Of a DNA stretch of 64,000 nt, positions 1-64,000 are shown piece by piece. A program made the translations under genes and the position numbers. A model generated the notes under the pieces. The model saw nothing but the letters and a program-made list of their open reading frames with translations. It did no database searches and was not told the origin of the DNA. Positions within the stretch are counted from its first letter, which is position 1; every line of letters starts with the position of its first letter. Source of the DNA: Candidatus Woesearchaeota archaeon (GTDB taxonomy: Archaea; Nanobdellota; Nanobdellia; Woesearchaeales; UBA119); assembly GCA_030156615.1 (NCBI GenBank), contig JASGME010000001.1, positions 13,881 to 77,880 of the forward strand. Reading direction: 5' to 3'.

Positions 1-317
1 TGAATCTTTGCGGAAAGACAAGCATTCATGCATAATGGGCCAAGAGTATTCGTCCAGACTATATCGGATTGACTTATTGCTTTTGAAATTAGTCCTAAAG
101 AAGCTTTTGGGATCTGATAATCTCCTGCTTTCAACCTTGTTAGAGGAACCCTCAGGACTTCAACATTCTTAAAAGCAATTCCTTTTCCCATGAACATTGG
201 AGCAACTACTGTTATATCAAAGCTGTCGTTTATCCTAGGAATAAGCTCATACAAGAATCTCGCAACACCGTCCCATCTCGGTAAGAAAGAATCTGATACA
301 ATGAGCAGTTTCATCAT
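1..317 (-). CDS. Glycosyltransferase family 4 (N-terminal part only; the gene continues past the window start)
   Basis: My reverse translation of 317..1 gives MMKLLIVSDSFLPRWDGVARFLYELIPRIN..., which matches the N-terminal Rossmann region of GT4/GT-B glycosyltransferases (hhhVxxxxxPxxGGVxxxVxxL). The start codon overlaps the stop of the upstream LmbE-like gene by 4 nt (ATGA). Confidence 0.5.
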   Translation of the reverse strand, partial: MMKLLIVSDSFLPRWDGVARFLYELIPRINDSFDITVVAPMFMGKGIAFKNVEVLRVPLTRLKAGDYQIPKASLGLISKAISQSDIVWTNTLGPLCMNACLSAKI

Positions 318-1081
318 TTCACCTTGTAAAATTTCTCAGCAAATGGCTTTCCTATCCTAATTCCATTAAGGAACAGCCCTACATATATCCTAAAAAACAG
401 GCTAATCATACTTACCTTTTGACTTTTGAAACATTGCAATGCTTTTATCTTAGTTCCAACATACTTCGTTACATCTATGTAATAAGCAGGATGTTTTGTT
501 TTCTTTGATTCTATTAAGTTCCAGATGTCAAAGGTAAGAACCTCAGGATTATATCCATCAATTGATTCTATGGCTTCCATTGTTATCGTGAAAGTGTTCC
601 TGTGATCTTTATGGATATCGTCGTATGAATGTGTAAAAATCTTGGCTGGTTGATCCTTATTAATGATCTCCCTTAATTTTTGAAATGCCCCTTTCTTCCT
701 GTATTCTTCAAGGAAACTTCCTTCATTTAGATTAAAGAATATGACCTCTTTTGCTTTAATTACTCTTCCAGCCTCTTCAGATTCTTTTATTCTTGTTTTT
801 ACAGTATAGTTCTCCTTTTGAAGTGGATGACTTAGTTCTCCTTTTGATAATATAACTATTTTCACATCGTAACCTTCGTCTGCGAACTTTGCAAGAGATC
901 CTCCAGCTCCTATTATCTGATCGTCAGAATGAGCACATACAGCAAGTATCGCTTTATTTTTTTCATTATCATTTATCTTTACTTCTTTATTCTCCTCTTC
1001 TTTTACCTTTTTCTTTTCCTTATTCTTTTTAGAAGGGTTTGGCTTCATCTCCTCATTTTTTGTATTTGTTTTTCTGCTCAT
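314..1081 (-). CDS. LmbE/PIG-L family N-acetylglucosaminyl deacetylase with a Lys/Glu-rich N-terminal tail
   Basis: Zinc-binding PIG-L signature AHSDDQIIGAGG is present, and the second metal motif is HSYDDIHKDH. The ORF track runs to 1186, but the first 35 codons overlap the upstream gene. The Met at 1081 (MSRKTNTK...) is the likelier start. Confidence 0.65.
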   Translation of the reverse strand: MSRKTNTKNEEMKPNPSKKNKEKKKVKEEENKEVKINDNEKNKAILAVCAHSDDQIIGAGGSLAKFADEGYDVKIVILSKGELSHPLQKENYTVKTRIKESEEAGRVIKAKEVIFFNLNEGSFLEEYRKKGAFQKLREIINKDQPAKIFTHSYDDIHKDHRNTFTITMEAIESIDGYNPEVLTFDIWNLIESKKTKHPAYYIDVTKYVGTKIKALQCFKSQKVSMISLFFRIYVGLFLNGIRIGKPFAEKFYKVK

Positions 1082-1151
1082 TGTGCTTACAATGTCTCTT
1101 GTATTTAAAAAATTAGCTATTATTAGCGGCGAATTCCTTCTCTTTATATAT

Positions 1152-2165
1152 TCAGGATATGTTATCAAGAATAGAATGGGCATCAAATGCTTCCTTCTTC
1201 TTTGATATGAAATATTTCATTCTAAGGAAATCTGCCTCATTGTTTCCAATCCGGGCAATCCTGTCAACATATATCAATCCATAAGGGTAGCCAAGAAAAA
1301 CACCATCAATAGAATTAAGCATCAATTCATTAATGGCTTCTTTATTCTCTTGGCTTATCTCTGAAGAAGGATTTAAAAGGTCAATCCTGAAACACATTGC
1401 TGCTCTATTGTGAAGTCTTATGCAACCAGTCTTAAGTCCTTCATTGCCATAGAATAGAGGAAAATAAATCCAGGCATCATCTTCATATTTTTTCTTGCTT
1501 AGTTCAAATATTAAATCTATTGCATTATTTCCTTTATTTGTCTTCATTGAAGAACTCTTTGATATGCCTATTATGGCATTTTTGCTCTTGTTTTCTTTTA
1601 TCAATTCGCTGATTATTTCTTTATCATTTTTCTTAGGAAATAGAGAGCCATCAATGATTATCGTAGCTCTTATGTTCTCTTGAGAAAGAAATAATGCTAG
1701 GTTTAGCTCAAGCTCTCTTCTAAAATTGCCTATACTTTCTTCCCATTCCTCCGCATCAGAATCATCTTTAAGAGGGTTACTTAAGAAAGGAAACGAATCC
1801 TTTAATCTTATTCTAAAGGATTTTCCATCTTCTTCATTCCTATCAATCCTAGCTATGCTATTATATACCTTATTTTCATTTCTTTTATTGGCTGAAAATG
1901 AGGCATATGCAACCTTAATTGCATAAAACGCGGTTCTACCTTTTTTGTATAACTCCTGAATACCCCCGTCAATAAATATTAATTTTCTTCCATTGCTTTC
2001 TTTCGGTGCTTCCAATCTCTGAAAATCATTTCCTATCGGAAAGGTTTTTATTGCTTCTTCAGAGATTATAAACTCATTTTCAGCGTCTCCTTTTTCATAT
2101 GTATCCTCAAAGATATTTTTATAATATGATTCATCTAATGGCCCCATGAAGAAAGATATGTTCAA
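1152..2165 (-). CDS. Hypothetical protein, possibly a NurA-like nuclease fold
   Basis: Two hhhIDGS/G motifs (LIFIDGG, ATIIIDGSLFP) are reminiscent of the catalytic Asp motif of the NurA 5'-3' nuclease domain. Beyond that the sequence is divergent and has no other recognisable signature. Confidence 0.25.
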   Translation of the reverse strand: MNISFFMGPLDESYYKNIFEDTYEKGDAENEFIISEEAIKTFPIGNDFQRLEAPKESNGRKLIFIDGGIQELYKKGRTAFYAIKVAYASFSANKRNENKVYNSIARIDRNEEDGKSFRIRLKDSFPFLSNPLKDDSDAEEWEESIGNFRRELELNLALFLSQENIRATIIIDGSLFPKKNDKEIISELIKENKSKNAIIGISKSSSMKTNKGNNAIDLIFELSKKKYEDDAWIYFPLFYGNEGLKTGCIRLHNRAAMCFRIDLLNPSSEISQENKEAINELMLNSIDGVFLGYPYGLIYVDRIARIGNNEADFLRMKYFISKKKEAFDAHSILDNIS

Positions 2166-2230
2166 ATGATTTAAAAAGCTATGTGAAAGATTTATAAATT
2201 CAAAAGGAAACTTGATTTTGATGATGCTTA

Positions 2231-3367
2231 ATGATGAAAAAAAATCACGATAAGCTTTTTTTGGCTATATCCTTTTCAATTTTGGTTGTCTTTTTAGCCC
2301 AATTAGTGAGCTCTTCAGTTTCATATCCAGTATCATTCTCTCTGTTTGATTTATATACTAATTCAGAAATATCTGCAAACAAGGTCTTAATAACTGCAGA
2401 TTATGCCGATGATGGTTTTTCTAAAAGTTTTACTTTTGAAGCCCAAGATGAAGTCATCCCCCCAGTTGAATTAATACTGGAAGAAGGCAAATGGGACTTT
2501 TATATAACAGCAGACGATTTCTCAACCCCTCAGATAGATTATCAGATTATCCATTCTCTAAGGGTTGAAGCTCCTGTTTCACAAAGACTTTACCTCTTGG
2601 AGGTTGGGACTGTTAATGGCATTGTTAAAGACAAAGCAGGAAAACTTGTATCAGGAGCAAAGGTGAAATTTGAATGTGAAAGAACGAACTTTATTGGAGA
2701 GCTGGAAACAGACATCTTTGGAAGTTTTTCAACTAATATAGTTCCAGCAGGCAAATGCAAGGTCTTTGCATCATATCAGAATTCTGTAGGAATTAGTGAG
2801 ATCTTTGTTACTAAAGGAAATGTATCAGATGTTGAGATAACGCTGGATGAGGAAGTTGTTAGGAGAGGAGTTGGTTTTTATGCAATCCTTTTGACTTTGA
2901 TTGCAGTTTTGATTTTCATGGTGTTTTTCTTCATCTTTAGAAAGCATAAGAGAAAAAAAGATAATGAGGAGATGAAGGAAGACTCAGAAGATAAAAAAGG
3001 GAAGAAAGATAAGGAAAATAAAGATAAGGGATCTTCAAAATCACTTAGTCATGATTTGGATATAGATGATGATATTGAGCTTTCTGAAATTATTGATTAC
3101 TCTTTTAAAGAACAGCCAAAAAGCCTTCCAAAGAGAAGCATAGATATCTTAAATTCTCTTTCAGAAGGTGAGCAGAAAATTGTAAGGTTCATAATTGACC
3201 AAGGAAACCAGACAACACAGGCTCGCATAAACAGAATTGCAAAAATTCCGAAATCAACACTTCACAGAAACATTAAGACACTTGAAGAAAAAGGGATAGT
3301 AAAGATAGAAAAGAAAAATGGACGAAATTTAGTCTATTTGACCGATTATTTCCTTTCTGAGCATTAA
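2231..3367 (+). CDS. Membrane-anchored transcriptional regulator: signal-anchor, extracellular beta-sandwich domain, transmembrane helix, and cytoplasmic winged-HTH
   Basis: An N-terminal hydrophobic helix is followed by a CarbopepD_reg-like segment (VNGIVKDKAGKLVSGAKVKF..). A second transmembrane helix (FYAILLTLIAVLIFMVFFFIF) leads into a KE-rich linker. The C-terminal wHTH is GEQKIVRFIIDQGNQTTQARINRIAKIPKSTLHRNIKTLEEKGIV. Confidence 0.5.
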   Translation: MMKKNHDKLFLAISFSILVVFLAQLVSSSVSYPVSFSLFDLYTNSEISANKVLITADYADDGFSKSFTFEAQDEVIPPVELILEEGKWDFYITADDFSTPQIDYQIIHSLRVEAPVSQRLYLLEVGTVNGIVKDKAGKLVSGAKVKFECERTNFIGELETDIFGSFSTNIVPAGKCKVFASYQNSVGISEIFVTKGNVSDVEITLDEEVVRRGVGFYAILLTLIAVLIFMVFFFIFRKHKRKKDNEEMKEDSEDKKGKKDKENKDKGSSKSLSHDLDIDDDIELSEIIDYSFKEQPKSLPKRSIDILNSLSEGEQKIVRFIIDQGNQTTQARINRIAKIPKSTLHRNIKTLEEKGIVKIEKKNGRNLVYLTDYFLSEH

Positions 3368-3490
3368 AAAAGCAAAAATAGCAATTTAAATTCCTTTTTG
3401 AACGCTTTTGAACCTCTCTGCACACCTTGTTCTGAGTAACATATATAAATGAAATACGAGCCTATATTATTGCGTTTGGTTATTTAGATT

Positions 3491-3525
3491 GGGGATTAAA
3501 ATTCCCCTTTTTTTATTTTTATTAT
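3491..3525 (+). terminator. Hairpin (ggggattaaaattcccc) followed by a long T-tract
   Basis: A perfect 6-bp GC-clamped stem lies in AT-rich intergenic DNA downstream of the regulator gene and is followed by tttttttattttt. Archaeal termination typically uses oligo-T. Confidence 0.35.
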
Positions 3526-3594
3526 TCTCTTTTTTATGCTAATTTTTTCTTCTTTCTTAGGAATTTACGCAAGCCTCATGTTCAATCTCTTTAT

Positions 3595-4233
3595 ATGCTT
3601 TTTAAGAAGCCTTATATATGCAAGATTGTTTTATTTAAAAACATGATAAAAAGAATGAATAAAAGTAGGAAAACATGGGAAAGCTCAACAAGTTTATACA
3701 AGGAAATTCTTGTCTTTCTCCCAGTTTTTCTTCTAATTTCTTTATGCATTGTTCTATCTGAAGCATCAGATTTTATTCTATGGAAAGGAGCAAACTATTT
3801 TAATGATGAAGCTCTTTCATTAGAAGAATACGAAGAGATAAGAAATGGTTTTCTTGGTTCAAAATACGAGGTTTCGTTTTTTAACGAAAGAGAGAACCTT
3901 CATATGAACGATGTAGCTCGGCTGATAAAAACAGGTTCAATTCTTTTCTTAGCTTTCTTCGTCTTATTTATTATGCATTCTGAAAAGATTAAGAAAATAA
4001 GTTTTAAATCATCTTTTATTACTTTTCTCATTTTTATTATCTTTATTATTTTGTTCTTTCAAATCCTGTTTTCCAGTTTTCATAAATTGTTCTTTGAGGA
4101 AGGGAGCTGGCTTTTTCCTTCATCTTCTTTATTGATAAGAGCTTTCCCTTTTGATTTCTTTGTTTTAATGATCCTGCGGGCATTATTCTTAGGTTTCCTG
4201 CTTAGTTATGCAATATTAGCAAAAAGAGATTAA
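3595..4233 (+). CDS. Integral membrane protein, function unknown (one N-terminal and about three C-terminal transmembrane helices)
   Basis: Hydrophobic segments are FLPVFLLISLCIVL, ILFLAFFVLFIM, ITFLIFIIFIILFF and FFVLMILRALFLGFLL. The real start may be an internal Met. Confidence 0.4.
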   Translation: MLFKKPYICKIVLFKNMIKRMNKSRKTWESSTSLYKEILVFLPVFLLISLCIVLSEASDFILWKGANYFNDEALSLEEYEEIRNGFLGSKYEVSFFNERENLHMNDVARLIKTGSILFLAFFVLFIMHSEKIKKISFKSSFITFLIFIIFIILFFQILFSSFHKLFFEEGSWLFPSSSLLIRAFPFDFFVLMILRALFLGFLLSYAILAKRD

Positions 4234-4262
4234 TTTTTTGCACTTCTTTTTCTAAATAAACT

Positions 4263-5447
4263 TTAATCCTTGATTATCTTTCCATATTCTCCATCGTAGC
4301 CCGGCTTTATCATTAACCTATCGGATCTTTGAGCTTGAATAAGCTGAGCAATTCCCTTTCCAGCTATGCTTTCAATCTTCTTAATATCTTCAAAAAGCAG
4401 GATATTGTATTCATTGCCTAGATTTCTTATTAGGAATTCATAATCATCAATGACGCTTTTAGTCATAACTCCTTTACCTTTATGAAACGCTATTATTTCC
4501 GCGAGAGGCAGGCTTTTTACAAAAGGATGGCTATGCTCAGGTTTTCCATTGTCTCTATCTGAAAGTTCTTCAACCCTGTTCAATACCCCTATTGTTAAAG
4601 GCCTATGGCATATTGGACATATGCCATCAAGTTCTTTTGTTCTCTCATAAGAGCATGAAAAGTTGCATTTTCTATGGCCGTCAAAATGATATTTTCCGTA
4701 AGCTGGATCCACTTCAAGAGTCAAAACTACTTTCTTCTCTTTTATTGCTTTGATTAAACTATCATAGCTTTTCTCTTCTAAGTCAAACAATGTTGCCTCT
4801 CTTCCAAGACGATGAGGCCAATATGAATGCGCATCTGAGAAAGAGACAAGTTCGTATCTATCAAGAGCAGAGATTTTCCAATTCATCTCTGGATCTGAGG
4901 AAAGTCCTGTCTCAAGAGCATGTATATACTCAGTCATAGAGCCAAAGCATTCTTCAATTGAATCAAATCCTGATTTTGAGCCGAACAATCCAAACCATGG
5001 AGTCCATATATGAGCAGGAATAATCTCCATGGCTTCATCAATTTTCTTCATTTCTTTAACAAACCTTTCTGCATCTAGATTTATCGTAGGTCTTCCATCA
5101 GCTTCAATATTGCAATACAAAGAGAAAAATGAAGCAATTCTTTTAGAGCAGTTTAAAGAAGGCGATAAAAGCAAGAGATGAATCTTTCTAAGTTTTCCTC
5201 CCTTGTTAAAAACCAGATTCACCTCTGTTTGAAGCACGAAATAAAACTCATCATTTGTTTTTAGGAGTCCTTTTTCTTCTTTCAGATTAGATAATTCTTT
5301 AAGCCATCTCGGATGTGTGAAATCTCCTGTGCCGAGCAGGCCAATCCCCTTTTTTAGAACAGAATCCTCGAGATTTTTAAGCGTAATCTTCTTTGATGTC
5401 CCTTTAGAATATCTTGAATGAATGTGAAGGTCTGCAAATATCTTCAT
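4263..5447 (-). CDS. PHP-domain metal-dependent phosphoesterase with a C-terminal Cys cluster, endonuclease Q-like
   Basis: The N-terminus MKIFADLHIHSRYSKG...GLLGTGDFTHP is the PHP motif-I region. A C-terminal Cys-rich segment (HRKCNFSCSYE...CPICHRP) resembles the EndoQ-type Zn finger. Length is 394 aa. Confidence 0.5.
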   Translation of the reverse strand: MKIFADLHIHSRYSKGTSKKITLKNLEDSVLKKGIGLLGTGDFTHPRWLKELSNLKEEKGLLKTNDEFYFVLQTEVNLVFNKGGKLRKIHLLLLSPSLNCSKRIASFFSLYCNIEADGRPTINLDAERFVKEMKKIDEAMEIIPAHIWTPWFGLFGSKSGFDSIEECFGSMTEYIHALETGLSSDPEMNWKISALDRYELVSFSDAHSYWPHRLGREATLFDLEEKSYDSLIKAIKEKKVVLTLEVDPAYGKYHFDGHRKCNFSCSYERTKELDGICPICHRPLTIGVLNRVEELSDRDNGKPEHSHPFVKSLPLAEIIAFHKGKGVMTKSVIDDYEFLIRNLGNEYNILLFEDIKKIESIAGKGIAQLIQAQRSDRLMIKPGYDGEYGKIIKD

Positions 5448-5456
5448 CTTATGTCC

Positions 5457-6632
5457 CTAACCAAGCCATTTCTCTTTAAACCTTTTAAATCTATTGTTCT
5501 CTATAGCATCTCTAATATCATTCATTAACTTCTCCATAAAATAGAGATTATGATAAGAAGCAATAGCATAAGCAGAAAATTCTTTTGCCTTAAATAAATG
5601 ATTTAAATAGCTCTTTGAATACCTTTTGCACATCTTGCAATCGCAATTCTCGTCTATTGCAGACTTGTCTCCTGCGAATCTGTTATTTGTAATCTTTATC
5701 CTGAATTTATTCTTCCTGTTTCCTCCTGATTCTGGAGTTATTAGAATATAGCCGGCTCTTCCTATCATTGTAGGACTTACACAATCAAAGCTGTCTATGC
5801 CATAAGATACCGATTCTATTATATCTTCAATAGCTCCTATCCCTAAAAGATGGACAGGCTTTTCCTTATCTAAGAAAGGTTGAAGCCAACCAAGCGTTTC
5901 GTACATCTTGTTCCTTCCAAAAGAACCACCAATTCCAAATCCGTCAAAATCCATTGATGTTATCGCTTTTGCGCTCCTTTCCCGTAATTCCCGGAATAAT
6001 CCTCCTTGGATTATTCCATAGATTGCTTGACTGCTTTTTTTCTCTTTATGAAAGGCTAGGCATCGTTTAGCCCATCTCTCTGTTCTTTCAGCTGCTTCCT
6101 TTGTTTCATCATAATCTGCTGAAGGTGGATTGCATTCGTCTAAAGCAAGTATTATATTTGCTCCTATGTCGTGCTGGATTTCAATAGATTTCTCAGGACT
6201 GAGAAGGTGTAAGCTCTTGTCATATATCGATCTAAAATAAACTCCTTCTTCGCTAATCTTTGCTATTGAAGCCTCCTTTGATGGCTTTTTTTCAATCTCG
6301 TATTCAAACTTGGATCTTCCAAGAATTGCTCCTTTTCCTAAGCTGAATGCCTGAAAACCACCACTATCGCTCATGAATGGTTTTCTTATCCCGGAAAATT
6401 TCTGAATTCCTCCAAATTCTCTTATTATTTCAGCTCCCGGTCTAAGACTTAGATGATATGTGTTTGCGATGAGCATCTGAATCATAAGCTCTTCAATATC
6501 AAAAGCAGTTAGACTTTTTATGGCTGCCTTAGTAGCAACAGGAACAAATGCAGGTGTTTTAACTACAAAGTCATCTATCTTGATTTCGCCAACTCTGGCT
6601 CCTCCTTCCTTTTTAATTACATTAAATTCCAT
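5457..6632 (-). CDS. tgt: tRNA-guanine transglycosylase family protein, catalytic (beta/alpha)8 core only
   Basis: TGT motifs LIANTYHLSLRPG, DSGGFQAFSLG and LGIGAIEDI are present, with a zinc subdomain CDCKMCKRYSKSYLNHL. At 391 aa it has no C-terminal PUA-type domains. Confidence 0.7.
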   Translation of the reverse strand: MEFNVIKKEGGARVGEIKIDDFVVKTPAFVPVATKAAIKSLTAFDIEELMIQMLIANTYHLSLRPGAEIIREFGGIQKFSGIRKPFMSDSGGFQAFSLGKGAILGRSKFEYEIEKKPSKEASIAKISEEGVYFRSIYDKSLHLLSPEKSIEIQHDIGANIILALDECNPPSADYDETKEAAERTERWAKRCLAFHKEKKSSQAIYGIIQGGLFRELRERSAKAITSMDFDGFGIGGSFGRNKMYETLGWLQPFLDKEKPVHLLGIGAIEDIIESVSYGIDSFDCVSPTMIGRAGYILITPESGGNRKNKFRIKITNNRFAGDKSAIDENCDCKMCKRYSKSYLNHLFKAKEFSAYAIASYHNLYFMEKLMNDIRDAIENNRFKRFKEKWLG

Positions 6633-6773
6633 CTTTTTTACTTCTTTTGTTTAGTTAGATTTATAGAAAAATCAGGATTCTTTTAACATTTGTGATTTAT
6701 CTTTTATTATTCTAAAGTCTTTTCTCATTACTCTCATTAATCAACAGAAAGCATCTAAAGAACTCTTGTACTT

Positions 6774-8660
6774 TTATTTATTCTTGTCAACACTAAACAA
6801 GAAGTCCACAAGCTCTATGTATGTGCTAGCCGAGAATGCCTGAGCAAATGCTCCGTTGCTTGATTGCTCTTCAGCATCGCTTAGCTCTGATGCATAGCCA
6901 ATTGAATGCTCAAATAAGATGTCGTATGTTGAAGCACTCAGGATCTTTGCTATATATTTTCCATATCTCTTCTTATCAAAATGTCCAAGGACAATTGCTG
7001 CAATATTATTCATGAAATACCATGAATCACCTCTATGATAGCTTGCTGAATCTTCTCCTGTGTGTCTTGAATGAAACAACTTTGATTTCTTTGATATTGT
7101 CGCAAAGCCTCCCCAATCAAGCCATAGCTCATCAAAAGCGTTCGTAAAGCATAGCCTCCACTGATGCTCTTCAAGCAAAGTAGGACAGAAATAATAAGCT
7201 AAAAAGATGTTAGGTCTGAGCCAAGGATTCTTAAGATTGTCAACCAAATACGAACCATTCCAGAATTCTTGCCTCGTCTTGTTTTTAATCTCAGTTGCAA
7301 TTTCGCTGTACTTCTTCTCCGAAGTAAGCCAATTCATTTTTTCAGCAAGATATATTATCATGGCCTGAATTTCTATATTGAATCCTTCCCTTTCATCAAT
7401 CTGATAAACAGAATCCATCCATGTTTCGTTTGAATTTGAATGAATTAGTCCATCCCTTAGATAATATCGTAAAATGGCGTCAAGCTCTCTTTTAGATAGC
7501 TCAATGAATTTTTCCATCTCTTTCTTTTTGAACGGAGCTTTTTTGTTGATTTTATAATCCCCTTCTCTACTTAGGAAAGTATCAAAGATTCTCTTGAATA
7601 TGAATGGAAAAGCATCTATACTGAATATGCCTTCTTTAGCATTCAGATTTGTTTTTATCTTACCATTTATCATCTGACTGAGCATACGAATTGCCAGTTC
7701 CAATCCTTTCTGCTTGTCTTCTTTTAATAGCCAATACAATGAGATTGCTTCATCCCTTGCCCATTCATCATAGAACCAGGGAATTCCTGCCATAATGAAT
7801 CTATTATCTACATTTAATATCTTCATATTTCTCTCCGCGAGTGAGTAAGCAAAATCAAGATGTGGTGATTCTAAGCCATAGTTAGGCAACTGCTCAAGAC
7901 TTTGTTCTAATTTATCAAATTTTGAAAATAATTTCTTTGCCTTTTTAAGAGCATAATCCCTGTTTCTGCTAGGCACAATAACGATTTTATCAGTCCAGAA
8001 AGACAATGGACAATACACATACCTTTTGAAAGGAGGAGAATTTCTTATCATATCATATTCATAATTCATCTCTTTCCATTCATCAATGCTTTTGGAAGAA
8101 CCAGAAAAGGCAATGGCAATAAACAACTCAAATTCCTTCCCGCCCTCACTTTCATCTTCTCTTTTATCTGTTATCTTTTTGAAATGTATTAATGCAATAT
8201 TTCCATTAACTTCATATTCATAAATCCTGCCCCATTCTCTGTTATCAAACACTTTTTTAACATCGAAGTGAGGCTTTACTACTTCATAAGCGTCAAGTTT
8301 TAAAAATAATGCCCTTGCATCTTCTGGCATAAAATAATTTTCTATAATTGATTCATGCTTTAAGCTAACCTTTCTTTTTTCTATGATAGTATCACTAATA
8401 GATTCATCTGCCTCAGGAAGCTCAATTGAATCAATAATCTTAAATAATTGGTTATCTGTAGTGCTGTGCCAAAAGAATCCATCATATCTGCTCTTCAAAG
8501 ATAAAGGTCTTGAAAAGAAACAGCCCCCCTCATCACCTAAAAGAATCCTTGAGTTTTCTTTAGCTTCTACAAATAAACTCTTTTTGTTTCCTTTATATTC
8601 AACATCAATCAATTGAACCACCTCTATAAAATAATGCGGCATCTTCAGGAGCGACAACAT
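6774..8660 (-). CDS. Glycogen debranching enzyme-like (amylo-alpha-1,6-glucosidase, GDE C-terminal (alpha/alpha)6 barrel type)
   Basis: Segments include GIPWFYDEWARDEAISLYWLL, WLRPNIFLAYYF and GDSWYFMNNIAAIVL. Length 628 aa is typical of archaeal GDE_N+GDE_C proteins. It sits in the glycogen cluster. Confidence 0.5.
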   Translation of the reverse strand: MLSLLKMPHYFIEVVQLIDVEYKGNKKSLFVEAKENSRILLGDEGGCFFSRPLSLKSRYDGFFWHSTTDNQLFKIIDSIELPEADESISDTIIEKRKVSLKHESIIENYFMPEDARALFLKLDAYEVVKPHFDVKKVFDNREWGRIYEYEVNGNIALIHFKKITDKREDESEGGKEFELFIAIAFSGSSKSIDEWKEMNYEYDMIRNSPPFKRYVYCPLSFWTDKIVIVPSRNRDYALKKAKKLFSKFDKLEQSLEQLPNYGLESPHLDFAYSLAERNMKILNVDNRFIMAGIPWFYDEWARDEAISLYWLLKEDKQKGLELAIRMLSQMINGKIKTNLNAKEGIFSIDAFPFIFKRIFDTFLSREGDYKINKKAPFKKKEMEKFIELSKRELDAILRYYLRDGLIHSNSNETWMDSVYQIDEREGFNIEIQAMIIYLAEKMNWLTSEKKYSEIATEIKNKTRQEFWNGSYLVDNLKNPWLRPNIFLAYYFCPTLLEEHQWRLCFTNAFDELWLDWGGFATISKKSKLFHSRHTGEDSASYHRGDSWYFMNNIAAIVLGHFDKKRYGKYIAKILSASTYDILFEHSIGYASELSDAEEQSSNGAFAQAFSASTYIELVDFLFSVDKNK

Positions 8661-9567
8661 TTACATAACTTCCACTAAGCTCAACCCCTCCCCAGATTGA
8701 TAACCTGGGATGAATCTCAATATGCAAATGGAGATTTAAATTTTTTGGACTTTGTATCAATTCTATATTATAAGGACTGTTAAGCAGTTTAAGTTTTTTA
8801 AGTATGAATAAAATGTGCTCTGACAATTCATCAAAATTTTGTTCAATTTCCTCAAGGAATCTAACATGTTTCTTTGGAAATATTAATGCTTCATAGTTGT
8901 TTATAGATGCATATGGAGTAAACGAAACAAAGTTTCCAGTTTCAATAATTCTCCTCGCTGAGTTTCTTTCAATGCTGATAATACGACAATATTCACAACT
9001 TCCATAGCGATTACTCTTTATTGTCTTTTCATAAATCTCTTTAGGAATATGATTCATTCCGATTATTTGCGAATGAGAATGAGCCAAGGAAGTTCCTGCT
9101 TCCTTTCCATGATTCTTGAATGGCAATACATACCTTATTTTATCATTTTGATACACTCTCCTGCTTTCTGACATAAAGACTCTAAGCAGATTTGAAACCC
9201 TCCAGATGTCAGAATCCCAAAGTTGCATATTGTGTTTTGGCATTTCTACAACAACTTCATGAATACCAAATGCATTTGAATATGCAAAGAAGTTATCATC
9301 TGTGTTGATATCAGCTTCTCCATCTTCTTTCGTAATAGGAAATTTATTCTCAAACCAGCGTAATTCCCATCCATCATTTCCATTGATTCTCCCTATCTCT
9401 GGAGGCGTCATTCCTTCGTTGCCTCTGCAAAAAGGACAATTCTCATTGTACTCTTTTTCTTCTATTGTTTCGTTTGATTTGGGATTTACAAAATCCTTAG
9501 GCCTTCTGGATCTGTTTGTAGCAATAAATACAAACCTGTCCAGCAGATAATCTTTTCTTAGTTCCAT
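8605..9567 (-). CDS. galT: Galactose-1-phosphate (hexose-1-P) uridylyltransferase, HIT superfamily
   Basis: Zinc knuckle CPFCRGNEG is followed by the HIT-type motif HSHSQI (H-x-H-x-Q). Confidence 0.7.
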   Translation of the reverse strand: MELRKDYLLDRFVFIATNRSRRPKDFVNPKSNETIEEKEYNENCPFCRGNEGMTPPEIGRINGNDGWELRWFENKFPITKEDGEADINTDDNFFAYSNAFGIHEVVVEMPKHNMQLWDSDIWRVSNLLRVFMSESRRVYQNDKIRYVLPFKNHGKEAGTSLAHSHSQIIGMNHIPKEIYEKTIKSNRYGSCEYCRIISIERNSARRIIETGNFVSFTPYASINNYEALIFPKKHVRFLEEIEQNFDELSEHILFILKKLKLLNSPYNIELIQSPKNLNLHLHIEIHPRLSIWGGVELSGSYVNVVAPEDAALFYRGGSID

Positions 9568-9618
9568 TTTTGATTTCTCCTGCTTTAATCTTAATTAATC
9601 TTTTTTTATTTTCCAGTT

Positions 9619-11403
9619 TTATCTATTCTTTTCAATTCTTTCAATAGCAAGCTGATGAGCCTTGAAATACTTCTTAATTAATTCACTCCAATCTGCTTTC
9701 TCAGATGCATTCTTAGCCTTCATCTTCATAGCAATTCTCTCAGAAGAATTCATGCTTGAATATTTTTCCATTGCTTCAACGAGAGCGTTCACCCTGTCTT
9801 CATAACTCTTTCCTTCAAAATTAAGTACAAAAACTCCTTCTCCTTCAAGTTTTTGTTGTCTGATGAATCTGCCGAAACCTGCCAGATCTGTTGTTATTGT
9901 AGGGACACCAAAAGACATAGATTCAAGAGGCGTATATCCCCAAGGTTCATAAACAGAAGGGAAGATAGAAAGATGACAGGCAGATATCGCTTCAAAGTAA
10001 TCCAAATCGAGCAATCCATCAACTCCTTTTAGATAAGTCGGATAAAATATTACCTTAACCTTATCATCAAATGCATTATTTAGGTTATTCTCTCTCAAAG
10101 ATGTTAAAATTAAATCAGATTTATTCTTTATAATATGCGTACAACATGCAGGATTTTCATTGCTTTTAATTATCGATTTTACCCGTTCAAACTTATTGTA
10201 AAAATCATCTCCTATTATCTGTTTTATACTAAGTTTTTTTGGAGAGAATAATGAGTAGAATAATCTCTGCTTGATTTCATTTGAATTCTCTGCCAGAGAT
10301 TCTTCTAAATCCTCAAAATAGCTCTTTCTTTGTATTATTTCCTTATTTACTGATTCATATTCTGCTGGAATAAAAAAGAATACAAATATGTTTTTATCAA
10401 TCTTTGAGTGCTTTAATTTTTTGTTTAATTTACCTAAGGCGTCAATAAGGACATTTATTCCTTTTGAATAAAATTCATATCTGCCTGATACAAAGAATTG
10501 TAAGCTCTTTTCTAAGTCTACAGCATAATGAGGGTAAAACATTGTCATTAAGAAGTTTCTCATCTTCTCTCTGAATAACCTGTGTTTTACAGATGCTTCT
10601 TCAAATGTTGGAAACATGTTTGAATCAAGGCCATTTTCAACAATAACATCCGGCTCCCTTTGAAGAATAATCTTTGCTTCCTCCCCTGTAATCTCGCTAA
10701 CAGTTGTGAAAACATCTGAGTTTTGTGCTGTTGCCTTTTCTGTTTGATGCTTTGCATGTATGTTAAATTCTCTTGCCTTCTCATCAAAATTCATGCCAGA
10801 TTTAAAGAAGAAGTTCAAGTCATGTTGACTACCTGCCAATGCCCTTCCCATAACAGTTGCATGTGTTGTGAAGACACAGCCTGCTTCCGATTTCTTGGCC
10901 TTAAGATATAGAAGCCCGGCACCACTTAGCCATTCGTGGAAGTGAGCAACTATCCTTTTTTCAGGCATATTCTTTTGAATACTTTCAATAAATCTCCCTG
11001 CTATATTTGCCCACAGCACAGGATAATCATAATCGTAAAAATCTGTATTTAATGAATCAACCTGAAAATGTTCCCAGTTGAATCCCTTAACCTCGTTTGC
11101 AAGATGAAGACAATTGTTTATGTCTATCAAAACGACCTCTGGAGTTCCAAAAGTGTGCCAATGCCCAAAGTGGGCTACAGCCCCCAACTTAAGAAGTTCA
11201 GACATGCTTTCTTTAATCCATTCTGGAGGCTCCTCTTCAGCAAATTCTCCCTTTACCTTATCAGGAAGGTATGGACCAATTAATAAGTATTGATTTCCAT
11301 ATTCTACTTTCATCTGCACAATCTTTGATTGAATTACCCTGTAGATTCCCCCTACTTTATTGCAGACCTCCCAGCTTACCTCAAACAACATATCTGGTTT
11401 CAT
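9619..11403 (-). CDS. Glycogen (starch) synthase, eukaryote-like GT3 family
   Basis: The N-terminus LFEVSWEVCNKVGGIYRV matches the GT3 glycogen synthase signature EVAWEVANKVGGIYTV. Length is 594 aa. Confidence 0.65.
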   Translation of the reverse strand: MKPDMLFEVSWEVCNKVGGIYRVIQSKIVQMKVEYGNQYLLIGPYLPDKVKGEFAEEEPPEWIKESMSELLKLGAVAHFGHWHTFGTPEVVLIDINNCLHLANEVKGFNWEHFQVDSLNTDFYDYDYPVLWANIAGRFIESIQKNMPEKRIVAHFHEWLSGAGLLYLKAKKSEAGCVFTTHATVMGRALAGSQHDLNFFFKSGMNFDEKAREFNIHAKHQTEKATAQNSDVFTTVSEITGEEAKIILQREPDVIVENGLDSNMFPTFEEASVKHRLFREKMRNFLMTMFYPHYAVDLEKSLQFFVSGRYEFYSKGINVLIDALGKLNKKLKHSKIDKNIFVFFFIPAEYESVNKEIIQRKSYFEDLEESLAENSNEIKQRLFYSLFSPKKLSIKQIIGDDFYNKFERVKSIIKSNENPACCTHIIKNKSDLILTSLRENNLNNAFDDKVKVIFYPTYLKGVDGLLDLDYFEAISACHLSIFPSVYEPWGYTPLESMSFGVPTITTDLAGFGRFIRQQKLEGEGVFVLNFEGKSYEDRVNALVEAMEKYSSMNSSERIAMKMKAKNASEKADWSELIKKYFKAHQLAIERIEKNR

Positions 11404-11451
11404 ACGCAGACCTCCAGTTATCCTCTTCCTTGGGCTTTTAGTTATTGCCCT

Positions 11452-11826
11452 CTATATTTTTAACCTATTCACAAGTTCTTTCAAAATTTCAACCTCTATT
11501 TTTAGAGGATTCCTAAATCCTACTATCCTTTGTGCTAATTCTTCTTCATGGAAAACATCCTTAAGCCAGTTAAAGAAGTCATTCCTTTCATCATTTACAT
11601 GATAATAGAATACATCATCATTCATTGTTTCTAAAGCATCAATTAAGTCATAGATGTTCTTAAGCACAAGACCATCGCATAGAAGGAAATATTCCTCTGG
11701 CTTAATCTCTTTCAATAGCCCTTTTTCCTTAACCTTTTTTGAACTCTCTTTTTTTGTATTTTTTTTAGCACTTTTTTTCTTTGTTTCAGTTTTACCCTTT
11801 TGTTTGTTTTCTTTCTTTTCTGCCAT
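11452..11826 (-). CDS. Small protein with a Lys-rich N-terminal tail and an acidic/aromatic C-terminal domain; function unknown
   Basis: MAEKKENKQKGKTETKKKSAKKNTKKESSKKVKEK... is followed by YFLLCDGLVLKNIYDLIDALETMNDDVFYYHVN. It is embedded between glycogen genes on the same strand. Confidence 0.3.
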   Translation of the reverse strand: MAEKKENKQKGKTETKKKSAKKNTKKESSKKVKEKGLLKEIKPEEYFLLCDGLVLKNIYDLIDALETMNDDVFYYHVNDERNDFFNWLKDVFHEEELAQRIVGFRNPLKIEVEILKELVNRLKI

Positions 11827-11855
11827 CTTCCCACCTCATTTATTCCTTACATATT

Positions 11856-13088
11856 TTATTCAGATATCTCTATTGATTCTTCATTTACATTCAATTCATT
11901 TTTTTCAGAGCTCTTTTCATTTTTAATTCTTTCTTTGATATCTGAAAAGATGTTCATGAAATAGATATATGCTTCGTACGGCGTATCATAAGGATTGAAA
12001 TATTTATGTACATCACCATCGTTGAAATATTTTGTGCACATATAGTAAAAATGATCAGATGTTTGAATCTTTCTCCAGTTTTCAATAAGTTCTTTGTTGC
12101 CACTATCTTTTACCATCTTCTCTATCTCATATATCTTCTTTAAGGCATCCTTCTGCATTGAATTACCTTGCCAGGCAGATAAATCTCTTTCAGTATCAGC
12201 CCAAGAGAGATAAAATGGACAATCAATAATCCCTTTTGGTTTTAATCTTGAAATCGCATCAGTTGGATTCAGGAATGAATAGCCCTTTTTAATTCCAAGC
12301 TCAATGAAATGCCTAAAAAAATCAAAGATGCCTGTCTCACGCCATTGATGTTCTCCAAAAGTTTCGTAATCCATAAATAAACCAATTATATCTGAGTTTC
12401 CATTAAGTCTATCTATCCAATCACTATATTTTTCTGCTGTCAACGGCCATTCCTTCCAGCCTCTTTCTGAGAATCTAAATGCAATATCATCAGAAAGCTG
12501 GAAATTCTTAAGCAATACCTTTATATTTTGATCTTTGTTAAGATATAAAAAGTTTGGAGATCTGTTTTTTAAAATAGATTGAGCTCCTTCTGCCAGCATC
12601 CCTTTGAAACCTTTCTTGGCTGCAAAGTCCGCTATCCAATCAGAATAGATTAGCTCAGTGTTTCTAAAGCATGATGGATCTTTTCCAAACTCGCTCCTAA
12701 TCAGTTCTCTATGCATCTCAATCTGTTCATTGAATTCATCAATTGAATGAAGGAAGGATAATGAATGATAATATGTCTCTGAAAGAAATTCAACGTTTTC
12801 TGATGAACCTATTTTCTTTAAGAGATAATAAGTGTTTGGAAAGTAACGCTTTGCTTGCTCAATGAAGACACCTGAGAAACTGAATGCTACTTTAAACTTC
12901 GGATATCTTTCAATCAAATCTAAAATCATCCTTGTTGTAGGAATATAACTTTTTTTAGAAACCTTCTCCATAATCTCATAATTTTTCTTTTCATCAAAAT
13001 AAGCAGTAGTCCTACCTATGTCAAATATCCTGTATCTTTTCAACCTGAAAGGTTGATGTAACTGAAAGTAAAAGCATATGTTTACCAT
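11856..13088 (-). CDS. Glycoside hydrolase family 57 (alpha-amylase / 4-alpha-glucanotransferase / branching-type)
   Basis: The N-terminus ICFYFQLHQPFRL (HQP motif) and the (beta/alpha)7 region pattern support GH57. It is adjacent to the glycogen synthases. Confidence 0.6.
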   Translation of the reverse strand: MVNICFYFQLHQPFRLKRYRIFDIGRTTAYFDEKKNYEIMEKVSKKSYIPTTRMILDLIERYPKFKVAFSFSGVFIEQAKRYFPNTYYLLKKIGSSENVEFLSETYYHSLSFLHSIDEFNEQIEMHRELIRSEFGKDPSCFRNTELIYSDWIADFAAKKGFKGMLAEGAQSILKNRSPNFLYLNKDQNIKVLLKNFQLSDDIAFRFSERGWKEWPLTAEKYSDWIDRLNGNSDIIGLFMDYETFGEHQWRETGIFDFFRHFIELGIKKGYSFLNPTDAISRLKPKGIIDCPFYLSWADTERDLSAWQGNSMQKDALKKIYEIEKMVKDSGNKELIENWRKIQTSDHFYYMCTKYFNDGDVHKYFNPYDTPYEAYIYFMNIFSDIKERIKNEKSSEKNELNVNEESIEISE

Positions 13089-13160
13089 CTTTTCATCATC
13101 TTTTTTGTTTTATTCATTTAAAAATCTTTTTAATTATTAATTTTATTTCTTCTTTCTTTT

Positions 13161-14396
13161 TTATTCTTTCAAAACTTCTTCATATATTCTTTTGCATTCT
13201 TCAGCTCTTGAATCCCATGTTATTTGCTGTACTTCCATGACTCCATGTTCTGAGATTGTTTCTTTTAATGTTTTATATCTCAATATAGCAACAACCTTGT
13301 TTGTTATCTCATCTAAATCCCAAAAATCAACCGTTAATGTATTTTTAATTATCTCAGAAACGCCAGACTGTTTTGAGATTACAGTTGGGGTTCCATTTGC
13401 CATGGCTTCCAAAGGGGTAATTCCAAAAGGCTCTGAGACAGAAGGCATAACATAAACATCTGCCCTTCCATATATCTCATCTATGCTAGGACCTGTTAGG
13501 AAGCCAGTGAAAAACACCTTATCAGAGATTCCAAGAGCAATTGTTTTCTCAATAAGCTGAGGCATCATCTCTCCTGATCCAGCGATAAAAAATTTTGTAT
13601 TTGGTTCAAATTCAAGTATTCTCTTTGCAGCATCAATAAAATACTCCGGCCCTTTTTGTATGGTTAATCTACCTAAGAAAAGCACTACATTATCATTTGA
13701 AAAAACCTTTACTGGCTTATTTGCCTTAATATTATCAGGAAAATCAACTGCGTTATAAAGCACTCTCACTTTAGATTCAGGAATTCCATATTTGCTTACA
13801 ACCATTCTTTTTGTATAATTGCTTACTGCAATAATCAAATCGCTTTTTTCAAATCCTTCCTTTTCTATAGCATAAACAGTTGGATTTGGGAAACCGCCCG
13901 TCCTATCAAATTCAGTTGCATGTATATGCAAAACAAGCTTTTTTCCAGAATCTTCCTTAACCTTTATCCCTGCAGGATATGTCATCCAATCGTGTGCATG
14001 AATCAAATCAAACTTAAGATTCTTTGCTAGCATTCTTACCTTCTCGCTGTATATATAAACCTCTTCAAAGAGGTTCCTCCCATAAATTGCGTCATCATTT
14101 GATCCTTTTATTGCTTTCTTGTTCATCTCAGTTAATCTTTTCTGCTCTGGCGATGCATAAGGAATCAAAGGAGAATCAATGAAATATGCTTTAAGATGCG
14201 AATAATCAATTCCCTCATTGACCTTTGCATTAATCAAATTGAGAAATGAACTTGAAACTGGAATAGGACTTTTTGGAATTACAAAAGAGATTCTTACGCC
14301 AAGCTTACTCAATCCCCTTGTTAACCCAAAGCAGGCGGTTCCAAGTCCTCCGGTTTTATATGGAGGAAACTCCCACCCAAGCATCAAGATATCCAT
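13161..14396 (-). CDS. glgA: Glycogen synthase, GlgA-type (GT-B, GT5/GT4-like)
   Basis: The N-terminal signature is EFPPYKTGGLGTA (the K-T-G-G-L motif of bacterial/archaeal glycogen synthases). A C-terminal GT-B motif is PSVSEPFGITPLEAMANGTP. Confidence 0.7.
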   Translation of the reverse strand: MDILMLGWEFPPYKTGGLGTACFGLTRGLSKLGVRISFVIPKSPIPVSSSFLNLINAKVNEGIDYSHLKAYFIDSPLIPYASPEQKRLTEMNKKAIKGSNDDAIYGRNLFEEVYIYSEKVRMLAKNLKFDLIHAHDWMTYPAGIKVKEDSGKKLVLHIHATEFDRTGGFPNPTVYAIEKEGFEKSDLIIAVSNYTKRMVVSKYGIPESKVRVLYNAVDFPDNIKANKPVKVFSNDNVVLFLGRLTIQKGPEYFIDAAKRILEFEPNTKFFIAGSGEMMPQLIEKTIALGISDKVFFTGFLTGPSIDEIYGRADVYVMPSVSEPFGITPLEAMANGTPTVISKQSGVSEIIKNTLTVDFWDLDEITNKVVAILRYKTLKETISEHGVMEVQQITWDSRAEECKRIYEEVLKE

Positions 14397-14535
14397 TTTC
14401 CCCTTTCATCAAATATTCTTAAAGATTCTTCAATAAATATTGTTTTAAACTTTCTTGATTACTTTTGAGTAATACTAAGAAGAAATCAGAATAAAAATCA
14501 ATTTAATTGAAGAAAAATTTAGAACTGAGAATTCT

Positions 14536-15891
14536 TTATGGATTTAAATCAGGAATATTGTTTAATCCTACCTTTGATAACATCTTTTTCATCTTTTTAT
14601 CAGAACCCTTTACCATTTTCATTAGTTTTTTGGATTGCTTGTATTGCTTTATTAATTCTCTTATTGTTTGTTCAGGAACTCCACTCCCCTTTGCTATCCT
14701 TTCAATTCTTGATGCATTAATCTTTTCAGGCATTTCAAGCTCTTCTTTTGTCATTGAGTCTAAGGCATGCTTCCATTGTTCTATCTTACTTTCCTGAACT
14801 TCTAATAATTCTTTGTCTATGTTCAAATTTGCCATCCCTGGAATCATATTCACTACTTTGCTAAGAGGGCCTAGTTTTCTTACTGATTCTAATTGTTCAA
14901 ATAAATCAATAAGCGTGAATTCACCTTTGAGGAATTTTTTTGATTTATCTTCCATCTCTTCTTTTTCGTACATCTGGGAAATCTCTTCAAGAAGCGTCTC
15001 TATGTCCCCCATACCGAGCAATTTTCCAACAAATCTTTTAGGATTGAATCTCTCTAAATCATTTATCTTCTCACCGGTTCCAATGAATTTTACCTTTGTT
15101 CCTGTTGCAGAGCATGCTGCCAAAGCTCCTCCGCCTTTTGCAGTTCCATCAAGTTTAGTTATTATGACGCCAGTAATATTGCAACTTTTGTGAAATGCTT
15201 CTGCTTGTGTTTTCGCAGCCTGGCCTATATCTCCACTTAAAACAAGAATCCTTTCCTCAGCCTGCACCTCTTTGTTTAATTTGTTAAGCTCTTTAATAAG
15301 TTCATCAGAAAGGGCATCCCTACCAGCAGTGTCAATTATTGCAACATCGTATTTTTCTTTATGAGGCTTGAATTCCTGATATATCTTTAAAGGATTTTTT
15401 TCATTTTCTTTCCCATAAAAGTCAACACCAATTTTATTGCTTAACTGATAAAGTTGATCATAGGCAGCAGGTCTCCAAGTGTCTGTTTGAACCAAAGCTA
15501 CTTTATATCCCCTCTTTTTGTAATAATTCGCTAGTTTGCCTGCCTGTGTTGTCTTACCCGAGCCAAATAGTCCAACGAGCATAATCTGAGTTGGCCTTTT
15601 CTCAATCTTAATACCTTCTTCATCTTCACCAAGAAATCTTACAAGTTCTTCATAAACAATCTTAATCATGTAGTCCTTCTTAGAAATTCCTGCTGGCGGA
15701 TTCTCTTTAAGAGCCCTCTCTCTAATCCTCTCTGATAGTTCCATTACTTGAGAAATATTCACATCTGATTTTATAAGAGCCTTTTGAATATCCTTAATTA
15801 TCTCATTAACTACCTTTTTATCTAAAAATAATACCTTTTTAAGTTTATCAATAGATCCTCTTAGAGATTCCCCTAACTTGTCCAAAACCAT
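14536..15891 (-). CDS. srp54: Signal recognition particle protein SRP54
   Basis: Recognised from MVLDKLGESLRGSIDKL, the GTPase motifs GLFGSGKTT, DTAGR and TKLDG, and the Met-rich M domain. The ORF-track N-terminal extension to 16047 is rejected because the conserved start is MVLDKLG at 15891. Confidence 0.9.
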   Translation of the reverse strand: MVLDKLGESLRGSIDKLKKVLFLDKKVVNEIIKDIQKALIKSDVNISQVMELSERIRERALKENPPAGISKKDYMIKIVYEELVRFLGEDEEGIKIEKRPTQIMLVGLFGSGKTTQAGKLANYYKKRGYKVALVQTDTWRPAAYDQLYQLSNKIGVDFYGKENEKNPLKIYQEFKPHKEKYDVAIIDTAGRDALSDELIKELNKLNKEVQAEERILVLSGDIGQAAKTQAEAFHKSCNITGVIITKLDGTAKGGGALAACSATGTKVKFIGTGEKINDLERFNPKRFVGKLLGMGDIETLLEEISQMYEKEEMEDKSKKFLKGEFTLIDLFEQLESVRKLGPLSKVVNMIPGMANLNIDKELLEVQESKIEQWKHALDSMTKEELEMPEKINASRIERIAKGSGVPEQTIRELIKQYKQSKKLMKMVKGSDKKMKKMLSKVGLNNIPDLNP

Positions 15892-15982
15892 AGTTATAGG
15901 ATTGAAATCTTCTTTTATATGTTTTATGGTTAGGATATGATCGTTTTTATATAAGCAATATTGGTTTGATAATGTTAATAAG

Positions 15983-16324
15983 ATGTTAGAAAAGATATCA
16001 ATAAAAGAAGAAATAATGAAATCAGATAGAGCAGAATATGGAAGCAAGATAGTGGAATCGCTGAGTTCACAATTAACTCAAAGGTATGGAAAAGGATTTT
16101 CTTCTCAAAATTTATGGTATATGATACAATTATTTGAAGAATACCCAATTCTCCACGCATTGCGTGGAGAATTCCAAGGTTTAAGTTGGACCCATATAAG
16201 AAGTCTTTTGCCTATAAAGGACGAACTAAAACGAAAGTTTTATGCTATCTTATGCCAAAAAGAACACTGGAGCACAAGCTCTTCGCAGAAAAATTATATA
16301 AGGCAGTATTACTCGCACAATTAA
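15983..16324 (+). pseudogene. Truncated remnant of a DUF1016/YhcG-type (PDDEXK nuclease-associated) gene, N-terminal domain only
   Basis: SDRAEYGSKIVESLSSQLTQRYGKGFSSQNLWYMIQLFEEYP...LSWTHIRSLLPIKD matches the N-terminal helical domain of YhcG-family proteins. The ORF ends after 113 aa, where full-length members are about 340 aa. Confidence 0.4.
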
Positions 16325-16370
16325 AATTAGAAAGAAAAACAAAGAAATAAAATCATTTAAGAGGCAAAAA

Positions 16371-17267
16371 ATGAATGAAAAAGAAAAAGAAGATTGGATT
16401 AAAGCAGGAAGAATAGCAGCTATTGCAAGAGATTATGGAGCAAGCCTGATTAAGAAAGGAGCTAATGTCAGAGAGATATTAGACAAGGTTGAATCAAAGA
16501 TTATATCAGAAGGAGCCGTTCCGGCTTTTCCTGCACAGATATCTTTAAATGAAACAGCGGCTCATTTCTGCCCATCTTTAGATGAAGATGTTATACTAAA
16601 TGACGAAATCATAAAACTTGATGTCGGGACAATGGTTAACGGTGCAATAGGAGATACTGCAATAACTGTTGATTTATCTGGCAACTATGAAGATTTATTA
16701 AAGGCCTCAAGAGAGGCATTTGAAGCAGCATTCAGACTCATAAGACCCGGAGCAAAACTCGGAGATATTGGAAGAGCTATAGAATCAACTATCAAATCGT
16801 ATGGTTTCTCTTCTATAAGAAATCTTTCTGGGCACACAATAAAGAAATACGAATTGCATGCCTTTCCAAGTATTCCTAACTATGATAACGAAGATGAGCT
16901 TCAACTTGAAGAAGGACAGGTAATCGCGATAGAACCTTTTGCCACAACTGGTGTTGGCAGGGTTATTGAGCGCGGGCAGGCAAGCATATTTGTAGCAATA
17001 AATCTTAAACCAGTTAGAAATCCAATAACAAGAAAAATCATTGACGAAATTAAAAGTTATAATAATATGCCTTTCACGACAAGATGGATTGAAAGGAAGT
17101 TCTCAAAAGGAATGAGTAATATTGCATTGTCTGAGCTTTTAAGAAACAATATGCTGGAAGAATTTAAGCCTCTTGTTGAACAATCAAATGGCCTCGTTAG
17201 TCAGTATGAACATACTATTCTCGTTTTAGATAAACCAGTCATATTAACTCTAACACAAAATTTATAA
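16371..17267 (+). CDS. map: Methionine aminopeptidase, type 2 (archaeal)
   Basis: Pita-bread fold motifs are present: DVGTMVNGAIGD, SGHTIK, IAIEPFATTG. Confidence 0.85.
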   Translation: MNEKEKEDWIKAGRIAAIARDYGASLIKKGANVREILDKVESKIISEGAVPAFPAQISLNETAAHFCPSLDEDVILNDEIIKLDVGTMVNGAIGDTAITVDLSGNYEDLLKASREAFEAAFRLIRPGAKLGDIGRAIESTIKSYGFSSIRNLSGHTIKKYELHAFPSIPNYDNEDELQLEEGQVIAIEPFATTGVGRVIERGQASIFVAINLKPVRNPITRKIIDEIKSYNNMPFTTRWIERKFSKGMSNIALSELLRNNMLEEFKPLVEQSNGLVSQYEHTILVLDKPVILTLTQNL

Positions 17268-17290
17268 ACATTCCAAAAATTCCAGATGAT

Positions 17291-17773
17291 GTGATTCTCA
17301 TGGCAGAAAAGAGCGTTGAAGTTTTGGTAGAAGGAGGCAAAGCAACAGCAGCCCCTCCGCTTGGACCAGCATTGGGGCCATTAGGCGTTAATATAGGACA
17401 GGTAGTTGCTGAAATCAACAAGAAAACTGCAGGATTCAAAGGCATGCAGGTTCCTGTGAAAGTAGTGGTTGATGAAAAAACAAAAGAGTTTAGCATAAGT
17501 GTTGGAACGCCACCAAGCTCAGAGCTAATAAAGAAAGAGGTTGGAATTGCAAAAGGAGCAGCAAATCCCAAGGAAAAGGTGGCAGATATATCTCTCGAAG
17601 GAATAAAAAAGATTGTTGAGATGAAACAGGACAGCCTTCTCGGCAAAGATATGAAAGCTAAGGTTAAAGAGATAGTAGGAACATGCCGTTCTATGGGCGT
17701 ATATGTTGAAGGAAAGATAGGCGACGATTTTATTAAAGAACTAAACGAAGGAAAATATGATGATAAATTTTAA
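17291..17773 (+). CDS. rpl11: 50S ribosomal protein L11
   Basis: VEVLVEGGKATAAPPLGPALGPLGVNIGQVV is the L11 N-terminal domain signature. Confidence 0.9.
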   Translation: MILMAEKSVEVLVEGGKATAAPPLGPALGPLGVNIGQVVAEINKKTAGFKGMQVPVKVVVDEKTKEFSISVGTPPSSELIKKEVGIAKGAANPKEKVADISLEGIKKIVEMKQDSLLGKDMKAKVKEIVGTCRSMGVYVEGKIGDDFIKELNEGKYDDKF

Positions 17774-17784
17774 AGGTGAATTAA

Positions 17785-18060
17785 ATGGAAATTAATGTAA
17801 TATCAGAAAGCAAGAATCAAATTAGATTTAGTTTGCCGGGGCAGGAACATACATTCAGCAATCTCCTTGTTGATGCCTTAAATTCACTTCCAGAGGTTGA
17901 GGCCGCAACATATTCAATATTCCATCCTTTGATTGAGAATCCTGAGTTTATTGTCAAGGTTAAACAAGGAAATTCTGTAAGAGATGTCTTAACAGAAGCA
18001 TGCAATAAGCTTGAAAAAGATATTGAAAATGCTAAGAAAGGCTTCTCTAAACTTTTTTGA
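17785..18060 (+). CDS. rpoL: DNA-directed RNA polymerase subunit L (Rpo11)
   Basis: EHTFSNLLVDAL...AATYSIFHPLIENPEFIVKVK aligns with archaeal RpoL (EDHTLGNLL...AYRVPHPL). Confidence 0.8.
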   Translation: MEINVISESKNQIRFSLPGQEHTFSNLLVDALNSLPEVEAATYSIFHPLIENPEFIVKVKQGNSVRDVLTEACNKLEKDIENAKKGFSKLF

Positions 18061-18123
18061 TTTAACTAAACCAAAAGATTTATTTATCAGTTAATGAGTA
18101 AGCATCAATGTAAGGTGGTTTAA

Positions 18124-18621
18124 ATGTTTGATGTTTCAAAATTGCAAGGGGCAAGTAGCCTAGCGAAGGAGCTCGTTGAGAAGGGAATTGCAAAAGATTT
18201 TCAAGATGCTTTAAAGATAATTGAATCAAACAAAATGGTAAAGTCTAACGAAGAGTTCAACATTATTAATAATCATAAGGATTCTGAGAAAGAAGAAAAG
18301 GTTAAGGAGAAAGAAAAGGTTCAGGAAAATACAACAAAAATAGAAGATTCTGTTGCAATAAAAAAAATAAAAGAGGATCTTGCAGAACTAAGAGATCTTT
18401 TTGAAAGGTATGCTGCTCAGAATGATAATAATCTCAGAGAACTTGATACACGATTGAAGAATCTTGAATCAAAAATAAAGTTTAATCAAGAAGTTAAAGA
18501 AGAAAAGGTCAAAAAGCCTGAGCCGAAGAAGTTTGTCACAGGAGCAGGGGAAGGGCTTAACCCCGATGATTTTGCTGTTGATAAAATTTTCAACAATTCT
18601 AACGGCAGGCTGGAGAAGTAG
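18124..18621 (+). CDS. Hypothetical coiled-coil protein
   Basis: Charged heptad-rich middle segment with no recognisable motif. Confidence 0.3.
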   Translation: MFDVSKLQGASSLAKELVEKGIAKDFQDALKIIESNKMVKSNEEFNIINNHKDSEKEEKVKEKEKVQENTTKIEDSVAIKKIKEDLAELRDLFERYAAQNDNNLRELDTRLKNLESKIKFNQEVKEEKVKKPEPKKFVTGAGEGLNPDDFAVDKIFNNSNGRLEK

Positions 18622-18692
18622 ATTTCTTGAAATATCTTTCCAATTCTTTTCTTTATCAAAAAACTTTTAAATAAGTTGAATTTCTAGCATAT

Positions 18693-20579
18693 ATGCCAAA
18701 GAAAAAGAAAAAATCGTCCGAGTTTAATTTTAAAACTACAAAAGAAATTGAAGTTTCTAAAAAAATCATTGATCAGGTAATAGGGCAGGAAGAAGCAGTT
18801 AAGGTAATAAAAAAAGCAGCCAAGCAGATGAGACATGTTCTCCTCATTGGAGAGCCTGGCACAGGAAAGAGTATGCTCGGCTTAGCCCTTGCTGAATTGT
18901 TGCCAAAGGAAAAATTAGTTGATATTCTTGTTTTTCCTAATCCGCATGACGAAAACAAGCCTCTTGTTAGAACAGTTCCTGCAGGCAAAGGAAGGGAAAT
19001 TGTAAACAAATCAAGGATTTCTGCAGAAAGCATGTCAAAAAGAAACATCTGGATTTTCATTTTGCTTTTAGTTATTGCTTTAGTTGCTCCATGGTGGGTC
19101 CGGGCAGAATTCGGAGATATTATGGGAGCTGCAACCTTGCTCGGCTCATGGTTTATCTTTGGTGCATTTATGATTTTTATGAACTTGAACCAGCAGCGTG
19201 TTCAGAACAACATGTCGCCACATTTAATTGTAGATAATTTTGACAAAAAGCAGGTTCCTTTCTATGATGCAACAGGAGCACATGCAGGAGCTCTCTTAGG
19301 TGATGTCCTTCATGATCCATTCCAAACAGGTGGCTTAGGTACACCTGCACATAAGAGAATTGTAGCAGGTATGATTCATAAAGCAAACATTGGCGTGCTT
19401 TTTATTGATGAAATTGCAACACTGGACAGAATGACTCAGCAGGAACTTCTTACAGCACTCCAAGAAGGGCAATTTCCTATAACCGGCCAGAGCGAGAGAA
19501 GCGCAGGAGCAATTGTTAGGACAGAGCCAGTTCCGTGCAAATTTGTCTTAGTTGCAGCAGGAAATCTTGATACAATCAGAGATATGCATCCAGCACTTCG
19601 TTCCAGAATAAGAGGATATGGCTATGAAATTTTCATGTCTGATTCATTAAAAGATACGCCGCAAAATAGATTTAAAATCGCTCAGTTTGTAGCTCAGGAG
19701 GTTAAGAAAGACGGAAAAATTCCACACTTCACTAAGGATGCAGTTGAGGAAATCGTTAACGAAGCAAGAAGACGCTCAAACAGAAAAGGATACCTTACCC
19801 TCCTTTTAAGAGATTTAGGCGGCTTAATCAGGGCTGCAGGCGATGTTGCTCTTGAAGAGAAAAGCGAATATGTTGATAGAAATCATGTGCTTAAAGCAAA
19901 GAATCTAGCAAGAACACTTGAACAGCAGGTTGCAGATGATTACATTGAAAAGAAAAAGCAATACGAAGTAATCATGAGCAAAGGAAATGTTGTTGGCAGA
20001 GTCAATGGATTGGCTGTTTTAGGCAGCGGTAATGTCTATTCAGGAATATTGCTACCAATAGAAGCAGAAGTTGTTGCTGGAGGGAAGAAAGGAGATTTCA
20101 TTGCTACCGGAAAACTCGGAGATATTGCAAAGGAAGCTGTTGTTAATGTTTCAGCAATAGTTAAAAGGCTATTTGGTAAAGACCTTAAGGACAAATACGA
20201 TGTTTATGTTCAGTTCTTACAGACTTATGAAGGAGTTGAAGGGGATTCAGCAAGTGCAGCTGTTGCCACTGCCGTAATATCTGCTCTAACAAAAATACCA
20301 ATAAGACAGGAATTGGCAATGACCGGAAGTCTTTCTGTAAGAGGCGATGTTTTGCCTATTGGTGGTGTATCTGCAAAGCTTGAGGCTGCGATTGATGCTG
20401 GTATGAAGAAGGTTATAGTTCCATATAGTAATATTAATGATATAGTATTGCCGAAAGATAAGCTTAAGAAAATTAAAGTAATTCCAGTCAAGAATGTAAT
20501 TGATGTGCTCGAGAATGCTCTTGTTTGGGATAGCAAGAAAGATGTCTTTGAGAAAATCAAAAAAACTTTTATGCAATAA
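18693..20579 (+). CDS. lonB: Archaeal ATP-dependent Lon protease LonB (membrane-anchored)
   Basis: Walker A is GEPGTGKS. Two transmembrane helices are inserted in the AAA domain ([31 protein letters not shown]). A sensor-2 region is present. The protease domain carries the Ser-Lys dyad context [24 protein letters not shown]. Confidence 0.9.
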
Positions 20580-20596
20580 TCTCTTTTTCATAAAAA

Positions 20597-21115
20597 ATGA
20601 TCATTTCAACTAAAGAGGGGGATAAAGGAAAAACAAAGATTATTAATGGAGAAGAGTTTTATAAAGACATTCCAATATTTGAAGCCATTGGAACAATAGA
20701 CGAATTAAATTCTTTTCTTGGTGTAGCCCGCCTAAAAACCTTTTTGTTCAGGGATGAGATAAAATACATTCAAACCAATTTGATTAAGATAAATGGTTAT
20801 ATAGCTCTTGGTCATGAAATCTTCAAAAAAGATGTTGAAAGTTTTTTTGATTGGCTTGAAAATGAAACTAGAAATAATGAGGAATCAATAGAGGTAAAAG
20901 AATTTATTATCTTTGGTGATGAGGAAGCATCATCTTGGCTTGATGTTTGCAGGACAATATGCAGAAGATGTGAGCGAAGGATAGTTTCTTTAATTCACAC
21001 AAAGGACAATAAAGAACTAGAGAATAAAGAATTGTCAATATTAACAAAGATATTCAATAGATTGTCAGATTTACTATTCATATATTCTATCCATGAATTG
21101 AATAAAACAAAATAA
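20597..21115 (+). CDS. ATP:cob(I)alamin adenosyltransferase, PduO/MMAB type
   Basis: The N-terminal motif ISTKEGDKGKTKI corresponds to the PduO-type signature (I/Y)T(K/R)xGDKGxTSL. The protein is about 170 aa and helical. Confidence 0.65.
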   Translation: MIISTKEGDKGKTKIINGEEFYKDIPIFEAIGTIDELNSFLGVARLKTFLFRDEIKYIQTNLIKINGYIALGHEIFKKDVESFFDWLENETRNNEESIEVKEFIIFGDEEASSWLDVCRTICRRCERRIVSLIHTKDNKELENKELSILTKIFNRLSDLLFIYSIHELNKTK

Positions 21116-21139
21116 TAAATAAAACAATACCTAAGAGCT

Positions 21140-23854
21140 TTAACCTACAGTGCAGGCACTCCAGCCACAATTATGACAAACCTTGCATCCTGATTCTGAT
21201 GTTAATTTGCTCCCGCATACCGGACACCTTTCTTCGTCATCTTTTATCTTATCTGTCTGTTTGCTTTCTTTTGTTTGCCTTGCTTGTTGTTTTCCTTCAT
21301 TCTCTTGCTTTTCTTTGCTCTCATTATTCACAAAAGAACCTAAGCTTTTGTTCAATCCCTCTGATTCTAAAATCTTTTGAATGTCAAGCAGTGTTGCAAA
21401 CCTCAAATTAGATTCATAAAGTTTTTTAAGAAGAGCTTTAGAATAATTTGAAGGCTTAATTATTTTATTTCCTTCTTTGCTAGAATCGACATTCAGCACC
21501 TGACCATACTTGCTTCCATCTCTATAAACTGTTACACCTTTGCAATTAAGTTCATGTGCAATGAGGTATGCATTTTTGATATCATCAACGCTAGAATCTT
21601 TTTTCATGTTTATTGTTTTGCTTATACTATCTGTAATCCATCTTTGCATCTCTGCTTGAGCAACTAAATGGTCAAGCCAGTGCAAATCCATTGCTGTAAC
21701 ATATATCTCTTTAAGATCATCAGGCAACTCATCAATTCCCTGCAAACTCCCTCCATTAGTGCTTATCTTCTTTAACATCTCTTCGCTATGAAGACCTCTA
21801 AGTTTAAGTTCTTCTTCAAATACAGGATCAACATAAAAGAAGTTTCCTACAGTTACATTCTTCTCAAAAACAATTGCAAATATTGGCTCAATCCCGCTAG
21901 TTGTGTCTGCAATCATACTCACAGAACCAGTAGGGGGAGATGTAGAAACCATTGCATTCCTGACGCCTTTCTGAGATATCTGTTTGGCAAGATCTTCCCA
22001 GTTTAATGTCCATAGCTCTTTCTGATAAAAACCTTCGATAGGAAGATCCCCTTTTGTATAATTGCTTTTCTTAAATAGAGGGAATGCTCCTCTTTCTTCT
22101 GCAATCTTCATTGATTCAAAATATGCATAGTATGTAAGATGTTCGCTGACCTTCCTCATAAATTTAAAGCCTTCTTCACTATTATACTTAACCTTCATCA
22201 TGAAGAGTGCTTCTGCTAAGCCCATCATGCCAACTCCAATCCTTCTTGTTAATTTTGTCGCTTTTTTTATCTTCTCAAGAGGATATCTATTTATCTCCAT
22301 CATATTGTTAAGATATCTTGTCACTTTCCTTACAATACCATGAAATTCATCCCAATTGAATTTTCCATCTTCAACAAACTTGCTTAGATTGATGCTTGCA
22401 AGGTTGCACGATTCGTTTGGATAAAGAGGTTCTTCTCCACAGGGATTTGTTACTCTGATTTTTTCTCCAATTGCTGGCTCGAGAACATTTCTTTTGTTTA
22501 TATTATCAAAAAACAATACTCCTGGATCAGCAATTGACCACGCATAGTAAGATATTAAATCAAATAGCTCTCTTGCATCCTGCTTTTTTACTTCTTCTCC
22601 TGTTCTTGGATTCTTAAGAGGATATTTCTTTCCTTCGTATAATGAATTCCAGAAGTATTCCCATATCCCTGCAGAGATATTGAAGTTTGATAACATTCCA
22701 TCTTTCTCCTTTGCTTTAACAAAATCAATAATATCCGGATGCCAATCCTCTAATATTCCCATATTGGCACCTCTTCTAACGCCGCCTTGTTTTATCACAT
22801 CTGAGACAGCATCAACTAATTTCATGAATGATATAGGACCTGATGAGACACCTTTCGTAGAATCAACCACATCGTCTTTTGGTCTTAGTTTTGAGAAATT
22901 TATTCCAGTTCCCCCTCCACATTTCTGGATTATTGCAACATCATGACAAAGTTCCATTATGGATTCCATATCGTCTTCTACATTTAATGTAAAGCATGCT
23001 GAGAGCATTCCTAGTCTTCTTCCTCCATTGATTAGAGCAGGAGTGTTTGGCATAAAACATTTCTTGCTTAATAATTCAAAAGCCTCGTCAATCATAGATC
23101 CATACTTGTTAAAATAGCCATCTTCAATTAGCTTTAAGAAATCATCGACAGATAGTTTAATATGTCCTTCTTCTTTTTGTTCCTTAAATAGCTCAAGCAA
23201 CTGTTCAAACATATAACGATTTATCTTGTATTTCCCTATTGAATATCTAGAATCAAAATCTTCTGATGAAGCAATCAGTTCATCTATCCTCTTTACATCG
23301 TCTTTTGAGTTTGTTTCGCTTGGTTCTTTTGAATACACCTTTTCATCAAATACAAGCTCTCCTAAGATAGAGACGATGCTTACTCTCTCAAAAAGCTCCC
23401 GAGGCCTTTCAACAATCTCATTATTCTCATTCTTAATTAAATATCTTGAAGCCAATACGCGCAATGCACTAAGTGAGAATGATTTTTCTATATCATCTAA
23501 TTCTTTTACATTTAACACTAATCTTTTTTCATTTCTTATATCTGCTTTCTTTTTTCTATAAAGAATGAATGCCTTAGCAACATCAAAAAGATTATTTCTC
23601 ATTAAAGAAATCTCAATGATATCCTGAATCTCTTCTACATTCGGTTCTTTATCTTTTAATTGTTTTTCTATAAGGTTTAATGCATCATTTACAACTTTGT
23701 TCAATAATTTTTCATCAGCTTTGTTCTGTGCAAGCATTGCTTTCCAAATTGAATTCTTGATTCTTGCAACATCAAACTCTGTTCTTGAGCCTGTCCTTTT
23801 GATAACCATCTTTGGCAAGTTTCTCGTCTCTTTTTTTTCCATTTTCAACCCCAC
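21140..23854 (-). CDS. nrdJ: Ribonucleoside-diphosphate/triphosphate reductase, class II (adenosylcobalamin-dependent) with N-terminal ATP-cone and C-terminal Zn-ribbon
   Basis: ATP-cone is VIKRTGSRTEFDVARIKNSIWKA. Active site is VTNPCGEEPL. The C-terminal ribbon is CPVCGSKL...CKVCHNCGW. Length is 904 aa. Confidence 0.8.
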   Translation of the reverse strand: MGLKMEKKETRNLPKMVIKRTGSRTEFDVARIKNSIWKAMLAQNKADEKLLNKVVNDALNLIEKQLKDKEPNVEEIQDIIEISLMRNNLFDVAKAFILYRKKKADIRNEKRLVLNVKELDDIEKSFSLSALRVLASRYLIKNENNEIVERPRELFERVSIVSILGELVFDEKVYSKEPSETNSKDDVKRIDELIASSEDFDSRYSIGKYKINRYMFEQLLELFKEQKEEGHIKLSVDDFLKLIEDGYFNKYGSMIDEAFELLSKKCFMPNTPALINGGRRLGMLSACFTLNVEDDMESIMELCHDVAIIQKCGGGTGINFSKLRPKDDVVDSTKGVSSGPISFMKLVDAVSDVIKQGGVRRGANMGILEDWHPDIIDFVKAKEKDGMLSNFNISAGIWEYFWNSLYEGKKYPLKNPRTGEEVKKQDARELFDLISYYAWSIADPGVLFFDNINKRNVLEPAIGEKIRVTNPCGEEPLYPNESCNLASINLSKFVEDGKFNWDEFHGIVRKVTRYLNNMMEINRYPLEKIKKATKLTRRIGVGMMGLAEALFMMKVKYNSEEGFKFMRKVSEHLTYYAYFESMKIAEERGAFPLFKKSNYTKGDLPIEGFYQKELWTLNWEDLAKQISQKGVRNAMVSTSPPTGSVSMIADTTSGIEPIFAIVFEKNVTVGNFFYVDPVFEEELKLRGLHSEEMLKKISTNGGSLQGIDELPDDLKEIYVTAMDLHWLDHLVAQAEMQRWITDSISKTINMKKDSSVDDIKNAYLIAHELNCKGVTVYRDGSKYGQVLNVDSSKEGNKIIKPSNYSKALLKKLYESNLRFATLLDIQKILESEGLNKSLGSFVNNESKEKQENEGKQQARQTKESKQTDKIKDDEERCPVCGSKLTSESGCKVCHNCGWSACTVG

Positions 23855-23977
23855 CTTTTTTGCATTTTTTATTAGAAAAACATAATTACATTTTTTTCTT
23901 ATGTTTAAAAAACTTTAGATTGTTGAAAGGATATAAAGAAAATCGATAAAAAGAATTAATTGCTTTTTAATAGGATT

Positions 23978-25282
23978 TTATAAGGTCGGATTGACAACTT
24001 TCCCAAGAAATAAGATAGCTCCTGTCTCTTTTTCTTGTATAATAAAGATAAAAGGATGATCTGCATTAAATATCTTCATGTTCCTTGGCATAGCAGTTTC
24101 TACCATACCAACAGCGGTTGCAGCAGCAGCTTCAGTTCCTTCTTCATCAACATTAACGTAGGCCTGATGGATTACCTGATTAATAAACAGATTTCTTTTT
24201 CCGTCAATACCTGAAAAATCAGCATCGCTAGAAAATGCACTATGCATTCCCATTGCACTTAATACTTCTTTCATAAAATATTTTGTATCAAACTCAAATT
24301 TTGGAACTGAAATTGAATCTAACTTTGTTTTTTTCATATGAGCTTTATATTCATTTAGTTTCTCAGCAGAAAGTTCTATATCTCCAAGAGTATAATTATA
24401 AACAATTATTTCTTCAGTTTCATAATCATACGTTTCTCCTTGTTTTGGTAATAATATTAACATAGAAATGTTTTCTCCTTTATATGGTAATTCCAAAATT
24501 TGCAGTTTTTCTAATTCAGCATAATTAAATTCAGTCTTATCCGGATCCATATGCATCATTTGAATTTTTACAACCTCTTTTGGGGTGATTTTAAAATCCT
24601 TCTCTTTTGTATCTGACTTGTCAAACTCCCATTCCCATGTTCCTTTAAAATAAATAGCATTTGTAAGAACCAATCTTGTCAATTCGTTAATAGCTCCTTC
24701 AGGTATTAAATCTTTAATTTTGCCATTGGTTTGTTCTTCAATAAAAGAATTGATAGTTTGTATAGATTTTTCTGGTTCTCTGACAAAATCAACATTTACT
24801 GCTTTTCCTCCATAATATCTCTCTACTATGTTTAGATAATCATCAAGGAACGGATAATCTTGTTGAACCCATAAGGCATTTCCAGTTTTTAATTCATATT
24901 CTTTGTCTTCTTTATTGATGTTGTTATAAATTGCAGCAAAATTAGCTCTTAAAGTGTCAACTTCAGGGAAATGAAGAACTGATTCCATTTCTTCTGCTGT
25001 CTCTCCTTTTGCACCTTCATAAGTCATTGCTAAAGCTGAAAAAATACTATAAGGAGAATAAAAGATATTTCCTGTTTCAGATTGCTCTAATTGGTAATAT
25101 AAATCAAAAGCAAATTGATTTACGGCATTAACAACTTCTTGAGTTCCATATTGCGTTGCATTTGTATCATCAGCCTTTGGTGGTTGATCTGGTTGATATG
25201 GAAAGAGGAATAGTAATCCTGTGGCACTTACCGCACTTATGATAATTAGCACAAATATAATTATTAATATTTTTTTACTCAT
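23978..25282 (-). CDS. Serpin (serine protease inhibitor), membrane-anchored/secreted
   Basis: N-terminal signal-anchor is present. The hinge/RCL is VDEEGTEAAAATAVGMVETAMP. The C-terminal serpin signature is FNADHPFIFIIQEKETGAILFLGKVVNP. Confidence 0.8.
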   Translation of the reverse strand: MSKKILIIIFVLIIISAVSATGLLFLFPYQPDQPPKADDTNATQYGTQEVVNAVNQFAFDLYYQLEQSETGNIFYSPYSIFSALAMTYEGAKGETAEEMESVLHFPEVDTLRANFAAIYNNINKEDKEYELKTGNALWVQQDYPFLDDYLNIVERYYGGKAVNVDFVREPEKSIQTINSFIEEQTNGKIKDLIPEGAINELTRLVLTNAIYFKGTWEWEFDKSDTKEKDFKITPKEVVKIQMMHMDPDKTEFNYAELEKLQILELPYKGENISMLILLPKQGETYDYETEEIIVYNYTLGDIELSAEKLNEYKAHMKKTKLDSISVPKFEFDTKYFMKEVLSAMGMHSAFSSDADFSGIDGKRNLFINQVIHQAYVNVDEEGTEAAAATAVGMVETAMPRNMKIFNADHPFIFIIQEKETGAILFLGKVVNPTL

Positions 25283-25502
25283 AACCTCTATTAAGGTCTT
25301 TTATTATATAAATCTTCCTTTGATTTCAATTTAAATTGAAGTTATAATTCTTATTATTTGACTTTATTTTCAATGAATTAATCTATATATTCATCATGTT
25401 ATTAAATCCAAGCAAAGAAAGTTTAATTTATTTCTTAGAACTTCTAAAATTTTCAGCGCGAATGAGAAAACTTTTTAAATAGATTATTATAAAATCATCA
25501 CA

Positions 25503-26711
25503 ATGACTCCATTAGGATATCTGGCTTCCCTTGCTCTCCTATTGATATTAGGAATTCTTGTTACTTATCTATCATATAAAATAAAGATTCCTAATGTGAT
25601 TCTCCTAATCCTCTTAGGAGTTGCTCTTTCTTATGTCCCAAATCCTTTTAATCTGAGCGAGCCTCTCATAAGCTTTGATCATACCTTTTTGGTAACTATG
25701 GGCATCTTTTCTCTTGCAATAATTGTTTTTGAATCTTCAAGTCATTTTAGTTTCAAAGAGGTTGATAGCGTATCAAGCAAGGCATTAAGGATTACTCTTG
25801 TCTTTACAACCCTTACTCTAATTGGACTAACTCTGGCTGGAAAGCTATTCTTTCCTAACAGGGGTTGGGTTTCTTTAATGATATTTGCAGCTGCAATGTG
25901 TGGGACATCGCCAGATGTGGTTCTTTCAAGCTTTAAAAAAAATACAAACAATATAATAAAAACACTTCAAGTTGAATCAATAGTTAATACCCCTATTAAT
26001 GTTCTTCTCCCTTTCATAATTATTGATTTCATAACTGCTCCTGAGATAGCTGATTCAAGAGCAGCATTAATTCCTTTGTTTGGTCAGGCAATCCTTATGA
26101 AGATAATTGCAGGAATAGGAACAGGAGTTCTTTTTGGATTTATTCTTTTGAGAATTCTTAAGAAGAACGGAAAAAAGAAGATAGCTCCAGTAATTCTCTT
26201 GGCAATGGCTCTTTTAACATATGTAGTTGCAGAAGCCTTAGAAGGAAATGGCGTGCTTGCTGTTACTGTTCTAGGCCTGATTTTTGGCAACAGTTTCCTT
26301 AAAAGGAAAACAAGCATAAAAAATTTTTCATCAACCCTTTCCTTGTCTTTAGAGATACTTATCTTTATCCTAATAGGATTCCTTATTCGTGTTCCTCTTG
26401 ACTTGGTCTTCTTTGTAAAAACAGTGGCTTTATTTGGAATTTATATCTTGCTGAGATGGATAGCAATTCTCATCTCATTAAGGAAAGGAAAAGAGACTGC
26501 TAAAGAAAAGCTTTTTTTGGCTTTGAATGCCCCAAAGGGAATTGCTGTAGCGGTTGTAGCTTTCGTGCTTTCAGTTAGCAATGTTCCAGAGATCTCTTTC
26601 TCTTTAGATTTGATATTCAGTTTCATTCTATTGAGTGTTATTGTTTCAACAATCATTACGCGTTTTTCAGATAAATTTATCGATGGCAAGGTTGAGATAA
26701 ATAATCTCTGA
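25503..26711 (+). CDS. Monovalent cation:proton antiporter (CPA1/NhaP-like), 10-12 transmembrane helices
   Basis: Polytopic membrane protein with the pattern typical of Na+/H+ exchangers (GxxxSxTDPV-like region CGTSPDVV). Confidence 0.55.
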   Translation: MTPLGYLASLALLLILGILVTYLSYKIKIPNVILLILLGVALSYVPNPFNLSEPLISFDHTFLVTMGIFSLAIIVFESSSHFSFKEVDSVSSKALRITLVFTTLTLIGLTLAGKLFFPNRGWVSLMIFAAAMCGTSPDVVLSSFKKNTNNIIKTLQVESIVNTPINVLLPFIIIDFITAPEIADSRAALIPLFGQAILMKIIAGIGTGVLFGFILLRILKKNGKKKIAPVILLAMALLTYVVAEALEGNGVLAVTVLGLIFGNSFLKRKTSIKNFSSTLSLSLEILIFILIGFLIRVPLDLVFFVKTVALFGIYILLRWIAILISLRKGKETAKEKLFLALNAPKGIAVAVVAFVLSVSNVPEISFSLDLIFSFILLSVIVSTIITRFSDKFIDGKVEINNL

Positions 26712-26862
26712 ATTAAATAAAAACAATTAAATAAAAACAGATTAAATGAAAGAATAGATAAAATCTAATTTAATGAAGACATTTCCATAGAAAAGTTTAT
26801 AAAAGGAGCTTGACTCCACTATCTTGCTCTTTTAGAAGAGCATAACTATCGCCACCTTTGTC

Positions 26863-26888
26863 TTAGATTTAGTTTTTAGATTTAGTTT
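26863..26888. repeat. Perfect tandem duplication of 13 nt (ttagatttagttt x2) about 100 nt upstream of the 16S rRNA
   Basis: Read directly from the sequence. It lies in the rRNA promoter/leader region. Confidence 0.6.
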
Positions 26889-26986
26889 AAACATACTTAT
26901 GAATACTTGACAACCTTGTCAAGTACGATGTGGGTTGTCTCGAAAGAGAATTTCTATAGCAAGAGTCTTGTGGCCAAAAGAATCGC

Positions 26987-28453
<1,467 letters not shown>

Positions 28454-28509
28454 TTTTTTATTTTCATCTTTCGGGACAGCCCCCTTATATTCCTTTTTTG
28501 GGGATGTAA

Positions 28510-28583
28510 GGGCCTGTAGCTCAACTTGGGAGAGCGTCGCCTTTGCAAGGCGGAGGCTTCGGGTTCAAATCCCGACGGGTCCA
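28510..28583 (+). tRNA. tRNA-Ala (anticodon TGC) in the 16S-23S spacer; no encoded CCA
   Basis: Manual fold gives acceptor gggcctg/cgggtcc with the G3:U70 Ala identity pair, anticodon loop ttTGCaa, and T-loop ttcaaat. Confidence 0.85.
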
Positions 28584-28689
28584 TTTTAGTCGTAGTTCGA
28601 TACCGCAAGATATCGGATGGTAGGCCGATCCTCTTTTAGAGGTGCTTGATTCATTTTATCAAGTTATTTTGATGAGGCCAATCATAGGA

Positions 28690-31615
28690 GACTGGAAAAC
28701 AGGATAGATAAGATTCTACTAAGCCATCAGATGGATGACTTGGCTTGAGAAGCCGATGAAGGACGTGGCAAGCTGCGAAAAGTCTCGGGGAGTTGCATGC
28801 AGACCTTGATCCGAGAATTTCCTAATGGGACTTCCTGTTCCTTCGGGAACACTCCTTTTGGAGGGGGAACGCGGAGAATTGAAACATCTTAGTATCCGCA
28901 GGAAAAGAAATCAATTGAGATGTCGTAATTAGGGGCGACCGAAAGCGACGAAAGGCAAACTGAATCTCTTATAGCAATATAAGAGAGATGTGGTGTTTCG
29001 GCTATCTTGATTTCTTGTATGTCTAACTTAAGTCTTCTGGAAAGAAGCACCATAGAGGGTGATAGTCCCGTAAGAGAAAGCATGCAAGAATGTGATAGTA
29101 CCGAGAGTAGCGTCTATTGGATATTAGGCGTGAATATGGGGGACATTAACCTCTAACCTTAAATACTTCTCAAGTCCGATAGCGAAATAGTACCGTGAGG
29201 GAAAGTTGAAAAGAACCCTTGGCAGGGTGTGAAAAGAGCCTGAAATCTGATGGTTATACCGGGATAGGGCACTATGTGTGTTCTATCGTACGTTTTGAAT
29301 AACGGGCCAGGGAGTATATCTATGTGGCGAGAATAACCTTCTATGAAGGGGATTCGTAGGGAAACCGAAAAGTTCGCAGCAATGCGAGGAACTGAGTTTT
29401 AAAATGCTCGGAGTCACGTGGATTAGACCCGAAACCGCACGATCTACGCCTGAGTAAGGTGAAGCGAGGGTAAAACCTCGTGGAGGCCTGCAGAGGTGCT
29501 ATGGACAAGTGCTCTTCTAACTTGGGTGTAGGAGTGAAATGCCAATCGAGTGCGGATATAGCTGGTTCCAGCCGAAATTGGCCTAAGTCAAGCCTCGAGG
29601 GAGATGTCTTATGTGGTAGAGATACTGATAGGAGATTTAGGGGGAGAAATCCCTCGGTTTTCTGTCAAACTCCGAATGCATAAGAGTCGTAGATCTCGGG
29701 AGACGGGGGCAGGGGGTAAACTCCTGTTCCAAGAGGGGAACAACCCAGACTCTAGTTAAGGTCCCAAAATGTTGACTAAGTGCGAAAGGCCAAAAGGTGT
29801 CTATCTCCTAAGACAGAGAGGAGGTTGGCTTAGAAGCAGCCATCCTTTAAAAAGTGCGTAACAGCTTACTCTTCGAGGGGGTAGGCCCTGAAGATCGACG
29901 GGGCTAAGTCGACTACCGATACTAGGGATATGCCAAAAGCATATGATAGGCTGGCGTTCTATAAGGGCGGAATCATCTCTTCAAGGAGATGTGGACCTTA
30001 TAGAATTGAAAATCCTGGCAGTAGTAGGATCTAAGCAGGGTGAGAGTCCTTGCCACCGAAAGGGCTAGGGTTCCTTGACAATGCTGATCAGTCAAGGGTT
30101 AGTTGGTCCTAACCGGCGACCTAACAGGTTAGTCCGGGAAAGGGAAACAGGTTAATATTCCTGTACAATCTGGATATCCGGCAACGAAAGATCTTTTTTC
30201 GACGGTTCAGGGTAGACATAGACAAGCTGTCGCTTGTTTCAAGGGGTATAAATCTTTGGAGTATCGTAATGATGAGAAAAAGATGAAAACTCCGATGAGC
30301 ATCCGCGAGGGTGTTATGTTGATCCCAGGACTCAGTGAAAAGAGAAAAGATATAGATTCCAGATTGCCATACCGAGATCCGACACAGGTGCCCCTGGGTG
30401 AGTAGCCCAAGGTGTGCGGGTGATAATCCAGTCGAGGGAAGTCGGCAAATTAGTCCCGTACCTTCGGAATAAGGGATCCCTGAGATTGTTCTCTTAAGAG
30501 TGCAACCTCAGGGCTCAGTGACAAGGGGGATCCGACTGTTTAACAAAAACATAGCCAACTGCTAGTTCGAAAGGATTTGTATAGTTGGTGAAGTCTGCCC
30601 AGTGCCAGTACTTTAAACTTCGGTTCAACGGAGCGAAGAGCTGGTAAACGGCGGGAGTAACTATAACTCTCTTAAGGTAGCGTAATACCTTGCCATTTAA
30701 ATAATGGCTTGCATGAATGGCGTAACGAGATCCCCACTGTCCCCGACTGGAAACCCCTGAACTTCCTGTACTGGTGTGGAGGCCAGTGTCTTCCAGTGGG
30801 ACGTGAAGACCCCGTGAAACTTTACTGTAGTCTGTGGTTGAGGAGCGAGTTTTGATGTGCAGGCTAGGTGGGAGTTGTTGAGGCTTGGCCGTCAGGTCAA
30901 GTGTAGACGAAAGATGAGAAACCACCCTTCAAGACTCACTTCTCTAACTAACATTTTGTTAGGACACCCATTGATGGACAGTTTGACTGGGGCGGTACTC
31001 CGCTGAAAAGATATCAGTGGAGCCCAAAGGTTGGCTCATTCGGATTGGAAACCCGAAGTTGAGTGCAAAGGCAAAAGCCAGCCTGACTGAATCCTAGACA
31101 AGGAAGGATTCAGAAACGAAAGTTTGGCTTAGCGAACCTCTATCTCTCCTTAATGGGGGGTAGAGATGACCGAAAAGTTACTCCGGGGATAACAGAGTTG
31201 TCTCTCCCGAAAGTCCATATTGACGGAGAGGCTTGCTACATCGCTGTCGGCTCTTCCTATCCTGGCCGTGCAGAAGCGGCCAAGGGTGGGGGTGCTCACC
31301 CATTAAAAGGGATCGTTAGCTGGGTTCAATACGCTGTGAGGCAGTATGTTTAATATCTACTGGAAGTGTTTATGGTCTGATGGGAAGAACCCTCTAGTAC
31401 GAGAGGAACGAGGGATCGAGGCCTCTGGTCTATCGGTTGTCTGACAAGGCAGGCCGAGCAGCTACGCCTTAGGGGATAAGTGCTGAAAGCATCTAAGCAC
31501 GAAGCCCTCCTAGAAAAGAGACCAAGGACACGGGAAGAAGACCCGTTTGATGGAACTGGCGTGTAAGCATCAAGCCTTCGGGCGAGGTGTTCAGCGCGCA
31601 GTCCCCAACAGTCCG
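28690..31615 (+). rRNA. rrl: 23S ribosomal RNA (archaeal), boundaries approximate
   Basis: The 5' region has gccgatgaaggacgtggcaagctgcgaaa. The sarcin-ricin loop context is agtacgagaggaac. The 3' region has ctgaaagcatctaagc. No 5S follows. Confidence 0.85.
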
Positions 31616-31763
31616 ATTTATCTTATCACTTTTTTCAGTCTCCTATGGTTTTAGCCTCTTTTTTTCTTTCACTTTTTTCTTTTCTTTTTCTTTTTTATCA
31701 AATTCCATTTAGAATTCCATTTATGGAAAGACTTAAATAAAATGATTTTAATTCTTTAAATCT

Positions 31764-32345
31764 ATGAAATCATCTACAATGCGATTCGTATTTTTTTTAG
31801 TCATAGGAATCTTTGTGATTTTTGCTGTTCATGGATTCTATAATTATAATTATTTTTCAAGACAAAATTTTAATGATTCTATAAAAGAAATCTCTTCAAA
31901 CGAATCATTAAATGAAGAAATAAACGATTCTGTAGAATATTATCCTTTAGATAGAGCTCTGCCACAACTTCCAACTACTGAATTATGTATAAAAGATATA
32001 TGCTTTGAGGTTGAGCTTCCAATGTCCATGGAAGAGAAAGCTACTGGATTAATGTTCAGAGAGTCTTTGAATGAAGATAATGGAATGTTATACTTATTTG
32101 ATCAACCAATGGAGATTGGAATTTGGGCAAAGAATTGTCTATTCCCTATAGATGCAATATGGATTAACAGTGATAAAAGAATTGTGCACATTGAAACTAT
32201 GCCGCCTTGTAATGAGGAGAATTGTCCTATATATAAGAATCAAGAGCCTGCTCAATATGTCTTAGAGATAAACGGTGGATTAGCTTCTAAGTATAATTTT
32301 AGCATAGGAGATGAAGTAATATTTAACATCAGTAATGCAGAATAA
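31764..32345 (+). CDS. DUF192 domain protein (COG1430) with N-terminal signal/transmembrane segment
   Basis: MLYLFDQPMEIGIWAKNCLFPIDAIWINSDKRIVHIE matches the DUF192 core. Confidence 0.55.
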   Translation: MKSSTMRFVFFLVIGIFVIFAVHGFYNYNYFSRQNFNDSIKEISSNESLNEEINDSVEYYPLDRALPQLPTTELCIKDICFEVELPMSMEEKATGLMFRESLNEDNGMLYLFDQPMEIGIWAKNCLFPIDAIWINSDKRIVHIETMPPCNEENCPIYKNQEPAQYVLEINGGLASKYNFSIGDEVIFNISNAE

Positions 32346-32393
32346 AATGTCAATTTATCGATTTTAAAAACCCAAAGAGATATGTGATACGAA

Positions 32394-33599
32394 ATGCTTA
32401 TTGGAATAGTAGGAAAACCAAATGTTGGGAAATCTACATTTTTTAAAGCAGCAACACTTGCAGATGTTGAGATAGCGAATTATCCTTTTGTTACTATCAA
32501 ACCTAATGAAGGGATAGGTTTCGTAAGGGTTGAATGTGCTGATAAATTCTTTAATGTGCAATGCAATCCTAAGCATGGCTTTTGTATAGAACATAACAGG
32601 TTTGTTCCAATCCAGTTAGTAGATGTTGCAGGCCTAGTTCCAGGAGCATCACAAGGCAAGGGAATGGGAAATCAGTTCTTGGATGATTTAAGACAGGCGA
32701 ATGTGCTTGTTCATGTTATAGATGCGGCTGGAAGCACGAATGAAAAAGGTGAGATGATTAAGCCCGGCTCTTATGACCCTGCAGAAGACATAAGATTCCT
32801 TGAGAATGAGATTGATGAATGGTATTTAGGAATCTTCAGGAAGGTTTGGCAGAGATTTTCCAAGCAGGCCGTTCAGGAGCACCAGAATAGCGTTGACGCT
32901 TTAACAAAACAATTTACAGGACTTGGTGCAAACTATTCTATAATTGATAATATTCTTAGTCAGCTCAATCTCAAAGAAAAGAAACTAAGCGAATGGAGTG
33001 ATTCTGAGCTAAATGAGTTTGTGAAAGAATTGAGGAAAAAGACAAAACCAATGATAATTGCTGCAAATAAAGCAGATATTCCAGGAGCATTGGAAAATAT
33101 TGAAAGGCTGAAGAAACAATTTCCTGATTATGTAATAATTCCATGCTCAAGTGAAGCAGAGCTTGCCTTGCGCGAAGCTGATAAAAAAGGTCTTATTAAA
33201 TACATTCCCGGAGACAGCACATTTGAATTTAAAGAAGGAGCTGAACAAAAATTGAGCGAGAAGCAAAGAAAGGCACTTGATTTCATAAAAGAAAAAGTAT
33301 TGAAAACGTTAGGTTCAACAGGAGTTCAAGAAGTGCTTAATAAAGCTGTCTTTGAACTGCTTGGCTATGTATATGTCTTTCCCGGAGGAATGAACAAACT
33401 TGAGGATCAATATGGAAACATACTTCCAGATTGCTTTCTAATGCCTCCCGGATCAACAGCACTGGATTTTGCCTATAAAATTCACTCAGACATTGGCGAT
33501 AAGTTTGTTAAAGCTATTGATGTAAAGAGAGGAATTGCCGTAGGAAAAGATTACATCTTGCATAATGGAGATGTAATTGAAATATTAACAAGAAATTAA
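32394..33599 (+). CDS. Obg-family P-loop GTPase/ATPase (YchF/DRG-like) with C-terminal TGS domain
   Basis: G1 is IGIVGKPNVGKST. G3 is DVAGLV. G4 is NKAD. The C-terminal TGS-like region is VYVFPGG...ILHNGDVIEI. Confidence 0.7.
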   Translation: MLIGIVGKPNVGKSTFFKAATLADVEIANYPFVTIKPNEGIGFVRVECADKFFNVQCNPKHGFCIEHNRFVPIQLVDVAGLVPGASQGKGMGNQFLDDLRQANVLVHVIDAAGSTNEKGEMIKPGSYDPAEDIRFLENEIDEWYLGIFRKVWQRFSKQAVQEHQNSVDALTKQFTGLGANYSIIDNILSQLNLKEKKLSEWSDSELNEFVKELRKKTKPMIIAANKADIPGALENIERLKKQFPDYVIIPCSSEAELALREADKKGLIKYIPGDSTFEFKEGAEQKLSEKQRKALDFIKEKVLKTLGSTGVQEVLNKAVFELLGYVYVFPGGMNKLEDQYGNILPDCFLMPPGSTALDFAYKIHSDIGDKFVKAIDVKRGIAVGKDYILHNGDVIEILTRN

Positions 33600-33683
33600 G
33601 AAGAAGAGGATTTGCCATTATTATACATTTAAATGTATAAGCGTTTATAAATGGTTATACAAAAATATGTATAAATTCTAAAT

Positions 33684-35876
33684 CTATGCAATCATGAATT
33701 GCTGGATTCCAATTGTCAGAAGACTGAACATTATTGATGTAACTATCCCAACGATGAAATACAAAGATGTTCCTTTTATAAGATTCTGTCCCATAGAGTA
33801 TCCTCTATAAACACTATCCTCTCCTTTCTCTATTGTTGCATAGATATAAGACATAATAATTATTATCTCAACAACAAACATTCCTACAACTATCTGGAAG
33901 AAATAACTTGGGATGCCTATTCCAAAGAATTGAAGGGATTCTGCAGATACCATTCCCGGAGCTGTCGCTGTTTGATTTCCAATGTTTGTTTGTGTCTGAT
34001 TAATTACATTTATGACATTTGAGAGCAGGTTTGTAATTCCTACAACTATGCCTCCTATCAAAGGAGTTAGAAAACTCATCTGAGACTTTATGCTAGATAA
34101 AACATCCGCGAGAATATCCTTTAATCTCTCGTTTATCCTATGAATTTGTTTTAAATATTCGGCAAAGTTTCTCATCGCTCTGGAAGCAACATTAAGTCCT
34201 CTCTTAATGCTTTCAGTAAATATCTTCATTGCACTCTCTATTATGTTTGACGGATAAAATGCAATGGCTCCTCTTCTTTTGTCAAATATAGCTTCATCAA
34301 TTCCCATCCCAAGTCTTTGTATATTATCTGACATAATTGAAAAGAATCGTGCAACAACACTTCCCGTAGTTGTTTTGGATACTGCAGAGATAGCAAATTC
34401 AGGAGATGTCCCGTCAGATAATCTATCACTTAACAGATACAATGACGATTCAAACTCCTTCTCAAGAACCTCTGATTCTTTTCTATTTTCTTCAAGCTCT
34501 TCGTTGCTCAATTTAAGATATGTTCCTAAGGCTAATCCAACAGCAACAGGAATAAAGAAGGATAGAATAAGGGCTCCAAGACCAAAAGGACCAATTGTCT
34601 CACTGTCTCCTGTTTGGCTAGGTACATAACCCATGAAATAAATAATGCCGTCAATAATAGGAATTTCAAAGTTTGGATTTATTGCATGTATTATTATAGG
34701 ACTAAGACCTAATAGAAAAAGAGGAATAAACAAAAGAATACTTATAGCTAAAGGTGTCATCTGGATATTTATTCCTAATAGATTTATCTTGACCTTTTTC
34801 TTTCTTGAGCCCTCTATGAATACTTCCTCAACTCCAGAACCACCGTAGCCAGTAGGCCTTGTTGTCAGAATGCCTAAGGCCATAAAAAAAACCATAAAAG
34901 GAATTATTGCATTATATATCATAGCTATATGATACCAGGATACAGCAGGCATAAGACCACCAACAAGAGGAAGTATGATTAAAGTCATTATAGGCAATAC
35001 TATGCCAAGCATGTTAAGGCTGTCAATTGGAGACTTTAGATTTTGGGCAAAACTAAGCATCTTATCATAAGTTGTCTCAAGGATGGAGCTCATTGCTCTG
35101 TCAAGGCTTTCCAGTCTTCTTTCATTTGAGGCTTCAGAAAGAGAGCTTTCAATAACCCTGAATGTTTCAATAAACTCATCATTATATCCTCTCCATCTCT
35201 CAAGATAATCATTCAGGGCGTCTATTATCGTGTTGTACCTTCCAGATTCAACATCCCACATCATTTTTTTGAGATCTATTGATAAAGGAGGTGTTAAATG
35301 ATTTGCAGCAAAACGAAGAGCAGCTTCTAAATTAGATGTATGTCTTAGATATGTAACAACATAGAATACACAGAGAATCATTTGATTTGATGCCCGCATC
35401 CTCCATTTGGTTGCAAGCAAGGAAGGTATTTTTCTAAACGGCTGTATCATCAATAAGCCAAAAACAAAAAAGAAAAGCATAGTAATTATCTCTATAGTTC
35501 CTGTAATTATTCCTGTTAAAGCTACAACAACTAATCCTGCTACTATGAAAAAGATAGGAATCAAAAGAGCAAAACTCATCGCCCCTTCGGGAGTTATGTT
35601 CAAATGGGCTGTTTCTATATCTCTTTTTAGTTCCTTCTCAAGATTCTTAGGAGGAGAAATCTTAACGATATTTTCACAAAACTTGCATAACTTTTCATAT
35701 GTACTCAATTTAGGAGGAGCAAACTGATCAATAAAATTGCTGTAATCTTTAGAAATGATCCCGGAATCTGAATCATCTATCTCAACATCAGAAATATCTC
35801 TTCCTTCCCTTAAGGCAGCCTTTATTCTCCTTTCATACTTCTGTTTCATGAGCTTTGTGAACTCATCATCATCCAT
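33684..35876 (-). CDS. FlaJ/TadC-like polytopic membrane platform protein of an archaeal type IV pilus/archaellum-type secretion system
   Basis: 730 aa with two multi-transmembrane blocks separated by cytoplasmic helical domains. It lies directly downstream of a FlaI-type ATPase and is tightly coupled to it (2-nt gap). Confidence 0.5.
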   Translation of the reverse strand: MDDDEFTKLMKQKYERRIKAALREGRDISDVEIDDSDSGIISKDYSNFIDQFAPPKLSTYEKLCKFCENIVKISPPKNLEKELKRDIETAHLNITPEGAMSFALLIPIFFIVAGLVVVALTGIITGTIEIITMLFFFVFGLLMIQPFRKIPSLLATKWRMRASNQMILCVFYVVTYLRHTSNLEAALRFAANHLTPPLSIDLKKMMWDVESGRYNTIIDALNDYLERWRGYNDEFIETFRVIESSLSEASNERRLESLDRAMSSILETTYDKMLSFAQNLKSPIDSLNMLGIVLPIMTLIILPLVGGLMPAVSWYHIAMIYNAIIPFMVFFMALGILTTRPTGYGGSGVEEVFIEGSRKKKVKINLLGINIQMTPLAISILLFIPLFLLGLSPIIIHAINPNFEIPIIDGIIYFMGYVPSQTGDSETIGPFGLGALILSFFIPVAVGLALGTYLKLSNEELEENRKESEVLEKEFESSLYLLSDRLSDGTSPEFAISAVSKTTTGSVVARFFSIMSDNIQRLGMGIDEAIFDKRRGAIAFYPSNIIESAMKIFTESIKRGLNVASRAMRNFAEYLKQIHRINERLKDILADVLSSIKSQMSFLTPLIGGIVVGITNLLSNVINVINQTQTNIGNQTATAPGMVSAESLQFFGIGIPSYFFQIVVGMFVVEIIIIMSYIYATIEKGEDSVYRGYSMGQNLIKGTSLYFIVGIVTSIMFSLLTIGIQQFMIA

Positions 35877-35878
35877 AT

Positions 35879-38182
35879 TCAGCTACCTCTCCATTTATCC
35901 TTCCTGCTTTCCTCATTAAGCCATTCTTCCCATTCCCTATAAGCTTCATCAACATCAAGCTTTCCCCTCTTCTTTGTAATCCTGTCGCAGATCATATGAA
36001 ACTCATCATTTGCTCTTATAACGAATTGAGCTTCAAGAAGCTCAGGATTTTTCAATTTATCAGAGATTGAAACAATATCCATCTTTGTTTTAGCCCTAAG
36101 TTCAATGTTCTGCCATAATGCATCCCAATTCCCTGCCCATTCCTTTACATTTGAAGCAATAGATTTAAGGATTTCAGAATCTCCATGAATTAAGTCAGGT
36201 GTCGCAACTAATTCATCATTCTCTGGATTATATTTCATCAAATCAACAAAGCCTTTCTCAGCCTGCGGATCATTTTCCCAATCCTTTCTTACTTCAGTAA
36301 TCTGTGTAACCCTTCTCCATCTGTGTAATCCATCCGATGAGCGTATTGGATTTGCAACCACAATAATGTCAGTAGCCTTGAATGATGTTCTTGGCACTTC
36401 TAAATCATTTACAACCCTGTCAAATACACCATAAGGACTATCCCCATGAATCGTTCCTGCAACAACATTTGCAAGAGCTCCAACCCTCATTGCTTCGTAT
36501 AATGCCCTTGCTTCAGTGCTTCTGACCTCTCCAATAATTAGTGCAGAATCGCCTAATCTTAGTGTTGTTCTAATGCCTTCATCTGCAGAAACCTCTGAGC
36601 TTCCCTGTGTTAAAGCAGCTGCGACCTTCATAGATTGAATATTATATCCCAAATCTCTTAAAGAAGAAACAGGCAGTTCTAAAGTATCTTCAATAGTTAT
36701 TATTCTTACTGATCTCATAATCTCTGTCATCAATGAACCAAGAAGAGAGGTTTTACCAGCGCTTCTTGTCCCGGCAACCAACATAGTTCTTGAACCATCT
36801 ATCAGAAAGCTAAGCAAGCCTGCTGCTAAAGGATTTATCATTTTAGTTTTTATGAAAAGAGGCAATGTCCAAGGCTTTTCTCTATGCCTTCTGAATGCAT
36901 ATCCTAGGCCAGTTGGATTTAAAGGAGGAGAAATAACGGCAACCCTTGCCCTAGCATCCTCAAGTTGTATCTCTGTATCCAAGATTGGGTTTGCCTCGTC
37001 AAGAGGCCTTCCTGAAATCATTCTAAGTTTTGTTGCCCATGATTCTGCTTCATCAATCGTTGGAACTATATTTGTAATACAATCCTGATATTTTTGATGA
37101 TTTATGAACAGGCAAGTTCTTCCCTGTGGACTGTTTAATACAACATCCTGAATATTTTCATCACTTAAAACAAGCTCAAGAAGTCCAAATCCTACTGTAT
37201 ATCTTACAAGGATTTTTGCCAGTTCATCTATCTCTTCATCCTTTAATGCTAATCCCCTATGATTAACTAATTCTTCAATAAGTCCTTTACCAATATGAAA
37301 AAATACTTCGCGCATCCTCTCAGGGTCAATAAAATCCTCTCTGCTAGGTTTATGCTCTGATATGATATTTCTTGCAGTATCAAGAAGTTCATACTTTTCC
37401 TCAGAAAGCGAGAATTCTGGTGGGGATAAATGATACATCCTGAGCACAGAATCAGGAAATTCAAAGATTGTTATCTGAGTTCCATCTTTTAATATGTAAG
37501 AATCGATAGGATTGCCTCCTTCAGGATATGAAGCCATTAGTTTTGTATACATAAAGTTCGGTTTTACACTAGGACTGAAAATCTTAGAATAAACATCTCT
37601 CTCACCTTTTTTCAAGCCTGCCAAATAAGGCAATGCTGCAAATATCATTCGTGTTTTCTTTAATTTTTCAATTACTTCTTCAAGTTCTCCGACTAATTGC
37701 TCAAGATATTGCTTTTTATTCTCATCAGTGGTTTTTCTTAAGAGAATGTTTACCTCTCTCTTTAACCTCGTAAGCTGGACAAAAGAGCCAATAGGATCTT
37801 CAAGAAGAGAATCTGTTATTATCTTCTTAAATCTTAAAAAGAAGTCCATTACCTCTTGAATGGGTTGTTCTGGGGATGAAGCTAGGTTTAAGAATGACAT
37901 GAGCTCTTTATCTTTGTTTAATCTTGTGAATAAATTAACAATCTCAGAAAGCATAACTGTTTGATGAAAGTCATATTCATAATCTCTCGTCTTTCTTAAT
38001 ACAATCTTAGTAGCAGCATCGTTCTCTCCTATTGCTCTTAAAACAGCTTTCATACACTGCGGATTTTCCTCAATTGAAGGAGAAAAAGGACAATCCTTGC
38101 AATCAAATTCTATGATTGTATCTTCTCCTTCTCTATCAACATCATATTTGCAATATGCAGGCATCCTGCCACCTCTAATCAC
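35879..38182 (-). CDS. Type II/IV secretion system ATPase, FlaI/PilB-like, with an N-terminal Cys4 extension
   Basis: Walker A is GTRSAGKTSLLGS. Walker B / Asp box is IIGEVRSTEA. His box is AGTIHGDS. The N-terminal 45 aa carry C-x16-C-x2-C-x11-C (CKYD...CKDC...C). Confidence 0.75.
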   Translation of the reverse strand: MIRGGRMPAYCKYDVDREGEDTIIEFDCKDCPFSPSIEENPQCMKAVLRAIGENDAATKIVLRKTRDYEYDFHQTVMLSEIVNLFTRLNKDKELMSFLNLASSPEQPIQEVMDFFLRFKKIITDSLLEDPIGSFVQLTRLKREVNILLRKTTDENKKQYLEQLVGELEEVIEKLKKTRMIFAALPYLAGLKKGERDVYSKIFSPSVKPNFMYTKLMASYPEGGNPIDSYILKDGTQITIFEFPDSVLRMYHLSPPEFSLSEEKYELLDTARNIISEHKPSREDFIDPERMREVFFHIGKGLIEELVNHRGLALKDEEIDELAKILVRYTVGFGLLELVLSDENIQDVVLNSPQGRTCLFINHQKYQDCITNIVPTIDEAESWATKLRMISGRPLDEANPILDTEIQLEDARARVAVISPPLNPTGLGYAFRRHREKPWTLPLFIKTKMINPLAAGLLSFLIDGSRTMLVAGTRSAGKTSLLGSLMTEIMRSVRIITIEDTLELPVSSLRDLGYNIQSMKVAAALTQGSSEVSADEGIRTTLRLGDSALIIGEVRSTEARALYEAMRVGALANVVAGTIHGDSPYGVFDRVVNDLEVPRTSFKATDIIVVANPIRSSDGLHRWRRVTQITEVRKDWENDPQAEKGFVDLMKYNPENDELVATPDLIHGDSEILKSIASNVKEWAGNWDALWQNIELRAKTKMDIVSISDKLKNPELLEAQFVIRANDEFHMICDRITKKRGKLDVDEAYREWEEWLNEESRKDKWRGS

Positions 38183-38671
38183 TTTCTAAAGAATGATTCT
38201 TTTAATAATTTTGCTTTTATACACTTATTGTTATCCATAAACTTTGCCTATTGATAACCTTTTTTATTGTTTTATTACACTTCTTCTCTTATTAAACTAT
38301 ATAAGGTAACAGGAATCATATAAAATGGATAACTTCTCAACTTTTTATCAAAATCCAATTATCTTTGTTGTTATATAAAACTGTTGGGGTAGTTAATCAA
38401 TTAAAATAAGTTGATTTATTCAAAGAGAAAAAGATTTCTCATTAATTTTCAATTAAAGAACGAATTCTTTAAATTTGATAGAACTTTAAGAGTCTTATAA
38501 ATATAGCTTTCTATAATTAATAAAAGTAAGAAAAAAATCTACTTTTTTAATCTTAGCCGTTCTTTCTTTTCTTTTGTTAACCTTTAAATACAATGAAGAG
38601 AGACTTAGGTTCTTGTTTATTCCACACATGAATTGAAAAAATTTATAAAGATTTTTGGTTAACATTTTCTT

Positions 38672-39838
38672 ATGAAGCTTTATTCGCCACCTATCATAAG
38701 TTTGAAACAAAAATTAGTTCTTGGGCATGGCGTAAATATTGTATGGAATGATGTAATAGGCAGGTACATGCGATCTAAAGGAGAAAAAATACAATATTTT
38801 TATCCTTCTTGGAATCATCAAGGAAAAAGAGCTGATCAGTTGGATAGCAGCGAATTAGAAAAAAAAATATTGGCGTTAGAACAAGATATGAGAAGAGAAT
38901 TATCATGTTTTGGTATTGAAGAATCATACACATTGTACAGAGATACTGATGAAATATCCAAAAAAAACTCCCAAAAATATTTCATGCAATTGATCCAAAG
39001 AGGTTTTATTGTAGAGCACAACGGAGAATATCTCTTGGACTTATCAAGAATTTACACTAAAACTAGAATAAAAGAACACTTAGAATCTGTAAGATATAAT
39101 CCTCCACATTTGAAAAAAAGAATATTTGACTTGACCAAAACTCTAACTGGATTATATCCAATCTCCAAAAGAAGAAGGTATGCTACTCCCATTCCAAATT
39201 CTGTTTTTAGTATAAATCCTATTTTTGATTTAGCAGTTAGTCCTGCATTATTCTCTGAAGAACCAGTCGATTATTGTATAGATGGAAACAGAACTCTCCT
39301 AAGAGGGACATTTATCCCATTTGCAATTTGGAGTGCACTTTTTGACAAGCCTTTTGCACGCAATTGCTGTGCTCACGGATTCTTAAATCTAACTGATGGA
39401 TTAGAGAATATGAAAATTGAAAAGATTAAAAAAAGTATTGGCGATCCTATTATTGATTCAGATGTTCTAAGGTATTGCGTGCTTTTACCAACAAACTCCT
39501 TAAAAGATATGATAATTAACCAAGATACTTTGATGAAGGGTAAAAAGATGATTTATCGAGCTTCAAATTTAGCAAAATACTTTGTAAAACATTATGGACC
39601 CCAACAAAATAACCAACAGGGTGATGAAGAAATAGAAAAAATGATTGAAACGATGAGAATCCCTTTTGCTATGGAAATTTTTAGAAACCGAATTTATTGG
39701 TTAAGTAAAAAGATAGAACGAGGAGAAAAAACTACTGAAGATGATATAAAAGAATATCAAAAACTGATAAAATCTATAAGTCCTATTTTTCCTTCGACCG
39801 TAAAGAGGATAGATGAAATACTGAAATGGAAAGCCTAA
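38672..39838 (+). CDS. Methionyl-tRNA synthetase-like protein, truncated and motif-degenerate (paralog or pseudo-enzyme)
   Basis: The class Ia aaRS scaffold is recognisable. The HIGH region reads PPIISLKQKLVLGHGV (HIGH replaced by LGHG). The DxxARYxRxxG...GTDEHG region reads NDVIGRYMRSKGEKIQYFYPSWNHQG. IGKDIxRFHAIYWPAML reads IDGNRTLLRGTFIPFAIWSALF. FAHGFxxVxGxKMSKS reads CAHGFLNLTDGLENMKIEKIKKS. The anticodon-domain start DSLRYYY reads DVLRYCV. The CP zinc knuckle is deleted. Length is 388 aa, versus 500 aa or more for a MetRS core. Confidence 0.5.
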   Translation: MKLYSPPIISLKQKLVLGHGVNIVWNDVIGRYMRSKGEKIQYFYPSWNHQGKRADQLDSSELEKKILALEQDMRRELSCFGIEESYTLYRDTDEISKKNSQKYFMQLIQRGFIVEHNGEYLLDLSRIYTKTRIKEHLESVRYNPPHLKKRIFDLTKTLTGLYPISKRRRYATPIPNSVFSINPIFDLAVSPALFSEEPVDYCIDGNRTLLRGTFIPFAIWSALFDKPFARNCCAHGFLNLTDGLENMKIEKIKKSIGDPIIDSDVLRYCVLLPTNSLKDMIINQDTLMKGKKMIYRASNLAKYFVKHYGPQQNNQQGDEEIEKMIETMRIPFAMEIFRNRIYWLSKKIERGEKTTEDDIKEYQKLIKSISPIFPSTVKRIDEILKWKA

Positions 39839-40527
39839 AACAAAAATATCAAAAAATATCTCAAGAATTTTTGAAGAATATAAAAAAAGGAAATAAAGTT
39901 GTTTGTGCTTTGATCACTGGCTCTTATTTTAATAACAAGTTATCAGAAAATTCAGATATTGATATCTTTATTATAACATCAGATTCTGATATCGCAAAAA
40001 GAGGAGTAAAAAGAATCAGCAATGTCAAAATATCATTTTTTATGAATTCTTTAATGATGGTTAAAAGATTATTAAATGAAGAAAAAGATCTCTTTAAAAG
40101 ACCAACAGCAGAAAGAATAGTTTTTTCTGATTGTATTTATGGAGAGGAATTATCAAAAAAATTAAAAGAAGAAGCAAGTAATGTCATTAAAAGGAAACTC
40201 CCTAAGTTGACAAAAAAGGAAATATATGATTACGGATGGTATTTATATGATAAAGTGATCGTTCTAAAGAGAGATTTAGATAAAATTCAGAAACAATTTA
40301 TGATAAATGATTTGTTTTGGATTTGTACAGATATATTTTTCAAGATAAACAGAACCTATAAACCACATAATAAATATGTTCTTCCAAAAATAAAAGAATT
40401 GGATTCTATTTTTTATGAATATCTTAAAGAGCATCTAACTGGTAGTGAGGAAGCAATTTTCAAAATGACAGACTATCTTCAAAAAGAAATGGGATTCCAC
40501 CAAAAAGATTATTCTATAACCTATTAA
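39826..40527 (+). CDS. Pol-beta superfamily nucleotidyltransferase (ANT/KNTase-like: NTase domain plus C-terminal helical domain)
   Basis: hG[GS] motif and metal-binding Asp motif: CALITGSYFNNKLSENSDIDIFIIT. The start overlaps the stop region of the MetRS-like gene by 13 nt. Confidence 0.5.
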   Translation: MESLKQKYQKISQEFLKNIKKGNKVVCALITGSYFNNKLSENSDIDIFIITSDSDIAKRGVKRISNVKISFFMNSLMMVKRLLNEEKDLFKRPTAERIVFSDCIYGEELSKKLKEEASNVIKRKLPKLTKKEIYDYGWYLYDKVIVLKRDLDKIQKQFMINDLFWICTDIFFKINRTYKPHNKYVLPKIKELDSIFYEYLKEHLTGSEEAIFKMTDYLQKEMGFHQKDYSITY

Positions 40528-40789
40528 AGGTAATTTTTTGTCTCATTATATCATTTTACAAAAAACATTGATCTCTTTTTTGAAATTTTGATTTGGAAAT
40601 CTTTGGTTTCCAACTATTTTTTTATGAAGTGAAAACTAGCACATATTCTATTAATAATGATCTTTATAAGTTTGAGAGTTCGTTTTAGTTGAAATTTAAT
40701 TGAAACTAAAATTTGGCGAAATTTTTGGAATGTCTATTAATTTATATAGATGGAAATTCTTTTTCTTTCTTTTAATGTTGTGAATCTTT

Positions 40790-41542
40790 TTATTCTTTTA
40801 GAAAATCAACGATTAAATCAGGGTATTTTTCCAGTGCCCTGCGAAACCCGTGCCCAGTATCTGTTTCTATTATTCTGCAATTCTTTTTATTCCAAAAAAG
40901 GGTTTTACTATGTTTAATTGAAACTGTTCTATCTTTTGGGTCATGAAAAAGTAAGATAGGCTTGTTCAACAACCTTAAATAAAAATCAGGGGAAATCTCT
41001 TTGAATTTATTTATTTCCTTCTGCAATGAATTAAAATTAAATCTGTATAAGTGCTTATATGCTCTCTTAACGAATGATGTTAAGGCATCTAGGTCCTGCT
41101 CATCTCCATTAATGTTGTGTTTCTTATAATCTAGTACAGGAGAAGCCAAAATAATTTTAGAGATGTCTTCAGAACAAGCAGCCAGTCCACAGGCAATAGC
41201 TCCACTAAAACTCTCTCCAACTACATTAATTTTTTCAATCTCAAAATTCACTTTACTCATATCCCAAAGGTTTGTAGCCTCTCCTTTTTTTAACTCTTTG
41301 ATGAAAAATAATAAATCATGAACAGGATTTGTTTTTAGAAATTTTCCTTCGCTCTGAAAAGACCCCTTAAACCTAGGGAAAAATACATTGAATCCTTTTT
41401 CATAGAAAAAGTACATAGTTTCATCGTTTTTGTTGGAACTTGGAAAACCATCTAAAAGGATTACAGCGTCACTCTTATCTTTATGAGTTAAAAACTCAAA
41501 GAATATTTTTCCATAATATGCTTTTAAGATATACAAAACCAT
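40790..41542 (-). CDS. Alpha/beta hydrolase fold protein (dienelactone hydrolase/peptidase S9-like)
   Basis: Nucleophile elbow is VVGESFSGAIA (G-x-S-x-G). Putative catalytic Asp/His are in HDPKD...TDTGHGF. Confidence 0.5.
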   Translation of the reverse strand: MVLYILKAYYGKIFFEFLTHKDKSDAVILLDGFPSSNKNDETMYFFYEKGFNVFFPRFKGSFQSEGKFLKTNPVHDLLFFIKELKKGEATNLWDMSKVNFEIEKINVVGESFSGAIACGLAACSEDISKIILASPVLDYKKHNINGDEQDLDALTSFVKRAYKHLYRFNFNSLQKEINKFKEISPDFYLRLLNKPILLFHDPKDRTVSIKHSKTLFWNKKNCRIIETDTGHGFRRALEKYPDLIVDFLKE

Positions 41543-41727
41543 AACTTTAATAGAAAATGATAGTTTTTAAGATTTACTAAAGAATTGATATTCAATGATC
41601 CAAGAATGTTTGGATTCTTAATACTATTCCTCATCGGTTTTCCAGTAAGGTCTTATTCCTGTTTCAGAGGGATAATAACCATCTCAAACAAAATACAAAG
41701 CAATCTATTAGAATCCTTCGAGATTTT

Positions 41728-42369
41728 TTATCTCAATAGACCAAATTCTTTATTCAATCTTTCTTTAAGTTCTTTTGAATCTTTAAACAAGATAGTCTTA
41801 AATCCATAATCCTTTGCTTTACTTATATTTCCCTCGTAATCATCTATAAAAAGAACCTCCTCTGGATTAATCTTATGTTTATTACAGATTTTGTTTAGGA
41901 TTTCAAAATCAAGTTTATTTTTCTCAATATCGCAAGAGAAGATTACATCATCAAATAAGGCATCTATTTCTAACTCTGACTTAATCTGTTTTACTGTAGT
42001 AATATCCATATTGGATAACAAAATCTTTGTAATCTTAATTTCCTTTATGATCTCGATCATATAATAATCAATCATAAGATTTTTTTGATTGTTTCTTGCA
42101 AGAACACGCCAACCTATATTTAACTCTGTAACTTCTGATAACTTAGTCCAAAATTCTTTCTCACTAATTCTGTTTTTGTCAAATTCAGACTTATACTCTT
42201 TGAAGAAAGATTCAACTTTGCTTGGACAACCTCTGTTTAGAGATACAAACTTATCAAAATGCTCAATATCAAAATGACCAATAACATCTCCAAAATCAAA
42301 TATAACTGCTTTTATCTTCGCAAAATAAAGTAATAATTGTAGCTTAATAATTCTTTCTAAAATAATCAA
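41728..42369 (-). CDS. HAD-superfamily hydrolase-like protein with a non-canonical motif I
   Basis: Motif I reads AVIFDFGDVIG (D-F-G-D instead of D-x-D-G). Motif III/IV-like segments are LLSNMD and FIDDYEGN. Confidence 0.45.
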   Translation of the reverse strand: MIILERIIKLQLLLYFAKIKAVIFDFGDVIGHFDIEHFDKFVSLNRGCPSKVESFFKEYKSEFDKNRISEKEFWTKLSEVTELNIGWRVLARNNQKNLMIDYYMIEIIKEIKITKILLSNMDITTVKQIKSELEIDALFDDVIFSCDIEKNKLDFEILNKICNKHKINPEEVLFIDDYEGNISKAKDYGFKTILFKDSKELKERLNKEFGLLR

Positions 42370-42370
42370 T

Positions 42371-43360
42371 TTATTTTATCCTTTCTGTTTCAGTTTTAAT
42401 CTCGTGAGAATTCTCAACTAGTATTGCATTAATCTTATGTATTTTGTTATTAATCTCTATTTTACCTATTTCATATTTTATCACATTATTCTTAATAGAA
42501 GATATCTTCTTAATCAGAGACATTTCCCACTGCAAAATATCAAAATTGTCATTCGGCACAACATATGTTTCTACAGTTGAACCTTCATATTTTTTATAAG
42601 GCCTGTCATAAAAACCAAACTGATCATACAAAATGTCTCCACAGAGATAAATCTCTTTCGCTACAAGACCAAGTTCTTCAAGAACATATTTCTTTGCGAT
42701 TTCTTTTATTTCCTTCTGATTTTCATACAATCTCTTTTTTGGCTTAAGCTCATCTGAATGACTGGAGTCATTAATGCATATTATTTTCCATTTCTCTTCA
42801 GAGAATTCTAAGATGTTGATGCATGAATTATCTTGTTTGATATCTATAAATTCATCTTTCTCCCGTCTTTGTGAGAGATTAATAAGTACTGAGTTTGCTC
42901 CGGAATGTGCAACAATTGCAATTACACCATTCTCTTTTTCCAACTCTTTTAAGAATGATTTTAACCTTTTTATAAGATCCCAGATGTTTTCTCCTCCAAA
43001 AGGCCTTATATCATACTTTGACATTCCAGAATTCAACAAACGCATATATTCTTCAATCCATTTTTCTGATGAAGGCTTTACTCTTCCGTGCTGGTACTCA
43101 CGTAATCTTTTATCTTCTATTATTGGTAAGCCTGTTCTCCTGCTTATAATCTCTGCAGTCTGCTTTGCCCTAGTGAAATCACTCGAGAATAGTTTATCAA
43201 ATTTTATGTTTTTTATTCTGTTTGCAAGCCTCTCTGCCTGCATGATTCCAGTTTGATTTAATGGTTCTTCCTTTGGTTGATCATCGTCATCGCTGCTCTT
43301 TATGTTGTGATTCGTTTCGCCATGTCTCATAAGATAGATTTTCAATGCCATTTCATTCAT
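42371..43360 (-). CDS. Histidine phosphatase (phosphoglycerate mutase family) fused to an uncharacterised C-terminal domain of about 120 aa
   Basis: RHG motif is IYLMRHGETNHN. The second catalytic His is in VAHSGA. The C-terminal half has no recognisable motif. Confidence 0.55.
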   Translation of the reverse strand: MNEMALKIYLMRHGETNHNIKSSDDDDQPKEEPLNQTGIMQAERLANRIKNIKFDKLFSSDFTRAKQTAEIISRRTGLPIIEDKRLREYQHGRVKPSSEKWIEEYMRLLNSGMSKYDIRPFGGENIWDLIKRLKSFLKELEKENGVIAIVAHSGANSVLINLSQRREKDEFIDIKQDNSCINILEFSEEKWKIICINDSSHSDELKPKKRLYENQKEIKEIAKKYVLEELGLVAKEIYLCGDILYDQFGFYDRPYKKYEGSTVETYVVPNDNFDILQWEMSLIKKISSIKNNVIKYEIGKIEINNKIHKINAILVENSHEIKTETERIK

Positions 43361-43380
43361 ATTAATTTAAGTTGATATCA

Positions 43381-44070
43381 TTAATCCTGTTCTTTATCAG
43401 TTCCTTCAGCACATACTTCTCTATTGTATGATGATAGAGTTAACAAATGAGTACAATCATTTACTCTTGAGTCTCTTACTTTTCCATTGTCAACTTCAAA
43501 ATAAGAGATTGAGCAATTCTCTAAATTAAAATATGCCATTTCTTTCATATGCAACTGAAACATACGTAGTATCAACAACCTGAAAAAAATACCATGTCCT
43601 ATTAAAAGCACAGTATCGTTAGAATGTTCTCTTTTAAGAGATTCCAAAAAAGATTGTGCTCTTTTTTCAACATCAAAATAATTTTCTCCATTTTCTGGTC
43701 TGAATTGGTAATCTTTTAGTCCTGATAATTTTAGTGCTTCTTTATATTCCTCATGATTCCTGAATTTTCCAATGCTTCGTTCATTAATCTCTTGAGTAAA
43801 GATAATTTTTGGATCTACAATAAAGGGTTTTATATATTCTAATGTTTCTCTTGCCCGCTCAAGTTTGCTACAATAAATAAAATCTATCTTCTTATCCTTA
43901 AAAAACAAGCCTGCTCTTTTTGCCTGCTCTATGCCCGTGTTGCTCAGACCAGCATTAAGAGTTCTTCCTGAATTTTGGGAAATCTTCTCCCCATGTCTAA
44001 CAAGGTATAATTTCATTGTCATAATAAGCCTCCAATTTTTTCTTAATACTCTTCTTCGTCTGTTCTCCAA
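43381..44070 (-). CDS. Histidine phosphatase (phosphoglycerate mutase family)
   Basis: LYLVRHGEKI is followed by LIGHGIFFR. The likely true start is the internal MKLY, avoiding overlap with the Kae1 stop. Confidence 0.6.
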   Translation of the reverse strand: MENRRRRVLRKNWRLIMTMKLYLVRHGEKISQNSGRTLNAGLSNTGIEQAKRAGLFFKDKKIDFIYCSKLERARETLEYIKPFIVDPKIIFTQEINERSIGKFRNHEEYKEALKLSGLKDYQFRPENGENYFDVEKRAQSFLESLKREHSNDTVLLIGHGIFFRLLILRMFQLHMKEMAYFNLENCSISYFEVDNGKVRDSRVNDCTHLLTLSSYNREVCAEGTDKEQD

Positions 44071-45041
44071 TAAGGTCTTATTCCAGTTTCAGATATGGTT
44101 TGTCTCTTCCCTCTTAAATACTCTAATATCCCAAGCCATGCAATCATAGCCCCATTATCTACATTAAACTGATTCTCAAGGAAATATGCCTTCGCACCCC
44201 TCTCTGTTGCCATTTTTTCAGCCATCTCTTGAAGACGCTTATTGCAGGCAACACCTCCTCCTAACAGTAATTCATTCTTTCTGCAATGAGCCATAGCCCT
44301 CTCGCTAACCTCTATAAGCATAGCAAAAACAGTTTCTTGCATACTATAGCACAAATCTTCAATCTTGTACATCCCAGAATCATACTTTTGCTTTAGATTT
44401 GTTAATATTCCTCCAAAGCTTACATCCATTCCCTTTACAACATATGGAAGCATAATATAGTTATCGCTTTGCTTTGCTAAAGCCTCTATCTTTGGCCCAC
44501 CGGGGAAGCCAAGTTTAATGTATCTTGCAAAGGCATCAATAAAATTTCCTACTCCAATGTCCAAGGATTCGCCAAAAATCCTGTACCTGTTTGATTCAAA
44601 GGCAATTATTTGAGTATTTGCTCCGGAAGCATAAAGCAATACAGGATCCTTTGCTTCCGTGAGCGCCTTACCTATCTCTAAATGAGCAATGCAATGATTG
44701 ACTCCAATAATAGGAATCTTGTACTTGAGAGCAAGCGACCTAGCAATTATTGCTCCAACTCTTAGACAATGTCCCATCCCCGGCCCCTGAGAAAAAGAAA
44801 TCAATCCAATATCTTTCATCGATAAATTTGCTTTTGTTAATGCTTCCCTAATTATTTCTTCAGCATTTTTAATATGAAAATCTGCAACTTTGGCAGGGAT
44901 CATCCCTTCCTGTTCTGTTGAATATGCCCTTCTTACATTTGCAAGAATTCTCTTGTCTGAATCTACTATGCCTATCCCAAAGGTATGAGCTGTTGATTCA
45001 ATCCCAAAGGCTATTAAAGGCTTCATCTCCTCATCTTTCAT
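44043..45041 (-). CDS. kae1: tRNA N6-threonylcarbamoyladenosine synthase Kae1/TsaD family (stand-alone, no Bud32 fusion)
   Basis: IAFGIESTAHTFGIGIV is the N-terminus. Metal-binding is VNHCIAHLE. SQGPG and GGVACN motifs are present. Length is 332 aa. Confidence 0.85.
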   Translation of the reverse strand: MKDEEMKPLIAFGIESTAHTFGIGIVDSDKRILANVRRAYSTEQEGMIPAKVADFHIKNAEEIIREALTKANLSMKDIGLISFSQGPGMGHCLRVGAIIARSLALKYKIPIIGVNHCIAHLEIGKALTEAKDPVLLYASGANTQIIAFESNRYRIFGESLDIGVGNFIDAFARYIKLGFPGGPKIEALAKQSDNYIMLPYVVKGMDVSFGGILTNLKQKYDSGMYKIEDLCYSMQETVFAMLIEVSERAMAHCRKNELLLGGGVACNKRLQEMAEKMATERGAKAYFLENQFNVDNGAMIAWLGILEYLRGKRQTISETGIRPYWRTDEEEY

Positions 45042-45105
45042 AATGTTTTAATAGAACTATAAAAAACTTTTTAACTTTCTTAAATCTTTATGTTGAAAGA
45101 TTAGA

Positions 45106-45180
45106 TGGACCCTGGGGGATTTGAACCCCCGACCTTTCGGTTAAGAGCCGAACGCTCTAACCAAACTGAGCTAAGAGTCC
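45106..45180 (-). tRNA. tRNA-Lys (anticodon CTT), with encoded CCA
   Basis: Reverse complement is ggactct ta gctc agtttggtta gagc g ttcgg ctCTTaa ccgaa aggtc ggggg ttcaaat ccccc agggtcc a cca. All four stems pair. Confidence 0.8.
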
Positions 45181-45315
45181 GCTTCTTAGGCAAGCCCAAT
45201 CAGTTTAAATATTTTTTCTTTCATTTTATATATCCTGTAAAAAGACGAATTCCAAAAGGAGTTAAGTTTATAAAAAGGATAATTTTATAATTGAGCACTA
45301 TTAAACCAGATTACA

Positions 45316-46329
45316 ATGGATATTCAGGAAAAATTTAATCTAATAACAAGGAATTTGCAGGAAATAATAACAAAGGATGAACTAGAAGAATTGCTAAAAA
45401 CAAAAAAAGAGCTCTCCGTTTATTGGGGGACTATGCCTACAGGAAGCATCTCAATTGCATATTTCTTTCCTATGTTGAAGATAGCTGATTTCTTGAAGGC
45501 AGGATTAAAAGTTAAGATTCTAATAGCAGATTTACATGCTGCATTAGACGGAGTTCCTTTTGATTTGTTAGAAAAAAGAACGGCATACTATAAAAGAGCA
45601 ATCATCCTTATTCTGGAAACAATTGGAGTAGATATCAAAAAATTGGAATTCGTTAGAGGAAGAGATTTCCAATTGAACGGAAAATATTTTGAAGATGTTT
45701 TAAAATTGGCTATGGTTTCTAATGTAAGAAATTGCAAAAAGGCAGCATCAGAAGTAGTTAAAATGGCTGAAAATCCATTGCTTGGAAATCTCATCTATCC
45801 TATAATGCAAGCTTTAGATGAGGAATATCTTCAGGTAGATATTCAATATGGTGGATTAGATCAAAGAAAGGTAATGGTTTATGCTAGAGAGAATCTTCCA
45901 AAAATAGGATACAAACCAAGGATAGAATTAATTACTCCGATGATAAGAGGATTAATCGGAGAAAAAATGAGTTCCAGTATTGAATCAACTAAAATTGATT
46001 TGCTTGATGATGAAAATACCCTCAGGAGGAAGATAAACAAAGCAGAATGCATAGAAGGAAATCCAAATAACGGGATAATGTCTCTTTTGAAATATTTGAT
46101 TATGGTTTTAAAGGAAGATGCAAAAGAAAGTTTTATCGTTGAAAGACCTGAAAAGTTCGGAGGAACTGTTGAATACAGCAGTTATGAAGAGATTGAAGAT
46201 GATTTTGTATCAAAGAGGTTACACCCGCTTGATTTGAAGAATGCTGTTGCTAAAGAGTTGAATACTCTACTAGAAAGAATCAGGAACGATAAAGAACTTC
46301 TAGATATTCATAAAAAGGCCTATGAATGA
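45316..46329 (+). CDS. tyrS: Tyrosyl-tRNA synthetase (archaeal short type) with a degenerate HIGH motif
   Basis: The KMSSS motif reads GEKMSSSIES. A2-like motif is ILIADLHAAL. The HIGH position reads PTGSISIAYF, where HLGH(Y) is replaced by SIAY(F). Confidence 0.7.
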   Translation: MDIQEKFNLITRNLQEIITKDELEELLKTKKELSVYWGTMPTGSISIAYFFPMLKIADFLKAGLKVKILIADLHAALDGVPFDLLEKRTAYYKRAIILILETIGVDIKKLEFVRGRDFQLNGKYFEDVLKLAMVSNVRNCKKAASEVVKMAENPLLGNLIYPIMQALDEEYLQVDIQYGGLDQRKVMVYARENLPKIGYKPRIELITPMIRGLIGEKMSSSIESTKIDLLDDENTLRRKINKAECIEGNPNNGIMSLLKYLIMVLKEDAKESFIVERPEKFGGTVEYSSYEEIEDDFVSKRLHPLDLKNAVAKELNTLLERIRNDKELLDIHKKAYE

Positions 46330-46400
46330 AAAATCTAAAAGCTTATTCTATCATATGATACAAATCCGTAAATTTTATAAACAATATCTAAATCCTTAGA

Positions 46401-46823
46401 TTGTGTGAGGAAGGGAGAGAGAATATTGCTGCATTCATCAAAGAAGGCAGTGATTTTCTTAGGGGAAAAATGAAAAAGATAAAACCCCTTATGCCGTCTG
46501 AAAGGGAAAAAAAGAGATATCTTGTTTTAGAGTGTATCTCTGAGCAGAAGTTTGATTTTCCTGAGTTGCAATCCGCATTAACTCAGGCAGTCAGAGATTA
46601 TATCGGATTGCTGGGAGAAGCAGGAGCTGGAATCTTTTTCCTTAAAAACAGTTTTGAAATGCAAAATCAAAGGTTTATTATAAAAGTTAGAAATAATTAT
46701 GTTGATGAACTGTTGGGCAGTCTTGCTCTTTTGGATAATATAAACGGAAACAGAGTGATAATGAGAAGCATATTTTGCTCAGGAACTCTTCATAAAGCAA
46801 AGGAAAAGTTAATTAATAGTTGA
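46401..46823 (+). CDS. RNase P protein subunit Pop5 (Rpp14/RNP2)
   Basis: REKKRYLVLECI matches the Pop5 RYIVFE signature. It occupies the conserved position upstream of proteasome alpha. The real start is probably the internal MKKIKP. Confidence 0.55.
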   Translation: MCEEGRENIAAFIKEGSDFLRGKMKKIKPLMPSEREKKRYLVLECISEQKFDFPELQSALTQAVRDYIGLLGEAGAGIFFLKNSFEMQNQRFIIKVRNNYVDELLGSLALLDNINGNRVIMRSIFCSGTLHKAKEKLINS

Positions 46824-46857
46824 TAAAAACATAATAAAAAATAAAGAAGGTGTTAAG

Positions 46858-47595
46858 ATGGAAGACTTAGCTGAACAACAAATGATGGGATACGATAGGG
46901 CAATTACTTTATTTAGCCCTGATGGAAGGCTTTTGCAGGTTGAATATGCAAAGAAAACAGTTAAACAGGGATCAAGTGCAATCGGGATTGTTGCATCCGA
47001 TGGTGTAGTCCTTGTTACAGATAAAAGAATTTTTGATACGCTAATTGTACCTAATTCTGTAGAGAAAATATTTAAGATTGATGATCATATGGGGGCTACA
47101 GCAGCAGGGATCATCTCTGATGCGAGGGTTCTTATTGAGAGAGCTCAGTTGAAAGCACAACAATATCGTGTTACATACGACTCTCCAATCGAAACATCGC
47201 TTGTTGTGAAGGATCTATGTTCTCTGATGCAGGTTTGTACTCAGTCAGGAGGTCTTAGGCCTTTTGGGGTTTCGCTGCTCGTCATAGGAGTTGATGAGGA
47301 TGGTCCAAAACTATACGAAACGGATCCTGCTGGGATATTTTTCAGATATAAAGCGACAGCAATAGGCGAAGGGGAATCAGTAATTGAAGAAATATTGCAT
47401 AAAGAATACTCAGATAATATGAATATAAAGCAAGCTATTAACTTAGGCATAAGGGCTTTGGCAAAAGCAGCTGATCATGGATTCAATGCGGACAGGCTTG
47501 ATTGTGCTTATATAACAACAAAGGATAAGAACCTTGTCGTAATGAGCAAAGAAGAAGTAGAGGATGCATTCAAGCAAGCAACGGCAAAGCATTGA
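46858..47595 (+). CDS. psmA: Proteasome subunit alpha
   Basis: GYDRAITLFSPDGRLLQVEYAKK is the alpha-subunit signature. Confidence 0.9.
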   Translation: MEDLAEQQMMGYDRAITLFSPDGRLLQVEYAKKTVKQGSSAIGIVASDGVVLVTDKRIFDTLIVPNSVEKIFKIDDHMGATAAGIISDARVLIERAQLKAQQYRVTYDSPIETSLVVKDLCSLMQVCTQSGGLRPFGVSLLVIGVDEDGPKLYETDPAGIFFRYKATAIGEGESVIEEILHKEYSDNMNIKQAINLGIRALAKAADHGFNADRLDCAYITTKDKNLVVMSKEEVEDAFKQATAKH

Positions 47596-47605
47596 GGGAT
47601 AAAAA

Positions 47606-48340
47606 ATGGTGCCTTTTTTTGGAGAAAAAGAACGGGCAGAATTCAACTTGGCTCGTGTAAAGGACAATGGACTTAACTTTGAGGTTGTTATTATCCCCGA
47701 GAAGGCAGTGGCATTGAAGGAGAAATATAGTGAAGGGGAGGCCCCTGAAGAATCTGAATTGCTGGATGCTCTTCAAAGTGTTAAAGTTTTTAAAGATGCT
47801 CAAAAGGGATTGCTTTCGTCTTCTGAGGATATGAAGAAGATTTTTGGAACAGATGAGGAAGAGAAAGTAGCATTGGAAATCATTAAAACAGGAGAAATCC
47901 AACTTACTTCTGAACAGCGCAAAGAAATTCGTGAGAGAAAAAGAAACCAGATAATTGATTATATTGTAAAGAATGCAATAGATCCACGTTCAGAACTTCC
48001 TCATCCAAGAGCAAGGATTGAGGCGGCAATGGAAGAGGCAAAGGTAAGGATTGATGAATTCAAACCTGTAAAGGAGCAGATTCCAAAGATAATAAAAGAA
48101 TTGAATCCAATAATCCCATTATCTTTTAGGATTACGAGAGCAAAAATTCTCGTTCCTCCTTCTCATACGGGGAAGATTTATAGCTATCTGAAGAAGTTTG
48201 AAGAATTAAAGAAAGAGGATTGGCTCGATGATGGAAGCCTGATGGTCGAGATAGAGATCCCAGTAGCAGGATTCCCTGATCTCGTAGATTCTTTAAATGA
48301 TATGACTAAAGGTGAGGTAGAGATTAAAAGAATAGATTGA
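47606..48340 (+). CDS. SBDS-family ribosome maturation protein
   Basis: N-terminal FYSH-domain pattern (ARVKDNGLNFEVVI) and its conserved position in the exosome superoperon. Confidence 0.75.
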   Translation: MVPFFGEKERAEFNLARVKDNGLNFEVVIIPEKAVALKEKYSEGEAPEESELLDALQSVKVFKDAQKGLLSSSEDMKKIFGTDEEEKVALEIIKTGEIQLTSEQRKEIRERKRNQIIDYIVKNAIDPRSELPHPRARIEAAMEEAKVRIDEFKPVKEQIPKIIKELNPIIPLSFRITRAKILVPPSHTGKIYSYLKKFEELKKEDWLDDGSLMVEIEIPVAGFPDLVDSLNDMTKGEVEIKRID

Positions 48341-48351
48341 GGATGATATAA

Positions 48352-49059
48352 ATGAGTGAGATAAAGATAAAGAATAAGGACATTGTTGTTCCAGGCGAAG
48401 AACTTGCCGAGGGAATGGATTTCATTCCGTCTGGTGCAGCATACAGGGTAAAAGACAAGATATTTTCAAACAGGGTTGGATTAGTACAGGTTGATGGGAG
48501 GATTGTTAAGGTAATTCCTCTCAATGGAAAGTATAATCCAGAGAGAAACGATGTAGTTATAGGTAAGATTGTTGATATTCTTATGTCTGGTTGGAGAATA
48601 GACTTAATTTCTCCATACGAAGGTGTTTTGAATATAAGAGATGCTTCTGACAGATTCATTAAGAAAGGAGAGGATCTAACAAGATTCTTTCAGATAGGGG
48701 ACTGGATTATGGCTAAGGTTACAAATGTAACAACACAAAAGCTCGTTGATTTAACTACTAAGGGCTACGGCCTAGGAAAACTTGAGCCCGGAAGAATCAT
48801 TAAGGTTTCTCCGTATAAAGTGCCTAGGATAATCGGCAAAAAAGGATCTATGATGAGAATGATTACAAAGGCAACTGACTGCAAGATTAATGTTGGACAG
48901 AACGGTATTATTTGGATTTCAGGAAGTCCAGATCAAGAAATTCTTGTTGCAAAAGTTATAAAATTGATTGAAGAAGAAGCTCATATATCTGGCTTGACAG
49001 CAAGAATTAAAGAGTTTCTTGAGAAAGAAACAGGAAAGAAAATAGAAGAAGGTGATTAA
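48352..49059 (+). CDS. rrp4: Exosome complex RNA-binding subunit Rrp4 (S1 + KH)
   Basis: N-terminal domain is VVPGEELAEG. An S1 fold is followed by a KH motif IIGKKGSMMRMI. Confidence 0.8.
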   Translation: MSEIKIKNKDIVVPGEELAEGMDFIPSGAAYRVKDKIFSNRVGLVQVDGRIVKVIPLNGKYNPERNDVVIGKIVDILMSGWRIDLISPYEGVLNIRDASDRFIKKGEDLTRFFQIGDWIMAKVTNVTTQKLVDLTTKGYGLGKLEPGRIIKVSPYKVPRIIGKKGSMMRMITKATDCKINVGQNGIIWISGSPDQEILVAKVIKLIEEEAHISGLTARIKEFLEKETGKKIEEGD

Positions 49060-49061
49060 GT

Positions 49062-49778
49062 ATGAGTTATGATAAAAGAGTTGATGGTAGGGGTTTTGAT
49101 GAATTAAGGAAGATGGAGGCAAAGGTAGGAGTCATTCCTAGAGCAGATGGAAGTGCTTATTTTAGTATGGGAGGAACATCAGCTTATGCAGCTGTTTATG
49201 GTCCAAGGCAAACATATCCTAAGTTTTTACAGGATCCTTCAAAAGGAGTATTGAGGTGTCATTATGCTATGATGCCTTTCTCAGGAGCTGGAGACAGGGT
49301 AAGGCCTGGTCCTAACAGAAGAGCGAAAGAAATTTCTCTTGTTACAACTAATGCATTGCTTCCAGCGATAGATCTGCACGAGTTTCCAAATGCAATCGTT
49401 GATGTCTTTATTTCGTTGCCAGAAACAGATGCGGGATCAAGATGTGCAGGCATCTGCGCTGCATCACTTGCTCTTGCTGATGCAGGTATTCCAATGACTG
49501 AGTTAGTTGGAGCCGTTGCTGTTGGAAGGGTTGATGATAAAGTTGTTGTAGATTTATGTTATGATGAGGAAGCATATGAAGAAGGAGAAGTTGCAGACAT
49601 CCCTGTTGCGATGCTCTATAACAAAGGAGAGATTAGCTTGCTTCAGATGGATGGGAAAATCTCGAAGGATATGTTATTGGAAGCATTAGAAAGGGCTAAG
49701 AAAGCCTTAACTTTCATCCATGATGTGCAGGTAAAGGCATTGAAGGAAAGATTCAAACAGGTTGAAAATATAGAATAA
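49062..49778 (+). CDS. rrp41: Exosome complex exonuclease Rrp41 (RNase PH family)
   Basis: RVDGRGFDELR and GSAYFSMGGT are present, with a phosphate-binding RNase PH signature. Confidence 0.85.
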   Translation: MSYDKRVDGRGFDELRKMEAKVGVIPRADGSAYFSMGGTSAYAAVYGPRQTYPKFLQDPSKGVLRCHYAMMPFSGAGDRVRPGPNRRAKEISLVTTNALLPAIDLHEFPNAIVDVFISLPETDAGSRCAGICAASLALADAGIPMTELVGAVAVGRVDDKVVVDLCYDEEAYEEGEVADIPVAMLYNKGEISLLQMDGKISKDMLLEALERAKKALTFIHDVQVKALKERFKQVENIE

Positions 49779-49779
49779 G

Positions 49780-50574
49780 GTGATTATGATGAATGATACA
49801 GGAAAGGCTTATTTTTTAAAAATTTTAAATGCAGGATTCAGATTAGATGATAGGAAAAGCGATGAATTTAGAAAACTGAAGATTATTAGAGGATGTTCAA
49901 AGACAGCAGAGGGTTCTGCAGAATTGTTTTTGGGAGAAACACATGTAATTGCAGGTGTTAAATTTAGTATTGAAGTTCCTTTCCCTGATACGCCTGATGA
50001 AGGGGTTCTTATGGTGAATGTTGAACAGTCGCCAGTCGCGTCTCCAGAATTTGAGGAAGGACCTCCAACTATTGAAGCTATTGAACTTTCAAGGGTCGTT
50101 GATAGGGGTTTAAGAGAATCAAAGGCTATTGATTTAAAGGGTCTCTGTATAACTCCTGGAGAGAAGGTATGGTCTGTTTCAGTTGATATTGTTACTCTTA
50201 ACGATGATGGAAATCTTTTAGATGCCTGCGGATTGGCTGCTCTTGCCGCTCTTCAGGATGCAAGATTCCCTAAGGTTGTGGATGGAAAACCAGATTATCA
50301 TGAGCTTACAGAAGAAAAGCTTGTTCTCAGCGAACTTCCAATACCAGTAACGGTATATAAGTATGGTGAATCACTAATTATTGATCCGCTTCATGAAGAG
50401 GAAGTGTTAGCAGATGCAAGGCTTACTGTTACAACCTTATCTTCTGGCGAAATATGTGCATTGCAGAAGGGATTTGATGGAACTCTTAGCATAGATTCTA
50501 TTGATAAGATGATTGAATTATCTCTAAAGAAAAGCAAAGAGCTTAGGAGTGAACTTAAGAAGGAGCTTAATTGA
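49780..50574 (+). CDS. rrp42: Exosome complex subunit Rrp42 (inactive RNase PH-like)
   Basis: RLDDRKSDEFR and GSAELFLGETHV are present, in the conserved position after Rrp41. Confidence 0.8.
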   Translation: MIMMNDTGKAYFLKILNAGFRLDDRKSDEFRKLKIIRGCSKTAEGSAELFLGETHVIAGVKFSIEVPFPDTPDEGVLMVNVEQSPVASPEFEEGPPTIEAIELSRVVDRGLRESKAIDLKGLCITPGEKVWSVSVDIVTLNDDGNLLDACGLAALAALQDARFPKVVDGKPDYHELTEEKLVLSELPIPVTVYKYGESLIIDPLHEEEVLADARLTVTTLSSGEICALQKGFDGTLSIDSIDKMIELSLKKSKELRSELKKELN

Positions 50575-50584
50575 GGTGATTTTA

Positions 50585-50842
50585 ATGGCTGAAAAGAAAA
50601 CTTCAAAGAAGGGCACAAAGAAGAACAGTATTGATAGTAATAAAAAAGATGTGAAGAGTCTGACAAAGTACGAGTATTCAAGATTGATTGAGGCAAGGGC
50701 TTTGCAGATTGCAGACGGCGCTCCATTCTTTGTTACTCTTAGCGAAGAAGAGCTTAAGAAGATAAAATATAATCCGATTATGATTGCTGAGATGGAATAT
50801 GAACAAGGGAAGCTTCCTATAAAAATCAAAAGAAATGAATGA
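50585..50842 (+). CDS. rpoK: DNA-directed RNA polymerase subunit K (Rpo6/omega-like) with a Lys-rich N-terminal tail
   Basis: YEYSRLIEARALQIADGAPFFV matches the RpoK core (RFEKARIIGARALQIAMGAP). The start is taken at the internal Met after the Rrp42 stop. Confidence 0.7.
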   Translation: MAEKKTSKKGTKKNSIDSNKKDVKSLTKYEYSRLIEARALQIADGAPFFVTLSEEELKKIKYNPIMIAEMEYEQGKLPIKIKRNE

Positions 50843-50859
50843 TCCTTTTTTAATTCTCT

Positions 50860-51753
50860 TTAAACTTTTTGTGGATTTTTATTTTTATGCTTCACAGCCC
50901 TCTCTAACCTTGGAATGATTCTTGACGATAAGTATCGAGTTCCTTCAAGTGCAAAAACCCTTAAGCTATTTCCTCTTTTTTCGTATTTTGTTTGCATAAT
51001 ATATTCTCTTTTAGCCAATACCTCTTTTAGCCATCTCACAGGATCCTGATAAAGAAGCTTTGGCTTATAATCTGACATATTATAAAAGCCATCAAAGTAG
51101 GTTCCTTTAAAGTGGTAATCTCCGCCACAGATTAATGGCTTATCAATCTCCTCAGAAAGAGCGAGCTCCATTGCTTTTTTGTTGTATCTTTTAAAAGGTC
51201 CTACAAGCAATCCATTAATTTCAATGGCATCAATATTCTCTATATTCTTTCGTAAAGCCTTCTCACCCATTCCCCAAAATGGAGCTGCAACAGGATGAGC
51301 CGCAATTACTATCCCATCTCCTTCTTTTATCTTTGCAATAGCATCATCAAGATATTCAAAGCGTTTTATTTCTCTATTGTGACCTATCCCTAAAAGATGA
51401 GCGTATGGGCTTGAAAATTTTCCATTCTTTTCATAGTCTCCTCTTATTGTTGTAGCCTCCGTCCCTTTAACCAAAACCAAACGATCCTTTCCCTTCTCAA
51501 TAAGAGTTGCTTCATCTGAGATATAGTTAGGAGAATAAGGGCTTTTTTTTGTTATATCTTTTATATAATCATAAGACAAAGTCTTATCATGATCTGTTAG
51601 AGAGATCAAGCCAAATTCCTTTTCAAAGGCAAGAGCAATAATCTCTAATGGTGATAGCTCTCCATCACTTTCATTTGTATGCATATGGAGATTGAATTTT
51701 ATCATATCCTGCTGATCCATAGAACTCTTATGTTTTTTGAAAAATAAAAACAT
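50860..51753 (-). CDS. PHP-domain phosphoesterase (histidinol-phosphatase-like fold)
   Basis: MIKFNLHMHTNESDGE is PHP motif I. Later His motifs are AAHP and GGDYH. Confidence 0.6.
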   Translation of the reverse strand: MFLFFKKHKSSMDQQDMIKFNLHMHTNESDGELSPLEIIALAFEKEFGLISLTDHDKTLSYDYIKDITKKSPYSPNYISDEATLIEKGKDRLVLVKGTEATTIRGDYEKNGKFSSPYAHLLGIGHNREIKRFEYLDDAIAKIKEGDGIVIAAHPVAAPFWGMGEKALRKNIENIDAIEINGLLVGPFKRYNKKAMELALSEEIDKPLICGGDYHFKGTYFDGFYNMSDYKPKLLYQDPVRWLKEVLAKREYIMQTKYEKRGNSLRVFALEGTRYLSSRIIPRLERAVKHKNKNPQKV

Positions 51754-51774
51754 TTCGCTTGATTTTTTTGGATT

Positions 51775-52410
51775 TTATTCATTCTTCCATTTTTCAACTG
51801 CTTTGATGAGCTCTTTTGGACTTCTTGCAATGACCAAAGGTTTTGCTTTCTTAAGTCTATTTAAAGAATCTATGCCCCACGAGCATCCTATGGAATCAAT
51901 TCCAATCTTTTTTGCATTCATTATATCATTATATGTATCTGTTATAAACAAGGTATTTTCTTTCTTATGTTTTAATAATATTTTTTTGAACGAAGAAAGT
52001 TTGTTATATCTCATAGAGTATATTTTTGAGAAGTAATCTTCTAGTTCATGATACATAAGGAATTGATCTATTACCTTTGGAAGATTTTTTGAAGATATAT
52101 AAAGCTCGTTTTCAATGAATAAGTATTCTATGCAACCTCTCATTCCTTCTATTAACTTAAGATATTCAAAATTTTCCCTCATCTCATTAATCATATTTGA
52201 GAAGAAAAAAGCTTTCTTGATTAAAGATTCATCCGGAAGCAAAAGTCTTTTTGGATTCTCAGATAGAATCTTCTTTGTTTCCTGCCTGCTAATCGGCTTA
52301 ATAAAGGATTCCTTGGCCGCTCTTTTATAACATTCTTTAAAGAAATCAGTTGAATCAGCTATAACACCGTCAAAGTCAAATATCAAAGCATCTCTTGGAT
52401 ATACATTCAT
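51775..52410 (-). CDS. HAD-superfamily hydrolase (canonical)
   Basis: Motif I is ALIFDFDGVIADS. The C-terminal motif region is TDTYNDI. Confidence 0.6.
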   Translation of the reverse strand: MNVYPRDALIFDFDGVIADSTDFFKECYKRAAKESFIKPISRQETKKILSENPKRLLLPDESLIKKAFFFSNMINEMRENFEYLKLIEGMRGCIEYLFIENELYISSKNLPKVIDQFLMYHELEDYFSKIYSMRYNKLSSFKKILLKHKKENTLFITDTYNDIMNAKKIGIDSIGCSWGIDSLNRLKKAKPLVIARSPKELIKAVEKWKNE

Positions 52411-52458
52411 AGAATGATTTTAAGAAAAAGGCTTTAAAAATGTTTTCTATTTCTTTAT

Positions 52459-52635
52459 TCACTTCTTTTTGAATTCGCTATACCCGCATTTTCCGCAGGT
52501 ATGCCTGTCATGATGATCCGCCATGAACACACCTGGTCCACATTTTGGACAGGTTGGATTCTTTGCTTTTCCATTATTGTATAATTCGTAAATCTTTTTA
52601 GTTGCTTTTTTCTTCTTTTGTTGTTTCTTCGCCAT
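52459..52635 (-). CDS. rps27ae: 30S ribosomal protein S27ae (eS31), 58 aa, not in the supplied ORF track
   Basis: My translation is [58 protein letters not shown]. This is the C4 zinc-ribbon characteristic of S27ae. Confidence 0.8.
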
Positions 52636-52927
52636 TGCTTAACACCTTTAAGTTCCTTTTAATTATCCCAGGCAATTCAACCCTCTTCATTGCTTCTTCT
52701 GATGAATAACTCTTCAATGAGAAGGTTATTTTGCTATCCCCTGTTTTTCTATTGATTTTATCAATAATAAAATAATTGTCTTTTGGTATTTTTAATAGCT
52801 TAATTGCTTCATCTCTAAGTTGAGCTCTTGAAGGCGTTGGACTGTTTCCTACTTCTGCTTCCATTTTATAACGAACTCTTTCAAATAAAGGTTCTTCTTT
52901 CTTTTCAATTATGTTTAACTTAACCAT
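52598..52927 (-). CDS. rps24e: 30S ribosomal protein S24e
   Basis: [17 protein letters not shown] is the N-terminus. It overlaps the S27ae start by about 38 nt, a common archaeal arrangement. Confidence 0.75.
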
Positions 52928-52929
52928 CT

Positions 52930-53118
52930 CTATCTCACCCTCAAAGCGTACTCCCCTTTAGTGTTAAATTCAAGTCTTTTTGCAATCTCTGATTTTGCAG
53001 GGTCAATAATAGCAACTCTGCCTAATATAATACTAGAGAAGCTACTGCCGCCACAATTTGGGCATACATCTCCAGTAACAATCATCCTACATTTTCTACA
53101 CGCTTTCTTTTGTTGCAT
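52930..53118 (-). CDS. spt4: Transcription elongation factor Spt4 (RNA polymerase subunit E'')
   Basis: Zn ribbon is CRKCRMIV...CPNCGGS. It sits directly downstream of Rpo7. Confidence 0.75.
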   Translation of the reverse strand: MQQKKACRKCRMIVTGDVCPNCGGSSFSSIILGRVAIIDPAKSEIAKRLEFNTKGEYALRVR

Positions 53119-53126
53119 CTTTTCAC

Positions 53127-53669
53127 CTAGGCTTTTGCCTTATCTTCTGCCTGCATCTCAATCTTTCCTAATTCCGGTTGTCTCATAGTAAGCCCTATCT
53201 TTGGATTAGTTATGTCCTTAAAGCTTACTGCTACTACTCTTGCCTTACATATATCTCCTATCTTTATTGTTTGTTTAGTATCCCTGCCAGAAAGAACCTT
53301 ATCCTTTGAGAATGTAACGAAGTCATCCATCGTTTGAGATATATGAATCATTCCATCAATTGGTCCCATATCTGCAAACACACCAAAGTCTGCTATATCT
53401 CTTACCTTTATCTTAATAATCTCCTGAATCTCTGGTTTGAATGTGAAAACCGAGAAAAGCGTCTCATAAAATACACCACTGTCACCCGGAACAATAACGC
53501 CTTCTCCAATACTTTCAACATCTGCTACAGAAATAACTATGCCTAACTCCTTTGATATATGCCCTGTGTAAGATTCCTTTACCTCTTTCAGGATTCCTTC
53601 TTTAATGTTTGCCATTAATTTTTCAGGAGCAACCCTTATATGAGCCTTGATTTTTGTTTTGTAAAACAT
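53127..53669 (-). CDS. rpoE: DNA-directed RNA polymerase subunit E' (Rpo7)
   Basis: The N-terminal domain is followed by an S1 domain. Typical start is MFYKTKIKAHIRVAP. Confidence 0.85.
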   Translation of the reverse strand: MFYKTKIKAHIRVAPEKLMANIKEGILKEVKESYTGHISKELGIVISVADVESIGEGVIVPGDSGVFYETLFSVFTFKPEIQEIIKIKVRDIADFGVFADMGPIDGMIHISQTMDDFVTFSKDKVLSGRDTKQTIKIGDICKARVVAVSFKDITNPKIGLTMRQPELGKIEMQAEDKAKA

Positions 53670-53670
53670 T

Positions 53671-54087
53671 TTAATTCTTCCTTAGCGTTAGATATTGTTT
53701 TTGTCTTGTAGAGATGAAATTGAAACCCGGCAATCTTTTCATCAGTAGTTTATCATCCGTAGCGATTATTGCTTCTTTATTCTCTTTTGCATAGCTTATA
53801 ATTGCTTCATCTCCGTCTTTCTCTGTGCTTTGGAGAATTGAGGTATTTATAACTTTTTTGCTTTTTGTAAATTTTATCTCCTTCTGCTTGAGAAGATCAA
53901 TTGCAGCTTTAGCATATTTCCCTGTTTTTGAGTTTGATTTTGAAAGCCTAACGAGTTCAGCAACAACTTCTTCAGGGACTGAGAGTTCATAGTTGAAATC
54001 ACATATTCTTTCAATCTCCCTGAAGATGTCTATTCCTAAACGGAATGGCAGAAGACAGAAATTTGTATCTAAGATTATCTCTTTCAT
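53671..54087 (-). CDS. PIN-domain protein (conserved partner upstream of Rpo7)
   Basis: ILDTNFCL carries the first PIN Asp. The neighbourhood is conserved. Confidence 0.6.
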   Translation of the reverse strand: MKEIILDTNFCLLPFRLGIDIFREIERICDFNYELSVPEEVVAELVRLSKSNSKTGKYAKAAIDLLKQKEIKFTKSKKVINTSILQSTEKDGDEAIISYAKENKEAIIATDDKLLMKRLPGFNFISTRQKQYLTLRKN

Positions 54088-54167
54088 AATGCTTAGTTTT
54101 CATGTTCATTTATTAAGTTTTTTCATCTTTTTTCTTAGAAATGTTTATATAATATTTTTATTACTCT

Positions 54168-55409
54168 ATGAGCATGACACTTGAAGATGTCATTGCCAAG
54201 ACGAAAAGACATTTTAAAAGCGGGATTGTGGCAGCCGTTGCTGGCATAACTTTGCTTAGTGGTTGCACTTCTCCTCCTCCTTCTCCGCCCCCGACTAATG
54301 AAAAACCTGTGATAAACATTGAAACTTTAGATATTCATCTTGATTTTGATGGCGTTAATGTTATTGATAACAATAACGATGATATTATTGACTCTTGGGA
54401 TGAGGTTGATGATATTGGTCCAGTTTATGTATCTGCTTATAAGGTTCCTGTTACTTCTTATGATGAATATACAGTTAGCACAGAATTCCCTGAATTAGAT
54501 TCTATTTATCTTGAGGTTGACAGGAACGCGAGAGAATGTATTATGGAAGAACAAGAGTTCAGCGATAGTTCTGACATTAATTTCTCTTTGACTTATCCAG
54601 ACAAAACTTTAGAAGATTTCATAATTGAAATAGAAGTCAGAGATAAGGATGAAAGTCATCATAATTACTCTTTCTTAGTTGATCCTCAGATGGAAGAAGT
54701 TGATAAATATGTAAAGCTTGGTCAGAATAATAAAATATTGAATATCTTGTTAGGCTATGGTGTTGCCAATCATGAGAATAGTGGTGAACAACCTGTACAA
54801 CGCGATGAGGTTGCAATAGAATATTCAACAGGCGATTGGCCTGAGGGCAGCCCTGAAGAAATCTGGTGGATAAATAAAGAAGGATACAACTTAACGCCTG
54901 AAGCCTCTCAAGCGATAAGAGATTCTTGTGAATACTTTTTCCCTGGAGTCCCTATTATAATAAAAGATAGTTATGAAACACCTATTCCAGATAAAATTTT
55001 TTTTATAGAAAAAACAGATGGCCAAGCTGGCGCTGTTGTGACTTTCTGGAGTACTGATAATTATGAATATGGAACAAATTATGTTAGAAATGGAGGAGTA
55101 TACTTGCGTTACGATTCAACAGGAGCCGTTAATCAAGAGATAGGTACAGTTGCTGAAGCCGCAGCAGAACCGCAAGGAACTGGGTTTAATTCAATTTTTT
55201 CAGGGAATGAAGAAATAACACCCTGTGATGAAGCTGTTTTTGCTATAAAACACAGCCAAGAACCAGAAGTAGGATGGGTTGTGATATATGAACCAGATCC
55301 AGGGGGTTACCCTTGGCCAGAAACAAAAGTCTCTTTTGCAGGTAACGCAACAACATCAGCAAATAATAATAGGACTGTTTATGTCCTTCCTAAGAGAGAG
55401 GAGTTCTAA
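54168..55409 (+). CDS. Acidic secreted lipoprotein, function unknown
   Basis: The signal peptide ends in the lipobox LLSGC, followed by a Pro/Ser linker SPPPSPPPT. The mature part is D/E-rich. Confidence 0.5.
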   Translation: MSMTLEDVIAKTKRHFKSGIVAAVAGITLLSGCTSPPPSPPPTNEKPVINIETLDIHLDFDGVNVIDNNNDDIIDSWDEVDDIGPVYVSAYKVPVTSYDEYTVSTEFPELDSIYLEVDRNARECIMEEQEFSDSSDINFSLTYPDKTLEDFIIEIEVRDKDESHHNYSFLVDPQMEEVDKYVKLGQNNKILNILLGYGVANHENSGEQPVQRDEVAIEYSTGDWPEGSPEEIWWINKEGYNLTPEASQAIRDSCEYFFPGVPIIIKDSYETPIPDKIFFIEKTDGQAGAVVTFWSTDNYEYGTNYVRNGGVYLRYDSTGAVNQEIGTVAEAAAEPQGTGFNSIFSGNEEITPCDEAVFAIKHSQEPEVGWVVIYEPDPGGYPWPETKVSFAGNATTSANNNRTVYVLPKREEF

Positions 55410-57421
55410 GGTTTGTTTATTGGATGATCTTTCTTTGGCGGAGTTACAGTCCTTGAATCGGACGGAGTCTTAAAGCAATAAGAAGTATTATCTTCTGTTG
55501 TGATGATTTTTTCGCAAGTATATTCTTTAGCTAATATTTCTCCTCCAGAACAGTAAAATTCTATCAGTTTTCCATCAGAAACCTGATCACAGCCCATTTC
55601 AACATTAACAAATTGGAAGTCATCATCTATTTGTCCGTTTTCTTCGTTCCCGTCATTATTATTCTCTGCGTACATTGTATAGACACAGCCCCATTCCTTT
55701 GGCTTGTCCCCATAATCTGTTTCTATACATTCTCCTAGGCTAGTAGTTGGACTCTTTGGTCCTTTACCAACAACATTACGAGGAGCATCAGCAGATTTTA
55801 TTACTACTATCTTTTCATTTTTTCTGGTATCAAAACTACAATATTCTCCAACTAAATTACAATAAACAACTGAAGCAGTGTTTCCTGTGCCACATATGTT
55901 TGGATCACTATCTAAATAATTGTAACAGATGTCTTCTCCGTATTTGAGTCGGCAACTATCTACCACTGGATCATAATATTCATCTTGACGACAATATCTT
56001 TCGTTCCTATCTTCTCCTCCTATTGGATTCTCAACATAACTTGATTGAGATGCAAAAGATGTGGAATTCATGCAATAAAGAGTTTCTCCACTTACTTCAT
56101 TGTAACATGTTGAATTCCCTGCAATGCACGGTTGATTATAACAGGATACTGTGCAATTATTGTTAACACATACTTCATAATCTCCAAAAATGGCTCCTCC
56201 TCCACATTGTGCATCAGTATTACAATCACGCCAAGTCCCAGGATAGCCACACCAATCAGGATCACTATCATGATCTACGCTAGGTCCTTGACTATTTGAA
56301 GGATAGCATACATTATTATACACACAATCCGTAGAAGAAAGGCAACATGCTTTATCATCTAAATCTGGATCTTGGTATGAATAATCAAGAGTGTTGTCTC
56401 CTACCCCGCCACAAACATATTCGCTCCCATCATCACCACAGCATGTTGTGGCTGAAACCTCTCCACCTATATTCCATTTACAAGAAGAACAACATGAGCA
56501 ATATGTTGATGAATCGTCTCCATCTAGAGTTTCTGAATAACAATTGCCATTTGAACAATAATGATTTATATATTCTCCGCCATAACAACCATCTGTGCCA
56601 CAGGATTCCACATTTGAACTTGTGTAAGTGCAGGATCCACCAGAACAAGTATAAGTTCTGTATTCTTTAGTAGAAGCATCCTTACAATAGTCTCCAGAGT
56701 AAAGAGCACAATTATCACTCCAACTTAAAGAGTACGTACAAGATGCACTTCCCACGGCTCCTGTACAAGAATAATCTCTTGATTCTCTGATGTCTCCATT
56801 ACAATAGATTCCATCATAATCATCACAATCTTTACTGCTGGTTCTTTTATAATCACATCCTCCTGGAATGCAGTAATAGTTTCGTTCTTCTAATTTATTG
56901 CCAGAACCACAAGCATATCCATCGTAATCATTGCAATCTTCACGGCTTGTCTCGACGAAGTGGCAGGCGTAGTTTCTACACTCCTCGTATCCAGTAACCG
57001 AAACCTCACCAGCGCAATAATTTACTTCAGAATCGCAATGTGAACTAGAAGTACATTCTACACATTGTCCATCATGGCAATATGGTTGAGAAGAGTAACA
57101 GCCTCCACAATCAAGGGTCCCCCCACAACCATCACTTACAGTACCACACTCAACACCAAGCTCACTACAAGTAGAAGGAGTACATTCGTTGCATTCTCCA
57201 CCAGAACAGCCGTATGTACAGGTAGTTGTTGTTTCTTCATCCACAACACAATATCCATCTAAGCAGTAATAGGTTTGGTGCACTGCGACATTACCATCGC
57301 AATATGAATTAGGTGGACAATCCGAATCAAAATTGCACGCTTCAACAACTTCAACAGAAAGAACAAAGCTAAGAAGAAATCCAAGCAAAACAACAGCCAT
57401 CAAAAGGGTTCGAAACTTCAC
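55406..57421 (-). CDS. Large Cys-rich modular secreted/surface protein (671 aa, signal peptide, about 90 Cys)
   Basis: An N-terminal signal peptide is present. There are repeated modules of the form C-x-DYDG-x-x-C-x(7-9)-R-x-Y-x-C. Examples are CNDYDGYACGSGNKLEERNYYC, CDDYDGIYCNGDIRESRDYSC and CALYSGDYCKDASTKEYRTYTC. The protein is rich in G/S/Y/D and has no transmembrane segment apart from the signal. Confidence 0.55.
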   Translation of the reverse strand: MKFRTLLMAVVLLGFLLSFVLSVEVVEACNFDSDCPPNSYCDGNVAVHQTYYCLDGYCVVDEETTTTCTYGCSGGECNECTPSTCSELGVECGTVSDGCGGTLDCGGCYSSQPYCHDGQCVECTSSSHCDSEVNYCAGEVSVTGYEECRNYACHFVETSREDCNDYDGYACGSGNKLEERNYYCIPGGCDYKRTSSKDCDDYDGIYCNGDIRESRDYSCTGAVGSASCTYSLSWSDNCALYSGDYCKDASTKEYRTYTCSGGSCTYTSSNVESCGTDGCYGGEYINHYCSNGNCYSETLDGDDSSTYCSCCSSCKWNIGGEVSATTCCGDDGSEYVCGGVGDNTLDYSYQDPDLDDKACCLSSTDCVYNNVCYPSNSQGPSVDHDSDPDWCGYPGTWRDCNTDAQCGGGAIFGDYEVCVNNNCTVSCYNQPCIAGNSTCYNEVSGETLYCMNSTSFASQSSYVENPIGGEDRNERYCRQDEYYDPVVDSCRLKYGEDICYNYLDSDPNICGTGNTASVVYCNLVGEYCSFDTRKNEKIVVIKSADAPRNVVGKGPKSPTTSLGECIETDYGDKPKEWGCVYTMYAENNNDGNEENGQIDDDFQFVNVEMGCDQVSDGKLIEFYCSGGEILAKEYTCEKIITTEDNTSYCFKTPSDSRTVTPPKKDHPINKP

Positions 57422-57544
57422 TATCAGCCACCTTCTTCTTAGTTTTTAATAGTTCTTATATTTAAAGATAACGAAAATCGCAAAAACCAAAAGATTTAAA
57501 TAATCAAATATTACATTGAAAAAGAGCATTTGAGGAGGATTAAG

Positions 57545-57928
57545 ATGGGAATATTCGATAAACTTGGTAAAAGAGTGAAACATTCTGAGGATGATGAATT
57601 TATTAGTGGAAATGACACAGAATATGTAGAATTAGACACAGAGAAATCTAGTTATGAATCAGATAACAAGATTATCGTCAGGCCTTTCTCAATTGATGAT
57701 TTTTCAGATGTTAAACCAGTTTTGGATTCCTTGAGAGAAGGACATACAATTGCTCTTATCAATATAAAAACTCTGAAAGAGAAAGATATCGTTGAGCTCA
57801 AGAGGGCTATAAATAAAATAAAGAAAACTGTTGATGCTATTGACGGAGATATTGCAGGTTTCGGTGAGGATTATTTAGTGGCAACCCCTTCTTTTGCCAA
57901 AATCCACAGAATGAAAGAAGAGGATTAA
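57545..57928 (+). CDS. sepF: Cell division protein SepF-like (DUF552)
   Basis: NKIIVRPFSIDDFSDVKPVLDSLREGHTIALINIKTL matches the SepF core (V..P.sfeDa.ei...L..G..v.vNl..L). Confidence 0.55.
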   Translation: MGIFDKLGKRVKHSEDDEFISGNDTEYVELDTEKSSYESDNKIIVRPFSIDDFSDVKPVLDSLREGHTIALINIKTLKEKDIVELKRAINKIKKTVDAIDGDIAGFGEDYLVATPSFAKIHRMKEED

Positions 57929-58347
57929 ATCTTTAATTCCTTATCTAATTGGATTGCAATCTCTTTTAAACTTTCAAAGATTTCTTCGGAATCCTTCCAT
58001 ATCTTATCTATTAAACCTTCAAGAGAGTTTGCATTTATCTTATACTTGCTTTTTATGTTTATAACAAGCCCCCTGTCAATAAGATTATTTAAGTGATGTA
58101 CAACGCTTGCCCTAGAAAGAGATAACTGCTCTGAAAGTTCATCGCTTGTCATCATCTCATTCTTAAGATTTGCTTTGAGTAATTCTAAAAAAACCCTAAA
58201 GCAGGATTTATCCCTGTCCCTTATACCAAATAACCCAAAGGATCTAGCAAACCACTGAATCCTCTCATTTATATTGTAATCTTCTTTGTATGGAATGTCC
58301 TGAATAATTATCTTTCTATAGACCGGAAATGATTCTTGTTTTGCCAT
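57925..58347 (-). CDS. Winged-HTH transcriptional regulator
   Basis: SDELSEQLSLSRASVVHHLNNLIDRGLV is a typical HTH recognition helix plus wing. Confidence 0.45.
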   Translation of the reverse strand: MAKQESFPVYRKIIIQDIPYKEDYNINERIQWFARSFGLFGIRDRDKSCFRVFLELLKANLKNEMMTSDELSEQLSLSRASVVHHLNNLIDRGLVINIKSKYKINANSLEGLIDKIWKDSEEIFESLKEIAIQLDKELKI

Positions 58348-58446
58348 TGTTATAATATATCCCTTACTGCTTTTTAAACCTTTTCCAAAAAATATTTATA
58401 TCAGCTGTTTATCTCAAATAGACAGGGTTGACTTTAAATCAACAAA

Positions 58447-58962
58447 ATGGTAAAAAGAATAAATCTTTCAAGGACAAAAGCACTCAAGAGATCTTCGCTA
58501 ACTAAGAAGCTTCAATTATATAGACTGACGGCTCTAAGGACGGCAGCAGAGTTTGACAACTATAGAAAAAGGACAAATGCAGAGGAAGAGAGAAGGGTTA
58601 AGCAATCAAGTGAAAGAATAGTAAAGAAACTTATTCCATTGTTTGAAAACTTTAATCTAGCTGTTAAAAACATTGAAAAGAATCAAAAAGAGTTATTAAC
58701 TGGAATACAATTAATTTACAATCAATTTAGAAAATTGCTTAAAGAAGAGGGTGTTGAATTTATTGAAGAGGATAATGTTGAATTCAATCCAAAAATCCAT
58801 GAAGCTGTTGCTACAAAACAAGATGATAAAAATGCAGGTAAAGTTATAGAAGTTTCAGGAATGGGATTTAAGCTTTATGATAAGGTAATAAAGCCAGCAA
58901 AAGTAATTGTTGGTGTAAAAAAAGAAAATAAAAAAGGTGATGAGAATGACGGAAAGCGGTAA
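58447..58962 (+). CDS. grpE: Nucleotide exchange factor GrpE
   Basis: [18 protein letters not shown] is the GrpE signature. It is immediately upstream of dnaK. Confidence 0.8.
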
Positions 58963-60799
58963 AATTATTGGAATAGATTTAGGAACTACATTTTCAGCTG
59001 TTGCTGTAATGGAAGGAGGAAAACCAACCATTATTCCAAATTCCGAAGGAGAAAGAACAACCCCTAGTGTAGTTTTGATGAAAAACGGTGAAGTTGTAGT
59101 TGGAACTCATGCAAGAAGACAGGCAATACTTGATCCTGCCCATGTAGTAAGAAGTATTAAAAGGCATATGGGTTCTGATTATAAGGTTGAGATAGATGAT
59201 AAGCAATACTCTCCTCAGGAGATAAGTGCTTTTATCTTAAGGAAGCTTAAGAAAGATGCAGAAGATTACTTAGGAACAAAAATAACAAGAGCAGTAATAA
59301 CAGTTCCAGCATATTTCACAGATGAACAAAGGCAAGCAACTAAGGATGCAGGAGAGATTGCAGGGCTTAAGGTTGAAAGGATAATAAACGAACCTACTGC
59401 TGCTGCACTTGCCTATGGCTTAGATAAAACAAACGATCATACTATCTTAGTATTTGATTTTGGTGGTGGTACTTTTGATGTTTCTATACTAGAAGTTGGT
59501 GATGGAGTCTTTGAAGTTAAGGCAACTAACGGCAACAATCATCTTGGAGGAGATGACATTGATGAAATAATTAATGATTGGCTTGTTGAAGAGTTTGAGA
59601 AAAAGAATGGAATAAATCTGAGGGAAGATAAGAATGCATTGCAAAGATTAAAGGAGGCAGCAGAGAATGCTAAGAAGGAACTATCTGTTAAAATGGAAAC
59701 AGAGATTAATCTACCTTTTATTGCTACGAAAGACGGCTCTCCATTGCACCTTAATGTTTCATTAACCAGGGCAAAGTTTGAATCAATGATAAGTCAGATT
59801 TTAGAGAAGTTGAAGGAACCGACAATAAAGGCAATTGAAGATGCAAAGATGAAGCCGTCTGATATTGCAAAGGTTATCCTTGTTGGAGGATCAACAAGAA
59901 TCCCTGCCGTGCAACAGCTTGTTGAAAAGATAATTGGAAAGCCTCCTGAGAAGAATGTTAATCCTGATGAAGCAGTTGCATTAGGAGCTGCAATCCAGGC
60001 AGGGGTGATTGAAGGAAATGTTAAAGACATCTTGTTGCTTGATGTAACTCCATTAACATTAGGAATTGAAACACTTGGTGGTGTAATGACACCGATTATC
60101 CCTAGAAATACTACAATACCAACAAAGAAAAGCAAGATATTCACAACAGCAGCAGATAATCAGACAGCAGTAACAATAAGAGTTTTCCAAGGTGAAAGAC
60201 CGATGGCTAACGATAACAAATTCCTAGGACAATTTGATTTGGTTGGGATACCACCGGCTCCAAGAGGAGTACCTCAGATAGAGGTTACTTTTGATATTGA
60301 TGTAAATGGAATCGTTCATGTTTCAGCAAAGGATTTGGCAACATCAAAGGAGCAATCAATAAGGATTTCCGGAACTACAAAGCTTTCTGAAGAAGAAATT
60401 GAAAGGATGAAACAGGACGCAGAGAAATACGCAGAGGCAGATAGAAAGAAAAAGGAAGCTGTTGAAACAATGAATCAAGCGGATATGCTTGTTGCAGAGG
60501 CTGAAAGGTTCCTGAAAGAACTTGAAGGGAAGGTAAGCAAAGATAAGGTAAAGGCAATTGAAGAAGAGAAAGACAAACTTAAGAAGATGGTTGAAGATAA
60601 GGAGCAGGATATTGAGAAAATAAAGAAAGAGATGGACGAGTTGAACAAGAAACTACAGGATGCTTCTACAGAACTATATCAAAAAGCTCAAACAAATACA
60701 GGAGGAGAAGAGACAACTTCCGATAAGAAAGAAGATGAAAAAGTGAAAGATGCAGAGTTCACTGTTGAAGATGATAAAGAGAAAGAGAATAAAAAATAA
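58937..60799 (+). CDS. dnaK: Chaperone DnaK (Hsp70)
   Basis: [26 protein letters not shown] and [14 protein letters not shown] are the Hsp70 signatures. The start is probably the internal Met (MTESGK). Confidence 0.95.
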
Positions 60800-60886
60800 A
60801 AATAAGAGACTTTCTTTCTTTTTTTAATTGTCTTTTATTCATTAAACCTTTAGTTGTTTAATTTTAAAGGAATGCTGTGATTCAAA

Positions 60887-61993
60887 GTGGCAAAGGATTA
60901 TTATGAAATCTTAGGGGTTTCTAAGGATGCTTCAAAAGAAGAGATTAAAAAAGCTTATAGGGAATTAGCAAAGAAATATCATCCTGATGTTAATAAATCA
61001 GAAGATGCACATAAGAAATTTCAAGAAATTGGAGAGGCTTACTCTGTTCTTTCAGATGATAAGAAAAGAGCTCAGTACGATGCTACTGGAACTGCTTCAG
61101 ATGAAGGAGACTTTTCGTCTGATACTTTCACAGGTTTTAATTTCGGCGGATTCAACGATTTTGATATAGGAGATATCTTTAATGAATTCTTTGGAGATTT
61201 TGGAACTAGTAGAAGGAAGACTAGACGAGAAAGGAAAAAGAGCGGAAACGACTTGCTATTTGAAATGGATATAGATTTGGAAGATAGTTATTTTGGTAAT
61301 GAAAAATATATTACTCTTAAGAAGTATGAAAAATGCGATAAATGCAATGGCACAGGCTCTTTATCAAAGCAGGGAACGAAGACCTGTCCAGAATGTAATG
61401 GAAGCGGTTATGTAGAGCAAACGAGGAGAACTCCTTTTGGTCTTTTTTCAACAAGAACAACATGCCCAAGATGTAATGGAGAAGGAGAAATTTTAGTTGA
61501 TCCGTGTGATAAGTGTAATGGCACTGGCAGGGTATTGAAAAAGAAGAAAATAAAGGTTAAGATACCTAAAGGAATAATAGATGGAGAAACCTTAAGGATA
61601 AGGAACGAAGGAGAAGCTGGTATACGTGGAGCAGAAGCCGGTGATTTATACATAAAAGTGAGGATAAGAGAGCATAAAAAGTTTAAAAGAGATGGAAGGG
61701 ATTTATATCTGCATGAATCATTTTCATATCCAGAACTGGTTTTGGGTAGCGAGAGGAAAATTGAGACACTTGACGGGAAGGTTAAATTAAAGATTCCTCC
61801 CGGAACTAATGTTGGGGGTATGCTAAGGATCCCAGGAAAAGGTCTTCCAAACCCAGAAGGAAAGCCGGGAGATCTTTATGTTGTTGTTGAGCTAAACATA
61901 CCAAAACATCCAACTATGAAAGAAAGAAAACTCCTGAAAGAATTGATGAAAGCGACAAAATCGGATTATTCAGATGAAGAAGTCAATGATTAA
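60887..61993 (+). CDS. dnaJ: Chaperone DnaJ (type I: J domain, G/F region, CxxCxGxG zinc finger)
   Basis: DYYEILGV...YHPD is the J domain. Four CxxCxGxG repeats are present. Confidence 0.9.
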
Positions 61994-61997
61994 TTTA

Positions 61998-62825
61998 TCA
62001 GATTTTTATTGAAGATTCTATTTCTTTTCGGTCTTCTATTTTTTTAATGATCTCAATTTCAACAGCACCAAAGTTCTCCTTCTGACTCATATTTATCATT
62101 CTTGAAAAATCCAGATGAAGAAGTGGAACAAAAGAATATATAATATCTTCTCTGTTCGGAGACTGGATTATATCATCAAGAAAAACCTTATCTTTTCTCT
62201 TAAACAATGAGACAACAGTGTTATATACCGATATTGCCTTTTCTTTTAAATCAAACTTTTTAACCTGAACTGTTGTTTTTTCTTTCTCACGCATTTCTAG
62301 ACGATTCTTTCTTCTATTCTCAACCTTCATTGCATCATCTAAAGCTTCAACAAGGTCACTTATAGTTAGTTTCCTCATTCTCGGCTGAGGAGCCCTGAGT
62401 TGAATCTTTGGAATTGTTATTGCATCTTCCTCTGGAGTTATTGATGAATAATTATCTTCTGATGAGAAGAAATCAGCCAATCCTTCAAAGTTGTATTCAT
62501 CATCCTCTGTTGCAAGATTTATCAGACTATCTAACTTATCAATGTCTTCATTAAATAGCTTCTTTGCCTTGAAATTTAAGAGTAAAGCAGAGGCAAGTAT
62601 CATCTTTCCTGATAGCCGAAAGTCCATCTCTTTCATTTTTTTAATAGTATTAAGATACTTCTTGGCAAGAAGACTTACATCTATGTCCCATGGATTCATA
62701 TTCTCCGTCTTTATAATCTCAAAAAGAAGTTCCTTCCAGCTATTTTCATCTCTTTCAACTATCAAGTTATATATTCTGTCTCCGGGACTTATTGTTGTTT
62801 CTACGCTTCTTATACTGCTCTCCAT
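61998..62825 (-). CDS. scpA: Segregation and condensation protein A (ScpA kleisin)
   Basis: The N-terminal WDIDVSLLAKKYL motif and a winged-helix C-terminus are present. Confidence 0.65.
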   Translation of the reverse strand: MESSIRSVETTISPGDRIYNLIVERDENSWKELLFEIIKTENMNPWDIDVSLLAKKYLNTIKKMKEMDFRLSGKMILASALLLNFKAKKLFNEDIDKLDSLINLATEDDEYNFEGLADFFSSEDNYSSITPEEDAITIPKIQLRAPQPRMRKLTISDLVEALDDAMKVENRRKNRLEMREKEKTTVQVKKFDLKEKAISVYNTVVSLFKRKDKVFLDDIIQSPNREDIIYSFVPLLHLDFSRMINMSQKENFGAVEIEIIKKIEDRKEIESSIKI

Positions 62826-63010
62826 ATTTTTATTCTCTGTTTTGCTTATTTATATCTTTTTTCTTTTGTAATTAATGAAATAGAAGAAAAAATGAAAAGA
62901 TTTGAAAGTGCATAAGGCATAAAATTGCAGAAGTATTATGAAAAATTCATAATCTATGAAAAAAAGTTAGTATGTTTTATAAATAAGAATTTTTCAATTG
63001 ATGGCTCTAT

Positions 63011-64000
63011 GACAAACAATATGAATGAAGATAATGGAATTGATGAAAAACATAATAACATAACTAAGTTATTTGGTACTGATGGGATAAGAGGAAAAGC
63101 AGATTCAGAGCTCTTCTCCGAGAATAGCCTGAAGAAAATTGTCAAGGCAATCTGGAAATGGAGCCTTGATGATGGGCTTGAGATGAAAGCTATAGTTGCA
63201 AGGGATACTCGCATATCTTCTCCAAAAATAATTAATGTTTTGAAAAAAGAATTCGTCAAATTGTTTGACGAAGTTATTGATGTTGGTGTTGTGCCTACGC
63301 CAGGATTAGCCTATCTATCTTATCTAAAAAAATCCATAGGTATAATGATTACTGCTTCTCATAATTCCTCTGATGACAACGGGATAAAGGTATTCTTGAA
63401 TGGAAGAAAGTTGTCTAATGCTCAGGAGGATGCAATTGAACAATTTTATTATTCAGATTTTGATAAAGTCTATAAAGATTTAGATAAGAATCAAATAGCT
63501 AACATATCTGCAATAGATAATTCTTTAAGAAAAGAATTTGTTAATGAATACATAGAATGGCTTTTAAAAAGAGCTGGTCAATATAATACAAGAGTTGTCT
63601 TTGATTGTGCAAATGGAGCATTTTCCGGCTTTGGTGATTCTCTTCTGAAAAAAGTCTTTCCAAATTCCATAATTATAAACAATAAGCCAGATGGGATGAA
63701 TATTAACAATAATTGCGGAGCAATGCATCCGGAAGGGGTTTGCACAGCAGTTGTTGAAAATAATGCTGAATTAGGGGTTGCCTTTGATGGCGATGGAGAT
63801 AGAGCTGTATTCTGCGATGAGAATGGAGAGCTTATGAATGGCGATTATATTATAGGATTTTTTGCTAAAGAACTATCACCTAACGGCGTTGTCTATACAG
63901 AATATAGCAACAAAGGCTTGGACTTGTTCTTAGAGGAGGAAGGAATAAACTATTTCAGAGTTGAATGTGGGGATAAGAATGTTGCAAAGGAGATGGATGC
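63011..64000 (+). CDS. Phosphohexomutase family (phosphoglucosamine / phosphomannomutase / phosphoglucomutase), 3' end outside the window
   Basis: LFGTDGIRGKA is the N-terminus. The active-site Ser loop is TASHNSSDDNGIK. The metal loop is DGDGDR. Confidence 0.75.

Follow-up and report, generated by a model that had tools for sequence, protein, structure and literature searches.

The part of a Chem Rev 2024 review that deals with archaeal glycogen clusters (PMC11046441) reports GT3 glycogen synthases in DPANN, the archaeal GT3 being called uncharacterised, and GH133 enzymes that are widespread in archaea. According to the same part, the GH57-amylase is suspected to be the missing archaeal branching enzyme, and in S. 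acidocaldarius the GH57 mutant has no glycogen while the GH133 mutant over-accumulates it. The clusters described there include GlgA–GH57-amylase–GH133–GH15 in Sulfolobus and GT4–GH133–GH57 in Picrophilus torridus. Among 123 complete Woesearchaeales genomes, 68 (55%) carry K00693 (bioRxiv 10.64898/2026.05.13.725050).

The locus presented here lies in a 64-kb stretch of DNA (the window) of a Woesearchaeota (DPANN) archaeon, and around 84 kb of the genome, including the window, were examined. Six co-directional ORFs on the minus strand, from 6774-8660 through 13161-14396, were recovered at the coordinates given in the original prediction, and ORFs, motifs and Pfam scores confirmed that six consecutive genes carry the signatures claimed for them. 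The spacing is operon-like (72, 29, 48, 51 and -56 nt) and the six genes are probably one transcription unit, which reads, in the direction of transcription: GT4/GT5-like transferase, GH57, DUF5752-like small protein, GT3, GalT-family HIT enzyme and GH133. We consider it likely that this is a glycogen (α-glucan storage) island composed of two conserved modules, namely module A (GT4/5–GH57–small protein) and module B (GT3–(GalT-like)–GH133), working by the steps proposed below. The cluster is an ordinary one of a kind that is common in tiny DPANN archaea and ultra-small bacteria and has been outlined before. As in the Sulfolobus and Picrophilus clusters, a GT-B enzyme, a GH57 'amylase' and GH133 are combined at one locus (PMC11046441, same part). 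In comparison with the TACK/Thermoplasmata clusters, the window adds GT3 and the GalT-family enzyme, whereas GH15 was not found in the window. With the DPANN/Woesearchaeota clusters of the review it shares the GT3 family and clade, GH133, the GH57-amylase and the GT4 question; the part of PMC11046441 on these clusters mentions neither the two-module architecture and its occurrence in CPR nor the DUF5752-type gene and the conserved GalT-family gene that follows GT3.

The first island gene is separated from SRP54 by an AT-rich intergenic region of 139 nt (14397..14535, minus strand), presumably the promoter region, where a GGGG-containing ribosome-binding-like stretch can be read directly 5' of the first ATG. 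A promoter scan of this region gave no excess over shuffles, with a model that represents bacterial sigma-70 promoters only, the host being an archaeon.

Both modules recur in many DPANN and CPR genomes. We compared the neighbourhoods of 41 DPANN/CPR loci, 17 of them fully flanked, with denominators of 39 loci for the GalT-like gene and 35 for GH133. The GalT-like gene was found in 15/39, GH133 in 20/35, and the GT4/5 gene and GH57 each in 11/17, GH57 always being next after the GT4/5 gene. The six-gene order was identical in three loci (L001, L003, L086). In the remaining 6 of the 17 fully flanked loci no GT4/5 gene lay within 10 kb of GT3, and the GT3 genes of PVC/FCB bacteria are solitary. 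Other recurrent island genes were Glc-1-P-type nucleotidyltransferases (5 loci), PGM/PMM (2 loci, L012 and L024, directly after the GalT-like gene) and GH15 (4 ORFs). The island neighbourhood is a Glc-1-P/NDP-Glc/glycogen context.

The first gene of module B (9619..11403, minus strand, 594 aa) encodes a GT3 glycogen synthase, as originally predicted, and not an enzyme of a non-glycogen GT-B family. PF05693 Glycogen_syn matched it with 447 bits (E 1e-133), the motif EVSWEVCNKVGGIYRV singled out in the original prediction was found at residues 8-23, and human GYS1 aligned along the full length (368 bits; residues 5-589 on 28-615), as did the yeast synthase. In the family alignment E157, R308, K314, E486 and E494 are invariant. 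The product is predicted to be the principal α-1,4-glucan elongating enzyme, and would lengthen the chains from NDP-glucose. It has the same full-length GT-B core as the eukaryotic synthases (GYS1, Gsy2p; CAZy GT3), shares with them the catalytic motifs E-x7-E, R/K and HFHEW, and keeps two contacts to the phosphate of Glc6P (R582 as R556 and R586 as K560, from the alignment to GYS1; sites from PMC9287172). However, the N- and C-terminal phospho-regulatory tails are missing and most phospho-sensing arginines are replaced, R579, R580, R588 and R591 being S, S, K and N (sites from PMC9287172).

Directly downstream, at 8605..9567 (minus strand, 320 aa), module B continues with a class I GalT-family HIT nucleotidyltransferase (PF01087 GalP_UDP_transf, 47.7 bits). 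Its HSHSQ (residues 163-167) and CPFC (44-47) agree with the GalT predicted from H-x-H-x-Q as far as family and motif are concerned, but the enzyme scored below both NCBIfam galT cut-offs (77 against 102 and 99.5 against 448), and among solved relatives the best was not a Leloir GalT: it was At5g18200 (1Z84; 146.7 bits, 34% identity over 311 positions), followed by P. aerophilum GalT (6K5Z) with 91.6 bits, while E. coli GalT reached 40.9 bits. At5g18200 (1Z84, 2H39), itself a plant enzyme, aligns end to end, with common motifs such as an N-terminal ELRKD…RP, the Zn-site CPFC, FKNxG and HSHSQ. It acts as an ADP-glucose phosphorylase (McCoy 2006, cited in PMC6329318), the reaction, ADP-Glc + Pi -> ADP + Glc-1-P, being reversible. 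Being closest to the ADP-glucose phosphorylase, the window enzyme is proposed to convert NDP-glucose into glucose-1-phosphate and back through a covalent nucleotidyl-His165 intermediate, which would tie the donor pool to Glc-1-P and not to the Leloir galactose pathway. The Keq of the ADP-Glc phosphorylase reaction, reportedly determined by McCoy in 2006, is said to be around 5-40. An adjacent GalT had been taken as a fit to UDP-glucose; since the enzyme is below the galT cut-offs and closest to At5g18200, there is therefore no specific argument for UDP-glucose. Furthermore, the HIT gene is not anticorrelated with the island-encoded nucleotidyltransferases, both occurring in 2 of 5 loci (L021, L029), so that donor supply alone does not describe its step.

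The last gene of module B (6774..8660, minus strand, 628 aa), whose start, as annotated, gives a 56-nt overlap with the GalT-like gene, encodes a GH133 amylo-α-1,6-glucosidase. PF06202 GDE_C covers residues 288-614 with 73 bits, the ~290 N-terminal residues lying outside any assigned domain. The family profile matched only eukaryotic GDE glucosidase domains (5D06/5D0F, 7EKU, 8ZEQ; E 1e-6) and no GH15 or GH63 structure, and the Asp of the eukaryotic TWMD lines up with D416, invariant in the family, so that the enzyme is a GDE C-terminal-type debrancher, as had been claimed, and not a generic GH15/GH63 glucoamylase-like one. We predict a glycogen debranching, catabolic enzyme, which would cut off α-1,6-linked glucose stubs in glycogen breakdown. 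The eukaryotic GDE (Candida glabrata Gdb1, human AGL; GH13_25 + GH133) has the homologous (α/α)6 glucosidase domain at its C-terminus, whereas the archaeal protein lacks the N-terminal 4-α-glucanotransferase domain; this step would have to come in trans, and GH57 is a candidate for it.

Module A begins with a retaining GT-B glycosyltransferase at the GT4/GT5 border (13161..14396, minus strand, 411 aa), matched by Glycos_transf_1, Glyco_transf_4 and Glyco_transf_5 with 123, 83 and 69 bits respectively. It had been described as a GlgA-type synthase because of KTGGLG. The motif is present at residues 14-19, together with HAHDW, GRLTIQKG and EPFG…E; nevertheless its Lys is unconserved among orthologues, no NCBIfam cut-off was reached (TIGR02095 gave 95.7 bits, its cut-off being 328), and the enzyme is equidistant from GT4 and GT5. 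The family profile scored GlgM (GT4) with 119 bits and the P. abyssi glycogen synthase (GT5) with 105 bits, BshA/MshA-type GT4 enzymes, which use small acceptors, ranking after GlgM. The enzyme is a candidate α-glucan synthase or initiator; judged by its sequence, it may just as well be a maltose-1-phosphate synthase of the GlgM kind or a non-glucan GT4. The next gene (11856..13088, minus strand, 410 aa) encodes the predicted GH57 enzyme, a short, amylase/4-α-glucanotransferase-like one: PF03065 Glyco_hydro_57 gave 249.5 bits, the invariant E145 aligned with E123, the nucleophile in the 4-α-glucanotransferase from T. litoralis (1K1W), and D240, within MDYETFGEH, is also invariant. Solved GH57 branching enzymes gave no match even in the family profile search, and we regard it as a candidate branching or chain-transfer enzyme that is not of the recognised branching type. 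The two enzymes resemble the archaeal 'GT + GH57-amylase' pair and would most likely contribute an α-glucan synthase activity, a second or an initiating one, along with chain transfer or branching.

The storage reading is our preferred one, although the GalT-like gene is found in just 38% of related islands, the true archaeal GalT (6K5Z) is also fairly close to the HIT enzyme, and GH57 has no close characterised relative. The original prediction, that GT3 and a GlgA/GT5 enzyme are two true glycogen synthases using two donors (UDP-Glc, ADP-Glc) or dividing priming and elongation, with a Leloir GalT feeding UDP-hexose, seems possible but rather doubtful. GT3 enzymes of eukaryotes need a primer, and the window yielded no glycogenin (GT8); the Glyco_transf_5 N-domain, the P. 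abyssi match (57-105 bits), the joint occurrence of both transferases in 11/17 fully flanked loci and the HxHxQ and CxxC motifs of the HIT enzyme also speak for it. However, the TIGR02095 score, the rank of GlgM above GT5 and the unconserved Lys of KxGGL argue against a GT5 synthase, GT3 stands without GT4/5 in 6/17 loci and in PVC/FCB, and the Leloir GalT is opposed by the missed equivalog cut-offs, the nearest solved homologue and the lack of GalK and GalE both in the window and among the 25 recurrent neighbour families listed. It is unlikely that GT3 and the HIT enzyme form a pyrophosphorylase-independent shuttle that would connect Glc-1-P with glycogen in two steps, NDP being catalytic, for NTP-sparing synthesis or for phosphorolysis replacing GT35. 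The two genes adjoin closely, with the HIT gene coming immediately after GT3 in 15 of 39 related loci, the closest characterised homologue of the HIT enzyme is a reversible phosphorylase, L012 and L024 have PGM behind the HIT gene, and no GT35, GlgC or GalU was found within the 64-kb window, where the sole nucleotidyltransferase nearby is of the archaeal GlmU type and forms a pair with a GlmM-like mutase. Archaeal GlmU-type enzymes such as ST0452 are nevertheless promiscuous and could make UDP-Glc, which counts against the shuttle, as do the islands without a HIT gene, which are the majority, its co-occurrence with Glc-1-P nucleotidyltransferases, and the thermodynamic demands of running glycogen synthase backwards.

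Still less probable is that the island, or module A alone, serves a non-storage product, such as an α-glucan that is secreted or lies at the surface, maltose-1-phosphate or maltooligosaccharides, or a compatible solute that has been glucosylated, with hydrolases that would then act on host-derived starch or glycogen. The ranking of GlgM and then BshA/MshA-type enzymes with the GT4/5 profile and the host dependence of DPANN fit this, and woesearchaeal GH57, GH133 and GH15 were taken as starch/glycogen-degrading in metatranscriptomes (PMC11606122). Nevertheless, on inspection by eye neither an N-terminal signal nor a transmembrane segment stands out in any of the six proteins, the linkage to a GT3 with intact catalytic residues is tight, and no GlgE-type maltosyltransferase was found in the islands examined. 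Regarding a recent horizontal transfer of the GT3 and GDE genes from eukaryotes, which we judge very improbable, GT3 and GH133 are families used by eukaryotes and GYS1 aligns in full. However, the 33% identity to human GYS1 is the same as that of PVC/FCB GT3, and a rough NJ tree places the window GT3 inside a large DPANN/CPR clade, not with eukaryotes, the closest homologues among the matches listed being from DPANN/Woesearchaeota (45-72% identity). More than 7995 homologues are in the protein database, at least 599 loci of the genome collection encode a relative (599/600 among the matches listed), and the GC content and gene context of the island match the host genome. Pfam and NCBIfam scans supported GT3, GH57 and GDE_C as families, but the description of GT3 and the debrancher as the eukaryotic toolkit is unsupported or overstated, because glycogenin was not found in the window, the GDE lacks its glucanotransferase half, and GT3 lacks the phospho-regulatory tails and groups with DPANN/CPR.

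The K-rich small ORF of module A (11452..11826, minus strand, 124 aa) is a real gene: a 100% identical NCBI protein is on deposit for a Woesearchaeota MAG, and the gene follows GH57 in 10/17 fully flanked loci. Its N-terminal tail is Lys-rich (18 K in 46 residues, pI 10) and probably disordered, and the remainder is an acidic helical DUF5752-type unit, with a marginal Pfam score (25 bits, cut-off 23). Foldseek gave no match for its AF2 model (mean pLDDT 62.5). The protein may act as an accessory or adaptor. The DUF5752-type family has 4437 representatives, and elsewhere the domain is fused to HerA-like (DUF87/HerA_C) or KaiC-type ATPases and to CarboxypepD_reg repeats.

We consider a storage-glycogen island to be the best-supported reading of the six minus-strand genes at 6774-14396. 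The window itself is archaeal, with a 16S–tRNA–23S operon at 26987-31628 and a GC content of about 34%. All six ORFs of the original prediction were recovered with exactly the coordinates proposed for them, and every motif quoted from them was found in the window proteins. In the order of transcription, the island consists of a GT-B transferase, a GH57 protein and a small ORF (module A), followed by a GT3 synthase, a GalT-like protein, here also called the HIT enzyme, and a GH133 glucosidase (module B). The genes are separated by gaps of 72, 29, 48 and 51 nt, with one overlap of 56 nt, and the island is flanked by SRP54, 139 nt upstream, and by tRNA-guanine transglycosylase, 141 nt downstream. 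The promoter and terminator scan of the island, which applied a bacterial model to an archaeal host, gave no excess over shuffled sequences. The same locus is present in several metagenome assemblies.

The product of 9619-11403 (minus strand) matched Glycogen_syn (PF05693, GT3) with 447.2 bits (E 1e-133; cut-off 27), its residues 8-590 covering positions 1-586 of the 639 in the profile. It also matched the solved GT3 enzymes human GYS1, yeast Gsy2p and C. elegans gsy-1 with 368.5, 343 and 343 bits respectively, in alignments that all span residues ~5-590. The Glu of HFHEW, the R…K pair and the E-x7-E motif are present; E157, R308, K314, E486 and E494 are kept and are invariant across 22 DPANN sequences, and by analogy with Gsy2p we take them to be the catalytic and nucleotide-sugar-binding residues. 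Regarding regulation, residues 5-589 pair with GYS1 28-615, including the six-Arg cluster of GYS1 that has roles in Glc6P-phosphate binding and in phospho-sensing (PMC9287172). The phosphate binders R582 and R586 stay basic, as R556 and K560, whereas the phospho-sensing R579, R580, R588 and R591 are replaced by S, S, K and N. The phosphorylatable N- and C-terminal tails of the eukaryotic enzymes are missing, the window protein covering GYS1 28-615 only. Since the catalytic residues are kept and both the phospho-sensing arginines and the tails are gone, this protein is a genuine GT3 core without covalent regulation of the eukaryotic type, and it may possibly be sensitive to Glc6P. In the protein database at least 7995 homologues were found at E ≤ 1e-10 (8000 candidates scored), and the best named ones among the matches listed were 'glycogen/starch synthases' of Woesearchaeota and Nanoarchaeota; an exact look-up of the product found no record. 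The archaeal GT3 enzymes are described as biochemically uncharacterised where a review of archaeal glycogen deals with them (PMC11046441).

In the genome-collection scan a single GT3 protein as query gave no confirmed relative and a GT3 alignment gave 80 loci, in which the modules were detected by tblastn with the six window proteins. The six-gene order with SRP54 upstream is identical in the related loci L001 and L003, where GT3 is 71% and 49% identical to the window protein, and the order of module A is constant in related loci. Among the DPANN/CPR loci, GH133 lies within 10 kb in 20 of 35, and the GT-B transferase, GH57 and the small ORF were found in 11, 11 and 10 of 17 respectively; the GalT-like gene directly follows GT3 in 15 of the 39 loci with enough flank (41 DPANN/CPR loci). 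The GT3 genes of Planctomycetota and Bacteroidota were solitary in the tblastn of the loci. The island is also present in CPR bacteria (L015, L020, L022, L027, L031, L032 and L043, the last being the complete Parcubacteria genome AP024681.1) as transferase–GH57–GT3–GH133, in some cases with the GalT-like gene. Most CPR GT3 sequences are nested within those of DPANN in a rough NJ tree, and these data suggest that the glycogen island moved between domains, as a further case of gene flow among the ultra-small DPANN and CPR lineages.

The GT3 synthase and the debrancher had been presented originally as a eukaryotic glycogen toolkit. The window GT3 is 33% identical to human GYS1, 33-36% to PVC/FCB sequences and 37-71% to DPANN sequences, and the rough NJ tree places it within the DPANN clade and human GYS1 on the PVC/FCB side. 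On the basis of the identities and this placement we reject a eukaryotic origin of GT3, and we do not favour such an origin for the GT3 and GDE genes as a set. GT3 synthases are known in DPANN and some Euryarchaeota according to the same review (PMC11046441), and K00693 has been counted in 68 of 123 complete Woesearchaeales genomes (bioRxiv 10.64898/2026.05.13.725050). The locus is ordinary for its lineage and known in outline.

The product of 8605-9567 (minus strand) had been named GalT. The family motifs, HxHxQ and CxxC, are certainly there: HSHSQ at 163-167 is the nucleophile motif, with H163, H165 and Q167 invariant across 15 orthologues, CPFC at 44-47 belongs to a Cys-containing Zn site, and Pfam GalP_UDP_transf is matched with 47.7 bits. 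Nevertheless, its identity as a class I Leloir GalT was not supported: the protein missed the galT equivalog cut-offs of NCBIfam (TIGR00209, 77.3 against 102.1; NF008724, 99.5 against 448) and the solved structure nearest to it is that of At5g18200 (146.7 bits, E 9e-42, 34% identity), with residues 2-316 paired to 24-347 over the full length. The GalT of P. aerophilum scored 91.6 bits and the E. coli and human GalT 34-41 bits (40.9 for E. coli). At5g18200 is reported to be an ADP-glucose phosphorylase and not a GalT (PMC6329318). In related islands the slot adjoining the GalT-like gene is occupied by PGM/PMM (L012, L024) or by nucleotidyltransferases of the Glc-1-P type (L021, L025, L029, L033, L036); the neighbourhood is a Glc-1-P/NDP-Glc context. 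The enzyme is found in just 38% of the islands and is therefore regarded as accessory. It is a GalT-family member likely to be mis-assigned to galactose metabolism by annotation pipelines and readers.

Regarding the supply of the donor, we scanned 46 window ORFs, namely the six island genes and 40 taken from the remaining ORFs with 110 aa or more, and found no NTP_transferase, GT35, GH15, galactokinase or UDP-glucose 4-epimerase (GalK/GalE), or Glyco_transf_8 (GT8) that might be a glycogenin among them; GalK/GalE and GT8 were also absent from the 25 recurrent neighbour families listed. The window ends within a GlmM-like phosphohexomutase, whose N-terminal part is encoded at 62967-64000 (plus strand). 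In L088 (6761-9490), a 99% identical contig, the gene after a GlmM-like mutase codes for a bifunctional archaeal enzyme of the GlmU type, a sugar-1-phosphate nucleotidyltransferase/acetyltransferase (TIGR03992, 436 bits), which is the only sugar-nucleotide-forming enzyme seen near the island. In view of this gene, whose place is just past the window end, we reject a genome without any sugar-1-P nucleotidyltransferase. The pair would fit UDP-GlcNAc synthesis better than GlgC or GalU. Archaeal GlmU-type enzymes can be promiscuous.

The product of 13161-14396 (minus strand) had been predicted to be a second glycogen synthase of the GlgA type. Its KTGGLG motif and a Glyco_transf_5 domain (PF08323, 69.3 bits, cut-off 22.7, residues 3-203) are real, but membership in GT5/GlgA was not established. 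Glyco_transf_4 and Glycos_transf_1 scored higher (83.4 and 123 bits), the protein was below every NCBIfam cut-off, including those of glgA (TIGR02095, 95.7 against 328; NF001899, 57.7 against 459) and of GlgM (TIGR02149, 112 against 302), and the catalytic Lys of K-x-G-G-L is not kept among orthologues, the family consensus being GWEFPPxxxGGLG with K14 and T15 variable. The family profile had GlgM 6TVP (GT4) as its top PDB match with 119 bits, just marginally ahead of GT4 2JJM, the P. abyssi glycogen synthase (GT5) and BshA with ~105 bits each. The protein is a retaining GT-B enzyme on the border between GT4 and GT5, for which a role as glycogen synthase is plausible from the genomic context only. 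A winged-helix HTH_24 protein of ~190 aa is encoded beside this transferase in other loci (L010:4603-5175, L028:6881-7462, L046:5793-6365), in L010 and L028 between it and GT3, and is a candidate local regulator; there is no equivalent inside the window's island.

The GH57 protein (11856-13088, minus strand; 410 aa) matched PF03065 with 249.5 bits, above the family cut-off. Searches of the PDB by phmmer were void for this protein and for the GDE protein, so that family profiles were needed. The only PDB match of the GH57 profile was the T. litoralis 4-α-glucanotransferase 1K1W, with 29 bits; E145, which is invariant, pairs with its nucleophile E123, and D240 (MDYETFGEH), also invariant and a candidate for the acid/base Asp of conserved region 4, falls in a region outside the HMMER alignment to the solved structure. 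Neither phmmer (E ≤ 0.001) nor the family profile (E ≤ 1) matched a solved GH57 branching enzyme, and those of the T. kodakarensis, T. thermophilus and P. horikoshii type have at least 500 aa, in contrast to the 410 aa found here. The window protein is a short and divergent member of GH57. Its close linkage to the transferase suggests that it may act in chain transfer or branching, and the glycogen-poor GH57 mutant of Sulfolobus points in the same direction (as covered in PMC11046441). The same source considers that the branching enzyme missing from archaea may be found among GH57 'amylases', and that GT4–GH133–GH57 clusters are known, for example in Picrophilus. Which enzyme branches glycogen in archaea with only GH57 'amylases' is one of the questions that this locus raises.

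The small ORF (11452-11826, minus strand) has a Lys-rich tail, with 18 K in 46 residues, and then an acidic helical unit. Its match to DUF5752 is marginal (25 bits; cut-off 23) and covers only positions 131-189 of the 208 in the profile; a hypothetical protein known from a Candidatus Woesearchaeota MAG (PWQ87_24) shares 100% of its sequence, and a precomputed PF19027 match is recorded for a protein identical to it. The DUF5752-type unit of ~70 residues, with the core motif F…G…L…M…F…HVN…NDF…W…DV, has 4437 cluster representatives, is often duplicated (representatives P0127-P0275) and is joined to HerA-like (DUF87/HerA_C) or KaiC-type ATPase domains and to CarboxypepD_reg repeats. With so large a family and such fusions, the domain is not glycogen-specific; it is a promiscuous module still to be characterised. 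An AlphaFold2 model (mean pLDDT 62.5) and a Foldseek search of the PDB, with no match below E = 1, led to no fold assignment for the product, and our literature search on DUF5752 found no paper.

The GH133 protein (6774-8660, minus strand; 628 aa) has GDE_C (PF06202, 73.2 bits, cut-off 21) as its sole Pfam match, residues 1-287 being without any. Phmmer against the PDB gave no match with the single protein, and a 20-sequence family profile matched eukaryotic debranching enzymes only, in the glucosidase domain. The assignment to a GDE-type debrancher is therefore supported, and the absence of any GH15 or GH63 structure among the PDB matches of the profile argues against a generic glucoamylase-like enzyme. 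The TWMD Asp pairs D416 of the window protein, invariant in 20 family members, with C. glabrata D1241, the catalytic Asp of the glucosidase site; E592 is also invariant, and the PDB alignment ends before the region of C. glabrata E1492, the second catalytic carboxylate. Only the GDE glucosidase part aligns, the 4-α-glucanotransferase (GH13-type) half of AGL/Gdb1 being absent. GH133 is described as widespread in archaea (PMC11046441).

In the storage-glycogen island that we favour, GT3 would elongate the glucan, the HIT enzyme would couple NDP-glucose to Glc-1-P and GH133 would debranch, while module A would contribute a second or initiating transferase together with the chain-transfer or branching activity of GH57, and the small protein may be accessory. 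The original combination of two glycogen synthases with a Leloir GalT agrees with the GT3 assignment, the KTGGLG motif and the HxHxQ motif, but it needs a GlgA and a GalT that both missed their family cut-offs, and we regard it as doubtful. A product other than storage glycogen is considered quite improbable.

A further alternative makes the HIT enzyme an NDP-glucose phosphorylase that produces or consumes the GT3 donor without NTP cost, so that GT3 and HIT would form a pyrophosphorylase-free, NDP-catalytic shuttle between Glc-1-P and glycogen, with the transferase–GH57–DUF5752 module providing glycogenin-independent initiation and branching. The kinship with At5g18200 speaks for it; however, the HIT gene occurs alongside island nucleotidyltransferases in L021 and L029. 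This co-occurrence, in 2 of 5 loci, is about what independence predicts, and we give less weight to a GalT-like enzyme standing in for an NDP-sugar pyrophosphorylase; we consider the whole shuttle unlikely. If it is true, these energy-poor symbionts would either make glycogen at a lower ATP cost or have a pair of enzymes in place of glycogen phosphorylase. If the conservative storage-glycogen reading is true, the locus adds little beyond another instance of the known Woesearchaeal glycogen pathway. The residual interest lies in how GT3 is primed when there is no glycogenin, in what GH57 does, in the misnamed 'GalT' and in the sharing of the island between DPANN and CPR. The compact and widely conserved operon nevertheless offers a defined set of five enzymes and one small accessory protein that could be co-expressed to address such questions.

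Elsewhere in the window, two tandem histidine-phosphatase (His_Phos_1) genes and a HAD hydrolase lie at 41728-44070 (minus strand). His_Phos_1 genes are also found downstream of GT3 in L005, L006 and L019, in L006 directly after it, hinting at a sugar-phosphate phosphatase/mutase tied to glycogen metabolism. At 33684-38182 (minus strand), a large T2SSE-type secretion/pilus ATPase (767 aa) adjoins a 730-aa protein with one sub-threshold Pfam match and no confident one; in L002 (L002:3786-6059), the complete Woesearchaeota genome CP070803.1, GT3 is separated by a few kb from a similar ATPase. The GC content falls to 28-29%, against ~34% elsewhere, at 38001-42000, which holds a nucleotidyltransferase gene (Polbeta/NTP_transf_2) and an ORF of 388 aa whose one match, weak and N-terminal, is MetRS-like.

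For the PIG-L protein at the window start no exact database record was found. The 394-aa product of 4263-5447 (minus strand) has an N-terminal DLHIHS motif of the PHP-like type and CxxC…CxxC; it had no Pfam-A match in the window scan, but its identical counterpart in L085 carries a precomputed PF27218 (MJ0043_C) match. It is possibly an endonuclease Q-like enzyme. At 20597-23854, a ribonucleotide reductase large chain with ATP-cone (904 aa) adjoins a PduO-type cobalamin adenosyltransferase, consistent with a B12-dependent class II enzyme. A full-length serpin (434 aa; Pfam Serpin, 406.7 bits) is encoded at 23978-25282 (minus strand); serpins are patchy in archaea. Finally, a segment of ~3.3 kb at 54137-57481, between a SepF-like gene and a PIN-domain gene, is missing from the otherwise 99% identical L088 and is therefore a strain-variable insertion; it carries two ORFs without Pfam match, 54168-55409 (413 aa) and 55406-57421 (671 aa).

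Follow-up and report, generated by a model that had tools for sequence, protein, structure and literature searches.

A putative two-gene pilus-type motor of Woesearchaeota with an N-terminal cysteine cluster that appears ancestral and often lost

A 64-kb stretch of DNA from Candidatus Woesearchaeota archaeon (contig JASGME010000001.1), here referred to as the window, carries on its minus strand two adjacent genes, one for a secretion-superfamily ATPase and one for a large membrane protein. A previous sequence-only reading had singled out the ATPase for four cysteines near its N terminus. The locus raises the question of whether this cluster sets the motor apart as something new or represents an old trait of an otherwise ordinary machine, and of what the two proteins do together. 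The pair and the elements at the start of the ATPase gene are as follows.

35879..38164, minus strand: ATPase of the secretion superfamily (GspE/PilB/TadA/FlaI-like), 761 amino acids, assigned from Pfam T2SSE, PDB sequence matches and homologs
38170..38175, minus strand: Shine-Dalgarno-like GAGGTG, separated by a 5-nt spacer from the ATG at 38164, assigned from sequence and 16S complementarity
38054..38152, minus strand: cysteine cluster C5-x16-C22-x2-C25-x11-C37, a probable structural metal site, assigned from sequence, conservation, tree and predicted structure
33684..35876, minus strand: divergent polytopic platform protein of the PilC/GspF/TadC/FlaJ type, 730 amino acids with about 9 predicted transmembrane segments, assigned from predicted fold and gene adjacency

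The ATPase had been described as a protein of 767 amino acids, which corresponds to the open reading frame at 35879..38182 on the minus strand when read from a mechanical GTG start at 38182. The frame and its translation proved to be as described, but the length did not stand, the true start being likely the ATG at 38164, which yields 761 residues. The GAGGTG sequence upstream of this ATG is complementary to the 3′ end of the 16S rRNA encoded in the window (...GGATCACCTCC). Furthermore, the gene call for this very protein on contig L003 gives 761 amino acids, and a database relative that is 99% identical (P0001) has the same length. In the 761-residue numbering the spacing C-x16-C-x2-C-x11-C is exactly as claimed. 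The possibility was also raised that the cluster lies within an untranslated leader and that translation begins at an internal Met. This is a formal possibility, the next in-frame Met being M38; however, residues 11-37 are conserved at the protein level in 245 family N-termini, with G13, P29, S30 and E32 present in 91%, 94%, 93% and 92% of them, and this conservation of residues before M38 argues that the cluster is translated. In addition, the Shine-Dalgarno-like site precedes the ATG at 38164 at the correct spacing, and the cysteine region is confidently folded as part of the N-domain in the predicted structure. On the strength of the protein-level conservation and the Shine-Dalgarno-like site we rejected the untranslated leader, whose probability we regard as negligible.

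The assignment to the secretion superfamily was borne out by a Pfam T2SSE (PF00437) match of 48.8 bits, above the cutoff of 24.9, to residues 417-598. All three catalytic motifs noted before, namely Walker A (GTRSAGKT, 465-472), the Asp box (ITIEDTLE, 489-496) and the His box (GTIH, 570-573), were found together with Walker B (LIIGEVR, 542-548), and residues G465, G470, K471, E492, D493, G545, E546, R548 and H573 are invariant among 21 relatives. More than 6000 homologs were retrieved, the closest of which are about 760 amino acids long, and the PDB sequence matches included afGspE, CpaF and FlaI. The archaellum pair FlaI/FlaJ (ArlI/ArlJ) resembles the present locus in that a polytopic platform protein accompanies a secretion ATPase. 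The specific label FlaI had to be withdrawn nevertheless, as the archaellum FlaI equivalog model NF058587, whose cutoff is 550 bits, gave a score of only 116.7; the FlaI of S. acidocaldarius in the PDB matched at an E value of 5e-13 only. Some database records call the Woesearchaeal ATPase 'FlaI'. None of flaB, flaF, flaG, flaH and flaJ was detected among the window's open reading frames scanned with Pfam. The protein can be divided into four parts.

37520..38164, minus strand: family-specific N-terminal region, residues 1-215, from predicted subdomains
36845..37522, minus strand: canonical secretion-ATPase N-terminal domain, residues ~215-440, which aligns with afGspE from chain residue 26
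36266..36844, minus strand: ATPase core, residues ~441-633, with all four motifs, from Pfam, PDB matches and conserved motif residues
35882..36265, minus strand: conserved, Trp-rich C-terminal tail, residues 634-761, beginning where the PDB matches stop at 633

The best solved sequence relative is afGspE of Archaeoglobus fulgidus (2OAP; clade 2, arCOG01817), which matches residues 215-633 with an E value of 7e-29. Both proteins have the architecture of an N-domain followed by a RecA-like core and the same catalytic motifs, but afGspE lacks the N-terminal extension of about 190 residues together with its cysteines. The afGspE alignment begins only at residue 215 of the query, so the claim that some 190 amino acids precede the usual N-terminal domain is upheld. 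Of the long extensions reported at both ends, however, only the N-terminal one is real in this sense: the C-terminal tail comprises 128 amino acids, whereas afGspE has about 90 residues left unmatched, so that the tail is only some 40 residues longer. No PDB sequence match extends into this tail (634-761), and its tryptophans W676, W680, W684, W745 and W748 are invariant among the 21 relatives.

The ATPase contains seven cysteines in total, at residues 5, 22, 25, 37, 351, 362 and 726, and four of them falling inside 33 residues would be expected with P of ~0.008 under random placement. In bacterial GspE/PilB proteins a Cys4 zinc motif is C-terminal, where it is structural and not catalytic; here the four cysteines are N-terminal and lie in an unrelated accessory domain. 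As had been implied, the C-terminal CxxC...CxxC motif of the ATPase C-domain is absent, no cysteine being present between residues 363 and 725, and the NCBIfam GspE models gave only about 17 bits. The predicted structure of the N-terminal region (pLDDT 89.2) comprises a subdomain built of a beta-hairpin, a helix and a second beta-hairpin (~5-65), followed by a helical bundle (~66-180); its first elements are two strands (6-12 and 15-21) and a helix (35-47). In the predicted secondary structure C5 stands where strand 1 begins and, by the register of the hairpin, lies opposite C22, the C22xxC25 knuckle directly follows strand 2, and C37 occupies the N-cap or first turn of helix 35-47. Judged from secondary structure alone, this layout is compatible with a Cys4 zinc site of the zinc-knuckle or treble-clef-like kind. 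We also considered that the N-terminal subdomain might be a duplicated canonical N-domain and rejected this, since a comparison of the two gave no duplication signal. In the predicted model, the extra 190-215 amino acids appear as a clade-specific domain composed of a small alpha/beta subdomain and a helical bundle.

The cluster proved not to be a hallmark of the family, as all four cysteines (CCCC) are retained in only 34 of 246 family N-termini (14%). The residues found in their place are mostly hydrophobic (L, Y, A, V, W). The first three cysteines tend to occur together: among 57 sequences that carry C1, 52 also carry C2 and C3, and C1 stands by itself in a single case. On a tree built from ATPase residues 216-761 only, sequences with CCCC were scattered over several separate clades, which implies at least 4 changes of the full Cys4 state; these changes are most likely losses. 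By these comparisons, membership of the Woesearchaeal ATPase family is not tied to the Cys4 cluster.

The search for related systems led to halobacteria, the nearest annotated relative found being Haloterrigena pHTUR04. Its ATPase aligned with the query by BLASTP from residue 192 (226 bits, 35% identity over 414 amino acids), and the halobacterial relatives have N-terminal cysteines of their own, at positions 38, 40, 56 and 66, conserved to 90-98%. Profile-profile comparison of the N-termini by hhalign, with a halobacterial profile of 120 sequences, gave E values of 7e-6 to 7e-5 at a probability of 62-85%, which is moderate support, and paired C5 with C38, C25 with C56 and C37 with C66, the remaining ligand position being shifted. 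The N-terminal alignment compared by hhalign with the single Haloterrigena ATPase was not significant (E value of 0.45). The membrane partner matched the halobacterial partner by hhalign with a probability of 99.6% and an E value of 5.6e-25 over 517 columns. By these profile and sequence matches, both members of the pair are shown to be related to the halobacterial ATPase and its partner. The Haloterrigena ATPase scored 226 bits by BLASTP and afGspE 103.6 bits by phmmer; as the two methods differ, this is no more than a hint that the Woesearchaeal ATPase is nearer to the halobacterial clade than to afGspE. Taken together with the tree, the alignments point to the N-terminal cysteine cluster as an ancestral and often lost trait of this archaeal ATPase clade.

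A cysteine-rich N terminus had already been described for the 4F clade of archaeal ATPases by Makarova, Koonin and Albers in 2016 (PMC4858521), as had a second N-terminal cysteine domain for subclade 4D. With this description and the homologous four-cysteine set of halobacteria, the earlier view of the cluster as unusual or new is not supported. According to the same paper, 4F comprises type IV pilus-like systems of halobacteria, methanomicrobia and nanoarchaea with an 'MA1299-like' ATPase (arCOG01818) that is paired with a TadC-like gene and bears an additional, variable Cys-rich N-terminal domain; the Woesearchaeal ATPase likewise has four cysteines in residues 5-37. Upstream of the Haloterrigena pair lie genes for an Asp-rich protein of 175 amino acids and for a pilin-like protein of 154 amino acids with an N-terminal hydrophobic segment, which match the arCOG07564/arCOG10216 layout that Table S4 of PMC4858521 lists for loci of 4F. 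The Woesearchaeal ATPase would on this basis be a candidate member of 4F, the evidence for such a placement being indirect and coming through the Haloterrigena locus. There are also differences from 4F and Haloterrigena: the Woesearchaeal ATPase has about 760 residues against 620-650, with a larger helical part in its N-terminal region, the partner has 730 against about 600, and the window is without the Asp-rich arCOG07564-like gene of 4F loci. In Figure S1 of PMC4858521 the cysteines are given as 'not conserved' for the 4F orthologs of halobacteria and nanoarchaea; because the Haloterrigena-type family conserves four of them, contrary to that figure, it may differ from the exact 4F set of Makarova et al.

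The 730-residue membrane protein was present as claimed, its reading frame starting 2 nt past the ATPase stop codon, and it is probably translationally coupled to the ATPase. Bacterial PilC is typically about 400 amino acids long, so that the partner is nearly twice its size. Its identification as a platform protein is borne out by the predicted fold only: a structure search against 48,164 PDB chains placed the cytoplasmic domains of PilC, EpsF and TcpE in the top three positions, with a Foldseek probability of 0.99 for EpsF (2vmb), and the predicted model contains a helical-bundle cytoplasmic domain of the PilC/GspF fold. At the level of sequence, neither Pfam nor NCBIfam gave a T2SSF (PF00482) signal, and a PDB profile search returned no platform protein. 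The predicted model shows two helical regions on the cytoplasmic side; no internal repeat was detectable when the first half was compared with the second by hhalign (E value of 0.13). The ATPase family occurs in at least 586 GTDB species genomes, and the partner family was found in 62 of 80 related loci, in 46 of them directly downstream on the same strand. The gene pair is thus shown to be conserved across hundreds of DPANN genomes.

We consider it probable that the locus encodes an ordinary type IV pilus-like assembly motor of two genes, in which the four cysteines are an ancestral and dispensable structural metal site. The pair would then be the two-gene core of a filament assembly machine of Woesearchaeota (DPANN). 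The ATPase, presumably hexameric like its solved relatives, would dock on the cytoplasmic domains of the platform, and ATP hydrolysis would drive the extraction and polymerisation of pilins with class III signal peptides encoded elsewhere in the genome, the filaments probably serving adhesion or host contact. The Cys4 cluster would most likely bind zinc and stabilise the alpha/beta subdomain; it appears dispensable, as most Woesearchaeal members have exchanged the cysteines, mostly for hydrophobic residues, and kept the neighbouring ones. The N-terminal domain as a whole probably makes protein-protein contacts, either with the cytoplasmic regions of the platform or with the coiled-coil proteins encoded in the operon of other genomes.

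Alternatively, the four cysteines might bind no metal and either lie buried in the core or be joined in one or two disulfides, with no function of their own. The L, Y, A, V and W found at these positions in most members suggest that the positions are buried and that cysteine is one acceptable residue among several, and the presence of a single CxxC knuckle, where zinc ribbons and rubredoxins typically have two, points the same way. The co-occurrence of C1, C2 and C3 is harder to accommodate, and so is the halobacterial four-cysteine set, whose conservation of at least 90% with one ligand shifted is the pattern usually seen when a metal site is maintained. Stable disulfides are, moreover, unusual in cytoplasmic proteins of non-hyperthermophiles. 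Disulfide bridges were proposed by Makarova et al. for the N-terminal cysteines of 4F and 4D (PMC4858521); on balance, we judge a metal-free cluster unlikely. We hold it highly improbable that the cluster acts, where it is kept, as a regulatory redox or metal switch gating the engagement of the ATPase with the platform. Its place in an accessory domain outside the catalytic core, and its retention in some clades and loss in others, which could reflect lifestyle-specific regulation, would suit such a switch, but the operon has no redox partner, and losses that recur while the remainder of the domain is kept fit a dispensable structural role better.

The remaining alternatives concern the output of the machine. 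The pair might derive from type IV pili and have changed its function to the export of non-pilin substrates or to a host-cell contact structure, as Makarova et al. considered for the pilin-less two-gene subclade 4D (PMC4858521). The absence of a prepilin, archaellin or prepilin peptidase next to the pair, pointed out before, was confirmed and would agree with this: two pattern scans of the window's open reading frames of at least 50 amino acids found no class III signal peptide pilin, and a Pfam scan of the multi-transmembrane and other candidate frames found no prepilin peptidase. Neither the Asp-rich arCOG07564 protein nor a PilA-family pilin (arCOG02981/arCOG10216) is present in the window. 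Of 80 related loci, just 2 have a pilin next to the ATPase. What accompanies the operon in other Woesearchaeota is, instead, a pair of coiled-coil proteins and a tandem array of three paralogous membrane proteins with several hydrophobic segments, and the platform has diverged too far to be recognised by Pfam T2SSF. In the window, tblastn detected none of these conserved neighbour families; the ATPase is surrounded there by a GTPase gene, an rRNA operon and housekeeping genes. Against a change of function, archaeal major pilins are, according to PMC4858521, commonly encoded apart from the ATPase and TadC genes, and the pilins of nanoarchaeal 4F members are given there as unidentified. Loci L069 and L070 encode classical pilins (K-A|Q-x-x-V-E, cleaved between A and Q, with Glu at +5) in a divergent operon beside the ATPase, and the cytoplasmic domain of the platform is predicted to have the PilC/GspF fold. 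Woesearchaeota are also reported to possess FlaK and type IV archaellin/pilin-like genes and to express them at high levels (PMC11606122). We therefore regard a changed function as decidedly unlikely. A fuller version, a DPANN-specific machine derived from type IV pili with a non-pilus output in host contact or transfer, an N-terminal docking or regulatory module and a Cys4 metal or redox switch in some lineages, seems very unlikely to us. A non-pilus machine, if real, would in most genomes include the two coiled-coil proteins and the three membrane-protein paralogs.

Returning to the assembly motor with a structural metal site, the type of motor formed by ATPase and platform is already known, as is, since 2016, the Cys-rich N terminus of the clade. 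Being old, dispensable and common to the halobacterial relatives, the cysteine cluster should not be read as a novelty of the lineage. The locus is otherwise ordinary, and the sole new mechanistic question that it poses is which partner the clade-specific N-terminal region binds. A widespread Woesearchaeal 'hypothetical' protein of 730 amino acids emerges as the platform partner of a pilus-type ATPase, which would improve the annotation of hundreds of genomes. Physical host contact is essential to DPANN archaea, and filaments resembling type IV pili are among the foremost candidates for making it.

The two genes of interest lie on the minus strand of a low-GC window (~35%) that also carries an archaeal rRNA operon, arranged as follows.

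33684..35876, minus strand: partner ORF, 730 aa, downstream of the ATPase ORF
35879..38182, minus strand: ATPase ORF, mechanical GTG start at 38182, ATG at 38164
38170-38175, minus strand: Shine-Dalgarno-like GAGGTG, upstream of the ATG at 38164 with a 5-nt spacer
26987-31628: archaeal 16S-tRNA-23S rRNA operon

The sequence-only reading had described an ATPase of 767 aa. The ORF was confirmed; its start codon was not, as the GTG at 38182 is a mechanical call and initiation at the ATG at 38164 yields 761 aa. This is also the length of the identical protein called in the related contig L003 and of P0001, which is 99% identical and recorded under the name of a 'Candidatus Woesearchaeota archaeon' MAG. 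The GAGGTG motif complements the 16S 3′ end GGATCACCTCC. Initiation at an internal Met, which would place the cysteines in an untranslated leader, was excluded because the residues from the ATG to M38 are conserved at the protein level among 245 family members (G13, 91%; P29, 94%; S30, 93%; E32, 92%). The 730-aa partner is present as reported, its start codon lying 2 nt past the ATPase stop.

Directly upstream of the ATPase is a strain-variable 2.56-kb segment (38225-40784; GC of 0.28-0.29) encoding a 233-aa MNT/Pol-beta-type nucleotidyltransferase and a 388-aa protein whose sole match, to class-I aminoacyl-tRNA synthetases (MetRS/ValRS-like), is fragmentary. In L003, 490 bp bearing a NUDIX gene occupy this place instead, and both flanks are 93-99% identical to the window at the nucleotide level. 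Elsewhere, a full-length serpin with an N-terminal hydrophobic segment (Pfam Serpin, E value of 1e-121; 23978-25282, minus strand) has an Na+/H+ exchanger and the rRNA operon as neighbours; at the gathering threshold, the 64-kb window yielded no 5S rRNA. Pfam matched neither of two further large proteins. One has 671 aa, a hydrophobic segment at its N-terminus and several Cys residues early in its sequence (55406-57421, minus strand); the other has 413 aa and a lipoprotein-like N-terminus (...LLSGC; 54168-55409, plus strand).

The Walker A motif, Asp box and His box noted earlier were all found in the ATPase, together with Walker B, and relatives show no variation at the key positions of these motifs. 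Pfam assigned T2SSE only. The name 'FlaI' in some records is unsupported, because the top NCBIfam models scored far under their cutoffs (TadA-family, 121 bits; archaellum FlaI, 116.7 bits versus a cutoff of 550). The protein is a generic archaeal T4P-type ATPase. Database matches exceeded 6000; the best 120 of these share 59-99% identity and are nearly all 750-770 aa long, and those that carry a name are from Woesearchaeota or Nanoarchaeota. When one genome per GTDB species was scanned, at least 586 genomes proved to encode a relative. Some family members reach 1260-1783 aa (P0102, P0116, P0248, P0258, P0265, P0277 and P0325); P0102 and P0116 contain intein and LAGLIDADG homing-endonuclease domains (PF14890, PF14528), and inteins have therefore invaded the ATPase in some lineages. 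Many contigs carrying the gene pair (L004, L007, L012 and others; binchicken co-assemblies) are titled 'uncultured Methanosarcinales archaeon', L040 'Armatimonadota bacterium' and protein P0080 'bacterium', titles that are probably taxonomic mislabels or reflect bin contamination.

In the best solved relative, Archaeoglobus fulgidus GspE (2oap), chain residue 26 aligns with query residue 215, and hence about 190 N-terminal residues are extra. Of the long extensions previously claimed, the N-terminal one thus holds; the 128-aa C-terminal tail exceeds the unmatched afGspE tail by only ~40 aa. When residues 1-215 alone were searched against 1.84 billion representatives, 240 proteins were matched; the region is specific to this ATPase family, since each match listed begins within ~130 residues of the protein N-terminus. 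For this N-terminal region, AlphaFold2 predicted a confident fold (pLDDT of 89.2), with an alpha/beta start (beta-hairpin 6-12/15-21, helix 35-47, second hairpin 53-57/61-64) followed by a helical bundle (66-180).

The N-terminal Cys4 pattern is present as C5, C22, C25 and C37 (C1 to C4) in the 761-aa numbering. Such clustering is unlikely by chance, because the whole ATPase has only seven Cys residues, four of them inside 33 residues (P of about 0.008). The cluster is not a family character: of the 246 family N-termini compared, 34 keep the complete set of cysteines and 18 more the first three, whereas 90 retain the fourth alone, 33 the second alone and 56 none. Hydrophobic residues (L, Y, A, V, W) predominate among the replacements, within flanks conserved at >90%. 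Both C2 and C3 occur in 52 of the 57 sequences having C1, which suggests a joint role for the three, with the reservation that kinship of the sequences inflates such counts. On a neighbor-joining tree built from residues 216-761 only, sequences with all four cysteines are scattered over several separate clades, requiring 5-8 changes per Cys position and at least four for the full set. The simplest reading of this distribution is an ancestral Cys4 site that was lost repeatedly. In the predicted secondary-structure register, C5 lies opposite C22 at the hairpin base and the first turn of the helix holds C37, an arrangement compatible with tetrahedral ligation.

No sequence method, Pfam and NCBIfam among them, recognized the partner, which source records name 'hypothetical'. 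Foldseek, in turn, matched it to EpsF (2vmb) with a probability of 0.99, indicating a predicted platform fold. Of 80 related loci, 62 contain the partner family, and in 46 it follows the ATPase directly on the same strand. These findings support the proposed FlaJ-like platform, of which the partner would be a highly divergent representative.

Within the plasmid collection, the closest relative with an annotation is a 648-aa ATPase on Haloterrigena turkmenica pHTUR04 (226 bits; 35% identity over 414 aa), followed by a 604-aa 'secretion system protein' without a Pfam match. The partner family aligned with this protein by hhalign (probability of 99.6%, E value of 5.6e-25, 517 columns); compared with it, the extra length of the window partner is mainly central, around residues 338-470. 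Upstream on pHTUR04, one gene encodes an Asp-rich protein of 175 aa and another a protein of 154 aa whose N-terminus carries a hydrophobic segment, matching the arCOG07564/arCOG10216 arrangement listed in Table S4 for loci of subclade 4F, a type IV pilus-like archaeal clade (Makarova, Koonin & Albers 2016, PMC4858521). Among 120 halobacterial homologs, the four N-terminal cysteines C38, C40, C56 and C66 are kept at 90-98%. Profile-profile alignment of Woesearchaeal and halobacterial N-termini (E values of 7e-6 to 7e-5, probability of 62-85%) pairs C5/C38, C25/C56 and C37/C66, whereas the remaining Cys lies elsewhere in the same hairpin region of the alignment (C22 versus C40). According to Figure S1 of the 2016 paper, halobacterial and nanoarchaeal orthologs do not conserve the cysteines. 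Collectively, sequence and profile comparisons show the Woesearchaeal gene pair to be related to a halobacterial 4F-like locus. The N-terminal rather than C-terminal Cys motif, previously called unusual, is described for archaea in that paper (PMC4858521) and is therefore not new.

Two pattern scans (ORFs of ≥50 aa) and Pfam searches of candidate ORFs, multi-TM ones included, detected neither a class-III-signal-peptide pilin nor a prepilin peptidase gene in the 64 kb. Across most Woesearchaeal loci, a divergent operon precedes the ATPase; it codes for a coiled-coil protein of 149 aa (48 loci) and a protein of 221 aa (47 loci). Further upstream, a membrane protein of 193 aa that contains several hydrophobic segments is usually present as three tandem paralogs (41 loci). 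Within the 221-aa family, the L001 member showed a weak UBA-like match at its N-terminus and matches of coiled-coil type at its C-terminus. All three families are without Pfam or NCBIfam assignment, and none occurs in the window. Classical type IV pilins (K-A|Q-A-A-V-E with Glu at +5) end the divergent operon in L069 and L070.

L001 6023-9838: neighbour set (coiled-coil, 221-aa, membrane paralogs), equivalents in about 41-48 of loci L004-L083
L069 8265-8744 and 5611-6126, L070 8221-8748: pilin-like genes (MKK..KA|QAAVETL..., Glu at +5)

These genes are the only direct link of the ATPase family to pilins; they adjoin the ATPase in just 2 of 80 loci, neither of which has the platform gene immediately downstream.

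Superfamily membership, motifs and gene-pair conservation are shown by sequence comparison. We infer that the ATPase, which like its solved relatives is presumably hexameric, would dock on the cytoplasmic domains of the platform, and that ATP hydrolysis would power the building of an adhesive filament from pilins whose genes lie elsewhere. The N-terminal region probably serves as an interaction module and the Cys4 cluster as a dispensable structural metal site. The ATPase and platform of the sequence-only reading hold, their unusual character does not: the pair belongs to a previously described kind of archaeal motor whose N-terminal Cys motif was already known.
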